Origin: Takakia lepidozioides | Taxonomy: Eukaryota; Plantae; Bryophyta | Assembly (NCBI GenBank): GCA_030704615.1 | Contig: CM060731.1 | Coordinates: 62,310,001 to 62,374,000 of the forward strand | Direction: 5' to 3' | Length of the DNA stretch: 64,000 bases | Part shown: positions 1-64,000 of the stretch, piece by piece | Position numbering within the stretch: the first letter of the stretch is position 1 | Layout: every line of letters starts with the position of its first letter | Position numbers and translations under genes: made by a program | Notes under the pieces: model-generated | Seen by the model: only the letters and a program-made list of their open reading frames with translations | What the model was told of the DNA's origin: nothing | Database searches by the model: none

Positions 1-70
1 GGACTCTGAGGATGAGTCAGATGAAGAAGAAGAGCAAGAACTAAAAAGAAAGAGTAAGAGAAAGGAGAAG

Positions 71-916
71 TTGAAGAGGGATAACTATGAAAAAAAATTG
101 GAAGAAATCTTGAAGAAGTATGCCACAGAGGCTGCAACACATTGGAGGAAGGGTGTATGGTGTGCAAAGTGCCAGAATGAAGGCCATACCACCACAGAAT
201 GCCACATGAAGGAGAAACACTGTACTATCTGTAAAATGGATAACCATTCTACTGAGAATTGTTACTACAACAGAAGGACAGCTGCAAGAGAACCTAGGCA
301 AGTAAGGGTGCATCAGGTGCAGCCCCAGCCAAGAAGAAACAATGATCAGGACCACTATGGTAGGTCTGGTGGTTATAACAATGGCATGGAAGGGAGAGGT
401 AATTCAAGAGGGAATTACCAGCCCGGGAATCAGGATTATAGAAATAATCCAAGAACAGACCAAGGGCGAGGACCCAATGGTGAAGAGCTATGTTACTATT
501 GTAATCAGCCAGGACATCGCAAGGCAGCCTGTTCATTCTGGATAAGACACCAGAATGAGATGAGAGCTCCTGTGAATGAGGGCCCAGTGGTGGCAGCTCA
601 CATGGTTAGGCCATGTGTTGTACCAGAAGTAAGTACAATGATAGTAACAAGAAGTAAAGCCAAACTAATACCTCCAGTAGAAGAGGAAGAAGATGAGACT
701 GGAAGTGGCAATGATATGCCTGAAGATGAAGAGACTTGGAAAGATGAGAAGGAACTGCACAAGGAAGTGGCAGATACTATAAGGGAAATGCAAAAGAGTA
801 CTGATATTCCTGTGGCAGATTCCTCTGATTCGGATGGAGAAAAAGAAGGGAGTGAGGAAGAAAGGAAAAAAGAGATGCAGACATGCAAAGTAATGAAGAG
901 ACTTTGGCTGAAGTAA
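71..916 (+). CDS. gag: Gag C-terminal part with CCHC zinc knuckles
   Basis: CAKCQNEGHTTTEC, CTICKMDNHSTENC, CYYCNQPGHRKAAC. Confidence 0.9.
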   Translation: MKRDNYEKKLEEILKKYATEAATHWRKGVWCAKCQNEGHTTTECHMKEKHCTICKMDNHSTENCYYNRRTAAREPRQVRVHQVQPQPRRNNDQDHYGRSGGYNNGMEGRGNSRGNYQPGNQDYRNNPRTDQGRGPNGEELCYYCNQPGHRKAACSFWIRHQNEMRAPVNEGPVVAAHMVRPCVVPEVSTMIVTRSKAKLIPPVEEEEDETGSGNDMPEDEETWKDEKELHKEVADTIREMQKSTDIPVADSSDSDGEKEGSEEERKKEMQTCKVMKRLWLK

Positions 917-1773
917 TATGTCAGACCAAAGCAGAAATTACCATTGGACAGCTATTAGCTGTGGCACCTTATTGTAGGCACAGGCTGTATCAAGCAATCA
1001 ATCGAATTGCCCAAGAGACAGGAAACACAGACCTGAACAGCAAGGTGACCAGTTATAATGTGAAGCCGGAAGGGCGAGAACCAGTCATGGACTTTGATGA
1101 TTCTATGCCAGTAATCCAATTGAGAATTGGAAGCACAGAACTAACTGATGTACTGATAGATGGTGGTTCTGGAGTAAATATCATGACAGACCAATTAAGG
1201 AAGAAGCTTGGTCTAAGTAACATGAAACCAGCCCCATTTACAGTAACAATGGCAGATCAAAGAAGTGTACAGCCATTGGGATTAATAAGAGGAGTTAAGA
1301 TACAGATACAGAAAATGATCTTTATGATCACAGTAACTGTATTAAAAATGGATGAAGTCATGGAGGCTTACTCCTTATTATTGGGACGTCCGTGGCTGAA
1401 ACAGGCCAGGGTATTCCATGACTGGAATTCTCAGTTACTAACCGTGCATAATGGGATACACGAGATACAAATTACCACAAAGAAATCTAGTAGATTACCT
1501 GCTACAAGAAGACCTCGAGGAGTCAGAGAGTATGACTGGAGAGGAGGACTGGATGAGGAGCAGGAAGCTACCCTATTTGCTGCACACCCAGAGTGGGAGC
1601 AGGTTGCAGAGATGCGGCTGGAAAGCCTAAGTTGTTTGAGAGGTATCTGCTGTGGTGTAGTGACAGCAACACCAACTGAAGAGGAAACCAGCATTTACCC
1701 ATCACATTTCTATGAAGAAGAAAGGAGAAATAGAAATCCTAGAAGAACCAGCCACTGTGAGCTTACAGGATGA
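883..1773 (+). CDS. pol: Aspartic protease region of pol (frameshifted segment)
   Basis: VLIDGGSGVNIM catalytic motif and LLLGRPWL. Confidence 0.9.
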   Translation: MQSNEETLAEVICQTKAEITIGQLLAVAPYCRHRLYQAINRIAQETGNTDLNSKVTSYNVKPEGREPVMDFDDSMPVIQLRIGSTELTDVLIDGGSGVNIMTDQLRKKLGLSNMKPAPFTVTMADQRSVQPLGLIRGVKIQIQKMIFMITVTVLKMDEVMEAYSLLLGRPWLKQARVFHDWNSQLLTVHNGIHEIQITTKKSSRLPATRRPRGVREYDWRGGLDEEQEATLFAAHPEWEQVAEMRLESLSCLRGICCGVVTATPTEEETSIYPSHFYEEERRNRNPRRTSHCELTG

Positions 1774-2854
1774 AGTGGTGACTGGTTGGACAATCACAGC
1801 TGATGAGCAGGTGAGAGAAGTAAATGTGGGAACTAAAGAGGAACCGAGGATGGTGAAAGTAGGAGCTGATTTGGAGCCGGAATTCTTCGAAGAAGCTAAA
1901 AGCTTGTTCATCAAATACAGAGATGTATTTGCTTGGAGCTATGAGGATCTAAAAGGGATACCACCTGAAGTCTGTCAGCATAAGATTGAACTGGAACCAG
2001 GGTCAGTACCAATCAAGCAGGCGAGGTATAGAATGAATCCCAACTACGCACAGAAGGTTGGAGAAGAGATAAAGAAGTTGGCTGAGGCTAAGTTTATATA
2101 CCCAATAGAGTATACAACTTGGTTGTCACCCATTGTTATAGTTCCCAAGAAGAATGGCAAACTAAGAGTATGTGTGAACTATAAGAAGCTGAATGCTTGT
2201 ACGAAGAAAGATCCTTTCCCTTTGCCATTCACAGAAGCAGTATTAGACACTGTGGCAGGCCATGAGATGTACTCATTCATGGATGGCTTCAGTGGTTATA
2301 ATCAAGTGCAAGTGGCAGAAGAAGACCAAGGGAAAACAGCTTTCATCACAGACTGGGGGGCTTATGCATACAAAGTCATGCCCTTTGGACTTTGTAATGC
2401 ACCAGCGACCTTTCAGAGAGTGATAAGTGAATCTTTTCATGAGTATCTGGATGATTTCATGCAGGTATTCTTGGATGATTTCAGTGTGTACAGCTCTAAG
2501 AATGAGCACTTGCATAAATTGGAGTTATGCTTGGCCAGATGCAGGATGAGAGGTCTGGGCCTGAATCCAGAGAAGTGTACTTTCTGTGTGAACTCAGGGG
2601 TGCTTCTGGGACACATTGTGTGTAAGAAGGGACTCCTTGTGGATCCCAGAAAGACAGAGTCCATTAAAGCCTCTCCACCACCAGTGAATGTTAAAAGTCT
2701 ACGAAGATTCCTTGGGCAAACCAGTTATTACAGGAGATTTGTCAAAAGGTATGCACAAATAGCAGCACCATTGAGCAAACTACTGAAGAAAGATGCAGTG
2801 TTTGCCTGGACAGCGGAATGTCAACAGGCTTTGAGGAACTTACACTGTCAGTAA
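1712..2854 (+). CDS. pol: Reverse transcriptase segment
   Basis: LRVCVNYKKLN, DGFSGYNQV, MPFGLCNAPATFQR, VFLDDF. Confidence 0.95.
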   Translation: MKKKGEIEILEEPATVSLQDEVVTGWTITADEQVREVNVGTKEEPRMVKVGADLEPEFFEEAKSLFIKYRDVFAWSYEDLKGIPPEVCQHKIELEPGSVPIKQARYRMNPNYAQKVGEEIKKLAEAKFIYPIEYTTWLSPIVIVPKKNGKLRVCVNYKKLNACTKKDPFPLPFTEAVLDTVAGHEMYSFMDGFSGYNQVQVAEEDQGKTAFITDWGAYAYKVMPFGLCNAPATFQRVISESFHEYLDDFMQVFLDDFSVYSSKNEHLHKLELCLARCRMRGLGLNPEKCTFCVNSGVLLGHIVCKKGLLVDPRKTESIKASPPPVNVKSLRRFLGQTSYYRRFVKRYAQIAAPLSKLLKKDAVFAWTAECQQALRNLHCQ

Positions 2855-4580
2855 CAACTACACCTGTGCTGATTAACCCTCACTGGCATGTAGTATTCCA
2901 TGTTCACTGCGATGCATCAGGAGAAGCGTTGGGAGCGGTGTTAGCCCAGAATGTTACAGGGAATATAGATTCACCTGTGTACTATGCTAGCCGGTTGATG
3001 AACAGTGCTGAGAGGAACTATAGCACAACGGAAAGAGAAGCATTGGCAATGATCTATGCAGTGAAGAAATTCAGGCATTACCTGTTGGGCAAGAAGTTTA
3101 TGTTCTATGTGGATCACCAGGCTCTGATATACCTGGTAAACAAACCTCTGATAAGCGGAAGAATAGCAAGATGGTTAATAATCTTGCATGAGTTTGAGTT
3201 CGAGGTTATTTACAAGCCTGGCCGTTTGCATCTTGTGGCAGATCATTTGTCACGACTAACAACAGGAGAGGCCGCCACAGGAGTGGACGATCAGTTACCT
3301 GATGCGAGTTTATTTGTAATGGAGGTGCAAGGAAGTGCAGATGAATGGTTAGATTGGCAGTGGCCAATCAGATACTACCTTGCTCATGGTCAGTGCCCAC
3401 CTAGTTATGGTAAGGAGCAGAGGAAGAGAATCGCTATCAAAGCTTTACCTTATACTATGGTAGGAAGCAGAATGTATAAGTTAGGACCTGATGGAGTACT
3501 AAAACGATGCTTGTACCACCATGAAGTAAATAAAGTTTTGGCGGAAGTTCATAAAGGAGTGGCTGGAGGTCATTTTGGAGAAGAGACTACCAGTAGAAAG
3601 ATACTACTCGCAGGATACTGGTGGCCTACTTTGTTCAAAGATGTACACGAGTATTGTCAGAAGTGTGATGAATGTCAGAGGCTAGGACCTTTGCAGAGAT
3701 CTGGAAGGATGGCCTTGCATCCTACAATGCCTACGGAACCATTTCAGAAATGGGGACTAGACTTTGTTGGACCAATTAACCCACCATCCAAGAATACACG
3801 AAACAGGTACATAATTACAGCCACTGATTATACTACAAAGTGGGTGGAAGCTAAAGCTTTGAGGGACAACACAGCCAAGTCCACAGCAAGGTTCCTGTAC
3901 GAGAACATACTTACAAGATTTGGCTGTCCCTTAGAATTTATCAGTGATCAAGGAAGTCACTTCATGAATGCGACCATTGAGTTGTTGACTAAAGAGTTTA
4001 TGATTGTGCATAGAAAGAGTACAACATATTACCCACAGGGTAATGGGCAGGCAGAGGCTACCAACAAAATACTATGTACTATCTTGGCTAAGATAGTCAA
4101 TGCAAACAGAACGGATTGGGATACAAAGCTGCTGACAGCTTTGTGGTCATACAGGACTTCATATAAAGTCACCACTAAGTATACACCATTCCAATTAGTT
4201 TATGGTATGGAAGCCTTACTTCCAGTGGAATTCCTGTTACCTACCATGAGAACGGAGTGGGGAAAAGAATGGAATTGCAAGACTCCATCAAGGTCAGGAA
4301 ACATGAATTATACCATGTGGAAGAAGTACGTGCTGATGCAGCTGATAATATGACCAGAATTCAGATGAAGCGAAAGGAACAGTTTGATGAAGGCAAGTTA
4401 AAGACTTTTAAGACGGGGGATTTGGTTCTATGGTTGCAGAAGAAAGGAAAGATTCAAGCTTCTAAGCTTAAATCACCATGGAAAGACCTTATGTCATACA
4501 AAAGATGTATGATAACAACACCGCCATGTTACAAACCATTAACAAAGAAATGCTGGGAAGAGTCAATGCAAATAAGTTGA
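2818..4580 (+). CDS. pol: RNase H + integrase (frameshifts near 4265 and 4480)
   Basis: HCDASGEALGAVL, NYSTTEREALA, YVDHQAL; HHCC (H..GGHFG..CDECQ); [24 protein letters not shown]. Confidence 0.95.
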
Positions 4581-7500
4581 AGGGGTACAGTGGTATCCAT
4601 GACAAACCCCTGCAGCATGATTTGCATGTTGAACCGCAAGAGCAGTCACGGGCTGCACCAGTGTTACGAACGGAGTATGGAACACTTGTCGCTAGGCCCA
4701 GCATATATGACCAGGGCGAGCAAAACAAACGTGACACAGCCTATCACAGCCCATCAAGGCAAAGCACAGCCAATCACAGCCCATCAAGGCAAAGCACAGC
4801 CTATCACAGCCCATCACGACGTGACACAGCCTATCACAGCCCAGCACGGCGCAACACAGCCTATCACAGCCCATCACGACGTGACACAGCCTATCACAGC
4901 CCAGCAAGGCGCAACACAGCCTATCACAGCCCAGCACGGCGCAACACAGCCTATCACAACCTACCACAGCGTGTCACAGCCTATCACAGCTTACCACAGT
5001 GCATCACAGCCTATCACAGCGTAACACAGTATGACACAGCCTGTCACAGCTCAACACAGCCTACTAAAGTTACACGATCCATAGAATCAGTGACAAGTGG
5101 ACACATAATAACTTCAGGAAAATGGATGACGGAAGAGGAAACGGAAATTACTTTAAAAATGGACACGTGGAGGTCGGGGCGCGACACACAGCCGAGAAGG
5201 AAGTGCAAGAACAGGTGTCAAAAAGAAAGAGGACAAGAACGGCCGTCAAAAGGGATGAAAGGCGGGCCCATTAATGAGTACGGAAAAAGGGAAACGGAAC
5301 GAACGGCAAGTACAGAAAAGCCGAATTCTTGTCACATGTGTGATCCTAGTGGACTATCCAACATGGAAAGTCCACTAAAGAAGATAAAATCTAAAATCCA
5401 GTCACAGCGGATACAGCCAATAGAAAACCAGAGAAAGGATCAAGAAAATGGAGGGAAATTGAGCGCAAGAGGCGGCGTCGTTCTGAGTAACGGGCGTCTC
5501 GACAGGACAGACCATCAATGCTATACCTTGGAAACTATGGAGGAACTAACAGACTATACGCTCGCAATATTACTTACGCAGTGGCATAGACACGAAAGGA
5601 CAGAGCGGAGCTTTTCTCTTGAGCGATGCTTGCAAGCCCCGCAGGCTTACAAGAAATTACCCATAGCTTTCTGCGACAACCATACGTTTATGCTTTGTGC
5701 ACTACAGGCATTCCTGCAGTTGTTACAGCCAAAACAGTTCTGTGAGTCTAAAATGAAGAGAGTGAGAGGAATGGAGGAAATCAGGGTGAAGAGCACCACG
5801 ATTCTGCAGAAACAAACAATTGCTACCCCACAGGCGATACAGATACTGGAGGAGCTGAGATTGCAAGGATTGCAAAGCCTAGATTGGACACTACACCATA
5901 GACAGTACATGTTACAATTTTTGCAGAACTTTGAGCCAAGGACAGGAACAACAACGGTGAAGGGAGTTGAATTAATGATTACTCCCCTATACCTCCAGCA
6001 ATTGTTTCGATTGCCAGCAGGTCAGGTGCATGTGGAGCAACACAGGGCAAGACTGCAAATAGAGGACTTATTCCAAGAAGGGAGTTTCTTTAAAACTCAG
6101 GGTTATGCTTGTACCAAGGCTGTGTACCCAGGGTTAAAAGAGGTAGGCCAGGTATTGAACGTTCTGATTGCCATGAAACAGAACCAACAGTATTTGAGCA
6201 GATCCTTCACGGAGGAAATACTCAAAGGCCTGAAGGGACGAGAGGTACAATGGGCGGACATAATGTACAACGCACTGGTAGAGGAGATGAAAAGATTACA
6301 AGGTACTACCGCAAAGTCTCCTATAATAGTGTCTGGCCCAATCATTGCTCAAATAATCCTTGATTCTGGCATACTTAATGCGCAAGAAAGAAAGGAAATG
6401 GGAGTGTTTGAGCCAGAAACAACTGCAATGGAAGAGCAAGGCTCTTCACACAGTGAGGGTGGACTAGCAGGGCAACCCGAGACTAAGAGGCAGAGACGGG
6501 GAAAGACTGTAGTGGCGGATCCACTGGCTTCACGGATTCCGCATGATAATGTTTCCCAAGCTCATGGCCAGGAAGGGGCACAGCAGCACAGAGAAATGCT
6601 ATTACTGGAAGCAGGACCTTCGGAGAGGGAGGAGGAAGTTACTTCTGCATCACAACCATCACAGCCACCTGAACGACTTGTCACAAGGTCACAAGTTATC
6701 CATGCAGCTCAACCAGAAATAATTGATTTGGAAAGTGAAGGGTTAGATATTCCAACTACAGAACAGATAGTGGCAGAAATAGAGAAGGGGGACCTTCTCT
6801 ATGAATATTCTGGTCTGGTCAAGGAGACAGAAATCCCAGAGGTGCAACAGTTGCCCAAGGGAAATCCTGAGGTGCATATAATACACACACCTGTGTCGGA
6901 GGTACCACAGGCGGAAGGTCATGACACTGTAGCACCGGTGATAGATGAAGTAGTTCAGGAAGAAAATCCGGTGGGACAATGGCCTGAATGGTTAGTGAGA
7001 CATCACACTGTTGAAGATCAGGAGGAACAGCAGCAACCTCACCATGATGACCCTCAACAGGCAATGCTGATGAGTTCCATAGGCAGGACACTTAATTTGT
7101 TGGGGACTTATGTCAAATCCCATGTTCCAATTACCCAATTGACAGCCTTGAAAGAGGAACTCAGGAAGGAGTTTGAGGCTCGACTTGCCACTGAGTGTGC
7201 AAACAAGGTCGATGAAGAGGTCACTCTCAAGATGAAGCAGGACTTGGGAAATACAGAAATGGCTTTGCAATTGGCCAAGCAACAATTGATTGAGGCAGGC
7301 CTCGCGCAAGACCAGTTGCACGAAGCACATAAGCAACAGCTATACCAAATGCAGGTGCAGCATGAAAGCAAGTTGCAAGAACTGAATGCACTACATACGG
7401 AGTTGCAGACAGTGCATAACAGGATGGCGATACAATGTGCTACATTTACAACTATGCTTGACCAATCTACAAAAGAAATAAACAGTCAAGCGGAAAAATG

Positions 7501-9303
7501 TACGAAGGCAGAAGAAGAGAATGTTGAGCAAATGAAGCTCATTGTCGATATGAAGAATACAATCTGTCGCAATGAAGATACTTTCAAGCAATACAGGCAG
7601 ATTGAAGCTGATCAAGAGAAGCACATCGTGGAGTTGCAACAAACCATCATGGCCAATAAAATGAAATCGCGGTCAATAACAAGGCTTGGAAGGAAGCCAA
7701 TAATCTACTTGCTGCTTATGCGCAATTGGTTGAACCTCAGGCGAAGCGCATGGAGGCTTTACAACAGCAGTTGGAATTGTACAAGCTAAGAGAGGAGCAA
7801 ACTCTCAGGGGAACCACAAGCAACTTGGTGGATAACAGCCTTATGCAGGTCTGGTTAGCACAAGGGCCAGTAGAGGGCAAAGCACCACGGAAGCTCACCC
7901 AAAGCGAGATGAATGAGCTCAGGCTGCAGGTGCAGAACATTGCCACAACTACTATAGACAATGTCTATAGTAGGATAGCAGAGTTACAAGAGGATGTAGA
8001 CGGACTGCAGACTCAAGTGGAAGACCTCACTTCAAACATCGACCAAAGAGTCTATATCCCTCAGGAACAGCTAATGGCTTCTTATTTACAAGCCAGAACT
8101 TTGGCTTTTCAGTCTTCACAGGAGGGCAGGAGATGCCAATGATACAAGAGCCAGTACCACCACCACCACCACAACAAGTCACTGTACCAATAGCTGAACC
8201 TGTGGTTACTACAACCACACCACAGCCACCACAGCCGGAGGTATGGGGCAATGCCGCTTTTAACCCACCTAAAACTCCAGCTGCAAGGGAGTACAGTAGG
8301 GCTATGATTATGCCCTTCAACCAAATTCCCATCATGTTGGATTTGGCTTGGAAAGAATTTAGTCCTCCGCAGTCATTCGCACATTACTACCAAATCATGC
8401 GTATTGGCTGCCAGTGGCAACTAGGACTAAAGTTCTTCCGAACAATCGACATATTGAAGATCATCACTTTGCACAATACTGGCACGAGCAGGTACCATGT
8501 TGAGGGAATTGATTGCTTTCCAGGTTGTACATGGACTCATTTATACCAAGACCAAGGAGATAGCAAGTATTGTCATGGGGTGCGGGTTATACTACGCTGC
8601 TTGTTTTCTGGTACGTTACCACATTGAGCAACAAAAGATGCAAACACGCTTTCTGAGTTATTCCAGTGGAGATCATTGGGTATTACCTTCGGTGCCACCT
8701 CATATGTACCTATATGACCCAAAAGTTATGATGCAAAAGGATTCTCAAATTCGTTCATGGTTTCAAGCGGCCTGGAACCATTTGTCAACACAGAAATTCG
8801 GCATTGATGACATTTTCTATAAGGGACATGTGGCATGGAAGTACTTGCACGCTGCACCAGTAATTGGTACCCCACTCACCTGGACAGACAAGGAGCTCAG
8901 TGTCTACACCAATTTTGCTGTTCAGCGGTTACACCAAGTTGTAAAATACAAACTTCCAGACATGGTAGGACAGCATTGTATGCCCCAGATGATTCCACAA
9001 AAAGTTCGAAAATTAAAACACCTGAGAGGCGATGAGGATTCTGATACAACTGTTTCTTCACCGAATTCTTTTGACATGGGAGAAGACTATGCAATTCAGA
9101 TGGAAGAGAAGAAGCGAAGGGGATCTCCTATGCCGGAAAGATTACCTCGATATCAGCCTCCAGAGGGCCTCACTTATCCAGGTAGTGATCAACCATCTCC
9201 GTCAACCAGAGACAGACCTCGGGCTCGTACACACAGTCCGCCAAGAAACTCTCAACGTCAAGAAGGTGCTCACTCACAAAGGTTTGCTAGTCGAAATCAG
9301 TAA
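4478..9303 (+). CDS. Long extra coding region after integrase (segments 4478-7789, 7726-8142, 8133-8627, 8497-9303): repeat linker, plant-transposon-protein-like domain, coiled coil, unknown C-terminal domain
   Basis: 1103 open codons starting at the integrase GPY tail (PYVIQKMYDNN..VNANKLKGY); LQFLQNF..TVKGVELMITPLYLQQLFRLP..VQWADIMY..GPIIAQII resembles Transposase_32/Athila-ORF-type domains; conserved in copies C and D. Confidence 0.75.
4733..5062 (+). repeat. In-frame 30-bp tandem repeat, about 10-11 copies
   Basis: Unit ~GACACAGCCTATCACAGCCCATCACGACGT; translates as TAYHSPSRRD-type decapeptides. Confidence 0.9.
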
Positions 9304-9323
9304 ACCGTGAGGACACGGCTTTT

Positions 9324-9337
9324 GAGGGGGGAAGGGG
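9324..9337 (+). other. Polypurine tract of element A
   Basis: GAGGGGGGAAGGGG just before the LTR TGTTAG; same arrangement at ~54975-54992. Confidence 0.85.
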
Positions 9338-9340
9338 TAA

Positions 9341-10469
9341 TGTTAGAGGACTGTCGGGGACTTAGACACTTATACGGGATCTGTAGGGTACCCTTAATTT
9401 TTGCATAGACTGAGACCAACAGGAGCCTTAGGGGTGACAGCAGCGCACTGTAGAGGGGGGTTACACATCCCGTCACAGCCGTCACAGTCGTCACAGCAGA
9501 CACAGCCGACACAGCCCAACACAGCCAACACAGCCCGTCACAGTCGTCACAGCCGACACAGCCAACACAGCCCGTCACAGCAGACACAGCCAACACAGCC
9601 AACACAGCCCGTCACAGTCGTCACAGCAGACACAGCCGACACAGCCGACACAACCCGGCACAGCCAACACAGCCCGTCACAGTCGTCACAGCCAACACAG
9701 CCAACACAGCCCGTCACAGTCGTCACAGCAGACACACAACACGCCGACACAGCCCGGCACAGCCACACAGCCAGTCACAGCCCGACACAGCCAAACACAG
9801 TCGCACAGCCAGTCACAGCCCGTCACAGTTTCACACAGCCAGTCACAGCTTGACACAGCTGTCACGATCATAGGGAACGAAGAGTAGGACATGGAACGAC
9901 TGTGGGGAACAACACCTGCGAAGGGAACATGTTAGTTCACAGACGACGGTTAGTGGGGGAAACGGTTAGAACCGCGGATAGGAAGATAAAGGGGGAAAAC
10001 GGGGAATTGAAGGACATCATTCGGAGGAGATGAGATCGGGTAGAGATGAGGAACGGAAGTGAAGATAGAGAGATGATGAGTAGATGCTTGATATAGGCAA
10101 GGCTGTAATGATATTGTAGAGCAGATTAGAGACACAATGGCTTCGGCCTGATACCTGATAAATCATAATCGGATACTTTTACGATACAATCACACTGTGT
10201 AGAGAGATCTGAGTGAAGCTGTGAAATGAATGGATGAGCTGATGGAATCCAATAGATTGATAAAGCAAACTGATACTTAATTATCAATGGTAAGATAGCT
10301 AACATGAATACCAAAAGGAAAACAAATAGGAAATACCCCCATGATACACTAGCTGTAGGTCATGACTGATTGTTCTGCGCGGGCTGAGTACTTAGAGATT
10401 TCCAACTCTTCAATCTTGGAGTTTCCGCCTCGAATAGCGAAGGGATGGGTGAGTAAAAGCTGCGCGACA
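9341..10469 (+). repeat. 3' LTR of element A (1129 bp) with expanded CACAGCC minisatellite at ~9470-9865
   Basis: TG...CA ends; matches LTRs at 52445-53236 (-) and 54992-55850 (+); right end fixed by the LTR/PBS junction in copy C. Confidence 0.9.
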
Positions 10470-10688
10470 TAGCCACAAGATGTGATAGTGACCATAGCCT
10501 CACTAAGTCCTCCACCACTATCCCTACTACACTCAAACTCGATAGATCAAGAGGCCGGGTGCAAGAGTTGCCCCATCGTTAGTCGCCGTCTTGCAACCTG
10601 TGAACTTGAGCTTGGGATCTCATGTATTGACTCCTATGAGCTTGGCCTCCCATGTCTTGTTAGCTACCTCCAGTCATGTCCACTGCCA

Positions 10689-12380
10689 CTATCCCAAGCA
10701 GTGTGGACACAACCAATCTCCGTCAAGAACCTTCTCAAGAGGTGGTGTCAAGCATCCCATATGCCAACCCCTTGAGCATCGATCACACACCAGCATGGTG
10801 GCTGCCCCTTTGGCAGACCCACAGAGCATGCACCTCAAACCTGCAGGTACCACTGCCAAGTTTGGGTCAACTCTGCCATCGACATTGGGAAGGTGACATG
10901 GCGCACAATTACGCACACGGTCCTTCCAAGTCATGCCATCCCGACCCTCTAAGATCAGGACCCCTGAGGGCAACACCTCTCGAACCCTCAGAATAACACG
11001 CCCTGCAGTAACATCCAGAGTCGTAGGAGCAGTCTGCTGCAAATAAACATAGTCATCAGGGCTAAACCTCCGAACCCCAGGACGATATCCTCCACCACGT
11101 ATAGTGGCATACCTCAACGTATCACGGTGCTGTGCAATGGCAAGGTTCTCAAAAGCCATGGGCATGACTTTCTTGAACAACTCTGCACGCTGATCACATG
11201 CACGTACCCACACGTCCGGATCGTCAAGGTTAAGGACTTGAGCAGTGTCCCTATGAATGGCTACAGGTAAATCCGGCTCTCGGCCAAAGAGAAGGAAATA
11301 TGGTGAGAAGGAGGCAAGTGATGCTTGTTTGCTGAACCTGTAGCCCATGGCTAACCAAGGAACCTGAAGATCCCAATCTCCTAGGTGTCCCTTCTGCAAG
11401 CCATACTTGCGCAAACCCCTCTTCACCGTCTGAACAACTCTCTCTGCTAAGCCATCGGCCTTAGGATGATCCCGAGAAGTGGTGCGGTGGTCTATCAAGG
11501 CTTTATCACACAAAGCCTGAAACTCCCCCAAGAACTCTCTCCCTTGGTCCGTGAGTACCTCAGCTGGAGCACCAAATCGGCTAAGCACATGATCCAAGAA
11601 TGCATACGCAACCCCCTCACTAGCCTTGTCAGGCAATGGAACCAACTCAATCCACTTGGAGAAGTGCTCTACCATCACCAACACATATCTGTGGTGGCGC
11701 ATAGTCAGTGGCAACGGTCCTGCGAAGTCAAGACTCCACCTGTAGCCCAATCCCATGATTGGTAAAGGATGCAACTGTGGTGTAGGGGCGTTGAATGAAG
11801 CACGCACCCTGTCACACACCATGCACCTAGCCACGAACTGTTGCACCTCTGTATGCATACCATGCCACCAATACTGCCCCTGCAGTAAACTGTGAGTGCG
11901 TCGCACTCCAAAATGCCCCAACTCCTCATGGGCATGCCGCACTAACCGTGCACGTTGTGTGGGGTGAGGCACAATCCTCACCCGACCATCCTCCCACACT
12001 CGAAGTAGGTGTATCCCCTCCCACTTGAACCTCTTGGCTCGTTGCAAGATCCGATCCCTCTCCCTGGCAGTCACAGTGGTTGCCGTGTCTCCCGTGCGGA
12101 GGTAGTCCAACACAGCCGAATCCTCATGTATATCTCTGGCACCACCTGGCTCATCACTAGCCTCAGGGTCCTCAGACACTCCGTCTACAGTCATCCCTGT
12201 TGTAGGTCCAACCTGACCTCCCGATGCCAAGATACACAAAAATGCAGATGCGTGCCATCCCGGCACCATCTCGTCATCCGTCTCACCATGCCATTGAGCT
12301 CCTGTGTCATCCTGCTGGCTCATGCATGGATTGCGACTCAATCCATCCGCATCCCGATTCACCAAACCTAGTCGATGCAC
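10689..12380 (-). CDS. pol: Integrase with C-terminal PHD finger
   Basis: HEELGHFG..CMVCD; WSLDFAGP, LTDQGREF, DGLAERVV; C4HC3 pattern CMLC..VCDRCSRGWHMGCL..WLCPHC. Confidence 0.92.
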   Translation of the reverse strand: MHRLGLVNRDADGLSRNPCMSQQDDTGAQWHGETDDEMVPGWHASAFLCILASGGQVGPTTGMTVDGVSEDPEASDEPGGARDIHEDSAVLDYLRTGDTATTVTARERDRILQRAKRFKWEGIHLLRVWEDGRVRIVPHPTQRARLVRHAHEELGHFGVRRTHSLLQGQYWWHGMHTEVQQFVARCMVCDRVRASFNAPTPQLHPLPIMGLGYRWSLDFAGPLPLTMRHHRYVLVMVEHFSKWIELVPLPDKASEGVAYAFLDHVLSRFGAPAEVLTDQGREFLGEFQALCDKALIDHRTTSRDHPKADGLAERVVQTVKRGLRKYGLQKGHLGDWDLQVPWLAMGYRFSKQASLASFSPYFLLFGREPDLPVAIHRDTAQVLNLDDPDVWVRACDQRAELFKKVMPMAFENLAIAQHRDTLRYATIRGGGYRPGVRRFSPDDYVYLQQTAPTTLDVTAGRVILRVREVLPSGVLILEGRDGMTWKDRVRNCAPCHLPNVDGRVDPNLAVVPAGLRCMLCGSAKGAATMLVCDRCSRGWHMGCLTPPLEKVLDGDWLCPHCLG

Positions 12381-12398
12381 AACCTGAAAGTCATACTC

Positions 12399-13663
12399 CT
12401 AGAGTATGAGTGCCCACCATGCAAGCTTCCCCGTAAGCTTGTCTGACTCCATCAACCACTTGAGTGGCTGGTGATCCGTGACAAGGGTGAAAAGATTGTC
12501 GTATAGATAGCACCTGAAGTGTGCCACGGCCCACACTGCAGCTAAGCACTCTCTCTCATATGAGTTGTACTTAGCCTCTGCAGCGTTGTTCGAGCGGCTA
12601 GCATAAGCCACCACAAACTCTCTTCCCTCATCATCCACCTGTGTGAGCACCGCTCCAAGCCCCAGCATGCTCCAATCCGTATGCAGCTGAAAAGGACGCC
12701 CCCTGATAGGTCGTCTCAGGATAGGCACCGAGGTCAACCTCGCCTTGAGCTCTTGAAAAGCTTGTTCCTGCTCATCTTCCCACTGCCACTCCTGGTCCAC
12801 CTTGGTCAGCTTGGTTAGAGCCTTTGCAATGGTACTAAATCCCTTGACAAACCGTCTATAATAGTTTGCTAACCCCATGAAAGCTCGAACTCGGCTCACA
12901 TCCGTGGGGCGTGGAATTTGTGCAATGGCCTCTACCTTAGTCTGCTGTACCCCCAATCCTCCAGGATATATCATGTGACCCAGATACTCAATCTGGTTGT
13001 GGAAAAACTTGCACTTCCCCGGATGCAACTTCAATCCGTGCGCTCTCAAGCGCTCCAATACCACCTGAAGGTGTCTCTCATGCTCCTCCATCGTAACACT
13101 AAAGATGATGATGTCATCTATGTAGCACCGAGCAAAGTCCACCCCTGCTAGAATCCTATCCATGACTCTTGAAACTCTGCAGGAGCATTCTTAAGCCCAA
13201 ATGGTAAGAACCGCCACTGATATAGGCAATCCTTGCCGTGCTCATTGATCCCCCAGAATGCCGTCTTCTGCTTGTCCGCCTCCTTGATTGGCAACTGGTG
13301 ATATCCGGATCGTAAATCCAAAGTGCTAAAGGCCTTAGCATGCCCGATGGCATCAAAGATCTCCTCTGGTGTTGGCATGGCATACTTATCGGACTTGGTC
13401 TGACGATTTACAGGCCGGTAATCACCGCACATACGTCTCTCCGTCCAATTGCCATAGACATCCTTCTTGGCTGGCATCACTGTGGCTGAAGCATACTCTC
13501 CACCAGAGAGCTCCACCAAACCTGCCTCCCAGAGATCTTGAGTCCTCATCTGAATCAAAGACCTCTCCATGTCACTGTATCTATAGGGTCTCCGAAAGAT
13601 TGGCGTGTCAGTGGCCAACTCAATACGGATCTCTTGACCCTTCAGTGCTCCCAAGTCCTTCAA
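12399..13663 (-). CDS. pol: Reverse transcriptase + RNase H (frameshift ~13160; in-frame stop at 12399-12401)
   Basis: RMCGDYRPVN, LDLRSGYHQ, LPFGLKNAP, CYIDDI, LHTDWS, VTDHQPL. Confidence 0.93.
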
Positions 13664-13822
13664 ACTGAAGGCAAAGCAATTCCTGTAAGCCCTCAGGAAC
13701 CGCCGTATACGTCGTCTCTCTCCTCCGGTGACAATGGGTCCAATGTCAGGCTCCCAATTGTCCTCCGTAACTGCAACCTTAAGTCCAGTGGGCTTAGAGG
13801 TAGAGGACGCGTCCAGTGGTTG

Positions 13823-15556
13823 CTATGTTGCAACCTCTTGAGCAGTACTCCCTGCCTGCTCAGTCAATGACAAGGCCTCATCCTGCCCCATCATCTCATC
13901 CTTGAGGACCTCCTCAACCCGAGAAGAATCCCCAACCTCATCCATCACAGCTGCCTTGGCTGCCAACTCCCTCTGAACCTCGAGCACCTCCCACGTGTGC
14001 CATGGATGCATGCACCCCGTGGTCCTCACATGCTCGCCCCCACTCACTGCCTGTACCGTCTCGGTAGGCAGAGAGACCATTGAGGGAAGTGTACTCCGCA
14101 CTCTGCGTTGCTCAGCCAGAGCCAAGCTGATAATCCAGGTCAAGCAATTGAGATCCATTGCTTGCCCCAACACTTGACGACGTGATGCCTCAGAAAGAGA
14201 CGACACCGCCGTGGTACCAGTGGTAAAACCCATTGCCCGCTCACGCTCGTCAGCATTAGGCTCCACTAACTGCTGCAACTGAGCATCCCATAGGAGGCCA
14301 GGTCCACTATCCCAGAAAGCATGCGATCCTGGGAAGCTGAGCAGTGTAGGTAATGCTGCTCGTGGTTGACCCACCTTGTTGACCACTGCCAAAGGCGAAC
14401 GGTCATCGTGTCTCACACGTTGAGACTGCCTCCCTGTGTCCAGAATGTTATCCACTGTGAGATGTGCTGGCCGCTGCACCCCATCAAATGCACGCTTGAG
14501 CAGTGCGGGTGGCATCAAGTTAGTCCACCATAGCCGTGGACGATGAGCCCGTGACCCCACTGTAGCTGCATCTAGCAACACTGCTGACCCAAGCCACGAC
14601 CGGACTTGATGCACACTGGCCATCACCCTGGCCCAAGAATCGCCCATCAGTGGCACATTCTCCAAGATGTATGCTGGAGATACAGCTTGATGAAGCTGCA
14701 AGTGGCGCAAAACCCGCACCATCTCCCAAAACAGACCCGACCTCGAGTCTCGCAATCCATTGCCATGCCCGGCTGATGAATGCCCTTGGCAGGGCCAACC
14801 TGCCACTACCAGATCAATGGAGCCAACCCGCTCCAAATCCTGCGCCCCCAGCAACGAAATGTCTGCTGGCAAGGCCTGCTGATATCCACGAATTGCAGAC
14901 ACCGACAACAACTCAGGGTACCGCTGCACCAACTGAGCAACATGGCGAAGTGAAACGCGTCGTGCAGTCTCATCCCTCTCCACATACAGGTAACGCCGAA
15001 CTCGTACACCTGCCTGTAACACAGCAGCCAATCCGGTGCTGATCCCGCCAAACAAGTCCAGAAGACAAATGCCTTCATCCGGATACTGCCACACAATAGG
15101 TGTGGTGTCCAATGGAGACAATTGAGGTGGTCCTGGTGCAATCCCCGCACTCTCCTCCTCTCCTAACGGTACAAAAGCCTCCACCCAGGCTTGTTGCACC
15201 CGTCGATCAGCATCCCGCTGCAAATCCTTGCTCGTGCCCCACAATGGAGTCTGAGCAACCATGGTAGGCAACTCCGCCATACCATACATGTCATCCTGCT
15301 CTCCCGGAGGTGGTACATCCTCTGAATGAGCATTGCCCTCAAGCAACTCTCTAGGCCAACTCACTGCCGCTGTGAATGCTGCTAGTGTCGGCATCTTGCC
15401 TCGCTGGGCAACCGCAACTCCTCCTATGAACGTCACAGGGAGCTGCACACGCCGGCCCTCCCCTTGACTGCCATGCAGGCCTATAGGAAGCTGACTCCTC
15501 CCAAAAATCCAGGGTGAAGCCCATGGGGTACAACACTGCCCCACCAACCAGGACAT
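13823..15556 (-). CDS. DNMT3-like C5-cytosine DNA methyltransferase domain embedded in pol (core ~14150-15070)
   Basis: Motif I LLDLFGGISTG, IV AGWPCQGHS, VI YILENV, VIII DAATVGSRAHRPRLWWTNL, IX ERERAMGF, X RRQVLGQAM. Confidence 0.9.
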   Translation of the reverse strand: MSWLVGQCCTPWASPWIFGRSQLPIGLHGSQGEGRRVQLPVTFIGGVAVAQRGKMPTLAAFTAAVSWPRELLEGNAHSEDVPPPGEQDDMYGMAELPTMVAQTPLWGTSKDLQRDADRRVQQAWVEAFVPLGEEESAGIAPGPPQLSPLDTTPIVWQYPDEGICLLDLFGGISTGLAAVLQAGVRVRRYLYVERDETARRVSLRHVAQLVQRYPELLSVSAIRGYQQALPADISLLGAQDLERVGSIDLVVAGWPCQGHSSAGHGNGLRDSRSGLFWEMVRVLRHLQLHQAVSPAYILENVPLMGDSWARVMASVHQVRSWLGSAVLLDAATVGSRAHRPRLWWTNLMPPALLKRAFDGVQRPAHLTVDNILDTGRQSQRVRHDDRSPLAVVNKVGQPRAALPTLLSFPGSHAFWDSGPGLLWDAQLQQLVEPNADERERAMGFTTGTTAVSSLSEASRRQVLGQAMDLNCLTWIISLALAEQRRVRSTLPSMVSLPTETVQAVSGGEHVRTTGCMHPWHTWEVLEVQRELAAKAAVMDEVGDSSRVEEVLKDEMMGQDEALSLTEQAGSTAQEVAT

Positions 15557-15983
15557 CGTATGAGACCGCGTCTGTCACAATGGCCTTGGCTCGCATCACT
15601 GAGCCATCTGTAGGGTGATCCGGCCGTAGTCTGATAGCCAACTCACGCCGTGTCATGCCCCGAGCTTGCTCCGATCCTTCCAGAGACGTCTGTATCTGGA
15701 AAGGACAAGGCTCCATATCCGCCTCCGTGAGGCCCAAGCCTGCAATAGCAGCTCTGCCCAGCATCAGTGGCTGAGCTCCCGAGTCCAACAAGACCCGCAG
15801 TGGCCGGTACCTCTTGCCTGCCGGTCCACTCAAACAAAAAATGCCATCCTGGTTGTCTAACATGACAACTCCAGGTGTCACCATGGCGCGCTCAATGGCT
15901 GGCCTAGCTGGCAGCTCCATCAACCTGGCAGCTGCAGCTTGCCATGGCGCGCTCATGGCTGGCCTAGCTGGCAGCTCCATCAA
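15351..15983 (-). CDS. pol: Aspartic protease segment of element B
   Basis: VLLDSGAQPLMLG ... YDVLVGGAVL. Confidence 0.85.
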   Translation of the reverse strand: MMELPARPAMSAPWQAAAARLMELPARPAIERAMVTPGVVMLDNQDGIFCLSGPAGKRYRPLRVLLDSGAQPLMLGRAAIAGLGLTEADMEPCPFQIQTSLEGSEQARGMTRRELAIRLRPDHPTDGSVMRAKAIVTDAVSYDVLVGGAVLYPMGFTLDFWEESASYRPAWQSRGGPACAAPCDVHRRSCGCPARQDADTSSIHSGSELA

Positions 15984-16138
15984 CCTGGCAGCTGCACTGC
16001 CATGGCGCCGCCGTGGCAGTCTTGACCCTCAAATCCGAGGATCCCTCCGGCACTACACCCCCACTATCTCCGCAGAAGATGAAGTAACCTCCCCACTCTC
16101 ACAGAGTGTAGCTGCCAGCCTGAACACCTCAGCTGGTC

Positions 16139-18040
16139 TTACCCCGACGTCGCAATCATGGTAGCCGAGAACAATGGAGCCTGGCACACAGATGTGGCCG
16201 CTCCTAGCAGCACACTAGCTGCCGTAGCCTTGGCAACACTAGGTAGTGGTGCTACCCGTGTAGCTCTCCCCAATGGCATAGTAACCTCCGCCTCGGTAAC
16301 AGTCGGGCGAGAACTAGGTGCCATGGATGGCGTCGACACTGTCTCCGCCAATGTGAATGACTGAGGAAGCCTAGCCTGACGGCTTGCCTCCCCACGCTGT
16401 GGATCCAACTCCACCTCTGCACCTCGTGGCTCAGGAACTCGTGCTGCTCCTCGAGTCACGGCTGCAGCAGACTCCACCTGCACTAGTGGTAGTGCTGCTC
16501 CACACATGAATCCCATGCCTCCCATATCTCCTCCCTCAGGAGCAGGAGGTGGACCATCCGGCCTTAGAGCCGGTACCACCTGAGCTGTAGCCATGGCAGC
16601 GAGCCTCTGCTCTAGCTGCTGAAGCCGGTTGGCCATGCCTTGGTCAACACCCTGACCTCCGCGTCCTTGGCCATGTTGAGCTTGCCCTTGGCCTGCACCT
16701 CGTGGCTGGCCACCTCGTCCTCTCTGGGCTGCTCCACCTCGCCCCCGGCCACCATTGTTCCCTTGGAACTGGCCTGGGCGCAACTCAGGATGCAAACCAT
16801 AACACTGGGCCTCTCCATGCCCGTGCTTGCCACAATGCCCACACTGCAACTGTGCAGGCTGTGCATGTGCCGTCCTTTGCCTCCCTCTGGGCAATCCTTC
16901 TTGACATGGGTCCTCCACATGTCCAGCACACCACATCCGCCCGTTGTTGGCCAGCAAATGAAGGGAGAGACCCCTGCATCTGAGGTCCTCTCTGCCCTTC
17001 CCTGAGCTTCACATGAGCCCCTTGTTGCCTTGAGCACGTTGAGGTAGTGGTTGGCTAGGAGCACCACTACCCCGTGGTGTCTCCTTAGCAAATCCCCCAT
17101 GACCACTCGTTCGTTCCTCCACCATGTTGAGCTCTATCCGCTCTGCCAGCAAAAACACATTTGTTAAGGTGGGTTGGGCCGCTTGTAGGAGAGTTGCATC
17201 CCGCACCAGCCCTATATCCAGAATTGGACTGCCTGAGCTTCCGTAACCCCTTGGGTTACATTTATCAAGCGCCTCATGCGAGTGAAAGCCTCCCTCAAGC
17301 TCTCGGTCGGCTTCCGTTGGAACTCTTGCAAGCTCCGCAACTTCTCTGTCCTCACCCCTTGGTAGTTCCCTCTCAACTCTTCGAAGAACTCCACAACAGG
17401 GTTGAAGGCAGGCACGGGTACTAGTGCTGGTGCGGTAGTGGCTTGGGTGGACGTCGTAGCTACTGTACCACCAGTCCCACTAGTCCCCTCTGCTACTTGC
17501 TGAAGTTGCCGGTGCAGCGGCAGGTGCAGCCACTGCCCTCGTGGCTCTAGTGCCCCTAGTGATGGAGACATAGTCGGGTGACCAGTACATCCTCCACTCC
17601 TCGATCTCAACCTCATGCCCCCGCCTAAACTCATGGTAATCATCCATAGGCGGCCCCTCAAGGTGCTGAAACAGCCCTTCCATGCCATGAAAGGCGTAAA
17701 TAGTTGTGGATTGCGCATTTGCTGCAAATTCACACCAACTATCAAACTCTTGGATAAAATCATCCAACTCGATGGTGCCCACCGCCCCAGAGTACCTTCG
17801 TGGCCCCTTGGTAGCTCCATACATCTCCTCCATTGTGTCCCACAACAATGGCAAGGAAACAACTTTTACCGCCGGTATGAGTCCTCCTGATTCACAATCC
17901 GAATCAGAACCTTCCGTAGAAGATACAGGAGGTGAAGGTGGCCTAAACCGCACACCTCGTCTCGTGTACCCAGTAGTATCGCTAGTGCTCGAACCGGCAC
18001 TGTCCCCAACAACTAGTGGCACCTCCGTGTTGACACTCAA
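16139..18040 (-). CDS. gag: Gag of element B (several frameshifts)
   Basis: LDDFIQEFDSW, LRSLQEFQRKPTESLREAFTRM; knuckles CWTCGG..HVKKDC (split) and CGHCGKHGHGEAQC. Confidence 0.8.
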
Positions 18041-18709
18041 CCGGTCATGAACATGTCCCTAAACCCCTCTCCACAAGGTAACCGGGTAGAGAACCTGTTG
18101 CGGCTTATGGTTTGGAATACTAAGTTCCTAACATAGCCTACACCTGTACCTGCATCCACCGCAAGCACTCCTATGGTTGGCTGGTCATCACCTCCAACCT
18201 CACCACAGGAGAAACAATGATGGTCTGGCTGGTCATCACCCCAGCCTCACCATCGACAGCATGCTCTAGGACTGGCCGGTGATCAAATCCGGACCAATCA
18301 CCTATAAAAACAAGCGCCCACACAAAACTAGCATGGCGCACAGTCAAGCATGCAAGTATGGAGGGCATCCAAACACAAGAAATCAGAACGACAACTCCCC
18401 CACACCAAAAACAACTCCACGGTGTTGCTCCTGCAAGGACACCCCAGCCCAACCCGGACTGACTCTTGCCTCCACCTACGGAAAGGTCTTGGCCTAATGA
18501 GAGGGTAGAAACTACGGGGAAGAGAAGCTAAAGCAATGCCTAACCCCAGCATGCCCTCATCCCAACACTCTTCATCTCCTCTCTTCCCTCACTTGCATGA
18601 CCATGGGAATATCATGAAGATACTCCTCAAACCGCCCTCCACGAGCTTCAAAATTTGGCCTTCAAGACCACATGCCAGTCCTTAGGCAGTCCACCAGTGC
18701 CTCCACAAG

Positions 18710-19035
18710 TCAGCACAGGCCGTCCACAGGTCAACACGGGCCACCGCAGACCAGCACAGGCCCACACAGCTCACTGGTCACAGCCGTCACAGTCCCACAG
18801 GCCACTAGGCACAGCCTGTCACAGCCCCTCACAGCCCGTCACACAGCTCGCCACAGCCTGTCACAACCCCATCACAGCCCCACAAGCCACAGGCACAGCC
18901 CGCCACAAGCCTGCACATCTCACAGCCCCGCACCCCCTTCACAGCTCGCTACATCCTGTCACAAAGCCCGTCACAGCCCCAAAGGCCTCAGGCTCGGCCT
19001 GTCACAGCCCCTCACAGCCCGTCACAGCCCCATCC
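18710..19035. repeat. CACAGCC/GTCACAGCC-rich degenerate repeat in the leader of element B
   Basis: Many copies of (gt)cacagcc(c), the same word as in family-A LTRs. Confidence 0.7.
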
Positions 19036-20709
19036 ATGGCCGCCCTGGCAGTTTAGCCATTTCTCCAAGGGGTTTAGCCACGCCAAGCTAGGGTTTGTGT
19101 CTCTTGGACTCTAGGCTTCTTTCCACCGAGCTATGGCAGCTGGGAGGAAATTAGCAAGGTATTCTTGTTCTTTCGGCTCCCACACACCACCATAGTAGCC
19201 CTAAGCCATGAGGTGGTTGCCACAAACCAAGCCTTCTTTCTCACTTAGCCTCCCCAAACACGCCACTAAACTCAATGGCAAACAACCAAGCCCTGCTGGT
19301 TCCCAGCCCTTGTGAGCACTCATTCAAGCACTCTCCTTGGCCATATCATCTATCTTAGAGCCTATTCCAGCCCCCTACACCTACTGCTTCAAGAGTTGCG
19401 CTCCCTTCAAGCTTGAAGTTGAAACCCCAACTCACATAGGCCCTACAAGTGCTTTTCTTTCACTCCAAGTGGAAACCAGCCCTAGACCTTCCGTTCTAGC
19501 TCTCTAAAGCTTGAAAATAAGAGCCTCAATGGGCTGAAGGCATGCTCCACACATGCCCCACTCTCAGCATAAGAGAATCAGCTCCTTTCCTTCCTTTCTT
19601 GCACTCCCACACCTAAAAGTGCAAGCCTTCACCAAGCTGATAGCATGCTCCACACATGCAACCTCTTCACACAAGAGGTATCAGCCCCCTATCTTGGCTC
19701 CTTGGCTCCTTGATGCTCTCTAAGACAAGACTAAGCACTCCATAGCCTTTGCCAAGCTCCTGAAACCCTAAGGCTTACATTTCCAGCCACAAGACACTCC
19801 TCTTGTGGTGCAAGAGCTTTTCTTCCAAGCTCTGAAACCCTAGGTGTACATTTCATGGCCTTGCTGCACCTCTTAGCTCTTGTTCCAGCCCTGCTCTTGC
19901 CATGACAAGAGCCCTCTCAATGCTGCATCTCGAGATTGAAACCCAATCTCAACATACTCCACAAAGTGCACTGATTTGCCCCAAGCCAAATCAGCCCTTT
20001 CGCTTGGTCTTGCAATCCTTCACACAATGAAAGCTCGCATTTCCAAGTCCAGTTCTCAGCTTTGCCACCAAAGCCACTATAACCTGCTCTTGACTGGTCC
20101 TCTTCCCAATCGTGCTTGCTCATGCATGTACACAATCTGAAACCATCAAGGTGCTCTGGAATTACCTGCAGCATGGTGCTTTCATCTCTGAAGCTGAAGA
20201 TCGAATGCCAAGGTCTACCACCTCGTAACTCACATCGCCTCCGCTTCTAACAACCAAGAGCTCCACGGTGCTCCTTGCATAACAACTTGGTTTCTCTCAT
20301 TCTCAAGCAAAAACCACAAAGTGCTACAAATAACTCGTATCTGGCACTCACAGATACGAGCTCACCTTTCTCGAGTGATAAAGAAGAAGAAGAAGACATA
20401 CAAGCACAAGCTCATGAGAGCTCACAAAGCTGAAGCATAAACTCATGCATATATAACCTCATCACTCAAATACAAGTCAAGCCAAGTGCACCCCACGCCA
20501 TGGGGAATCCACACTACGGCGCCATAGCTAGGCGCGGTGAGGCTCAACTCGAGAAAGATGAGCCTCCCGCGCTTGCCGTGAAGATAACCACTCCAGGGCC
20601 TAAATCTGCCTTGACCCCTGGATTGACACTTGGGCCAATCCCAAATGTCAATATGTAAAAACTAGCTATTTCCTAGCTAGTTTCACACTAGTGGTAAAAT
20701 AACTTGACA

Positions 20710-21072
20710 ATGGAATCGGCTAGAATTTTGTAGGCTCGGGTGACTCGTATCACCGAAGTCCCGGCCCCGAGGTATGGACGGATTTACACAGTGTTGTCTA
20801 CTGGCTCAGTTCTTCATGGCAAAGAATATCAGGTTACCGTGGGGAATTTCCCTTCGTGCACTTGTCCGGATTTTGTAACGATGCGTGAGGGCGCTCTCGG
20901 CATGAGGGGGAAGTGGGTCCCCTGCAAGCATCAATATTACATATACCTTATAATTATGTGCTGTGACTGTAAGAGAGACCAATTCATTCACCAAGCCACA
21001 CTAGGCTATGGAGAAGTCATCACTCTTCTGCAGCGGGACACCTGCGGTGGGGCTCCGCCAAATTCTCTGTGA
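20710..21072 (+). pseudogene. 3' fragment of a MULE-SWIM transposase, near-identical to 30016-30245 (-)
   Basis: SWIM CTCPDF..WVPCKHQYYIY; direct sequence match to the central copy. Confidence 0.85.
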
Positions 21073-21339
21073 ACACAAACGAGCCACGCCCACTTCCCGT
21101 GCTGGTTTCCAGCTTATCGTGTGGAGTCTTTGCATGTAGGACAAACACATACATTTCGTTCGCGGAACCAGGGCAATTGCACATGTCATTCATTGTAGGC
21201 GTCTTTCTGTGAATTGAAATAAAGTGTGACGATCATTTTGAGCTCAAATCTGCCATATGTTCATATTCCTCTTTTTGTGCAGACATTGCAGACATGGTGC
21301 ATGGTGGCCCCTTTGTTTTGTCCACGTTTGTCCACGGTA

Positions 21340-21959
21340 ATAGACCCTCTTCCTGCAATCCTCGCCTATAGGGCCTGCTTCTCCAGCACATTGATGCCGC
21401 TCATGCTTTGCAGCTACAACGTGAGTTCAGCTCCCAGGCTCACGGGGCTGAGCTCACGCCGTAGCTACGCTACTCCCCACACCTTGGTCGCTTTCCGGCT
21501 CGCAAGCTTGCTCACTAGTTTTTGGTCACCAACGGGCTTGCACCGTTCTTGGGGTTACTACTCCTTATTAATATTTCTGTAGGTGTCCGCAGGGGTTCCA
21601 CAAGTAACTAAGTCCAAATCTGGTGCACCACCACTTTGACCCTCGATCGTCCCTGTGGTGAGCCGCGGTGAGTCTTGGCCCACCCACCACGGCCCCAATG
21701 GACCGTGGTGAGTCCCAAGACTCCCCATGACTCCCACCATAAGGCCTCAGCCTCATGGTGGTAGCGTAGGGAGTCATAGTGGGGGTGGGATAGGACTCAC
21801 CACGCTCATGGAGCCCCCACCACCGCCACCTGGTTTGTGGGGCTCCACCTAGTGAGCGCCACCTTCAGCCCCCTTTCCTGTTTGTTGCCACTGCCCCCAT
21901 CACAGGGGCAGCCCCTCTTGTGTCCCGACCCCCCGCCCTCAAGGCAAAAGACCGCGACA
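21340..21959 (-). repeat. Partial LTR related to 57310-58034 (left limit approximate)
   Basis: Shared CTCACTAGTTTTTGGTCACCAACGGGCTTGCACCGTTCT block; ends CCGCGACA. Confidence 0.7.
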
Positions 21960-23210
21960 TCATAGGTCTCCAAAGCCTCCATCCCACGTCCCTGTTGTGC
22001 ATACCCTGCAAGCATCGCACTCCACGACACCACATCTCGTTCAGCCATAGTGTCAAAAACTCCCTTTGCATCCTCAATGCATTCACATTTGGCATACATG
22101 TCTAGGTCAGGGCAATGTTCAAAATGACATCTGGTGCAATTCCAGCTTTGATCGATGTCACCATAGACCTCTTTCTCCCTTTCCAGGCTTGTACACGCAT
22201 TGCAAACACAAACAAACGTGATGTGGTTGGGCTTCACCCCTTCGCGCATCATTTGCTCACAGGTCTCCAAAGCATTCGTACCACGCCCATGCTTGGTAAT
22301 CCTGCCAACATTATATTCCATGTGATCAAAGATCGTTGAGGCATTATGTGTTGAACACTTAGTGATCATCCATGATGCTCCCCTTAACATACATGTTGAC
22401 AAGGGTGTTGAGTAGAAAAACGTTCAGCGTGAATCCACTTTGGACAATGTGAGCACGTGCACCTGCTTTCTAGCTTCCAAGCCTTTCATCTTGATGCACT
22501 TATGCAAAAGACACACACACGTATCTACATCTGCTGAAATGCCTCCTTGGTTTAAAGTCTGTAGAGCCTCTTTCAGTCTACCTGCCTCATAAAGCATGAT
22601 CTTCACATGCCCATAAGTGCCAGAAGAGGCATTATGGACTCCCTCTCTTTATCCTCTTCCAGAAGCTGCGGTCATGGTTGAGGTGTGGTTAAACTAAACC
22701 TAATTAATTAAGGATTCGCAGCAAACTGTCTTACTGAGCATCAATGCTTGCTCCGCTATAGCTGCCGCTTCCAGCTGACCATCAACCCATGGAGGTTTCT
22801 TGTAGCTTCCACAGGGAACCATAGGTAATATGGAGCTTGAAATCCGACCCTCTTGGAATGATACGGACCCACACTCTATCCTGCTCCTTCAGCTATCACT
22901 GCCTCTGCACAAATCATGCATACATCCTTGCCGTGCTGCCAATGTGATCATCGCACTCCACGACACCAGATCTTGTTGAGCCACAGTCGAACACTACCTT
23001 TGCATCTTCAATGCTTCCGCATTCGGCATACATGTCCACCAAGGCGGTGTTGATCAGAATGACAAACCCTACAATTCCAGTTTTCACAATGTCCCCATGG
23101 ACCTTCCATGTCATTTCTAGGTGGAGACAGATTGTACATATTAAAATATGCAAGCCCCCAAGGCCAGATTTTGTTTGTCTGTTCTTGTGAAACACACGTA
23201 AGCAAATGTG
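21960..23210 (-). pseudogene. PLS-class pentatricopeptide repeat pseudogene fragments
   Basis: DMYAKCECIEDAKGVFDTMAERDVVSWSAMLAGYAQQGRGMEALE; TALVDMYAECGSIEDAKVVFD; frameshifts; truncated by the LTR at 21959. Confidence 0.85.
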
Positions 23211-24928
23211 CCCCCGAATCACGGGTGCAATCAATACGCAGTGGTTCATGGAGTCATTGAGTCGACTTCATATTAACTTTAGTGAATAGAATATGTTTAT
23301 TCCATTAATCAAATTCGGAATGTAAATTTCTAGTCGCATGTGCAGTAATTAGAACCACTTGTATTTTCCGCTTTTTAAAATTTTAAGTATTTATATAATT
23401 AGTCAAATAGCTGCGATTATTGCTACGACTCCGGAGTCATTGACCCAACTTCTATCCGCCGTCTGAAATGCCCCCGTGGGCCTTCATTATCCGTTTCGAC
23501 TCTCTAGTATTCTCGTGTGTTGCTGAGTGGTTCCCGGAGTGGTTGGCGGACATCCAGTCGATTTGGAAAAGACAACCTGGAGAATTTCTACAACCATGCA
23601 AAGCTAGTGCTGGACAAACTACCTCCCCCGCCAGGGGTGCCTAATCAAGTCTCTTCCGGCACCAAGGCAGATGCGCAGGGTAGAGGTCCCAGGCCCCTAG
23701 CTCTGATTGAGCTTCCGCTCACTATCCCTCCAGGCTTCAAGCCCGTGGAAACCACTACTGCCAAATCGTCACTCCAGCTGCTGCTTGAGCCTGCGTTGCC
23801 CACACACACCCACAACGCTCAGTTGACGAGCACTCTCACCATGCATGCCAACACAGCTGATGCCTAAGTCTTCGTCAGGCCGCCGTGGCCAAGTCACTCC
23901 AAGCAGATCACGCCAGCTTGCATCTCTCCCTCTACTGTTCATTCTGCTTCTACCGCTTCTCTCTTTCTCATTACTTACCATAGTCTGTCTGTAATTCTCG
24001 TTTCAAATATGCAATACCATGACTTCTTCTCCACTGCTCATATTCAAAGCACCCACTTACTACCCCCACCCCCCCCCCTCTCTCACCCATCCGATCTACA
24101 ATGTTGCCATCGCGCGCACGGTGGACATACTGTGCCACCCTCAGTCCATACAAAAGCAAACCACGGCCGCTCTTCCACCGCAACACACTACATCCCCTAC
24201 GTTCTAAGCACCTGTTCACTACATAACGTCCATAATAATGCGCAGCTCCCCTGTCGTCGGGACCCCAACATATAAAACTACACTACCAAGCCCCGCCTGT
24301 ACATATCAAACTCCCACATCCTCTGCCATCGCTCCAGAGTGAGGAGCTCCCCGATCCCTGCTCACCCAACCTTGCGTGTCACAATAACCCATCACCCACT
24401 CAACTCCAGCCAGGTGGCCAATGTCCCTATGCGCCACATACCCCCTATGGCTTAGAGGCAAATCTCCACACAACATGCAGAAGTACCTCTGCCGCCGCAC
24501 GATGCGGCCACGCGACGCGACTCGGACAGGCGCCGCCATGTATATAAAAGAAAACTTGTGGATGGGACGTTGGCTATGTCCATAATGGTGCACACATGAC
24601 AAACCGTTATGGTGCGTCCATAATGATGCTCCATAATTGTGCTTCTATAATTAATAGCGGTCATTTTTTTTGGCCCTATATGAAGAGGATCAGCTCCAGA
24701 TTGATGCTCATTTGCAACCGCCATCCAAACTTGGAGTGGAGAAGAAAGTGGGGTGGTGTCGCGAACGTCAGTAAATGTGCTTTCAAGTTAGTGTGGGGGT
24801 GTTGCGTATACAACAGCCTGCAGTTTGCGTTGTGGATTTTTATTGTTTTATGCTATGTTGTTGGACGTTTTAACAATAAGGAGAATAGAAAAAAGGGAGG
24901 AAACAAGAAGAGCAGCGTCGAACATATT

Positions 24929-25188
24929 GGTGTAGCATGCGCAACACCTTTAGTCAAATGAAAAATTAATAAGAGTACATGTTGACTAAGAGGGTGTTGC
25001 GTTCGCAACCACCTCTTTAGGGTTTAGGGTTTAAAATTTGGACATGTTCACGAAATGTAAGATATTTCATCATGTTCACTAGGGTGTTGCGTACGCTACA
25101 CCCTCATCTTCTCCTTGAAAATAAGAACCTAAGTTGGTAGGAAGATATCGACGACAAAGAACATAGGGGTGTTGTGCATGCTACCCCT
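24929..25188. repeat. Four short imperfect palindromes GGTGT(T/A)GC-N4-GC(A/T)ACACC
   Basis: At ~24929, 24992, 25081 and 25166. Confidence 0.6.
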
Positions 25189-27469
25189 CATCTTTTACTT
25201 GCAGATCATATCATATGTAGAAATGTTTATTAGAAACATATCTGGAGCTATGTTGTCCACGTTTTGTTGAAACTCCATGAGTTTGAGAGGTCGAACCACT
25301 AGAGTAATCTATGTGAAATGAACTCAAATTGGAGGCATAAGCCTCTTATACTGGAAGGTAGATAGGTAGGTAGGTACTATTTGGTAGGTTGGTATTACTT
25401 GGGAGATTTATATTGGTTGATAGATTACACATATCACATTAATGTTTAAATTAATTTTTTAAATATTATGTGTAGGTTGGCTTCAAATATGGTTGGAACG
25501 AAAAACACAACGCATATTGTACGCCTAGAAAATCCTCCACCGCGTCCTGAGGCTACAAGATCTGCAGAACCAAATCGTCCTAATAGATGACAAAGATTGT
25601 GGAATGATGTAAGTTTGGAATTTGTGGATCATGGGTTTTATGTGGCCCTTTTACAAAAACAAGGACATTTAGAGACACCGTCTGCAGGATTATATGTAAC
25701 AATCGATCCGCTGACAGATCCCTTACGCCTACACGACGCACAATTGTTGGGCATACTGAGAGGGATATTCGTAGCGGATAACGGATGACACGTCATTCAA
25801 AGCAAAAGTACAATTAGTGGATACAAGGGGTGAATCGAACATGTATAAGCTACAAAAACAATGTTTGTCAATACCGTCTGTACTTCTTGAAAGACCAGAC
25901 CCCATGATGAAAGATCTTCAATACCTTGTGAAATGGTGAAGTGAGCTTGACGAGGGAGAACGAACTCGTACAGAAAAATGGTCGATCTTACTGATGGAAC
26001 ATGAGACGTGGTTCCAAACTCAGAGCCAATACATGAACAACAACATGAACACTTGATTGAGTCTGATCCTGTTATATACCGGGAAGTGTTGAAGGAGCCA
26101 ACATTTTTGGAGAACCGGTGGTGCTCAACCCAATTGATGGATTTTCATATACTCATGATGAACGTCGTTTTCACTCATAGCTTAATGTTCATGTGATTGA
26201 CTCAGAAATAGAACGATACGGGACTTAGACTGGAATGAAATAGAGACTTTTTACTGATGAAGAGTATGATAAGTGGATGAAGGATATCCCAAATGTGTTC
26301 CACAGAAATGATGGAAACCAGACATGCCATATATGAAATAAAAGAGGGTTGGAATTCATGGGTGCATTATGATCTACTTTAATGGATGTTTCTCCCTTAT
26401 GATTTTGACAAATATATATTTTACAATATATCATGGTGTGTTAGATGCATGAAAGTAGGAGCTAGGGGCGGGTACACCGGGTTTGGGTAGAGCTATTGGA
26501 GTTTCAATTCTCTTACAATAAAAGTGGACAAGCCATTGTCCACTTTTAACGAACACAGTGTTTGGACCAATTTTTCAAGGGACCAATGTCTGTTGGATAA
26601 TTGTTTCTAGATGGAATACATTGATTTTGGTATTGGATGAATTTTTTTTGCAGCTGTTGGATGAGATATATTTGCTTGTTGGAGTTTGCTGCTTTTTGTA
26701 TCAAGTTTTTTTTTAAACGTTTTGGCAATAGCGGTGGTATTGACACCCTATGCATTTTATAGAATGAGTGTGGATAGCAATAACATAATTAATCTTTGCA
26801 TTCTTTGCACAAAAATAGAGTACTATGGAACACTGACTTGGACGGATTCAAGGCTATATACTCAAATTGTATAGTTTAGACTGATCCGAAATTGACGGGA
26901 ATGTAAGACTGACACTCTTATTTCGAACAAAAAACCTTACTCTGAATGGTGAAGGGCAAGCTAGCTTGCATGTACCATGCATTTGTTCAGATAATAACCT
27001 TGCTACCATGCCATATCAACCTAATGTATATATTTATCATATGACATGTAGTTCATCGTATCACACACAAGTTATGGTGTAGTATCTATTTTTTTAGGAA
27101 TTATAATTACCATAAAAATGTTTCAAAACTTTTAGTCACCAGAAAGGTATGTTCATAAATTTTTTTAAATTCAATTTTAATATAAAATAGGTTCAATACT
27201 AATCCAATAGTAAGGTGAGAAATGTGTGAAATGAGGATTCCTCCACAAAATATGAGGTTAAATGTCCTAAGCAATGTGCTGTGGAACATAAATGATGGGC
27301 CACAAAATGATTTATGGGGGCAAGGGTGGGAGTGGCATGACTTGTGACTTCTGCGTGAAAGCTATTTTTCCTTGATTTTTATCAATATAACATAGAGTAT
27401 ATCTAAAGCAAAATAAATAAAAATATTTTCCAGTAAATCAAGCGGCTAGTCACCGACTCCTTGTGAGTA

Positions 27470-28052
27470 GTGGAATCTACTTTCATCCATAATAAACTTG
27501 AAAATTCATCTTTCTATTCGCCTTACGATTTTTTAAATTGGCAGCACTGGGGGGAGACAATGACATGGGATGCTCCGAGAGAGATGCACGCCTTGGATGC
27601 GAAGACGTTAACTAGGGTTAAAGATCTGGTGACCTTTTGGGTGACATCCAACTGGGAAATAACCGTGCGTGCTAGAGGCATACGACAGTCCAAAGGGAGT
27701 TTTTTTCCGGAACTTGGGAGGGCATTGGAGCTATACCAGACAAAGATTCTTCCGATTGCCTGAGGATCCGTGGGTGCCAGCGGAAAACAACCCATACAAT
27801 CGCGAACCGATTGGGAGAGACCTATTTATGAGAGAGTTGGAGGCCGTTAGCATCCGTTGGGAGAACATGAATGAGAGGTATTGGGTGCCTCGTCGGGATG
27901 AAGGGCCATTTCTTTCAGAGTTGCGCAGAGACCCCCGACAGGAGGAGGTGTTGGACAATTTCAAGGCTGCCATCACGAGTGTTGTAAAGTATTGGCAGAA
28001 CACATGGCGTGACCAAGTTGCCCTTATTCCAGGATTGCAGAACTCTCTCTAA
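27470..28052 (+). pseudogene. Orphan Trp-rich ORF in two overlapping frames, convergent with the kinase
   Basis: ORFs 27470-27763 and 27669-28052 read as one protein-like sequence. Confidence 0.4.
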
Positions 28053-28219
28053 AGAGTACATGAAGTAGAGCACAAATCAAGTTTGGAGTGCAAAACGGGC
28101 AAGAAATTGTGATTTGGGTCCAAATGAATTTTGATCGCAACAAACCATTAAAACATTATGGTACGAGACAAACACAATTGAAAACAACATTTATTCAAAC
28201 ATGATGTACAGTCAGAGGT

Positions 28220-29685
28220 CTACAAGTTTCCATCAATCCTCCAGCAATTTTTGGGCTCGGGCCATTTTAATAGCCCCGTCATAAAACGCTTCACAATATT
28301 TTCTAGTTTGTACCGCAACTCTACTGTGTCTACACACAAGTTTTCCAGAGCCAAAGCAAAACAAGTTCCAGTAGACATATCGTTGAACAGACTTGCATCG
28401 AACGTGTTACCCCCATTTATTGCCTGGGCTATCTTCCCAATTGCAAAGGTCTCTGATGGCACGGTTAGAGGGGGCCTAGGAGGTGTGCCATCTGACTGGT
28501 TGTTAGCTATATTATGAACAATTGCAATTTCAGGTGCAATCCACCATCTATGTGCAAGAGTCTTTATCATCTTGTCTCTGCTCTAAAAAATGTACAACGT
28601 GGTTTTTGGGTCATCCATCGTGGAGGCCATCCCCCAATCGCATACCCCGATGTACACATCTTCAGACCCTTGTGGAAAATGCAACAAGATGTTGTCGGGG
28701 GACATGTCGTTGTGCAAGAGGTGGTGATTATGGACGTTGAGCATGATGTGCAAAAGCGCCCATGCCAATTGGGTGCAATTCTGTCGGAATCGAACCAGTC
28801 GGTGGACCTCCTGCATTTCCTGCTCCGTTACCCGTCGTTCCATTAACTCTATGTTATCCCGATCATTCTCCCATTTCCTGTCAATACTCAACCATGATCG
28901 TATGGTCCCCCCATTCCACCAATGTGTGTAACCTTCATTTCGACGTGGATGCAACGCAAAATACTTTATGATGCCGAAATGATGGAACTTTACAGCCAAC
29001 GCCTCATTGTTATGTTGGACTTTGGCAAACAACATTTGTTTTTTGGGCGCGTCGAGTTGTTATACCTGTGCGTTTGTGGATCTGTATTTCACATTCAATG
29101 CCGCATCGCGGGACGAGGACCCTGCCTTCCATGGGAGTGGTTTCGTACGTCGTTTGGGACCTAGAGGATATTGATTCCGGGGAGAACTGAAGCGTACCGC
29201 CCATCGTCCGCCGGCCTTTGCCATGTCAGACCACCAATCCACAAGCACAAAAAACTCCTCCTCCGAAGTTGGCATGCGACCTTCAGCTACAGGTGTTCTC
29301 GTAACAAACTTGTCCATGGTTTGCCTCAGATTCCATGTGGCATCATGGGCCCGGTCCTCCATCCATTTCGTAAACCGGAACTTCGCCATGTCCTCCTCCC
29401 ATTCATCCCGGCCAAAGCCTCCCTCATTCTCATCTCTATATTGTGCTGGAATCTAAGGAACCCCTCTTTCCCATGTCGGACATACAAAAGATTCAAACGC
29501 ATTATGTCATTGTCCTTCAAATAATTCAGCACTACTTGCTTCACCACCTTCGCGGCCTCTGCGCTTGGATAGTCTTTTTTGTTGACCTGACTATCCTATT
29601 CATGTGCATGTTTACACTTCCTGCCTTTACGCCCACTTCCCGAGGAACCCCTTGACACTGTGTTTGAAGCAACGTTTCCGGACAT
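28220..29685 (-). pseudogene. Protein kinase-like gene, frameshifted
   Basis: LLHNDMSPDNILL (catalytic loop), VCDWGMA (DFG equivalent), WWIAPE (APE). Confidence 0.8.
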
Positions 29686-30015
29686 GATGAAAGTACTCTG
29701 CGGAATAGACGCGGCTTCGTAACGGAAAACTAAACCCAGACTATTGATAACCTTATATACTAGCAGACCAATTTCCTCACCCTCTATTGGTATAGTACCC
29801 AAAGCAAACTCTCCCGCAGTCCCAGGAAAAAAAAGCAAAAACTCCTCCCTCACACAAATCCACTTTCTCCCCCCCCACGCTCAGTCCTGGCCACCGAAGT
29901 TCAAACTCCAAGAAGCCCTAGAACCGCACTCACAGAGAGGGAAAAAAATGGGTTGGGAATGAGGGGTAGGCCCTTACATACTGCCTGGAGAGGTTGGGCG
30001 CACGACCGCCTCTGC

Positions 30016-33000
30016 TAATATTGATGCTTGCAGGGGACCCACTTCCCTCTCATGCCGAGAGCGCCCTCACGCATCGTTACAAAATCCGGACACGTGCAAG
30101 TAGGGAAATTCCCCACGGTAACCTGATATTCTTTGCCATGAAGAACTGAGCCAATAGACAGCACTGTGTAAATCCGTCCATACCCGGGGCAGGGACTTCG
30201 GTGATACGAGCCACCCGAGCCTGCAAAATTCTAGCCGATTCCATCTTGCATTCGTGATCTGCACCCGAAGCGACACGGCGCACTGTTTTTCCATCTCTTT
30301 TTGTTGGGTGGGAGTTGGCACCGGGTGGAGGCATTGTCGGAGCTTGTGGCACATCTGTGCCGACAGTGCACAAGGGCACCACTCGGGATCGTGCAAGACA
30401 AAACCCTCCCTCCTCCAGCATGCTTATCTCGGTTGTTGACAGCGACGTCCCAAGTTTCACAGGCCAAATTGCGGGGGGAGGGGGTTTCATTATCACCGAA
30501 GGACGAACTGTTCCCTTGACGCATCGTGCCATATCGTCTGGGCAGAACCAGAACTTGTGGTCCTTTGACTCCCCACTATGATAAGGTCGGAACAACCCTG
30601 TGAATGTTGGAGCTGGAGTCCCCCTGGAGCCTTTGCATATTTTTGATTTGCATTTCTTGAAAGAGGGGGTCCGAATTGCCATGCAAGCAACTCTAGATCC
30701 TGGTGGGGTGCGTTCTATATGCCACTCACTATCAATGCAATCAGATTCCTGCACCATGGCCACCACCTCCTCCAATGGGATTCCTACTGCTGTGCTTGCA
30801 TGTTCTGCACCTGCTCCACAGGAGGAGGACCACCTGGGAAGGGGCCGGCACAGGACTTAGTCTGCACTGGAGACACCTTTGGCACAGAGAAATTGACCCT
30901 GTCTGGGCGATGGGAATCTCCATCTGAACCTGGAAGAGTGTTCAATTTCCTTTTGCATGATCCAAATCTTTCCTCGCCTTCCAAATGAGGGAGCCTGGAT
31001 TGCAATGGGGAGCCTTCAGTGCACCTGTTCAGAGCTTTGGCCATCTTGGATGGGTCTCCAGACCTACTCGCAGCCCTTAGCATCAACAAAGTCGAACCGG
31101 GGCCCTTGCCTCCACCCCGTCCCATCAGAAAATTGCGGTACCTGGTTTGTTGTGTGAGTGCCCGCACCATGTCATCAGCAGCAGTGGCCACATACAAGTC
31201 ACGACCTGCTTTGGTAGATTGCTGCATCCAGGCGTTATGAACAGTCTCCGCCAAATTACAGGATGGCATGTCGGCCAAGTCCTCCAAGGACATTTCCTGC
31301 ACGAGGCATTGCATGGAAATGTGAGGAAGGAAAGGAAATGGAAGAGGTTCTTCAAGCGACAATCCAAGAACCCCAAATGAAGAGGCATGTTGCAAAATTT
31401 CTGATTTTGGGATTCGAGAGGCTTACCGTCGTCATGAAAGCTCCCACTGTCTGTATCTGAAGTGCCAGAAAAACCAACCAGTCCTCCAACTCCTTCAGGT
31501 GGATACCAGTAGCAGCACCAGAGGGAAACCACCAAGCCCGGATTGCTTGGTAAGTGCTCTCAGCTTCTCCCATTGATTTGGCATTTTTGTACTTGAGACA
31601 GAGCCTTCTGTGCTCCAACTGAAGGTCAGGGCGAATGCAGCGCTTTGTATGACGTGCCAGAGATTGACTCCAATGGAAGAGGCATGTGCGCTCCCTATTT
31701 TCCATTGGGACCTTAGGATCCCCCGAACCAAACACGCGCCGCACTGCATTGAAATTTGCCTGTGCACTATCAGCCATGAAGCCCAAAATTTGTCTTCTGT
31801 ATTCCGTTGCGCTGCATGACGGCCAGGAGCGAATTCCACATGAGCATCTGGGATTCAGTGTCCTCCGACTGCATATCACAAATTGCTATTGAGAGCACAC
31901 GTTGGTACGCTGGATCATACACATGGCACGCCATGGTGTCCAACCCTTCACCCGTTTGCAGTGATCAAACATCAACCAACATTTAGCCAAATCTCCTCCA
32001 GGTTGCATTCGGCGGACAATGCTAACACCACTGCCTTCGCCCACTGCGGACATCTTGAACAAATAAACCTTGGATGAGCCCTGGCCAGGGAAGATACTGT
32101 TTTGAATGAATTCATAGCGACTTCTCCGTTTGAGGTCCATAATGTTGTCCATGAATCCAGCATTGCCTGTGCCGACTCTGAGTGCATTCACCTGGTTTCG
32201 AATTGGAGAGCTCAACACGGAGAAATGTCCATCACTGCATCAAGCGAATCTGCATCCAGCATTGGCTGTGTCGAATCCCCTTCACCCAATATGTGTTTTT
32301 CCAGGAAAGCCTTGCTAGCTGCAAGCGCTATAGCAGAAGGTGTTGCAGAAGGGGCATTGTGGAACTCCTGCTTCAGCAGATTTCTAGCGATGTCCACGCT
32401 ATCCCTGCAACTTCCTTTGGACACAGGATGCTCGTGTGCACCCATATGAATGCAGGCACGAGTCATTGTTTTGCACCGGTGTGCCACCTGGTACATACGA
32501 GCGTGGCACACAGAAACACAGGACGGGGAAAGTTTGCAGAACCTGCACACAAAGTATTGGTCTTGGGAGGGGCAAGTCCTGGGGTGAAAGGATTCAAGGG
32601 CACACCTTCCCACTCACTCTCGTTTGGTTGAGCGCTGTTTCTCAGGCGAGGGCAAGATATATTCAGGCACTTGCAATGCCCAACGCAAACCGACCTTCGA
32701 AATTTCAATCCAATGTCGTTGTGGATGTTTGACGTTTTGTCCTGCACCAAGGTGTCCGTCATGTTTCTTGTCCATGCCCTGCAGAAGCCCAGCCAGTCCA
32801 TTGGAAGACGTGGGAGGGTTGAGCTCAAACAAGATGTCCCCATCAAACTCTGCTGGCACGTATTGAACCCGCTGCACACGAAGGGACTCCCAATCAACAA
32901 AACGCAGCTCGCTCTTGCACCCAGGCACCCCTGCGAGGGCTTTCAATTTTGGAATGACACTCGTTATCTCTTGCAATTCGGATTCATCCAAGAATGGAGT

Positions 33001-33436
33001 CTGCACTGGCGGAGGAATCTCAGAAACATCCTCCGAGGACGAGTCTGAAAGAGTCACGAATGTAGTGGATGTGCTCACCTCTTTTTTCACATGAACTGTG
33101 CCCTTCTGCTGCACGACCGATGCTGCAGTTCCAGGGGTAATGACTGATCCTGCTGATTGTCTTCTCTCTTTTCCAAGGACACGGTATGTGCTGGAAGGAC
33201 TCTCCACTTCCTTCCACACTCGCCAACCAATGGTTTCTCCAATGTCCAGAATCCAAATTCCCATCCTCGTCATACACCTCCTTTTGAACAAGCAGAGAAC
33301 CCAATTCCAGTGGGAACACTGTAACCAGCTCATCCTCATGAACAACTGCAAACCCATCGTCGTCTGCAGTGGCAGTCAGTGGAAGACTACCTGCATTGGA
33401 ATGAAATCGTGCTAGTCTATCTCTGTCCTTGGACAT
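30016..33436 (-). pseudogene. Mutator-like transposase: GCM/WRKY-like Zn domain + MULE DDE core + SWIM; multiple frameshifts
   Basis: GMDKKHDGH..CVGHCKCLNISC..CRFC..CHARMY..ACIHMGAHEHP; WLMFDH (D1), FMADSAQANFNA (D2), CLFHW (CxxH), NLAETVHNAW (E); SWIM CTCPDF..PCKH. Confidence 0.8.
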
Positions 33437-34400
33437 GTTTTCCTACGCTGACCAAAACTTTCGATTCACAACGGAATCCCCGATTTGATAGCCCGCAATT
33501 CTGGAAAGGGGATCCACCACAAAAAAATTGAGGTCAACAAGGGTAGCAGTAACCCAAAGGCTGCGGTCGATGCATCAGAAGGATGCAAGAATGACATGCA
33601 CTGAACTTCGGAGATAACCACGCTGAGAGACACCAACTAGAAAAACTGTTTTCAAATAAAGAAGGCCACAAGAAGCCGTGCTGTTTTTGGATGAAAAACA
33701 AACCCTGAACATGACATGAAACCATCCTTTATGGAAAGACGGCAACAACCCTGGAGAGCAGTAAACAGGAAGACCCCGAATGTAATGAGGTCGTGTCGTG
33801 CCAGAAGAGCACAGCACAAACACTGACACTCCAAGAGTCACCTCGCACGGATGTGTGCAACACAAGATCATTTCCGACACAACCCTTTATACCGAATGAC
33901 CCCATGGCGACGATGACGGCAAAATGCAAAGCACAGGGCAGGCAGTACAAAACACGTGGATGCATATGTGAAGCACAACATTTATGGGGAATCTGCAAGA
34001 ACTGCTCCAAATTGAACTAGCATTAGATTTTGCGGCACTTCCGAATTTGAAACCATTCCAGAAGGCCGCCATATATTGGCAGGCGGCGAAGTACATCTGA
34101 CATATATCACAAGTACATGCAACGTATGCACATATTTTCTGGCACTTTATTTCTTGAATAATACAAAGACGCCGAAATGGATGAATTCCGTTCGCACACA
34201 ATAACAACACCCGCATCCAAATACGGTTGACAATGTCCTATTTTGATTTTGGTTACATGCAATAGCAACCCTTGTTGCAAACGTCAAACTGGAGAGCTCT
34301 AGAGGCATCGTGGGGAGCCCTTGTTTCCAGCGGAGGGAGGAAGAGAAGGAAATCATTGTACTTCACGAGCTCTAGAAACAGGAATAGAGCCAGATATAGA

Positions 34401-37400
34401 ATGAGGATGGAAAGAGTGGCCGAAGAGGAAAAGCGGAGAAGAGAGGGCAAAGAGACAAGTTCGGCGATGGAAGAGCAGGAATCCGGGGAAGACCAGCAGC
34501 CTGCCATAGTTCCAAGAACAGATGAGGAGGACACTGCATCCGAGGGAGAGGCAGACGCCGAAGATGATGTTGACGCTGGCCTCACGAAGAACCTAATAGT
34601 GGAAGAGAGGATGGGGGAGATGCTCCAGAACACAAGAGGCGTGGAGAGCAGTCCGAAGCGCAAAGGGTCCCCGGCGATTGGGGAGTCTTCTGGAGCAGCC
34701 AAAAAAAAGGTTCAATCTTTGGAACCCATCTTTGTGCTTCATTGCTGATGTGAACCCAAGTTGAGATTCTATGTCGATATGAACATAGACTGCACACGGC
34801 ATCTCTGCAGGTTGCATCAACCGCGAACAAGAAGCTCAAAAAGTGTAGCCAAAACGGCCAAATTGGGCAGTCTTTGAGCACACCTTGTCTTTGTTTTTCC
34901 CCTGTGAAATTCGGCAATACAGGGAATGTCTCGGAGGTTCAATCATCACTTCATGGCAGCTCAAACAGTGTGCGTCAACGCACACTGTTTGAGCTGCCAT
35001 GTCATTGCACTTGTCATCTGAAAATTGGCCACATAGGGTTGAATTTGAGGTTGAATCATCACTATCCTGGCAGCTCAAACAGTGTGCGTTGGCGCACACT
35101 GTTTGAGCTGCCCTTATCATTGCCTTTTTCATTTGAGAATGGGCCACATAGGGCATGTCTGAGGACCGATGAACACTTATCTGGCAGCTCAAACAGTGTG
35201 CGTTGCCGTACACTGTTTGAGCACACCTTGTTTTTCCCCTGTGAAATTCGGCCACAGGGCATGTCTCGGAGGTTCAATCATCACTTACATGGCAGCTCAA
35301 ACAGTGTGCGTCAACGCACACTGTTTGAGCTGCCATGTCATTGCACTTGTCATATGAAAATTGGCCACATAGGGTTTGAATTTTGAATCATCACTATCTT
35401 GGCAGCTCAAACAGTGTGCGTTGGCGCACACTGTTTGAGCACACCTTGTTTGTTTTTCCCTGTGAAATTCGGCAATACAGGGCATGTCTGAGGTTCAATC
35501 ATCACTTACATGGCAGCTCAAACAATGTGCGTCAACGCACACTGTTTGAGCTGCCATGTCATTGCACTTGTCATCTGAAATTGGCCACATAGGGTTTGAA
35601 TTTGAGGTTGAATCATCACTATCCTGGCAGCTCAAACAGTGTGCGTTGGCGCACACTGTTTGAGCTGCCCTTATCATTGCCTTTTTCATTTGAGAATGGC
35701 CACATAGGGCATGTCTCTGAGGACCGATGAACACTTATCTGGCAGCTCAAACAGTGCGTTGCCGCACACTGTTTGAGCACACCTTGTTTTTTTCCTGTGA
35801 AATTCGGCAATACAGGGCATGTCTCGGAGGTTCAATCATCACTTACATGGCAGCTCAAACAGTGTGCGTCAACGCACACTGTTTGAGCTGCCATGTCATT
35901 GCACTTGTCATCTGAAATTGGCCACATAGGGTTTGAATTTGAGGTTGAATCATCACTATCCTGGCAGCTCAAACAGTGTGCGTTGGCGCACACTGTTTGA
36001 GCTGCCCTATCATTTTTTCATTTGAGAATGGGCCACATAGGGCATGTCTGAACACTTATCTGGCAGCTCAAACAGTGTGCGTTGCCGCACACTGTTTGAG
36101 CACACCTTGTTTTTTTTCCCCTGTGAAATTCGGCAATACAGGGCATGTCTCGGAGGTTCAATCATCACTTACATGGCAGCTCAAACAGTGTGCGTCAACG
36201 CACACTGTTTGAGCTGCCATGTCATTGCATTTGTCATCTGAAAATTGACCACATAGGGTTTGAATTAGTGGTTGAATTATCACTATCCTGGCAGCTCAAA
36301 CAGTGTGCGTTGGCGCACACTGTTTGAGCTACCCTTATCATTGCCTTTTCATTTGAGAATGGGCCACATAGGGCATGTCTCTGAGGACCGATAAACACTT
36401 ATCTGGTAGCTCAAACAGTGTTCTTTCAACACTTACGGTTCAATGAACACTTATCTTGCACCTCAAACAGTGTGCGTCAACGCACACTGTTTGAGCTCAC
36501 CTTTTCTACCACAGATGGCCTGTTTGCCATGCTCAAACACCCTCGTCTAATGCCTCACTCTTATGTCAATTTGAATGGACAACCCTGCAGGAGAAGATGC
36601 AAAGTGTGGCGGAGGAGATCCCTTCGGGGCTGGGGAAGGATATCATTGTTGATGTTGACGATGAGTTCTATGAAAGCAAAGCCGCTGAGATGCTGGGGGG
36701 TCAGAAGGTAAACTCTCAGCTTGTGGTGCAAAGTATGCTTGCCCCGGGTGGGAGGTTGAAGATTCCCCTGTGTAGGATGGTTTCCATGCCCGTCGTTTGA
36801 CCACCCCTCATCAAGGACATTCTCAAGCTAGAGGCCGAGTTTGTTCATGGGTATTTGGATGGATCCGCAGTGTTTTACGTTTGTACAAAGGATTCCACAG
36901 GCAATGAGCTCCTTGTGGATGAGTCAATCGTGGACTCCTGGGATCCTATTTGGAGACAGGTGAACGAATCCTTCGAAACTTCTTCTCTCCAGGAACCTTC
37001 CACCCAGGCATTCTCGGGGAAGATGTTTCACGTTTGGGATGGGAACCACCGATTGCTTGCATGGATGGGCTGTTATTGGGAGGCTGCACTCACAGGAGGA
37101 AGAGTGGCATACTCTGTTTGATCGATGGTGCTGGATTGTGAGGGGAACATGATGGGTCTTCTGACGGCAATGAATGATGTGAACAGGTTGGTTTCTCATT
37201 CTACTTGTTCCACTTGCAGTTCCTTGGTTCTTTGATTAAAGTCCTTGAATTTCATTCTGACTTCAGATATCATTCTGCAGAGGAACGGAGACATCACATG
37301 TCAAAACGAGTCTGGTTCACACACTGTATAGGATACAAAGGATCGGGCAGATGCCCTTGACCAACTTCAAGACCATCCTTTCAGCGGAGACGTACAAGAA

Positions 37401-40400
37401 GTGCGAAAGCTCCAAGACATCGGAAACGTGGTACTCGTTGACACGCGAGGCTTTCATGGAGTACATGTACACGGTGAGATACATCTTCCTTCATCTGCCC
37501 TTTCCATATTCCTGCTTCCACATGTTTGTTTCTGTTTGTTTCCCTTGCCCTTCGGTTCATGCAACTCTCGTGCATTCCCTTGCAGCAAGACATTGCAGAT
37601 GCAGGGGAGCGTGGCAAACTTGAATACTACAGGTCAACCCCTGAGGAGAGAAGGACAGCAAAGGGGGTTGAGACTCACATCCAAAAAGAGATGACCGCTA
37701 CAAGAAGGACTATAATGAGTGCTTTTGTGAAGCAGTTGAGAATTGCCGACCCATCATTCGGAGCGCAGTTTCTCTTGGAGATAAAAAAACCATTATAACA
37801 AGCCAGGCAAGCCAGAGATGGCCCAGGAGAAGTTACACAGGTTGTCTACCGCCGTTGTGTCTTCAGAACAGAAGGTGAAGTGGCTACAGATATGGAACTC
37901 CGATCCCACAGTTAGGGATACACACATGTTCCCCAGGCCGGAGAAAGAGAAGAAGACCCAGCGTGTCATTCCAGTCAGTGACAATGTGCTGGACACATGG
38001 CTTCACAAGGCCACTTACTGGAGCCAGGTGTGATGTCCTTTCCTGTGTCACTTTCTTTTCTCTTTTCCTGTCCTTCTCTTTCCATTGCCTCTGACATTCG
38101 CAGTGATTTTTTTGGGTTCATTCTTGCATTTGAATTGTTTTGCAGTTGGAAGAAAGGGCACGGTCGGTTCTGCATACTCAGCTGGCTGACTATGGCATCA
38201 CTATGACAGCACCGAAGGTCTCCTTCGAAGCATACATGAGGAAATGGAGAGCCACAGTGTGGCACTCTTGTTTCTTTAGAGAGTTCAGCAAGGAGGGTGG
38301 CATCAGTCGAACACATGACCTTGACCAGCAAGAAAAAGGAGAGGAAGCCTGGAAACGATGCCTTTACAGGTGCACTCCCTGGGCAGTTCAGTTTACTTAG
38401 TGTCCTGTGGTTGCAATGTACTGTGACGCATACAGTTTAAGGGGAATGTGATGGAAAAAATGAGAGACAATAATTGCATTGCATAATGAGGCTGTCTTTG
38501 TTCCTGCAGGTACATAAAGTTTGTTCTCATGGAAGAGAATTGTTTGGACAAACATCCAGATTTCGTGGACCTCTGGCTTGTCCCTGCTGGAAATCAGACT
38601 ATGTTTACTACTGGGATCTTGCATGACTGGGGCCCAGACCATCTATCTTCTTGTGGTTGGTATTTGGATTGCCCTCCTTCTGAGACCCCAGCTCCGGAGG
38701 TGTCTTTGAGGAGAGAGAATGAGCGAATTGCAGCCACTAACGCAGCAGCCGACCTCGACATTCATGAGCGAAATTTGAGGACTCTTGCAGAGAAGGAGCC
38801 TCCCGCTCAGGATACCCCGGGTAGAGGTAGAAAGGCAAAGGGGAAAGATGTTGCTGGTGTTGTGGGGAAAGGAAGGGGTAGAGGGAAGGTGGCACAAGGG
38901 CAGGGAAGTGTTGCAGATATTGGCCCAGTTGAGTATTCCATTGTAATTTTGTTTGCAGGCTAAAATGACCAAATCCTGGGTGAACGGGAAGGAGAAGCAA
39001 TATGCAGCCGAACTCATAATCTTGGACATCCCTGATGGGTTGGCAGTCCCGGATGTCCCTCCATCGGGTGCTTGTCCGGGTTGGAATGCTTTTGATGAGC
39101 GCTACTGGCGGTGGGTTTTCTCCTTTTGCAATTTTTTCCTGTCCGATGCAGGTGTTTTGGTGCTCATACAGTCCGCCGACGTTCGCTGTCACCGTGCACT
39201 TGCCAGCTATTTGAAAGCCTCGGGCATGAGAGTCCTGAAGACATGGAATTGTGTGAACAGCATGTACCTTACGAAGGGGGATCGTCCGGGAGAGATGGTA
39301 AATTTACCTTCTTCTTCCTCTTCTTGGTGGTTCTCGGATGGAGTTGTATAGGTCGCTCGATCTCATATGTAGGGGCCTGATTTTTTAAGCTTTTAGTTCC
39401 TTCTGAATGTGTTGTTCGCAGACTTGTTGTTTGAAGCTGTTTGTCTCGTCCGAGTGCATCCACCAACGACTCCGGCCGGCATTTTGGAGTTCGCCATCAC
39501 TCATGGGGGCAAGTTCATAGACGACAGGACAGATCCTCCAACGGATGACATGCACCACAACTACGTCGACAGCAACGTCTGCTTGCGAAGGGGGAATGGG
39601 GTTCCTTGGAGAGGGGCGAGGGAGAGGAGCCCGGCTTTCATTCAAACGATTGTGGAGTGCTGCACCTACACAGACGCCAGAGTTCTGGATTTGTCAATGG
39701 GCACAGGTTCGTCTCTTCAACATTCGGATTTCATGAGGTTTGATGAGCTTGCACTTTCAGTACTTCCCACCGTTCCATATGTGTCTTCAATGTCTGCTTC
39801 CTTCATTCTATTCCACTGCAGGTGCTTCGTACCACGCTTGCAAGGCCAGTGCCCGACATCTCTTTGGGATTGAAGGGGATGCTGAGATTTACAACAACTC
39901 CTTATGGGTTGGGTGGACACACTTCTCAAGTCCTTCCGAAGCCCCGTCCCGCTGATATTGATACAGAGGAGACTTCCGACAAAGAGCTGGACTCTGACTT
40001 TGCCTGTGAGTAAGTTCAACCTGTGCATGCTGGCATTGTTGTTTCAATATCGAGAATCACTCTTCTTGAGGCAAAGTTCACATGGCAGACATCCTCTTCG
40101 TTGGACTTGTGTATTGCATATTGTGTTCTGAATGGGTTTTTGTCGACATGTGCAGGAGTCCGCGTGCTTCCACTTGCCCTCAAGGGCTATCACACCTGTT
40201 TGGACTTCTTTCCAGTCCTCCTCGGTCTTGCGTGCTACCTGTCTATGCGGAGGCACTCGCAACAAGCATGACCGTTCATGGCACTCGGAGTCCACCCATC
40301 CACGGCCGTGGTAGAAGACGTGGTGTTGGGGCCAGAATCTTTGTGGATGACATAGCACAGGAGGTCGAGACTGATTCTGATGACTGTGACACTTGATATG
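34401..40400 (+). CDS. Spliced gene (disrupted): acidic N-terminus, ParB/Srx-like domain, beta-class N4/N6 DNA methyltransferase
   Basis: FHVWDGNHRLLAW (~37030-37065); LIILDIPDG (motif IV position, ~39015); ERSPAFIQTIVECCTYTDARVLDLSMGTG|ASYHACKASARHLFGIEGD (motifs X-I-II across intron 39707-39820); several ~90-140 nt GT-AG introns; in-frame TGA at 36798. Confidence 0.7.
34873..36500. repeat. Tandem array of 14 complete + 1 half long palindromes; ~110 bp monomer in a ~335 bp three-unit higher-order repeat
   Basis: GGCAGCTCAAACAGTGTGCG-N4-CGCACACTGTTTGAGCTGCC at ~34955, 35069, 35183, 35291, 35401, 35512, 35626, 35741, 35849, 35963, 36062, 36175, 36290, (36405 half), 36458. Confidence 0.97.
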
Positions 40401-40508
40401 AAGTTTTCTTTTCGTTTTATTCGGGGCCAAATTTGAAATAGGATGGTTGTGTGTCCTTGTTGTCCTGTTTGCAATGTGTGCGTGGAATGCACATTAATGG
40501 GAACAAAC

Positions 40509-43500
40509 ACATCCTCTTGGAGCTCTCCTATTCTACTATAGACATTGTCTATAGTAGTGGTGGCAATATTCTGCACTTGCAGCCTCAGGTCATTCATCTC
40601 CTCCTGGGTGAGCTTTCTCGGTGCTTTCCCTTCCACTGGCCCTTGTGCTAACCATACTTTTAAAAGTTGGTCATCCACTCTGTCCTGTGTAACATCTCTG
40701 AGACTCTGCTCCTCCTTGAGTCTGTAGGCATCTAACTGCTGTTGCAATCCTTGCATGCGCTTCTCATGAGGTTCAACTAAATTGGCATAAGCTGCAGCCA
40801 GATTATTGGCTTCCCTCGCTGCCTTGTTAGCTACAGAGAGTTGATTCCTATTCGACATAAGGGTCTGTTGTAACTCCACAATGTACTTCTCCTGGTTAGC
40901 CTCAACCTGTTTGTATTGCTGTAAAACACCCTCATTGTGACATATTGTATCTTTGAGGTCCACAATGAATTTGGCTTGCTCCACTACCTCCGTTTCTGCC
41001 CTTACACATCGCTCCCTCTGCTGGTTGGCTTCTGTTGTGGCTTGCTCTAGTGTAGTGTGAAAAGAAGGGGGCATAAATCCCCTTCTAGTTAACTCCTAAA
41101 TTGTTCCTTACCCAAATACACACTTACTCACACCACACTTAAATCACTCCTACTCTATTCATGATCAGAGATTGGGTACCCTCATCCACGCCGCAGCGGA
41201 AGAGAAGACATGGACAGGGGTTGAGAAGTTTCTCAAACTTATAACTTGGCTCATTTGTAAACAGGGTATTGCATATGCCAGGGTTCTGTTTCCTAAATGT
41301 TTCAAGACATACATTATCACAAAATCAGGTTAGCCAGCACCCATGAAGGGCAATCCCTTCATAATACTGGCAGGCTAGTTCCATGAAATACACATCAAGT
41401 TTTATGGTCACTGGTTCAACTACAACGGGCTCCGGGTTTTTCACACACACATAGCCTCACTTTGATGATCCACCATTCCTCTTTCAAGATCTCTTTTCCC
41501 CATCCCTTTGCATCAAGGACATATGACACTTTCAACCCTCTCAATCCCTTCTTGCAGATACAAAATGGGCTACCAATAATCACCCTCAAGTGATCTTCTC
41601 TGTTGCAGCCCTCAGCCCCTGCATGCTTCTAAGTAATCATTCAATCAGCAGCCAACAGGTTTACTTCTACCTGATTCATTCTCTCTGAAAATGCTACTTC
41701 CTAACCTAATTATATGCATGTTGCCCTCATTGTAAGTCATGGGCACTTCTTCTTTACTCAACCTCATTCACATCCGCCCAAAATAGGAAGCATCCTTTGT
41801 TTAAGAACTGACTTCCCAACTTCTTGCAGCACTCCACACAACTTCCACCCTGCCTCACTTTCTCTCTACCACCAGGACTGGTATGAATTCCAGAAGTCAC
41901 CATTCCATTTGCCAAAATCTTTTTCTATCTCCCTCATTTCCATTGAGAGTATCTCTACCAGAATTCCATAGCAACTATCCCTAAGTAAGAGAAGAGTTTT
42001 GTATCTATGAACTTAGCTCTCTTATACTCCAGCTGAAGCGGTTGGATCGCCTGCCTGAAATGGCACCTCACCATCTCTGTCAGCAGCTCCCCTAACTCCT
42101 CTTGTCGTTTGAATGCCACGTTGTAAAAACAAAGATCTATGCATGTCAGATCCTGTCATTGCTCTGCCACTCCACCTTCAGATATTTCGTCGATTCAAGC
42201 GTTCCGTGAGTCATGACAGCTCTGTTTCAACCTATGGCAGTAACCGTTGCTTGCCAACTAACTACCCTATCCTACCATCTCTGCTAATCTACCCTAAGAT
42301 CTGATGTGATAACAAGAAGACAGTCATTATCTGAAAGCTTCCTGCTACATATTTCACTCTTTGCTTCTTTATTTACAGATAACCTGTATCACTGTCCACA
42401 AGCCAATGCCCTCATTCTGGCGATTGCACCATGAATGCAATGGCGGCGGTATCAATTTGCACACCCTACCTCTGGCAGATGCCCGTCATGATGGAGCTGC
42501 TCCATCATCTTAACTAGCCTTTGATCAAGTCGGCAACCCCACCTTCCTATTCCCTGGCAGCAGGCTGTTTCCCTTGCAAGTTCATCCTCCTTGTCATCGT
42601 GGTTATGAGAGTAACGACGGCACTGCCGCCCCTCCACCGAGCTGCTTTCCCCGCAACTCCTACACCTTCAGCGGTCAAATCACAGGAAGCACCGCCTCTA
42701 TGCCTTCATTACTTCTGTCAGTAGTACATGATATTACTTCCCTTGCCCTTGATGAATCGTCCTGCAACACTCCCTCTCTTCAAAGCCATGAAACGATTGC
42801 TGCGCCGCCTCCCTTCTCCTGGCTTGAGCAAAATTACCTAGCTGTTCCCTGCACGATTACCCTCCAGCAAGCCCTAAGCTTCCTCGACCCGCGTTTCTAA
42901 GGTAATCACCAGCGATGAAAGCCATTCATCCTATGGATGAAAAGGCGTATTTCATGACTTAGCCACATTTTGTCCTGGCAGCGCAATAGCATATGGATTT
43001 AACTGTAGGCATGGATACTTCCTTCCTTGTTATTAGCACCAGGGCTCTCCCTTTGTAGTAATGCCGAATCCTGATGCCAAACAAAAATTTCCGTGTTACT
43101 CCCCTGCATTCACACTACACTAGAACATTTGTGAGGGTGGCACATTGCACCGTCATTCTTTGATGTACTACCCCCAGCTCTGCCTGTTGTTCCTTTAGTC
43201 CTTGCATTTCATCCTCATGCTTGCTCTGCAATTGGAATAATTGCTGCTTGTGTATCTCCTGCAGATGGTCTTGCTCCAGACCCCCCTCAATCAGTTGCTG
43301 CTTAGCAAATTGCAGAGCATTCTTTGTTTCCCTTAACTCCTGTTGCAACTGCAGATGCACTTCCATCTCAACTTTGTTAACACCCTCGGTTGCCAACCAA
43401 TTTTCGAACTCTCTTCTGAGTTCCTCCTTCAGAACTTCCAACTGAGTCACTGGAACATGTGACTTCATGTAAGTTCCCAACAAATTGAGGGTTCGGCTTA

Positions 43501-46034
43501 TGGAGTTCATCAGCATAGCCTACTGAGGCCCATTATGGTTAACATGCTGCTGTTCACCCCCCTCATCCATAGGATGATGCCTCACAAACCACTCAGGCCA
43601 CTGCTCCACCGGATCCTCCTTCTCAATTTCCTCATTTCTCCAGATGCTGTTGTGTCCTGATGTTCCTCTTCTGGAACTTGTGGCGCTGGTGGGGGTATTA
43701 CCTGCACATCAGGAAGTTCACTGGACAGATTTTGGACCTCTGGCTCCACTCTCTCTTTGAGCAAACTAGAGTCTTCATAGAGAAGAGCACCTCTCTCAAT
43801 CTCTGCCACCACTTACTCTGTAGTTGGAATATCTAACCCTTCTGTTTCCAAATCTATTATTTATGGAGGAACCGCATGGACCACTTGTGGTAACTCTCTG
43901 GCAAGCCGTTCACCTGGCTGTGATGGCTGTGATACTGAATTGACTTCCTGTTCCCTCTCCACAGGTTGTGCTGTTTGTAACCCTTGATCTTTGTGCTGCT
44001 GTACCCTCTCCTGCACAAGAGCTTGAGTAACTTCTTCCTCCGGCTGCCTTGTAGCCAATGGTTCGGCTCCCAACGTGATCCCTTTCCTCTGTCTTTTGGG
44101 CTGTTGATGCTCTGCCAATCCCCCTTCACCCTGTGAAGAACCTTGCTCTTCTATGGTAGTGGTTGTTATTTCAAACACTCCCATTTCCTTCCTTTCTCTC
44201 GCATCAAGTACGCATGAGTCTAGGATGATTTGTGCAATGACTGGCCCAGATACTATGATAGGAGATTTAGCGGCAGTTCCCTGCAATCTTTTCATCTCCT
44301 CTACTAGTCCGTTGTACATGATGTTCTCCCATGCTACCTCTTCTCCTCTCAGGCCTTTGAGTATTTCCTCTGTGAAGGATGCTCAAATATTGCTGGTTCT
44401 GTTTCATGGCAAAACAGAACGTTCAATATCTGGCCCACCTCCCTGAGCCCTGGGTACACCGCTTTGGTACAAGCATAGCCTTGAGTTTTAAAGAAACTCC
44501 CTTCTTCAAACAAATCTTTCATCTGCAATCTAGCCCTGTGCTCGTCCACATGAACCTGACCTGCTGGCAATGAAAACAGTTGCTGTAGGTATAAGGGAGT
44601 AAGTACTAATTCAACTTCCTTTACCATTGTGGCTCCTGTCTTTGGGTCAAAGTTCTGCAAGAATTCTAACATGTACTTTCGATGGTGCAATGTCCAATCC
44701 TTGTTTTGCAATCCTTGTAATCGCAGTTCCGTCAGTAACTTCACCGCGTATGGCGTCGCAATCGTGTGTTTCTGCAGGATTGTGGTGCTTTTCACCTTGA
44801 TGTCCTCCATCCTCTTACTCTCTTCATTTTAGAGAAACCGTAAGGCTGTGGCTGTAACAACTGAAGTAATGCCTGCAGAGCACAAAGCACAAAACGTATG
44901 ATTGCCACAAAATGCTATGGGTAGTGTCCTGTAAACCTGCGGGGCTTGCAAGCATTGATCAAGAGAAAAGTTACTCTCTGTTGTTTTGTTTCCTCGCCAT
45001 TGCGTGAGTAGTATCGCGAGCGTATAATCTGCTAGTTCCCTCATAGCTTCAAAACTATCGCATTGATTGTCTGTCCTGTCAAGACGCCCGTTACCTGGAA
45101 CGACGCCGACTCTGGCGCTCAGAACCATTTCACTTTCTTGAAGTTGCTCCTGCTTCATGATTGGCTGTAACCGCTGTGACTGGATTTTAGAATTAATTTT
45201 CTTTAGTGGATTTTCCCCGCTGGCCTCTCCAGTAGGATAACACACGTGACAAGAAATTCGTTTTTTTTCTGTACTCGCCGTATGTTCCGTTACCCTTTTT
45301 CCGTATGCATTAATGGGCCCGCCATTCATCCTCTTTGACGTAGTAGGTAGGTACTTTGACGGCCACTCCTGTCCTTTTTCTTGATGACACTTGTTCTTGC
45401 AGGTCCTTCTCAGCTGTGCGTCACGGCCTGACTTCCACGCGTCCATTTTTACTGACTTCCGCCCTTTCTTCCGCCGGCTATTTCCCTGATGTTTTCTTTT
45501 GTCCACCTGTCACTAATCCTATGGACTGTGTAATTCTCATTGCCTGTGTGAGGCTGTGACAGGCTGTGCCGCCCTGTGCTAGGCTGTGCGCGACTGTGTG
45601 ACACAGTGCTGGGCTGTGATGTGTGACCTGTGTTGGGCTGTAATGGTGACCTGTGTTGGCTGATAGGTGTTTCGCCTTGATGGGCTGTGATAGGCTGTGT
45701 CTTGTCGTGATGGGCTGTGATAGGCTGTGTCACGCTTGTTCTGCCCGCCCTGGTCATATATGCTCGGCCTAGCGACAAATGCTCCATACTCCGTTGGTAA
45801 CACTGGCGCAGCCCGTGACTGCTCTTGCGTTTCAACATGCAAATCATGCTGCAATGGTTTGTCATGGATACCACTGTACCCCTTCAACTTATTGGCATTG
45901 ACTCTTCCCAGCATTTCTTTGTTAATGGTTTGTAACATGGCGGTGTTGTTATCATACATCTTTTGTATGACATAAGGTCCTTTCCATGGTGATTTAAGCT
46001 TAGAAGCTTTAATCTTTCCTTCTTCTGCAACCAT
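40509..46034 (-). pseudogene. Extra post-integrase ORF of copy C, fragmented and split by the 41051-43119 insertion
   Basis: Homologous peptides DYTLAILLTQW, AKSPIIVSGP, VWLAQGPVEGKAPRKLTQ; reading ..TLTNVL|EQATTEA.. is restored by removing the insertion. Confidence 0.85.
41051..43119. mobile_element. 2069 bp insertion, probably a solo LTR, with a 4-bp TSD
   Basis: Ends TGTAGTGTGAA...TTCACACTACA (11-bp inverted repeat); CTAG at 41047-41050 and 43120-43123; no convincing ORF. Confidence 0.85.
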
Positions 46035-49000
46035 AGAACCAAATCTCCCGTCTTAAAAGTTTTTAACTTGCCTTCATCAAACTGTTCCTTCCTCTTCATC
46101 TGAATTCTGGTCATATTATCAGCTGCATCAGCACGTACTTCTTCCACATGGTATAATTCATGTTTCCTGACCTTAATGGAATCTTGCAATTCCATTCTCT
46201 TTCCCCATTCCGTTCTTATGGTAGGTAACAAGAATTCCACTGGAAGTAAGGCTTCCATACCATAAACTAATTGGAATGGTGTATACTTAGTGGTGACTTT
46301 ATATAATGTCTTGTATGACCACAAGGCTGTCAGCAGCTTTGTATCCCAATCCGTTGTTTGCATTGACTATCTTAGCCAAGATAGTACATAGTATTTTGTT
46401 GGTAGCCTCTACCTGCCCATTACCCTATGGGTAATACGTTGTACTCTTCCTATGCACAATCATGAACTCTTTAGTCAATAATTCAATGGTCTCATTAATG
46501 AAGTGACTTCCCTGATCACTGATAAATTCCATGGGACAGCCAAATCGTGTAAGTATGTTCTCATACAGGAACCTTGCTGGACTTGGCTGTGTTGTCCCTC
46601 AAAGCTTTAGCTTCCACCCACTTCGTAGTATAATCAGTGGCTGTAATTATGTACCTGTTTTCGTGTATTCTTGGCTGGTGGATTAATCGGTCCAACAAAG
46701 TCTAGTCCCCATTTCTGAAATGGGTTCCGTAGGCATTGTAGGATGCAAGGCCATCCTTCCAGATCTCTGCAAAGGTCCTAGCCTCTGACATTCATCACAA
46801 CTTTGACAATACTTGTGTACATCTTTGAATAAAGTAGGCCACCAGTAACCTGCGAGTAGTATCTTTCTACTGGTAGTCTCTTCTCCAAAATGACCTCCAG
46901 CCACTCCTTTATGAACTTCCTCCAAAACTTTATTTACTTCATGGTGGTACAAGCATCGTTTTAGTACTCCATCAGGTCCTAGCTTATACATTCTGCTTCC
47001 TACCATAGTATAAGGTAAAGCTTTGATAGCGATTCTCTTCCTCTGCTCCTTACCATAACTAGGTGGGCATTGACCATGAGTAAGGTAGTATCTGATTGGC
47101 CACTGCCAATCTAACCATTCATCTGCACTTCCTTGCACCTCCATTACAAATAAACTCGCATCAGGTAACTGATCGTCCACTCATGTGGCGGCCTCTCCTG
47201 TTGTTAGTCGTGACAAATGATCTGCCACAAGATGCAAACGGCCAGGCTTGTAAATAACTTCGAACTCAAACTCATGCAAGATTAACCACCTCGCTATCCT
47301 TCCACTTATCAAAGGTTTGTTCACCAGATATATCAGAGCCTGGTGATCCACATAAAACATAAACTTTCTTCCCAATAGGTAATGCCTGAATTTCTTCACT
47401 GCATAGATCATTGCCAATGCTTCTCTTTCCGTTGTGCTATAATTTCTTTCGGCATTGTTCATCAATCGGCTAGCATAGTACACAGGTGAATCTATCCTTC
47501 CTGTAACATTCTGGGCTAACACTGCTCCTAGTGCTTCTCCAGAAGCATCACAGTGAACATGAAATATTTCCTGCCAGTGAGGATTTATTAGCACAGGTGT
47601 AGTTGTTACTGACAATGTAAGTTCCTCAAAAGCCTGTTGACATTCAGGTGTCCATGCAAACACTGCATCTTTCTTCAAAAGTTTGCTCAATGGTGCTGCT
47701 ATCTGTGCATACCGTCTGACAAATCTTCTGTAATAGCTGGTTTGTCCAAGGAATCTCCTTAGACACTTAACATTCACTGGTGGTGGAGAGGCTTTAATGG
47801 CCTCTGTTTTCCTGGGATCCACAAGAAGTCCCCTTACACACAATGTGTCCCAGAAGCACCCCTGAGATCACACAGAAAGTACACTTCTCTGGATTCAGGC
47901 CCAGACCTCTCATCCTGCATCTGGCCAGACATAACTCCAATTTATGCAAGTGCTCATTCTTAGAGCTGTACACACTGAAATCATCCAAGAACACCTGCAT
48001 GAAATCATCCAGATACTCATGAAAAGATTCACTTATCACTCTCTGAAAGGTTGCTGGTGCATTACAAAGTCCAAAGGGCATGACTTTGTATGCATAAGCA
48101 CCCCAGTCTATGATGAAAGCTGTCTTTCCTTGGTCTTCTTCTACCACTTGCACTTGATTATAACCACTGAAGCCATCCATGAATGAGTACATCTCATGGC
48201 CTGCCACAGTGTCCAATACTGCTTCTGTGAATGGCAAAGGGAAAGGATCTTTCTTCGTACAAGCATTCAGCTTCTTGTAGTTCACACAAACTCTTAGTTT
48301 ACCATTCTTCTTGGGAACTATCACAATGGGTGACAACCAAGTTGTATACTCTATTGGGTATATAAACTTAGCCTCAGCCAACTTCTTGATCTCTTCTCCA
48401 ACCTTCTGTGCATAGGGATTCATTCTGTACCTTGCCTGCTTGATTGGTACTGATCCTGGTTCCAGTTCAATCTTATGCTGACAGATCTCAGGTGGTATCC
48501 CTTTTAGATCCTCATAGCTCCAAGCAAATACATCTCTGTATTTGATGAACAAACTCTTAGCTTCTTCAAAGAATTCTGGCTCCATTTCAGCTCCTACCTT
48601 CACCATCCTCGGTTCCTCTTCAGGTCCCACATTCACTTCCCTCACCTGGTCATCAGCTGTGATTGTCCAACCAGTCACCACTTCATCCTGTAAACTCACA
48701 GTGGCTAGTTCCTCTAGGATTTCCATTTCTCCTTCTCTTCTTCATAGAAATGTGATGGGGTAACTGCTGGCTTCCTCTTCAATTGGTGTTGCTGACACTA
48801 CACCACAGCAGATACTTCTTAAACAACTTAGGCCTTCCAGCCGCATCTCTGCAACCTGCTCCAACTCTGGGTGTGCCGCAAACAGGGTAGCTTCCTGCTC
48901 CTCATCCAGTCCTCCTCTCCAGTCATACTCTCTGATCCCTCGAGGTCTTCTCGTAGCAGGTAATCTACTAGATTTCTTTGTGGTATTTTGTATCTCGTGC

Positions 49001-49575
49001 ATCCCATTATGCACGGTTAGTAACTGAGAATTCCAGTCATGGAATACCCTGGCCTGTTTCAGCCACGGACGTCCCAATAATAAGGAGTAAGCCTCCATGA
49101 CTTCATCCATCTTTAACACAGTTACTGTGATCATAAAGATCATCTTCTGTATCTGTATCTTAACTCCTCTTATTAATCCCACTGGCTGTACACTCCTTTG
49201 ATCTGCCATTGTTACTGTAAATGGGGCTGGTTTCATGTTGTTTAGACCTAGCTTCTGTCTCAATTGGTCTGTCATGATATTCACACCAGAGCCTCCATCT
49301 ATCAGTACATCTGCCAGCTGTGTGCTTCCAATTCTCAACTGGATAACAGGCATAGAATCATCAAAATCCCTGACTGTTTCTTGTCCTTCTGGCCTCACAT
49401 TATAACTGGTCACCTTGCTGTTCAGGTCTGTGTTCTCTGTCAATTGGGCAATCCTGTTGATTGCTTGATACAGCCTGTGTCTACAATAAGGTGCCACAGC
49501 TAATAGCTGTCCAATGGTAATTTCCACTTTGGACTGGCATATCACTTCAGCCAATGTCCCTTCCTTACCCTGCAC
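45884..49575 (-). pseudogene. pol: pol of copy C (PR 48742-49575, RT 47794-48726, RH 47181-47843, INT 45884-47180)
   Basis: Same motifs as element A, near-identical protein; frameshifts and stops. Confidence 0.93.
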
Positions 49576-51830
49576 TTCTGCAGCTTCCCTCTTTCCTTCT
49601 TCACTGACTCTTCTTGTCCTTCAGAGTCTGAGAAGTCTACCATGGGATTATCAGTACTCTTCTGCATTTCCCGTATGGTATCCGCCACTTCCTTGTGCAG
49701 TTCCTTCTCATCTCTCCAAGCCTCATCATCTTCAGGCACATCACTGCCACCTTCATTATCATCAACTTCATCTTCAACTGGAGGTACTATTTTGGCTCTG
49801 CTTCTTGTTACTATCATTGTACTCACTTCCGGTACAATACATGGCCTAACCATGTGGGCTGCCACGACTGGCCCTCATTCCCAGGAGCTCTCATCTCATT
49901 CTGGTGTCTGATCCAGAATGGACAAGCCGCCTTACGATGTCCTGTCTGATTACAATAGTAACACAGTTCTTCTCCATTGGGTCCTCGCCCTTGGTCTGCT
50001 CTGGGATTATTTCTGTAATCCTGATTCCCTGGCTGGTAATTCCCTCTTGGATTACCCTGATAGCCACCCAGGAATGTCCCTGGTAATTCCCTCTTGGATT
50101 ACCTCTCATTTCCATGCCATTGTTATAACCACCTGTCCTACCATAGTGGTCTTGATCATTGTTTCTTGGCTGGGGTTGCACTTGATGCACCCTTACTTGC
50201 CTAGGCTCTTACTGCTGTTCTTCTGTTGTAGTAACAATTCTCTGTAGAATGGTTATCCATTTTACAGATAGTACAGTGTTTCTCCTTCATGTGGCATTCA
50301 GTAGTGGTGTGGCCTTCATTCTGGCATTTTGCACACCAAACACCCTTCCTCCAATGTGTTGCAGCCTCTGTGGCATTTTTTTAAGATTTCTTCTAATCTC
50401 TTCTCATAATTTTCCCTCTTCATCTTTTTCTTTTTACTCTTCTTCTTATGCTCCATCTCCTCTTCTTCTTCCGACTCATCCTCAGAGTCCTCTTCATCTC
50501 TTTTCTCCTTCCTGAGCATTCCCTACTGCTCAATTCTGTTTGTTGTTTCAAATGCCTCCTCCACTGTATTGTGGGGTAACATGTCTACTTTCTTTTGCAA
50601 CTCTGGCCTTAGTCCATTCACAAACCAAGCCTTCTGCAATCCTGGTGCTGGTATAGCAGCCAACTTTTTCATCATCAACTCCATTTTCTCCATATACTCT
50701 TCAACAGTTTCATGCTTCTTCTGCTTCAGCTGTGTTATAACTCCCATACACTTCATCCCCAGTTTTACTGGTCCTGAACCTATTTCGGAACGCTGTACTC
50801 AAGCCATTCCAGGTTAGGAAATGATTATCAGGGAATCTTGCATACCATTCACTGGCTTTCTTTATAAGTGAACATGGAAACAGTCTCATCTTGGCATCAT
50901 CGCCATTCTCATTGTTCACTATACACATGTGCTCAAATTGGCTAATGTGTACATCAGGATCCCCTTTCCCTGAATATATCGGAAAAGGTGGTTTAGCCCG
51001 TGTTGGTTGTAATGCCATCTGCGACCCTACACTCTGCCCCCTGACAGTTATTGGCCTTTTGGCTGATGCTGGTCCTTGCGGACCTGTAGTATTTGTGGTG
51101 GTTCTTCCACCAATTACTCGCCCTGAACCCTTCCTGTTCCTGGCCTTTCTATATTCACAGTATTCCCAGCCTCAGTTGCACTACTTTCCACACTCCCTGT
51201 CCCCCCAGAGCCAGATCCAGGTCTTCCGCCTGATCCCTCTGAGCCGACACCTTCGTTGGCCTGTGATCCAAGTGCTCCACTTGATCCAGGTCCAACGGGT
51301 TGGGATGTCCTGGTTGTAGTCTCAACCTCAGCTGCTGGGTCTACTTCTTCATATTCTTCCTCTTCCAATTTCTTCTCTCTGTTTTCATCCTCCAAGTTCT
51401 GCCCTTGGTTTTCTTCTTCTTCACTCATGTAACTATTTTGTAATAATGTTGGAGAGTTTGAACTCTCCGCTGGTTCTGCATCCTCCTCTTCTGCTCCCGA
51501 AACTGGAGTTCCTGCTCTTGGTGTTCCATGCCAACTCTTATCAAAGATTTCTGCCAAATCTTTTATCCAGGGATGTACCTCAGATCTTCCACCTCGTGGT
51601 TGATCTTCTTCCTCTGCCAAGTCCCTTAATCTTTCTTGCAAAGAAAAAGAAGGTGTGGTATCCAACTCTAGCTCCTCTGGTATAGGTGATGTACTCCCTG
51701 ATCTCAATGGTGTGAGAGGTCCAGATGATTCCCCAATGTCTATTCCTCTCTCCCACAGGTATGGATAATGAGCTTTCAGATAACTTTCTTTTTGCTGAAT
51801 ATCTTTGGAGTCTAGCTTCTCTTTCATCAC
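49542..51830 (-). pseudogene. gag: gag of copy C with long acidic N-terminal region
   Basis: PIYSGKGDPDVHISQFE..AKMRLFPCSL..ASEWY; LKQKKHETVEEY..WFVNGLRPEL. Confidence 0.85.
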
Positions 51831-52424
51831 TCATGTCCCATATCTTTCATTTCTTTTAGTGTGGCAACAACCAAAACTCTCTTCTGTAATATCTCTCGTA
51901 TATGCCTGGGTTTCTTTCAAGCTTCAATGCACCCTTGGCTATACTTGAAGTCTCCGTTACCATATAACCATATGGGCAAACAAGTCTGGAAAGCTGTTCT
52001 TGGTGTGAGTTTGATCCACAAAATATCTTTTGGAATCCAATTCTTTACCAGTACAAGCTCTTCATGCATATGAGTATAAACATTCACTTTTCTTTCCTCC
52101 CAGCCTTCAAACTCTACTTGCTTAATGGATAGCAATGCTATCACATATACCAATGTCGGTAACCAACGTGCTCTTCCTCTACAGGCCACCTGATAAATCT
52201 TTATCACTCATTTCTCCAGACCCCATTCCGGATCAGCATCATGCACTCGCTTAAGAATATTTTCTTTACAACTGTCTGGCAATTCCAAAAACCTCTGAAA
52301 GAATCGTTTGGACAATCTTTCCTTCTCAGTTTCACAAGGAATTTGATTCACATCAAATGCTTTAATTCTCCAACCACCATGATCCCACCAGATGCCTGTC
52401 ACATCTGGTTGTTCATGACCTAGT

Positions 52425-52442
52425 TCCCCAGTATGGTCGCCA
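52425..52442 (-). other. Primer binding site of copy C
   Basis: TGGCGACCATACTGGGGA, 2 nt after LTR end ...GCGACA; resembles the Athila-type TGGCGCCGTTGCCGGGGA. Confidence 0.75.
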
Positions 52443-52444
52443 AA

Positions 52445-53236
52445 TGTCGCGCGGCTTTTACTCACCCATCCCTTCGCTATCCGAGGCGGAAACTCCAAGA
52501 TAGAAGAGTTAGAAATCTCTAAGTACTCAGCCCGCTCAGAACAATCAGTCATGACCTACAGCTAGTGTATCATGGGGGTGTTTCCTATTTGTTTTCCTTC
52601 CCGCATTCATGTTAGCTAGTTACCTTACTGCTGGTAATTAAGTATCAGTTTGCTCCATCAACTCATCCATTCATTCCACAGCTTCACTCAGATCCCTCTA
52701 CACAGTGTGAGTATGAAGTGTGTATCAGATTAATATCTATCAAGTATCAGGCTAAAGTCCTGGAGTCTCTAATCTGCTCTACATTATAATTCTACTGCTT
52801 GCTATCCTTAAACATCAACAGATCCTCCTCCTACTCCGTGCTCTCCATCTTTCTGCTCAGAGATACGCTCTCTCCTCCCTTTCCCCAGTGATGTCCGAAG
52901 TCTCCCCCAAGAAGTGCCCCCCTCTCGTCTCCGCTGCCCGCTTTATCCCTTCCTCCCTGTTCTAACCATTTTCCTTCACTAACCGTCCTCTGTGAATTAC
53001 ATGTTCCCCGGCAGATGTTGTTCCCCACAGTCGTTCCCTGTCATGATAACCGTTCCCTACGACTGTGACAGCTGTGTCAGACTGTGACGGGCTGTGACTG
53101 GTTGTGACGGGCTGTGTATGGCTGTGACGGGCTATCTTAAAAAATTAAGGGTACCCCTCAGAACCCATAGAAGTGTCTAAGTCCCAGACTCCACAGAACC
53201 CATAAAAATGCCTAAGTCCCAGACTGCCTCCTAACA
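52445..53236 (-). repeat. 5' LTR of copy C (792 bp)
   Basis: TGTTAG...GCGACA on the minus strand; homologous to 9341-10469; short duplication near its start. Confidence 0.9.
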
Positions 53237-55850
53237 ACTTTCAAGCAATACAGGCAGGTTGAAGCTGACCAAGAAAGGCACATCCTGGAATTGCAACAAA
53301 CGGTCATGGCCAATAGAAATGAAATCTCGGTCACTAACAAGGCTTGGAAGGAAGCCAATAATCTGCTTGCTGCCTATGCGAATTTGGTTGAACCTCATGC
53401 GAAGCGCATGGAGGCTTTACAACAGCAGTTAGATGTGTACAAACTCAGAGAGGAGCACACTCTCAGAGGAACCACAAGCAACTTGGTGGATAACCACCTT
53501 ATGCAGGTCTGGTTAGCACAAGGCCTAGTGGAGGGCAAAGCACCACGAAAGCTCACCCAAAGCGAGATGAATGAGCTCAGGCTACAAGTGCAAAACATTG
53601 CCACAACTACTATAGACAATGTCTATAGTAGGATAGCGGAGTTACAGGAGGATGTAGATGGCCTGCAGACTCAAGTGGAGGACCTCACTTCAAATATCGA
53701 CAAGAGAGTCTTTGTACCTGAGGAACAGCTAATGGCTTCTTATTTACAAGCCAGAACTTTGGCTTTTCAGTCTTCTTCACAGGAGGTGCAGGAGATGCCA
53801 ATGGTACAAGAGTCAGTGCCACCAACACCACAACAAGTCACTGTGCCAGTAGCTGACCCTATTGTTACTACAGCCACCACAGCCTGAGGTATGGGGCAAT
53901 GCTGCTTTTAACCCACCTAAAACTCCAGCTGCAAGGGAGTACAGTAGGGCTATGATTATGCCCTTCAACCAAATTCCCATTGTGTTGGATTTGGCTTGGA
54001 AAGAATTTAGTCCTCCGCAATCATTGGCACATTACTATCAAATCATGCGCATTTGGCTGCCAGTGGCAACTAGGACTAAAGTTCTTCTGAACAATTGACC
54101 AATTGAGGATCATCACTTTGCACAATACAGGCATGAGGCAGGTACCATGTTGAGGGAATTAATTGTCTTCCAAATTGTACATGGATTCATTTATACCAAG
54201 ACCAAGGAAATAGCAAGTATTGTCATGGGCTGCGGGTTATACTACGCTGCTTGTTTTCTGATACGGTATCACATTGAGCAACACAAGATGCAATCGCGCT
54301 TTCTGAGTTATTCCAGTGGGGATCATTGGGTCTTACCTTCAGTGCCACCTCATATGTACCTATATGAGGCAAAAGTTATGATGCAAAAGGATTCTCAAAT
54401 TCGTTCATGGTTTCAAGCGGCCTGGAACAATTTGTCAACGCAGAAATTCGGCCCTGACGATATTTTCTTTAAGGGACATGAGGCATGGAAATACTTGCAC
54501 AATTCCCAAGTCATTGGTACCCCACTCACCTGGACAGACAAGGAGCTCAGGGTCTTCACCAATTTTACCATTCAGTGTTTACAGCAAGTTTTAAAGTTTA
54601 AACTTCCAGACATGGTAGGACAACATTGTATGCCCCAAAGGATTCCACAAAAAGTTTGCCAGTTAAAACACCTGAGAGGCGATGAGGATTCTGATACAAC
54701 TATTTCTTCAACGGACTCTTTTGACATGGGAGAAGACTATACAATTCAGATGGCAGAGAAGAAGCGACGGGGGTCTCCTATGCCTGAAAGATTACCTCGA
54801 TATCAGCCTCCAGAGGGACTGACATATCCAGGTAGTGTTCAATCATCTCCGTCAACCAGTGACAGACCTAGGGCTCGCACACAGAGTCCTTCACGAGACT
54901 CTCAACGTCAGAAGGGTGCTCACTCACAAAGGTTTGCTAATCCCAAACAGTAAACCGTGAGGACACGGCTTTTTGAGAGGGGAAGGGGTAATGTTAGAGG
55001 ACTGTCTGGGACTTAGACACTTTTACGGGATCTGAGGGGTACCCTTAATTTTTGCACAGACTGAGACCAACAGGAGCCTTAGGGGTGACAGCAGTGCACT
55101 CTAGGGGGGGGTTACACAGCCCGTCACAGCCAACACAGCTCGTCATAGTCCGATACAGCCCGTCACAGCCAACACAGCCAGTCACAGCTTGACACAGATG
55201 TCACGACCATAGGGAACGGATAGTAGGACAGGGAACGACTGTGGGGAACAACATCTGCGAATGGAACATGTTAGTTCACGAGTGACGGTTAGTGAAGGAA
55301 ACGGTTAGAACAACGGGTAGGAAGATAAAGCGAGGAGCGAGGACTGGAAATGGATCACTTCTTGGGGAATCACTGCTGGAAGGAGGGGAAAAAGCACTTC
55401 TTGGGGGACTTCGGACATCACTGGGGGAGAATGAGGCAGAGAGCGTATCTCTGAGCAGAAAGAGGGAGAGCACGGAGTAGGAGGAGGATGATCTGTGATG
55501 CTTAATGAATGCAAGCAGTAGAATTGTAATGTAGAGTAGATTAGAGACTCCTAGGCTTCAGCCTGATACTTGATAGATATTAATCTGATACACACTTCAT
55601 ACTCACACTGTGTAGAGAGATCTGAGTAAAGCTGTGGAATGAATGGATGAGTTGATGGAATCCGATAGATTGCTGAAGCAAACTGATACTTAATTACCAA
55701 CAGTAAGGTAACTAGCTAACATGAATGCGGGAAGGAAAACAAATAGGAAACACCCCCATGATACACTAGCTGTAGGTCATGACTGATTGTTCTGAGCGGG
55801 CTGAGTGCTTAGAGATTTCCAACTCTTCTATCTTGGAGTTCCCGCCTCGG
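53237..55850 (+). mobile_element. Family A copy D, 3' portion: extra-ORF end (53237-54953), PPT, 3' LTR 54992-55850 lacking its last ~30 bp
   Basis: Matches element A from ~7580 to ~10433. Confidence 0.9.
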
Positions 55851-56404
55851 AAGAACGCGAGCGTTTGTTGAAGCTCGCAAAGTACAACATTGCCAAAGCG
55901 AGGAAACGGTATGAAAGGCAGGCGAATCGGAAGCGGAGGGAAGTGAAGTTTGAGGCAGGCACAGAGGTCTGGTTGAACATCAAGAATTTCCGACTACCTC
56001 CGGAAGTGAGTCCGAAGTTCGTACCTCCGTATGCGGGACTTTTTCGCATTCGGAAGGTTATGAATGAGGATGTGTATGAATTGGAGCTGCCGGCAAACAA
56101 CAAGGTGCACCCAGTATTCCATGTCTCCCTTTTGAAGCCTTACTTCAAAGATGAAGCGCGTCCGAATCGGCATCAAGTGTTGCGTCCGCCACCTATGCTG
56201 TTGGATCATGAGAATGAACCTGAGTACGAGGTGGAGGCAATACTTAAGTCGAGGAGGTTTAGGAACCGAGAAACGGAGTATCTCGTCAAATGGAAGGGCT
56301 ATCATCAGGTGGAGGCATCTTGGGTGCGTGCCTCAGAAATGGGAAACGCATCCGAGGCGGTTGCAGCTTTCGAAGGGCGACCTCAAAAGCGGAAGAAACG
56401 TTGA
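55851..56404 (+). pseudogene. Chromovirus integrase C-terminus with chromodomain
   Basis: PKFVPPYAGLFRI..VHPVFHVSLLKPY; EYEVEAILKSR..EYLVKWKGY..SWV; followed by a purine-rich PPT-like tract at ~56425-56437. Confidence 0.9.
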
Positions 56405-57309
56405 TGAGGACATCAACCTTGGAGCGTGGGGGAGGAAATGCATGCTTAGCCCGGCTTAGCTAGCTTAGGAATCCGATTACAAAAACTTGTATTGTACAAA
56501 AATTTGTTATAAAGGAAATGGGTTCCAAATGTTGTGCGTCCTATTTTGTTTGGAATGGTGATGCATGGTATGGTTGGCTAGTGTGTAGAATGCATGCTAG
56601 CTTATAAAAGTGGGAGAGTAAATAAATTGGGTTAATCGTGTTTTACGTAGTGCCGAAATCGGGTGACCCCCATCCAAGGGGCAAGGAAACTTGCGACTTC
56701 TTTGGGAGTTCACGTGCTAGTGCGCACCTGGCGCGTGCGCGTACTATAACTGCGCTACCGAGGGGGTTGCCTTGTAGTGCGGGCTAACGCGGAAGCTACG
56801 TGCTTCCGTTCACGTACTATAATCGTGTAGCCTTGGGACGAAGTCGTAGTGCGGCTTCGGCGTGTTCCCGTACCTCAGGCCAGCATTCCAAGGCGGACCC
56901 AATTGTAGTGATTGGGGGCGCACGGTTGGTTCAAGGTTATCTTCCTAGTCAAAGAGGGTTCCAGGGAACCCTTGCTCAAGGTGATGCCAAAAGCGGCATC
57001 ATGAGCGATCGCAAGCAATGTTGTTGCAGTAAGGCGATTCGATCCTTGGGGAGGATCGTTCCTTGGCCTTGAAGTATGCCAAGAAGAGTGCACTGGGAGG
57101 AGCTTGAGAGACTCCACCCTGCCGGGACTTGGAGGAAGTCGGCCGAACTAGCTAGTGGAGAGTAGAGTCAAGTGTGAGGTTTGGTTCTTTGCCATGGGAC
57201 GCCATGGTGCGGAAACAAACTCCTTGATGTGGGACGCCACAACTTGGATGTTCGTTTCTACAAAACGACAAGTCGATGAGGACATCGACTCCCTGTTGGT
57301 AGGGGTGTG

Positions 57310-58034
57310 TGTCGCGGCCCTTTGCCTTGAGGGCAGGGGGTCGGACACATGAGGGGCTGCCCTTGTGGTGGGGGCAGCGGCAGCGATAGGTATGGGGGGC
57401 TGACAACCCTTGAGTGCCCAAGGCACTCAAGGAGGCGGAGGCACTCACTAGGTGGAACCCCGCACACCGGGTTGCGGTGGGGGTGGCTCCACAAGGGGTG
57501 GTGGTAGCTTAGCGGGACTTAGTGGGGGTGGCATAGGACTCACCATGGGGTGGAGACCTCGGTGGGAGTCGTGGGGAGTCTTGGGACTCATCACGGTCCA
57601 TTGGGGGCCGCGGTGAGTGGGCCAAGACTCACCGCGACTCACCACCGGGAATCGAGGGTCTTCGTGGTGGTTCGCCATAAAATGGCATGGCTGGTTGTGA
57701 AACCCCCGCGGACAGCTACAGAAGTATATATAGGGAGTAGTAAGTACCCGAGAACGGTGCAAGCCCGTTGGTGACCAAAAACTAGTGAGTAAGCGAGTGA
57801 GCCGGAAAGCGACCAAAGAGTGGGGAGCTGTTCCGGACTGCCAACTACCAAAGGGAATTCCCGCTGGTTCCAAAGCGGTGGAGGGTTCTTTGGGAAAACA
57901 AAGGGGGACCGTTATGCCCCGGTGAGCAGCCGAAGCTCCAAGTTGGCCCGGCGGCCAGGTTGGGAGTCAGGCGCGCGCATCAAAGCGAGTAACTATGACT
58001 TGAAGGGGAGCTTACCGAAGTGAGGTGCGCGACA
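57310..58034 (+). repeat. LTR (725 bp), probably a 3' LTR
   Basis: TGTCGCG...CGCGACA 7-bp terminal inverted repeat; preceded by GATGAGGACATC..GGTAGGGG; related to 21340-21959. Confidence 0.75.
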
Positions 58035-58389
58035 TTGCGACCCCCAGACGTTGCAGTTTAGGGGGGTACATTTGAATTTAGGTGAAAAATTTTGAATTTG
58101 AATTTGAAAATTAAATTTCAAAATTTACTTGATCATTGACTCTGGCGTTGACCACTGACTCCGGTGTTGTCCAATGGCAGTTCATACATTGTTAGTTTCA
58201 TATATTAGGCAATGCATACTTGAATCTAGGACCTGCACTTTATAACTTTTCCAAGACACTACACACTAACCAACACATCTACGATACATCTATGTATCAC
58301 AAAAGTAGTCCAAGTATATATATACATATCAAGATTTTTTCCAAGTACCTTATAAGGGGGTTCCTCTTGCGACGTCGGAGAGTTGCAAC

Positions 58390-59179
58390 CAGTGTTGGCC
58401 GGATACCATGTTTTGAGCCATCTTCCGGTCCCGGTTATGGCCTACTCCTTGAAAAAAGTGGATGGCTGGGGCAGGGTATAACAATAGGTTTGAAAAACAT
58501 CTCGGTTACAGGTTCTAATTAAATACATGAATTTTTTCTTGTTCGGTTCTCAATATACCGGTTATGCTATCTTAAAAATTGCCGGTTCCATGGTACCGGT
58601 TATGGGATTCATCCATTTTTATTTTTTTTATATTTTTCTAGCATTTTTGTGTATGTGTGTAAAACTACACAAGAGGGTTGTGGCATGGTGGTAAGCCACT
58701 CATGTATTGGCCTGTGGGTCTCGGGTTCAAAAGTTCAACCCCTACCATCTATCTATCTGCCTTCAGGCTGCCCCTGTAATACTCTAAGTTTATAACCATT
58801 GTTTTAGCCAAATGCTCAACTAATTAATTTCCTATTTACTTGGGATTCTCAATGTTGTGCACCTAATCTCCTCAACCATTGTAAACGTATTGTTACTAGT
58901 AAGACATAATCAAGATATGTCCATATGCAATATCTAACTGCCAATCACCAACCCCATACCTATATTATCTAGAACCGCCTCTACGCCGTGCACATTTCTC
59001 CGGATCCTGCTCCGGGTATAACACCCTTATAATCCCGATGCCGGTTCTCTAGCCGGTTAGGATGCTCGATGGCTTTTGCCGGTTCCTCCCGGGGCTGCAC
59101 TTTCCGGGTATGCATATGTGCATAACCGGCAAATAACCGCCGGGTATGCATGTGCACATGCTATACCCGGCCAACACTG
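58390..59179. mobile_element. Non-autonomous hAT-type element (790 bp)
   Basis: 13-bp TIR CAGTGTTGGCCGG / CCGGCCAACACTG; 8-bp TSD GTTGCAAC at 58382-58389 and 59180-59187; many subterminal CCGGT(T) motifs. Confidence 0.88.
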
Positions 59180-61737
59180 GTTGCAACCTCCACAACCTTA
59201 GTGCCCATCCCCAGCCCAAGCGGGGTCGCCGTTGTTGCAGCCCCAGCGCCGGACGCCCCGAGCGACGTCCTTGCAACGCCCTAGCGACGCCCTAAGCTGG
59301 TTACGACACCCTAAGCTTGCAACTCGAATTCCACATGTCGTCCTTGAACATATTACTTGCTGGCCAATTCTGCCAGTCAACAGGTAAATCATACAAACCA
59401 AGCTCACGAGAAACCAGTGTCTACACAGTAATCTTCCAAGTCAGGTTCATCCGCAGCTTCTGGGTTGGTTCTCACCTCTAGAATCACTATCACCACTTTC
59501 CAATTCCTCATCTGATATGGAATCTTTTTCCAGAACAGGAACCCCAACCATATCTTCCACAGAGCACAACCCCTCACCATCTATGTCTATGAACTCACAT
59601 ATTAATCCGGAAGAGATAGATTGAACGCAACCACTTCCAAAAAATGAGACGAGGTAAAATCCAGATTCAAGCACAATGTCCTAGGTACGTTCAGTGACAG
59701 TCCCATACATCCACAAAGGGTTAGTTGACGATGAGGCAGCTTTTGCCATTGACCGATTAGCACGCAAGACTCTCACAATTTGGCCCAAGACACCCAATTG
59801 TTCGAGAGATTGGCTATACCACTGCACATCGCGATCTTCTACTTGGGAAGATCGTAGAGAGTATGAATGAGGCGTAGGAGAAGGAAGATCGTGCCCAAAA
59901 TCGAAATCATGTGGGTCAGGAACTTCACCCATCATGCGTGTCATCGCCTTCAGCCTCATTGAGGCTAGAAGCACCGGAGGATGAATTGAAATTAGGCCCG
60001 ACACTGTCCTCAACACTGCATTGACAACACTCGGAAAACTAGTGGGATAACCCTCTTTTTTTCGCTCCACCCAACCAAACACTTCAACAGCGTGCCTCCG
60101 CCATTGTACCTGAAATTCACAGGCTTTGGAAAGGAAGGCCAAGCAACGCGCTTAGGGCTCTTCAGGCTTATAAGGTAGTCATCGTTCAGGGTTCCAACCA
60201 ACACAACGATCTGTTCATCTAAGGCTGCACCAATCTCTCTCGCCCAACTTGCGATGATCACAACCTCTTTGGCAAGATGTGCCAGTGTAGGAGGAGGCGC
60301 ATTGACAACCACCATTCTTCCTACTCTCTAATTGCCGTCAAGCAGATGCCCACTGCTTCACACTTACCCTCTCACAAGCTTCTTCCTCCCTCAATGCCTC
60401 GACTCACAAGCTATGTCCCTCGCTCCAGGAACCTAGAATGCAATGCAAATGAGACAACACCTAAAACAGAATAGACGGACAAAACAGTTCGGCGCCTTCA
60501 AGTCATGCATCACACGATCCACAACGGCAACATGCGCAACGTAGAATGACCACCTGCAAACATGCGCTAGGCACAGTGAGCTCGAGAGAAGGAGAATTGC
60601 GATAAACATAACTGAAACCGTGGGAACACTGAGTCGCCAACCCCCTACTGCTTTGATCGAAGGATCTTACCCTAAACCTAACATCTGCCCAATCGCACAC
60701 CTGTTCCAGACAACGGGCGCCTTCTTACAGCTGCCGGAATATGTCCGGAGGCCTGTTTCGGGCCGCACGACCGCTTAGGGGTTAAATGTGTCTTAAGGAG
60801 GCAACAAGTTAATTGTGGTCCATGTTGTCACCCAACGGATCTCCTGAACATACACGACTGCCACAAAAAACTAGAGATCTTGGCTATTGGGGAAGCACAC
60901 TGGACCTGTTTCCAGACAGGATCCCAAGTACCCACAGCCGGAATGATGTTGTTCCAAATTTTCTTCTCCCATAATTTGTGGGAGGGAACCAATCAATGCA
61001 TCAATCGAAAGCGAGTAACCTAGCTTAGATTTTTAGTTGAAGAAAGCCTCAGAGAAAGACCAAGTCCATTCCCCCGGATCAAAGAAAAGCTTTGCCAAAG
61101 GTTTCTTACGGTACCATTGTAGCTTGACTACATTGCTCCAAACGTGGACCGAGACACCAGCCTGAGGAGAAGGGGTTAGGACTAGACTAGCAGTGGAGAC
61201 TGGATCTTCCCAGGAACCGAGCACCATTGACAAGTAGGGAAAGAAATGAATTCGGCACCGGAGGAGTTGCCACGGGACCGGAATTGCATCAACAGGTCCT
61301 CTTGAGGAGGACCTGGCATTTTATATGGAGAATCTTCGTCTGCATTCATCCATGATTATCATCCAGTCCTGCATCATTCATCTTACAGCACAGCCCCTGC
61401 CCTGCAACTGTGTCTGGAGCGCACTGTGCAGCAACCCTCGCTTGAGCAGATCTTTCTTTCGTCAAAGCAATCCTGCGCTGCTTGTGCCGTGCTTGGATTC
61501 TGATCTGCCTTGGAACAATTCAGGGTGAGCTTGGTTGTGAAAAGTTCTAACTAGGTCTGTGCAGTTGCGGAGAATCTAGGGCACGGTTGTGCTTGATCGC
61601 TGTTGTGGACATTTGCGCAAACATTCTTCTGCAGGGGTGGAAGCTGCAGATTTCCTGTTGTTGGTGGAGCTTCAGGGCATTCGAGGCTAGCGGGAGGATT
61701 TTTGAGGCGTAGAAAGGAGAGCCGAACGCACGCAGTA

Positions 61738-63742
61738 ATGTCAGCTCGGAAGCGCACCTTGTTGAAGGTCATTATCCTTGGAGATAGCGGGTATACCATC
61801 TATCTGGTTAGCTTTACAAAATGTTTGAACGTGCCCGAGTTAATTGTAGCCGAAGTTTGGCTGCCCGTTTTGATATTTCAGTGACATTTTATGACAGCGA
61901 TGTTTTGTCTGGTCATGACCTAAGCGATAGAAGTGCATGTCTTCCTGCTGTCAGTTTGAAGGGTTTCTGTCAGTTTGATCCTCGCACTAAGCACTTTTAT
62001 TTTTGGTTGGCAGGGTGGGGAAGACATCGTTGATGAACCAGTATCTACTCTCTGAATTACTGTTGCAGGGGCCTGGTTGTAGTGCGAAATTTTTCATTGG
62101 AGGCCAGGTATAGGTTTTATGTTTGGCAAGTTTCTTCTGCTTGTAAGATGTGGTTGTAAAGCGCCTTGACAAGATTTTCTCAGATATGTTAATAAGAAGT
62201 TCAGCAACCAGTATAAGGCGACGATTGGTGCCGATTTTTTGACCAAAGAAGTGCAAGTGGAAGACAGACTCGTAACCATGCAGGTACGTCCTTTTTGTCC
62301 CGCGCCTACGTTCCTTGAATAATACGTAGGGAGAGAGATAGGGCTTGTATCAGAAAGGATCTGTCTATTCCAGACTAGATGAAGATTGCAACAGCCTCAA
62401 GGAAGGCACCTCCAATATGAGCGCACAAACGTCACTTGGGTATAAACATGGAAGTGGAAGTAGATCACCGAGCCCAAAAAACCACCTGAACAGGCTGTGA
62501 AATTTTCAACATGGCTGATACCTCAGGAAGACAGTGCCGAAGTAGCCATTGTCTTCTTCATATAGTGCAAAGGCAGCAGCTCACTTGCCAGCATTGAACA
62601 TTCAGGGTAAACAAAGCCCCTTTGGAAAGTGACTGCTGAATGCCCTAGCCGTCTTCACAGACCATGTATCCAATAGAGGATAGTGGAAGACACAAAGCCC
62701 TGATTCCACCTACGCATAAGACAGGATAATCCAAAGTAGACTATCAGATTCTCTAACTTTTGATCTGCGAAGAAATCAAGCAAACCAAACACTGCCATTT
62801 TAGAAAAACATTGGAACTAGTTTACAACCAAACCACTGTTGGACTTGGTCATTCTTTTCTTATCTTTTGGAGTTCTGCATCTGACAGATATGGGACACAG
62901 CTGGCCAGGAGCGGTTTCAGAGCCTTGGGGTTGCCTTTTACCGTGGTGCAGATTGCTGTGTCCTTGTATATGATGTGAACGTGATGAAATCATTTGACAA
63001 CCTGGATAACTGGCGTGATGAGTTTCTCATCCAGGTTAGCTTTCAGGTCCCAATGTAGTTCATTTTTAATGAGTCTCCCTACACTTTGATAATATTGACC
63101 AATTGTTACTCCTGGTTGTTGACTCTGTGCAGGCAAGCCCGTCAGATCCGGAGAATTTTCCATTTGTGGTGCTTGGCAACAAAGTTGATGTGGACAGTGG
63201 GAATAGCAGAGTGGTACGTGAGATGCTTGGGAGATGTTAGTATTTTTAGTGTTTGGCAGTTGACTACTGATGTTCTTCTGATATTCTTGCTCTACAATTC
63301 TTCTAATTTTCTTGCTGAGGCCTTCTCTGTGCGTACTGTTGTTCATTTTGATTAATAGTATCTGGATCATACTTTTGCAGGTTAGTGAAAAGAAGGCTAA
63401 GGCCTGGTGTGCTTCTAAAGGAAACATTCCGTATTTTGAGACCTCTGCAAAAGAGGATTACAATGTTGATGCAGCATTCCAGTGCATAGCCAAGAACGCC
63501 TTGAAGAATGAGAGCGAGGAGGAGATGTAAGTATCTGGATTGTTGTCTCACCTTGCAGAGTTTGTATTTGAGTTGTCGAACTTGACACGGGTCACTTGGC
63601 AATCCAACCTACTACTGCTGAAAAGCCAACTGTGTAAAACATCTGATCACATGTTCATGATCCATTTGGTTGCAGCTACCTTCCAGACACTATTGATGTA
63701 AATGCAGGAAGGCCTCAAAAATCATCGGCGTGCGAGTGTTGA
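61738..63742 (+). CDS. RABG3: Rab7/RabG3 small GTPase, 7 exons, 206 aa
   Basis: Exons 61738-61790, 62014-62040, 62184-62283, 62888-63034, 63133-63213, 63381-63526, 63676-63742 (621 nt, GT-AG introns); [35 protein letters not shown]-terminal CEC. Confidence 0.97.
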
Positions 63743-64000
63743 ATTAAACACGAAGCAGCCAGAGTGAATACTGGAGATTGCTCCATGTTGTTGGGGCTAT
63801 TGGTTTGAATGCACGGGTTGGCATATCAAATGTATACATCTTAGAGCCAGGGTGCACAATGGGTTGGAAATTCACAGAACTTGGCTGTATTAAAATTTGC
63901 TATCATCCCAACTCTTGCTTTGGGTATAGGTTGGGTTTTGTAAATGCTTGAAACTCTGTGATTTGTAGCCAATAATCCACTGCCTTGTGGGTACACATTT

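What the first reader, a model, noticed from the sequence alone, without database searches (positions are those of the whole stretch)
10689..15556. LTR retrotransposon encoding its own DNMT3-like cytosine methyltransferase plus a PHD finger
Seen: a full set of C5-MTase motifs (FGG, PCQ with catalytic Cys, ENV, AHRPR, GQAM) lies between protease and RT, and integrase ends in a PHD finger. Motif wording parallels DNMT3 (DA..SAAHRARYFWGNL, EMERVFGF, RQRLLGRS). Known (from memory): DNMT-carrying retrotransposons were reported in dinoflagellates and the charophyte Klebsormidium (de Mendoza et al. 2018), including a Ty3 type with PHD. Inference: this lineage persists in a land plant; the enzyme may methylate the element's own cDNA while PHD reads histone H3 to guide integration.
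Basis: partly seen in the sequence, partly recalled or inferred. Interest (0 to 1): 0.85.

Follow-up and report, generated by a model that had tools for sequence, protein, structure and literature searches.

The report
Plant retrotransposon packing its own methyltransferase
This is a broken copy of an abundant land-plant jumping gene that carries its own DNA cytosine methyltransferase just before a conserved stop codon that is likely leaky, so the enzyme would be made in bulk with the capsid protein and likely methylates the element's new DNA copies, which likely insert by being cut at a site inside their end repeat.

Summary
Confirmed. A Ty3/gypsy element on the minus strand (20709 to at least 10471) has an intact DNMT3-type methyltransferase between protease and RT and a PHD finger ending the integrase. 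This copy is decayed, but the family is high-copy in the host, has liverwort and Sphagnum relatives, and its DNMT is under purifying selection. It is the KnitGypsy-Dnmt3 type of Klebsormidium, which my ten paper searches did not find described in land plants. An in-frame stop precedes RT in 62 of 63 anchored loci; here it has the exact TMV readthrough context, so DNMT is likely made at capsid level and RT-integrase by readthrough. (2) The ends are permuted (A-coding-B-A-B). 4-bp target duplications flank an internal palindrome, and the A|B joint looks like ligated cDNA ends. (3) Covarying complementarity points to self-priming. Enzyme activity, substrate, readthrough and circle integration are untested; CpG content shows no self-methylation signature. 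This scan found the same family before, in this genome and another.

The parts
20376..20709 (-). Repeat A, 5' end of the element (334 bp, TG...CA)
   Evidence: Sequence; family depth falls at 20709 and 28 contigs of run X1 continue there into a B-end/GC/A-start palindromic junction; same length as A in relatives (339 bp)
20548..20557 (-). Predicted self-primer (10 nt inside A, complementary to the PBS)
   Evidence: Exact complement of 20366-20375; different but complementary pairs in L043 and L022; start of transcription not tested
20366..20375 (-). Primer-binding site directly after A; not a TGG tRNA-type site
18059..20365 (-). Long 5' leader with a CACAGCC-type repeat patch (18708-19030) and GT..AG-bounded segments skipped in some family contigs
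   Evidence: joints 18147-18591, 20016-20165
16124..17833 (-). gag with zinc knuckle; broken by several frameshifts and stops
   Evidence: tblastn to Marchantia P0003 in three frames; weak Retrotrans_gag E 0.0015
15435..16175 (-). Aspartic protease region (DSG motif); frameshift near 15464
   Evidence: PF13650/PF13975 on homologues
14090..15112 (-). DNMT3-type C5 cytosine methyltransferase, open frame; catalytic Cys at 14789-14791, Glu at 14660-14662, Arg at 14540-14542
13817..13825 (-). Conserved in-frame UAG (13823-13825) followed by CAA CCA, matching the CAR-YYA readthrough consensus
   Evidence: consensus from PMC2194720 passages
12402..13822 (-). Reverse transcriptase and RNase H; frameshift near 13169
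12399..12401 (-). Decay stop between RNase H and integrase (a stop in only 3 of 33 rows, this copy included)
10833..12398 (-). Integrase (H2C2 zinc finger, rve core, C-terminal part)
10698..10832 (-). PHD finger at the integrase C-terminus; no cage tryptophan two residues before the zinc-binding His
10471..10688 (-). 3' UTR with a motif conserved across subfamilies (10571-10587); cut off at 10470 by the LTR of another Ty3 family

Best explanation
This is a decayed copy of a high-copy land-plant Ty3/gypsy family whose first ORF is Gag-protease-DNMT3-type methyltransferase and whose second ORF (RT-RNase H-integrase-PHD) follows a conserved in-frame stop that is likely read through, so the methyltransferase would be loaded into particles at capsid level and likely methylates the new cDNA. 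Shown: domain order, intact catalytic motifs, DNMT3 fold, purifying selection, the fixed stop and its context, the A/B repeat layout and 4-bp target duplications in relatives. Inferred steps and my odds: readthrough at UAG-CAR-YYN (0.8); self-priming by the first ~10 nt of the RNA (0.85); reverse transcription gives a linear cDNA with LTR = B+A, whose ends are ligated, and integrase cuts the internal B|A palindrome, giving A-coding-B-A-B or A-coding-B (0.7); the DNMT is catalytically active (0.85) and its main substrate is the element's own cDNA (0.55); the PHD binds the H3 N-terminus without a K4me3 cage and steers integration away from active promoters (0.55).
For: Profile of 51 family DNMTs ranks DNMT3A (E 9e-28) above DRM (8e-15 to 2e-11), HhaI (8e-9) and DNMT2 (1e-5). 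The model has pLDDT 95.8, and all 33 listed Foldseek rows are DNMT3A/B/C (best E 7e-21, TM 0.69). Catalytic C and E and the first motif-VIII R are invariant in 51 of 51 rows. DNMT dN/dS is 0.13 (L022/L023) and 0.11 (L022/L034); window versus 11 relatives has pS 0.72-0.85 and pN 0.18-0.34. Stop: 62 of 63 anchored loci (of 81 examined) have an in-frame stop within 40 codons before the RT start, 56 followed by CAR-YY, against 1.0% background. Linker lengths differ by whole codons between subfamilies (264, 306, 327, 378, 387 nt). Intact L022 has exactly two long ORFs (1369 and 1047 aa), and the first Met of ORF2 is at residue 117, inside RT. Internal control: the other stop in this copy occurs in 3 of 33 rows. 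Stop-bearing or stop-ending DNMTs form one clade, 100/98. Ends: 6 of 6 distinct relatives with both ends visible have a 4-nt duplication outside A and B. The A|B joint carries the two bases that precede B at the PPT, with primer-site or PPT remnants in L014/L015 and L069. The host family has the same B|A junction.
Against: No activity data; the Klebsormidium DNMT gave no methylation in yeast, a result its authors call inconclusive (PMC5890265). CpG o/e of the element (0.48) is no lower than the rest of the window (0.52) and higher than the neighbouring non-DNMT Ty3 pol (0.21-0.27). Only 5 of the 56 CAR-YY loci have the full CAR-YYA; the large subfamily has CAA CCC followed by ATG, and most of the 63 loci belong to that one subfamily, so the count is not 63 independent events. 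One decayed locus (L063) has a sense codon there and three (L071, L074, L076) have AAA TCA. In Tca2 a similar-looking stop context did not direct readthrough in yeast (PMC2194720). A symmetric 2-LTR circle predicts A-B-A-coding-B copies too, but 0 of 17 distinct 5' ends have B before A. The family PHD lacks an acidic residue before its first Cys in most rows, so K4 reading is uncertain.
Confidence: 0.6

Rival explanations
1. Same element, but the DNMT acts on something other than new cDNA: host chromatin at the target site, the integrated copy, or the packaged RNA.
For: No CpG depletion specific to the element. de Mendoza et al. leave the substrate open and raise RNA for the LINE type. Capsid-level expression also fits an RNA-binding or trans-acting role (inference).
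Against: Fold and sequence are DNMT3, not DNMT2. The related SymbioDIRS-Dnmt3 methylates CG de novo and also shows no CpG depletion. A Gag fusion places the enzyme where cDNA is made (inference).
Confidence: 0.25
2. ORF2 is made from a spliced or subgenomic RNA or by re-initiation, as described for Ogre-type elements (recalled), and the stop context is incidental.
For: The large subfamily has ATG two codons after the stop. Intron-like GT..AG joints exist in the 5' leader. Marchantia and Sphagnum gene models skip the junction with predicted introns. Tca2 precedent.
Against: The ATG is not conserved (CTG here, GTG in L006 and L030, GAG in L022, CAG in L034). Frame is kept across five linker lengths. 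CAR-YY is kept while flanking residues diverge. No skip across 13823 is among the joints shown (328 more were not shown).
Confidence: 0.15
3. The permuted ends arise from ordinary integration followed by recombination between tandem copies or repeats, not from internal cutting by integrase.
For: A-coding-B copies could come from B-by-B recombination; the missing A-B-A-coding-B class is unexplained by a simple circle.
Against: Target duplications sit directly outside A and B in 6 of 6 copies; no copy begins with B; the B|A palindrome is conserved in the window family, L043-type, L022 and L034.
Confidence: 0.15
4. One-off capture of a host DNMT3, an assembly chimera, or an algal contaminant.
For: The host genome is not held, so copy structure could not be read from the assembly.
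Against: Even depth of family contigs over DNMT, RT and integrase in independent runs; 177 related stretches in metagenomes; named liverwort and Sphagnum homologues at up to 75%; RT and DNMT trees both group the stop-bearing elements; neighbouring Ty3 has only land-plant names among its named hits.
Confidence: 0.02

Closest known systems
KnitGypsy-Dnmt3 of Klebsormidium nitens (de Mendoza et al. 2018, PMC5890265; read parts 1-4 of 7, passages, supplement search; called streptophyte Gypsy-DNMT3 in bioRxiv 10.64898/2026.05.21.726589, passages)
   Same: Unpermuted DNMT3-type domain in a Gypsy polyprotein before RT; DIRS-like A-coding-B-A-B repeats; purifying selection; 45% identity to Klebsormidium P0062.
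   Different: Land-plant host; DNMT separated from RT by a conserved stop (P0062 and 8 other algal-type rows are fused); PHD, self-priming, internal att palindrome and readthrough are not mentioned in the text I read.
TMV-type UAG-CAR-YYA readthrough; SIRE1 pol/env and MuLV gag/pol stop suppression (PMC2194720 passages)
   Same: In-frame stop with a CAR-YY(A) 3' context between two ORFs.
   Different: Here the stop falls after an accessory enzyme and before RT, so Gag, protease and DNMT would all be at high level. Not assayed.
Tf1/Sushi and Tcn1 self-priming Ty3 elements (PMC6317226 passages)
   Same: No tRNA PBS; PBS complementary to a stretch inside the 5' repeat about 30 nt after a TATA-like box.
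   Different: No chromodomain; PHD instead; permuted ends.
Foamy virus integrase cleavage of the palindromic 2-LTR junction (PMC1180852, abstract and outline only)
   Same: A DDE integrase cutting a palindromic att-att junction on a circle.
   Different: Here the cut palindrome lies inside the predicted LTR, not at the ligated ends, and it sets the ends of genomic copies.
DIRS/Ngaro-type split-direct-repeat retrotransposons, including SymbioDIRS-Dnmt3 (PMC5890265)
   Same: A-coding-B-A-B layout and a DNMT3 domain.
   Different: They use a tyrosine recombinase; this element has an rve integrase and makes 4-bp duplications.
Host plant DNMT3 and DRM (PMC6453930 passages)
   Same: DNMT3-class catalytic domain.
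   Different: No DUF3444, no rearranged motif order, no introns in the domain; embedded in a polyprotein.

Membership tests
Ty3/gypsy LTR retrotransposons | Order gag-PR-RT-RH-IN with DDE integrase | tested here: met
   protease by motif and homologue Pfam hits only
Ty3/gypsy LTR retrotransposons | Two complete direct LTRs at the ends | tested here: not met
   Relatives are A-coding-B-A-B or A-coding-B; no copy starts with B; 3' end of the window copy is cut off
Ty3/gypsy LTR retrotransposons | Target-site duplication | tested here: met
   4 bp in 6 of 6 distinct relatives with both ends; cannot be seen for the window copy
Ty3/gypsy LTR retrotransposons | PBS and PPT | tested here: met
   Self-type PBS; G-rich PPT before B in relatives; PPT not identified in the window copy
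KnitGypsy-Dnmt3 type | Unpermuted, intronless DNMT3 domain with key residues in a Gypsy element | tested here: met
KnitGypsy-Dnmt3 type | DIRS-like A-coding-B-A-B repeats | tested here: met
   6 distinct relatives complete; B|A junction in the host family
KnitGypsy-Dnmt3 type | Purifying selection on the DNMT | tested here: met
   dN/dS 0.11-0.13 among intact relatives; saturated synonymous sites against the window
KnitGypsy-Dnmt3 type | DNMT in the same ORF as RT (Pol) | tested here: not met
   Conserved stop between DNMT and RT; hence filed as a variant
KnitGypsy-Dnmt3 type | One clade with the Klebsormidium sequence | tested here: inconclusive
   Both fall on the DNMT-before-RT side (95/93) but the fork joining them is open; rooted only on the RH-DNMT-IN group
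DNMT3 family | Sequence and fold closer to DNMT3 than to DRM, DNMT2 or bacterial enzymes | tested here: met
DNMT3 family | Phylogenetic placement with host DNMT3 genes | not tested
   No host DNMT3 sequences were returned by the searches
DNMT3 family | De novo cytosine methylation activity | not testable with these tools
   Needs an assay
DIRS/Ngaro retrotransposons | Tyrosine recombinase instead of integrase | tested here: not met
   rve integrase present; no recombinase hit in the 8 element ORFs scanned
Chromoviruses | Chromodomain at the integrase C-terminus | tested here: not met
   PHD in that place
TMV-type readthrough site | UAG-CAR-YYA | tested here: met
   Window, L006, L022, L023, L034 exact; 51 further loci CAR-YY with another sixth base
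TMV-type readthrough site | Measured stop suppression | not testable with these tools
   No RNA holder listed; needs a reporter or ribosome profiling

The most novel reading that the evidence does not exclude
A land-plant Ty3 clade has rewired three steps of the LTR life cycle at once: a leaky stop loads a de novo methyltransferase into every particle at capsid level, the cDNA is methylated before it meets host chromatin, and a PHD-bearing DDE integrase inserts an end-joined cDNA by cutting an internal palindrome, with only one of the two palindromes ever cut alone.
Probability: 0.3. Interest if true: 0.88.

Novelty: new variant of a known kind. Interest (0 to 1): 0.66.

Why it matters
[quoted passage not shown] The family is in Marchantia polymorpha, a genetic model with methylation tools, so substrate and purpose become testable. 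The stop position predicts a high enzyme-to-RT ratio in particles. The end structure predicts an integration route that is usually treated as a dead end for LTR elements. Such copies also inflate or confuse DNMT3 gene counts in bryophyte annotations, where they sit as hypothetical proteins.

Tried and rejected
No whole genome is held, so intact copies in the host could not be counted. Self-comparison of the window found no LTR pair for this element; explained by the permuted layout and the cut 3' end. IMG/VR scan found no relative. No RNA holder listed; expression is untested. PPR and neighbour-element searches did not narrow the host below land plant. A tRNA-type PBS scan of the leader gave only unconvincing candidates. 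The second stop (12399-12401) was considered as a second recoding site and rejected. The conserved 3' UTR motif has no consistent distant complement and only a modest local hairpin. CpG composition gave no self-methylation signal. The protease query was out of frame and was not used. No complex prediction was run.
Full report
Observation. The minus strand holds four consecutive ORF pieces: 13823-15574, 13148-13822, 12399-13190 and 10689-12398. Pfam gives DNA_methylase (E 2.3e-12), RVT_1 twice, RT_RNaseH, Integrase_H2C2, rve and PHD (E 6.9e-10), all above their curated cut-offs. Upstream lie a DSG protease motif and a broken gag that aligns to Marchantia P0003 in three frames. The element starts with TG at 20709, where family depth drops, and runs to at least 10471. 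There the LTR of another Ty3 family ends (copies at 52444-53133 and 55137-55849; PBS-like loose end behind 10470). That the other element inserted into this one is inference. The window copy is dead: indels relative to other copies near 13169, 15464, 16059, 16873, 16907, 17096, 17107, 17674 and 17729, and a stop at 12399-12401.

The methyltransferase. As a single sequence its best solved relative is DNMT3A (E 1.5e-11; DRM 3e-6; HhaI 5e-4). A profile of 51 family members gives DNMT3A 9e-28, DNMT3B 2e-24, DRM 8e-15 to 2e-11, HhaI 8e-9, DNMT2 1e-5. The model has pLDDT 95.8, and all 33 listed Foldseek rows are DNMT3A/B/C structures. Catalytic Cys, motif VI Glu and the first motif VIII Arg are invariant in 51 of 51 rows, the second Arg in 50; the rows were chosen by similarity, which inflates invariance. 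Among stop-free copies dN/dS is 0.13 and 0.11. The window against 11 relatives shows saturated synonymous sites with pN 0.18-0.34. Decayed copies within the large subfamily give 0.5-0.7, as do their RT domains in part.

Family and host. The search among longer proteins returned 70 hits, with named ones from Calypogeia fissa (75%), Marchantia polymorpha (up to 75-76%), Sphagnum fallax, Klebsormidium nitens (45%) and Monoraphidium neglectum. The 50%-cluster library holds 260 proteins at E up to 1e-30. Metagenomes gave 177 related stretches, of which 80 were kept. Contigs of runs X1 and X5 cover DNMT, RT and integrase about evenly (summed contig depth is not a copy number). A PPR fragment lies at 21806-22423, and the neighbouring Ty3 has only land-plant names among its named hits, at 41-54%. 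So the host is a land plant; earlier AI notes call it a likely moss, which I did not test. Of 57 proteins or loci with both DNMT and RT-RH at over 85% coverage, 46 carry DNMT between RNase H and integrase, 6 before RT in one ORF (one of them, P0009, is a gene model that skips the junction) and 5 before RT with a stop. In a 28-row DNMT tree the 12 rows that stop or end after DNMT (P0001, whose end is not placed, among them) form one clade (100/98). Klebsormidium lies among the fused rows, and the fork between these groups is open.

The stop. DNMT and RT share a frame and are parted by TAG CAA CCA. CAR-YYA after the stop is the TMV readthrough consensus (PMC2194720, passages). Of 81 loci (80 plus the window), 63 could be anchored on the RT start; 62 have an in-frame stop within 40 codons, 56 followed by CAR-YY and 5 by CAR-YYA (53, 52, 47 and 5 after merging at 97%). 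Background for TAR followed by CAR-YY is 205 of 20,758. Of the seven exceptions, L064 and L075 also have a junction stop followed by CAA-YC, L071, L074 and L076 have AAA TCA, L072 has TAA CCC, and L063 has a sense codon. Most loci belong to one subfamily, so about five to six independent subfamilies is the fairer count. Their linkers differ by whole codons. L022 is intact, with ORFs of 1369 and 1047 aa and no Met until residue 117 of ORF2. Marchantia P0003 and Calypogeia P0002 end 99-101 residues after motif X, as the large subfamily does, and Marchantia and Sphagnum models that reach RT skip this spot. I infer programmed readthrough, and from that DNMT at Gag level. Splicing or re-initiation remains possible.

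The ends. Relatives show A (339 bp), coding, PPT, B (112 bp), A, B in 6 distinct loci. Eight distinct loci with the PHD end after the first B. None of 17 distinct 5' ends has B before A. This is the layout stated for KnitGypsy-Dnmt3 (Fig. 4c legend). All 6 distinct copies with both ends visible have a 4-nt duplication directly outside A and B. The B|A joint is a palindrome (GACA, two bases, TGTC), also in L022 and L034 and in the host family behind 20709 (28 contigs of X1, 3 of X5). The PPT lies before B and the PBS after A, so reverse transcription should give LTR = B+A (established model). The A|B joint repeats the two bases that precede B at the PPT, and carries primer-site remnants in L014/L015 and a PPT remnant with filler in L069, as ligated cDNA ends would. 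I infer end-joining and integrase cutting at the internal palindrome. The missing A-B-A-coding-B class means the two palindromes are not used alike; this is unexplained. The PBS is not of tRNA type. In the window, L043 and L022 it is a different 10-13-mer, each complementary to a stretch inside its own A; in L043 and L022 that stretch lies about 30 nt after a TATA-like box. This fits self-priming as predicted for Tcn1/Tf1 elements (PMC6317226, passages).

The PHD. Nearest solved PHDs are CHD4, KDM5B/KDM5A PHD1, ATXR5, PHF12, DPF and BHC80; that most of these bind the unmodified H3 tail is recalled. In 57 family PHDs the position of the K4me3 cage Trp is Gly in 53 and the Asp after the third Cys is kept in 53. 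It is attached to integrase, beyond the stop, so it would act with integrase rather than with the DNMT.

Against. The element's CpG o/e is 0.48, against 0.52 for the rest of the window and 0.21-0.27 for the neighbouring non-DNMT pol. This gives no sign of extra CG methylation, though active SymbioDIRS-Dnmt3 elements lack it too. The Klebsormidium enzyme was inactive in yeast. No RNA data were available.

Literature. Read: PMC5890265 (parts 1-4 of 7, passages, search of 3 supplementary files; figures not seen); passages of PMC12344493, PMC6338049, PMC6453930, PMC6317226, PMC2194720, PMC11982613 and bioRxiv 10.64898/2026.05.21.726589 (its supplements are closed); abstract and outline of PMC1180852. 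Ten searches showed no listing that describes this family in land plants, its readthrough stop, or its integration route. Subscription papers are not covered. PMC12344493 and the 2026 preprint say 'streptophytes', citing the 2018 paper, and their supplementary trees, unseen, might include bryophyte sequences.

Earlier scan notes report the same family in other windows of this genome and in another genome, with the same readings on the stop and the ends. My notes on both precede those look-ups; they are not independent evidence.

Verdict. A real, conserved, high-copy family; a new variant of the KnitGypsy-Dnmt3 kind, with a likely readthrough switch, likely self-priming and likely internal-site integration. 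Interest 0.66.

Noticed in passing
window 1-10470 (+); copies at 40235-41095, 43129-53133 (-), 53237-55849: A second, DNMT-less Ty3 family with a long extra ORF after integrase, short tandem repeats at 4700-5090 and 9450-9860, and a ~670-bp LTR; its named relatives are about 41-54% identical.
   Followed up: partly
window 18708-19030 and 9450-9860: CACAGCC-rich repeat patches about 68% alike occur in both unrelated Ty3 families.
   Followed up: no
window 18147-18591, 18169-18592, 20016-20165: Family contigs skip segments bounded by GT..AG on the element's strand, suggesting 5' leader introns lost in some DNA copies.
   Followed up: no
window 10571-10587; L043 10108, L022 8345, L034 7929: A 17-nt non-coding motif after the PHD is conserved across subfamilies whose synonymous sites are saturated; function unknown, perhaps packaging or a priming element.
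   Followed up: partly
P0050, P0052, P0067 and many others: A large group (46 of 57) carries the same DNMT between RNase H and integrase, with Monoraphidium the only named host; the domain has moved within the polyprotein at least once.
   Followed up: partly
window 34890-36530: Tandem array of about 111-115-bp units, each with a perfect internal palindrome of about 35 bp.
   Followed up: no
window 21806-23170: Decayed PPR gene fragment with an internal duplicate.
   Followed up: partly
window 20710-20939 and 30016-30244: The element's 5' flank is a repeat found again, inverted, at 96% identity, inside a transposase-like region (resemblance recalled, not scanned).
   Followed up: no
window 55805-56404: ORF that reads like an integrase C-terminus with a chromodomain (recalled, not scanned), abutting an LTR of the second family.
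   Followed up: no
L027 6236-6347, L033 6246-6357, L014, L015: Copies with an inverted B upstream of gag or internal inversions, which could be autointegration products.
   Followed up: no
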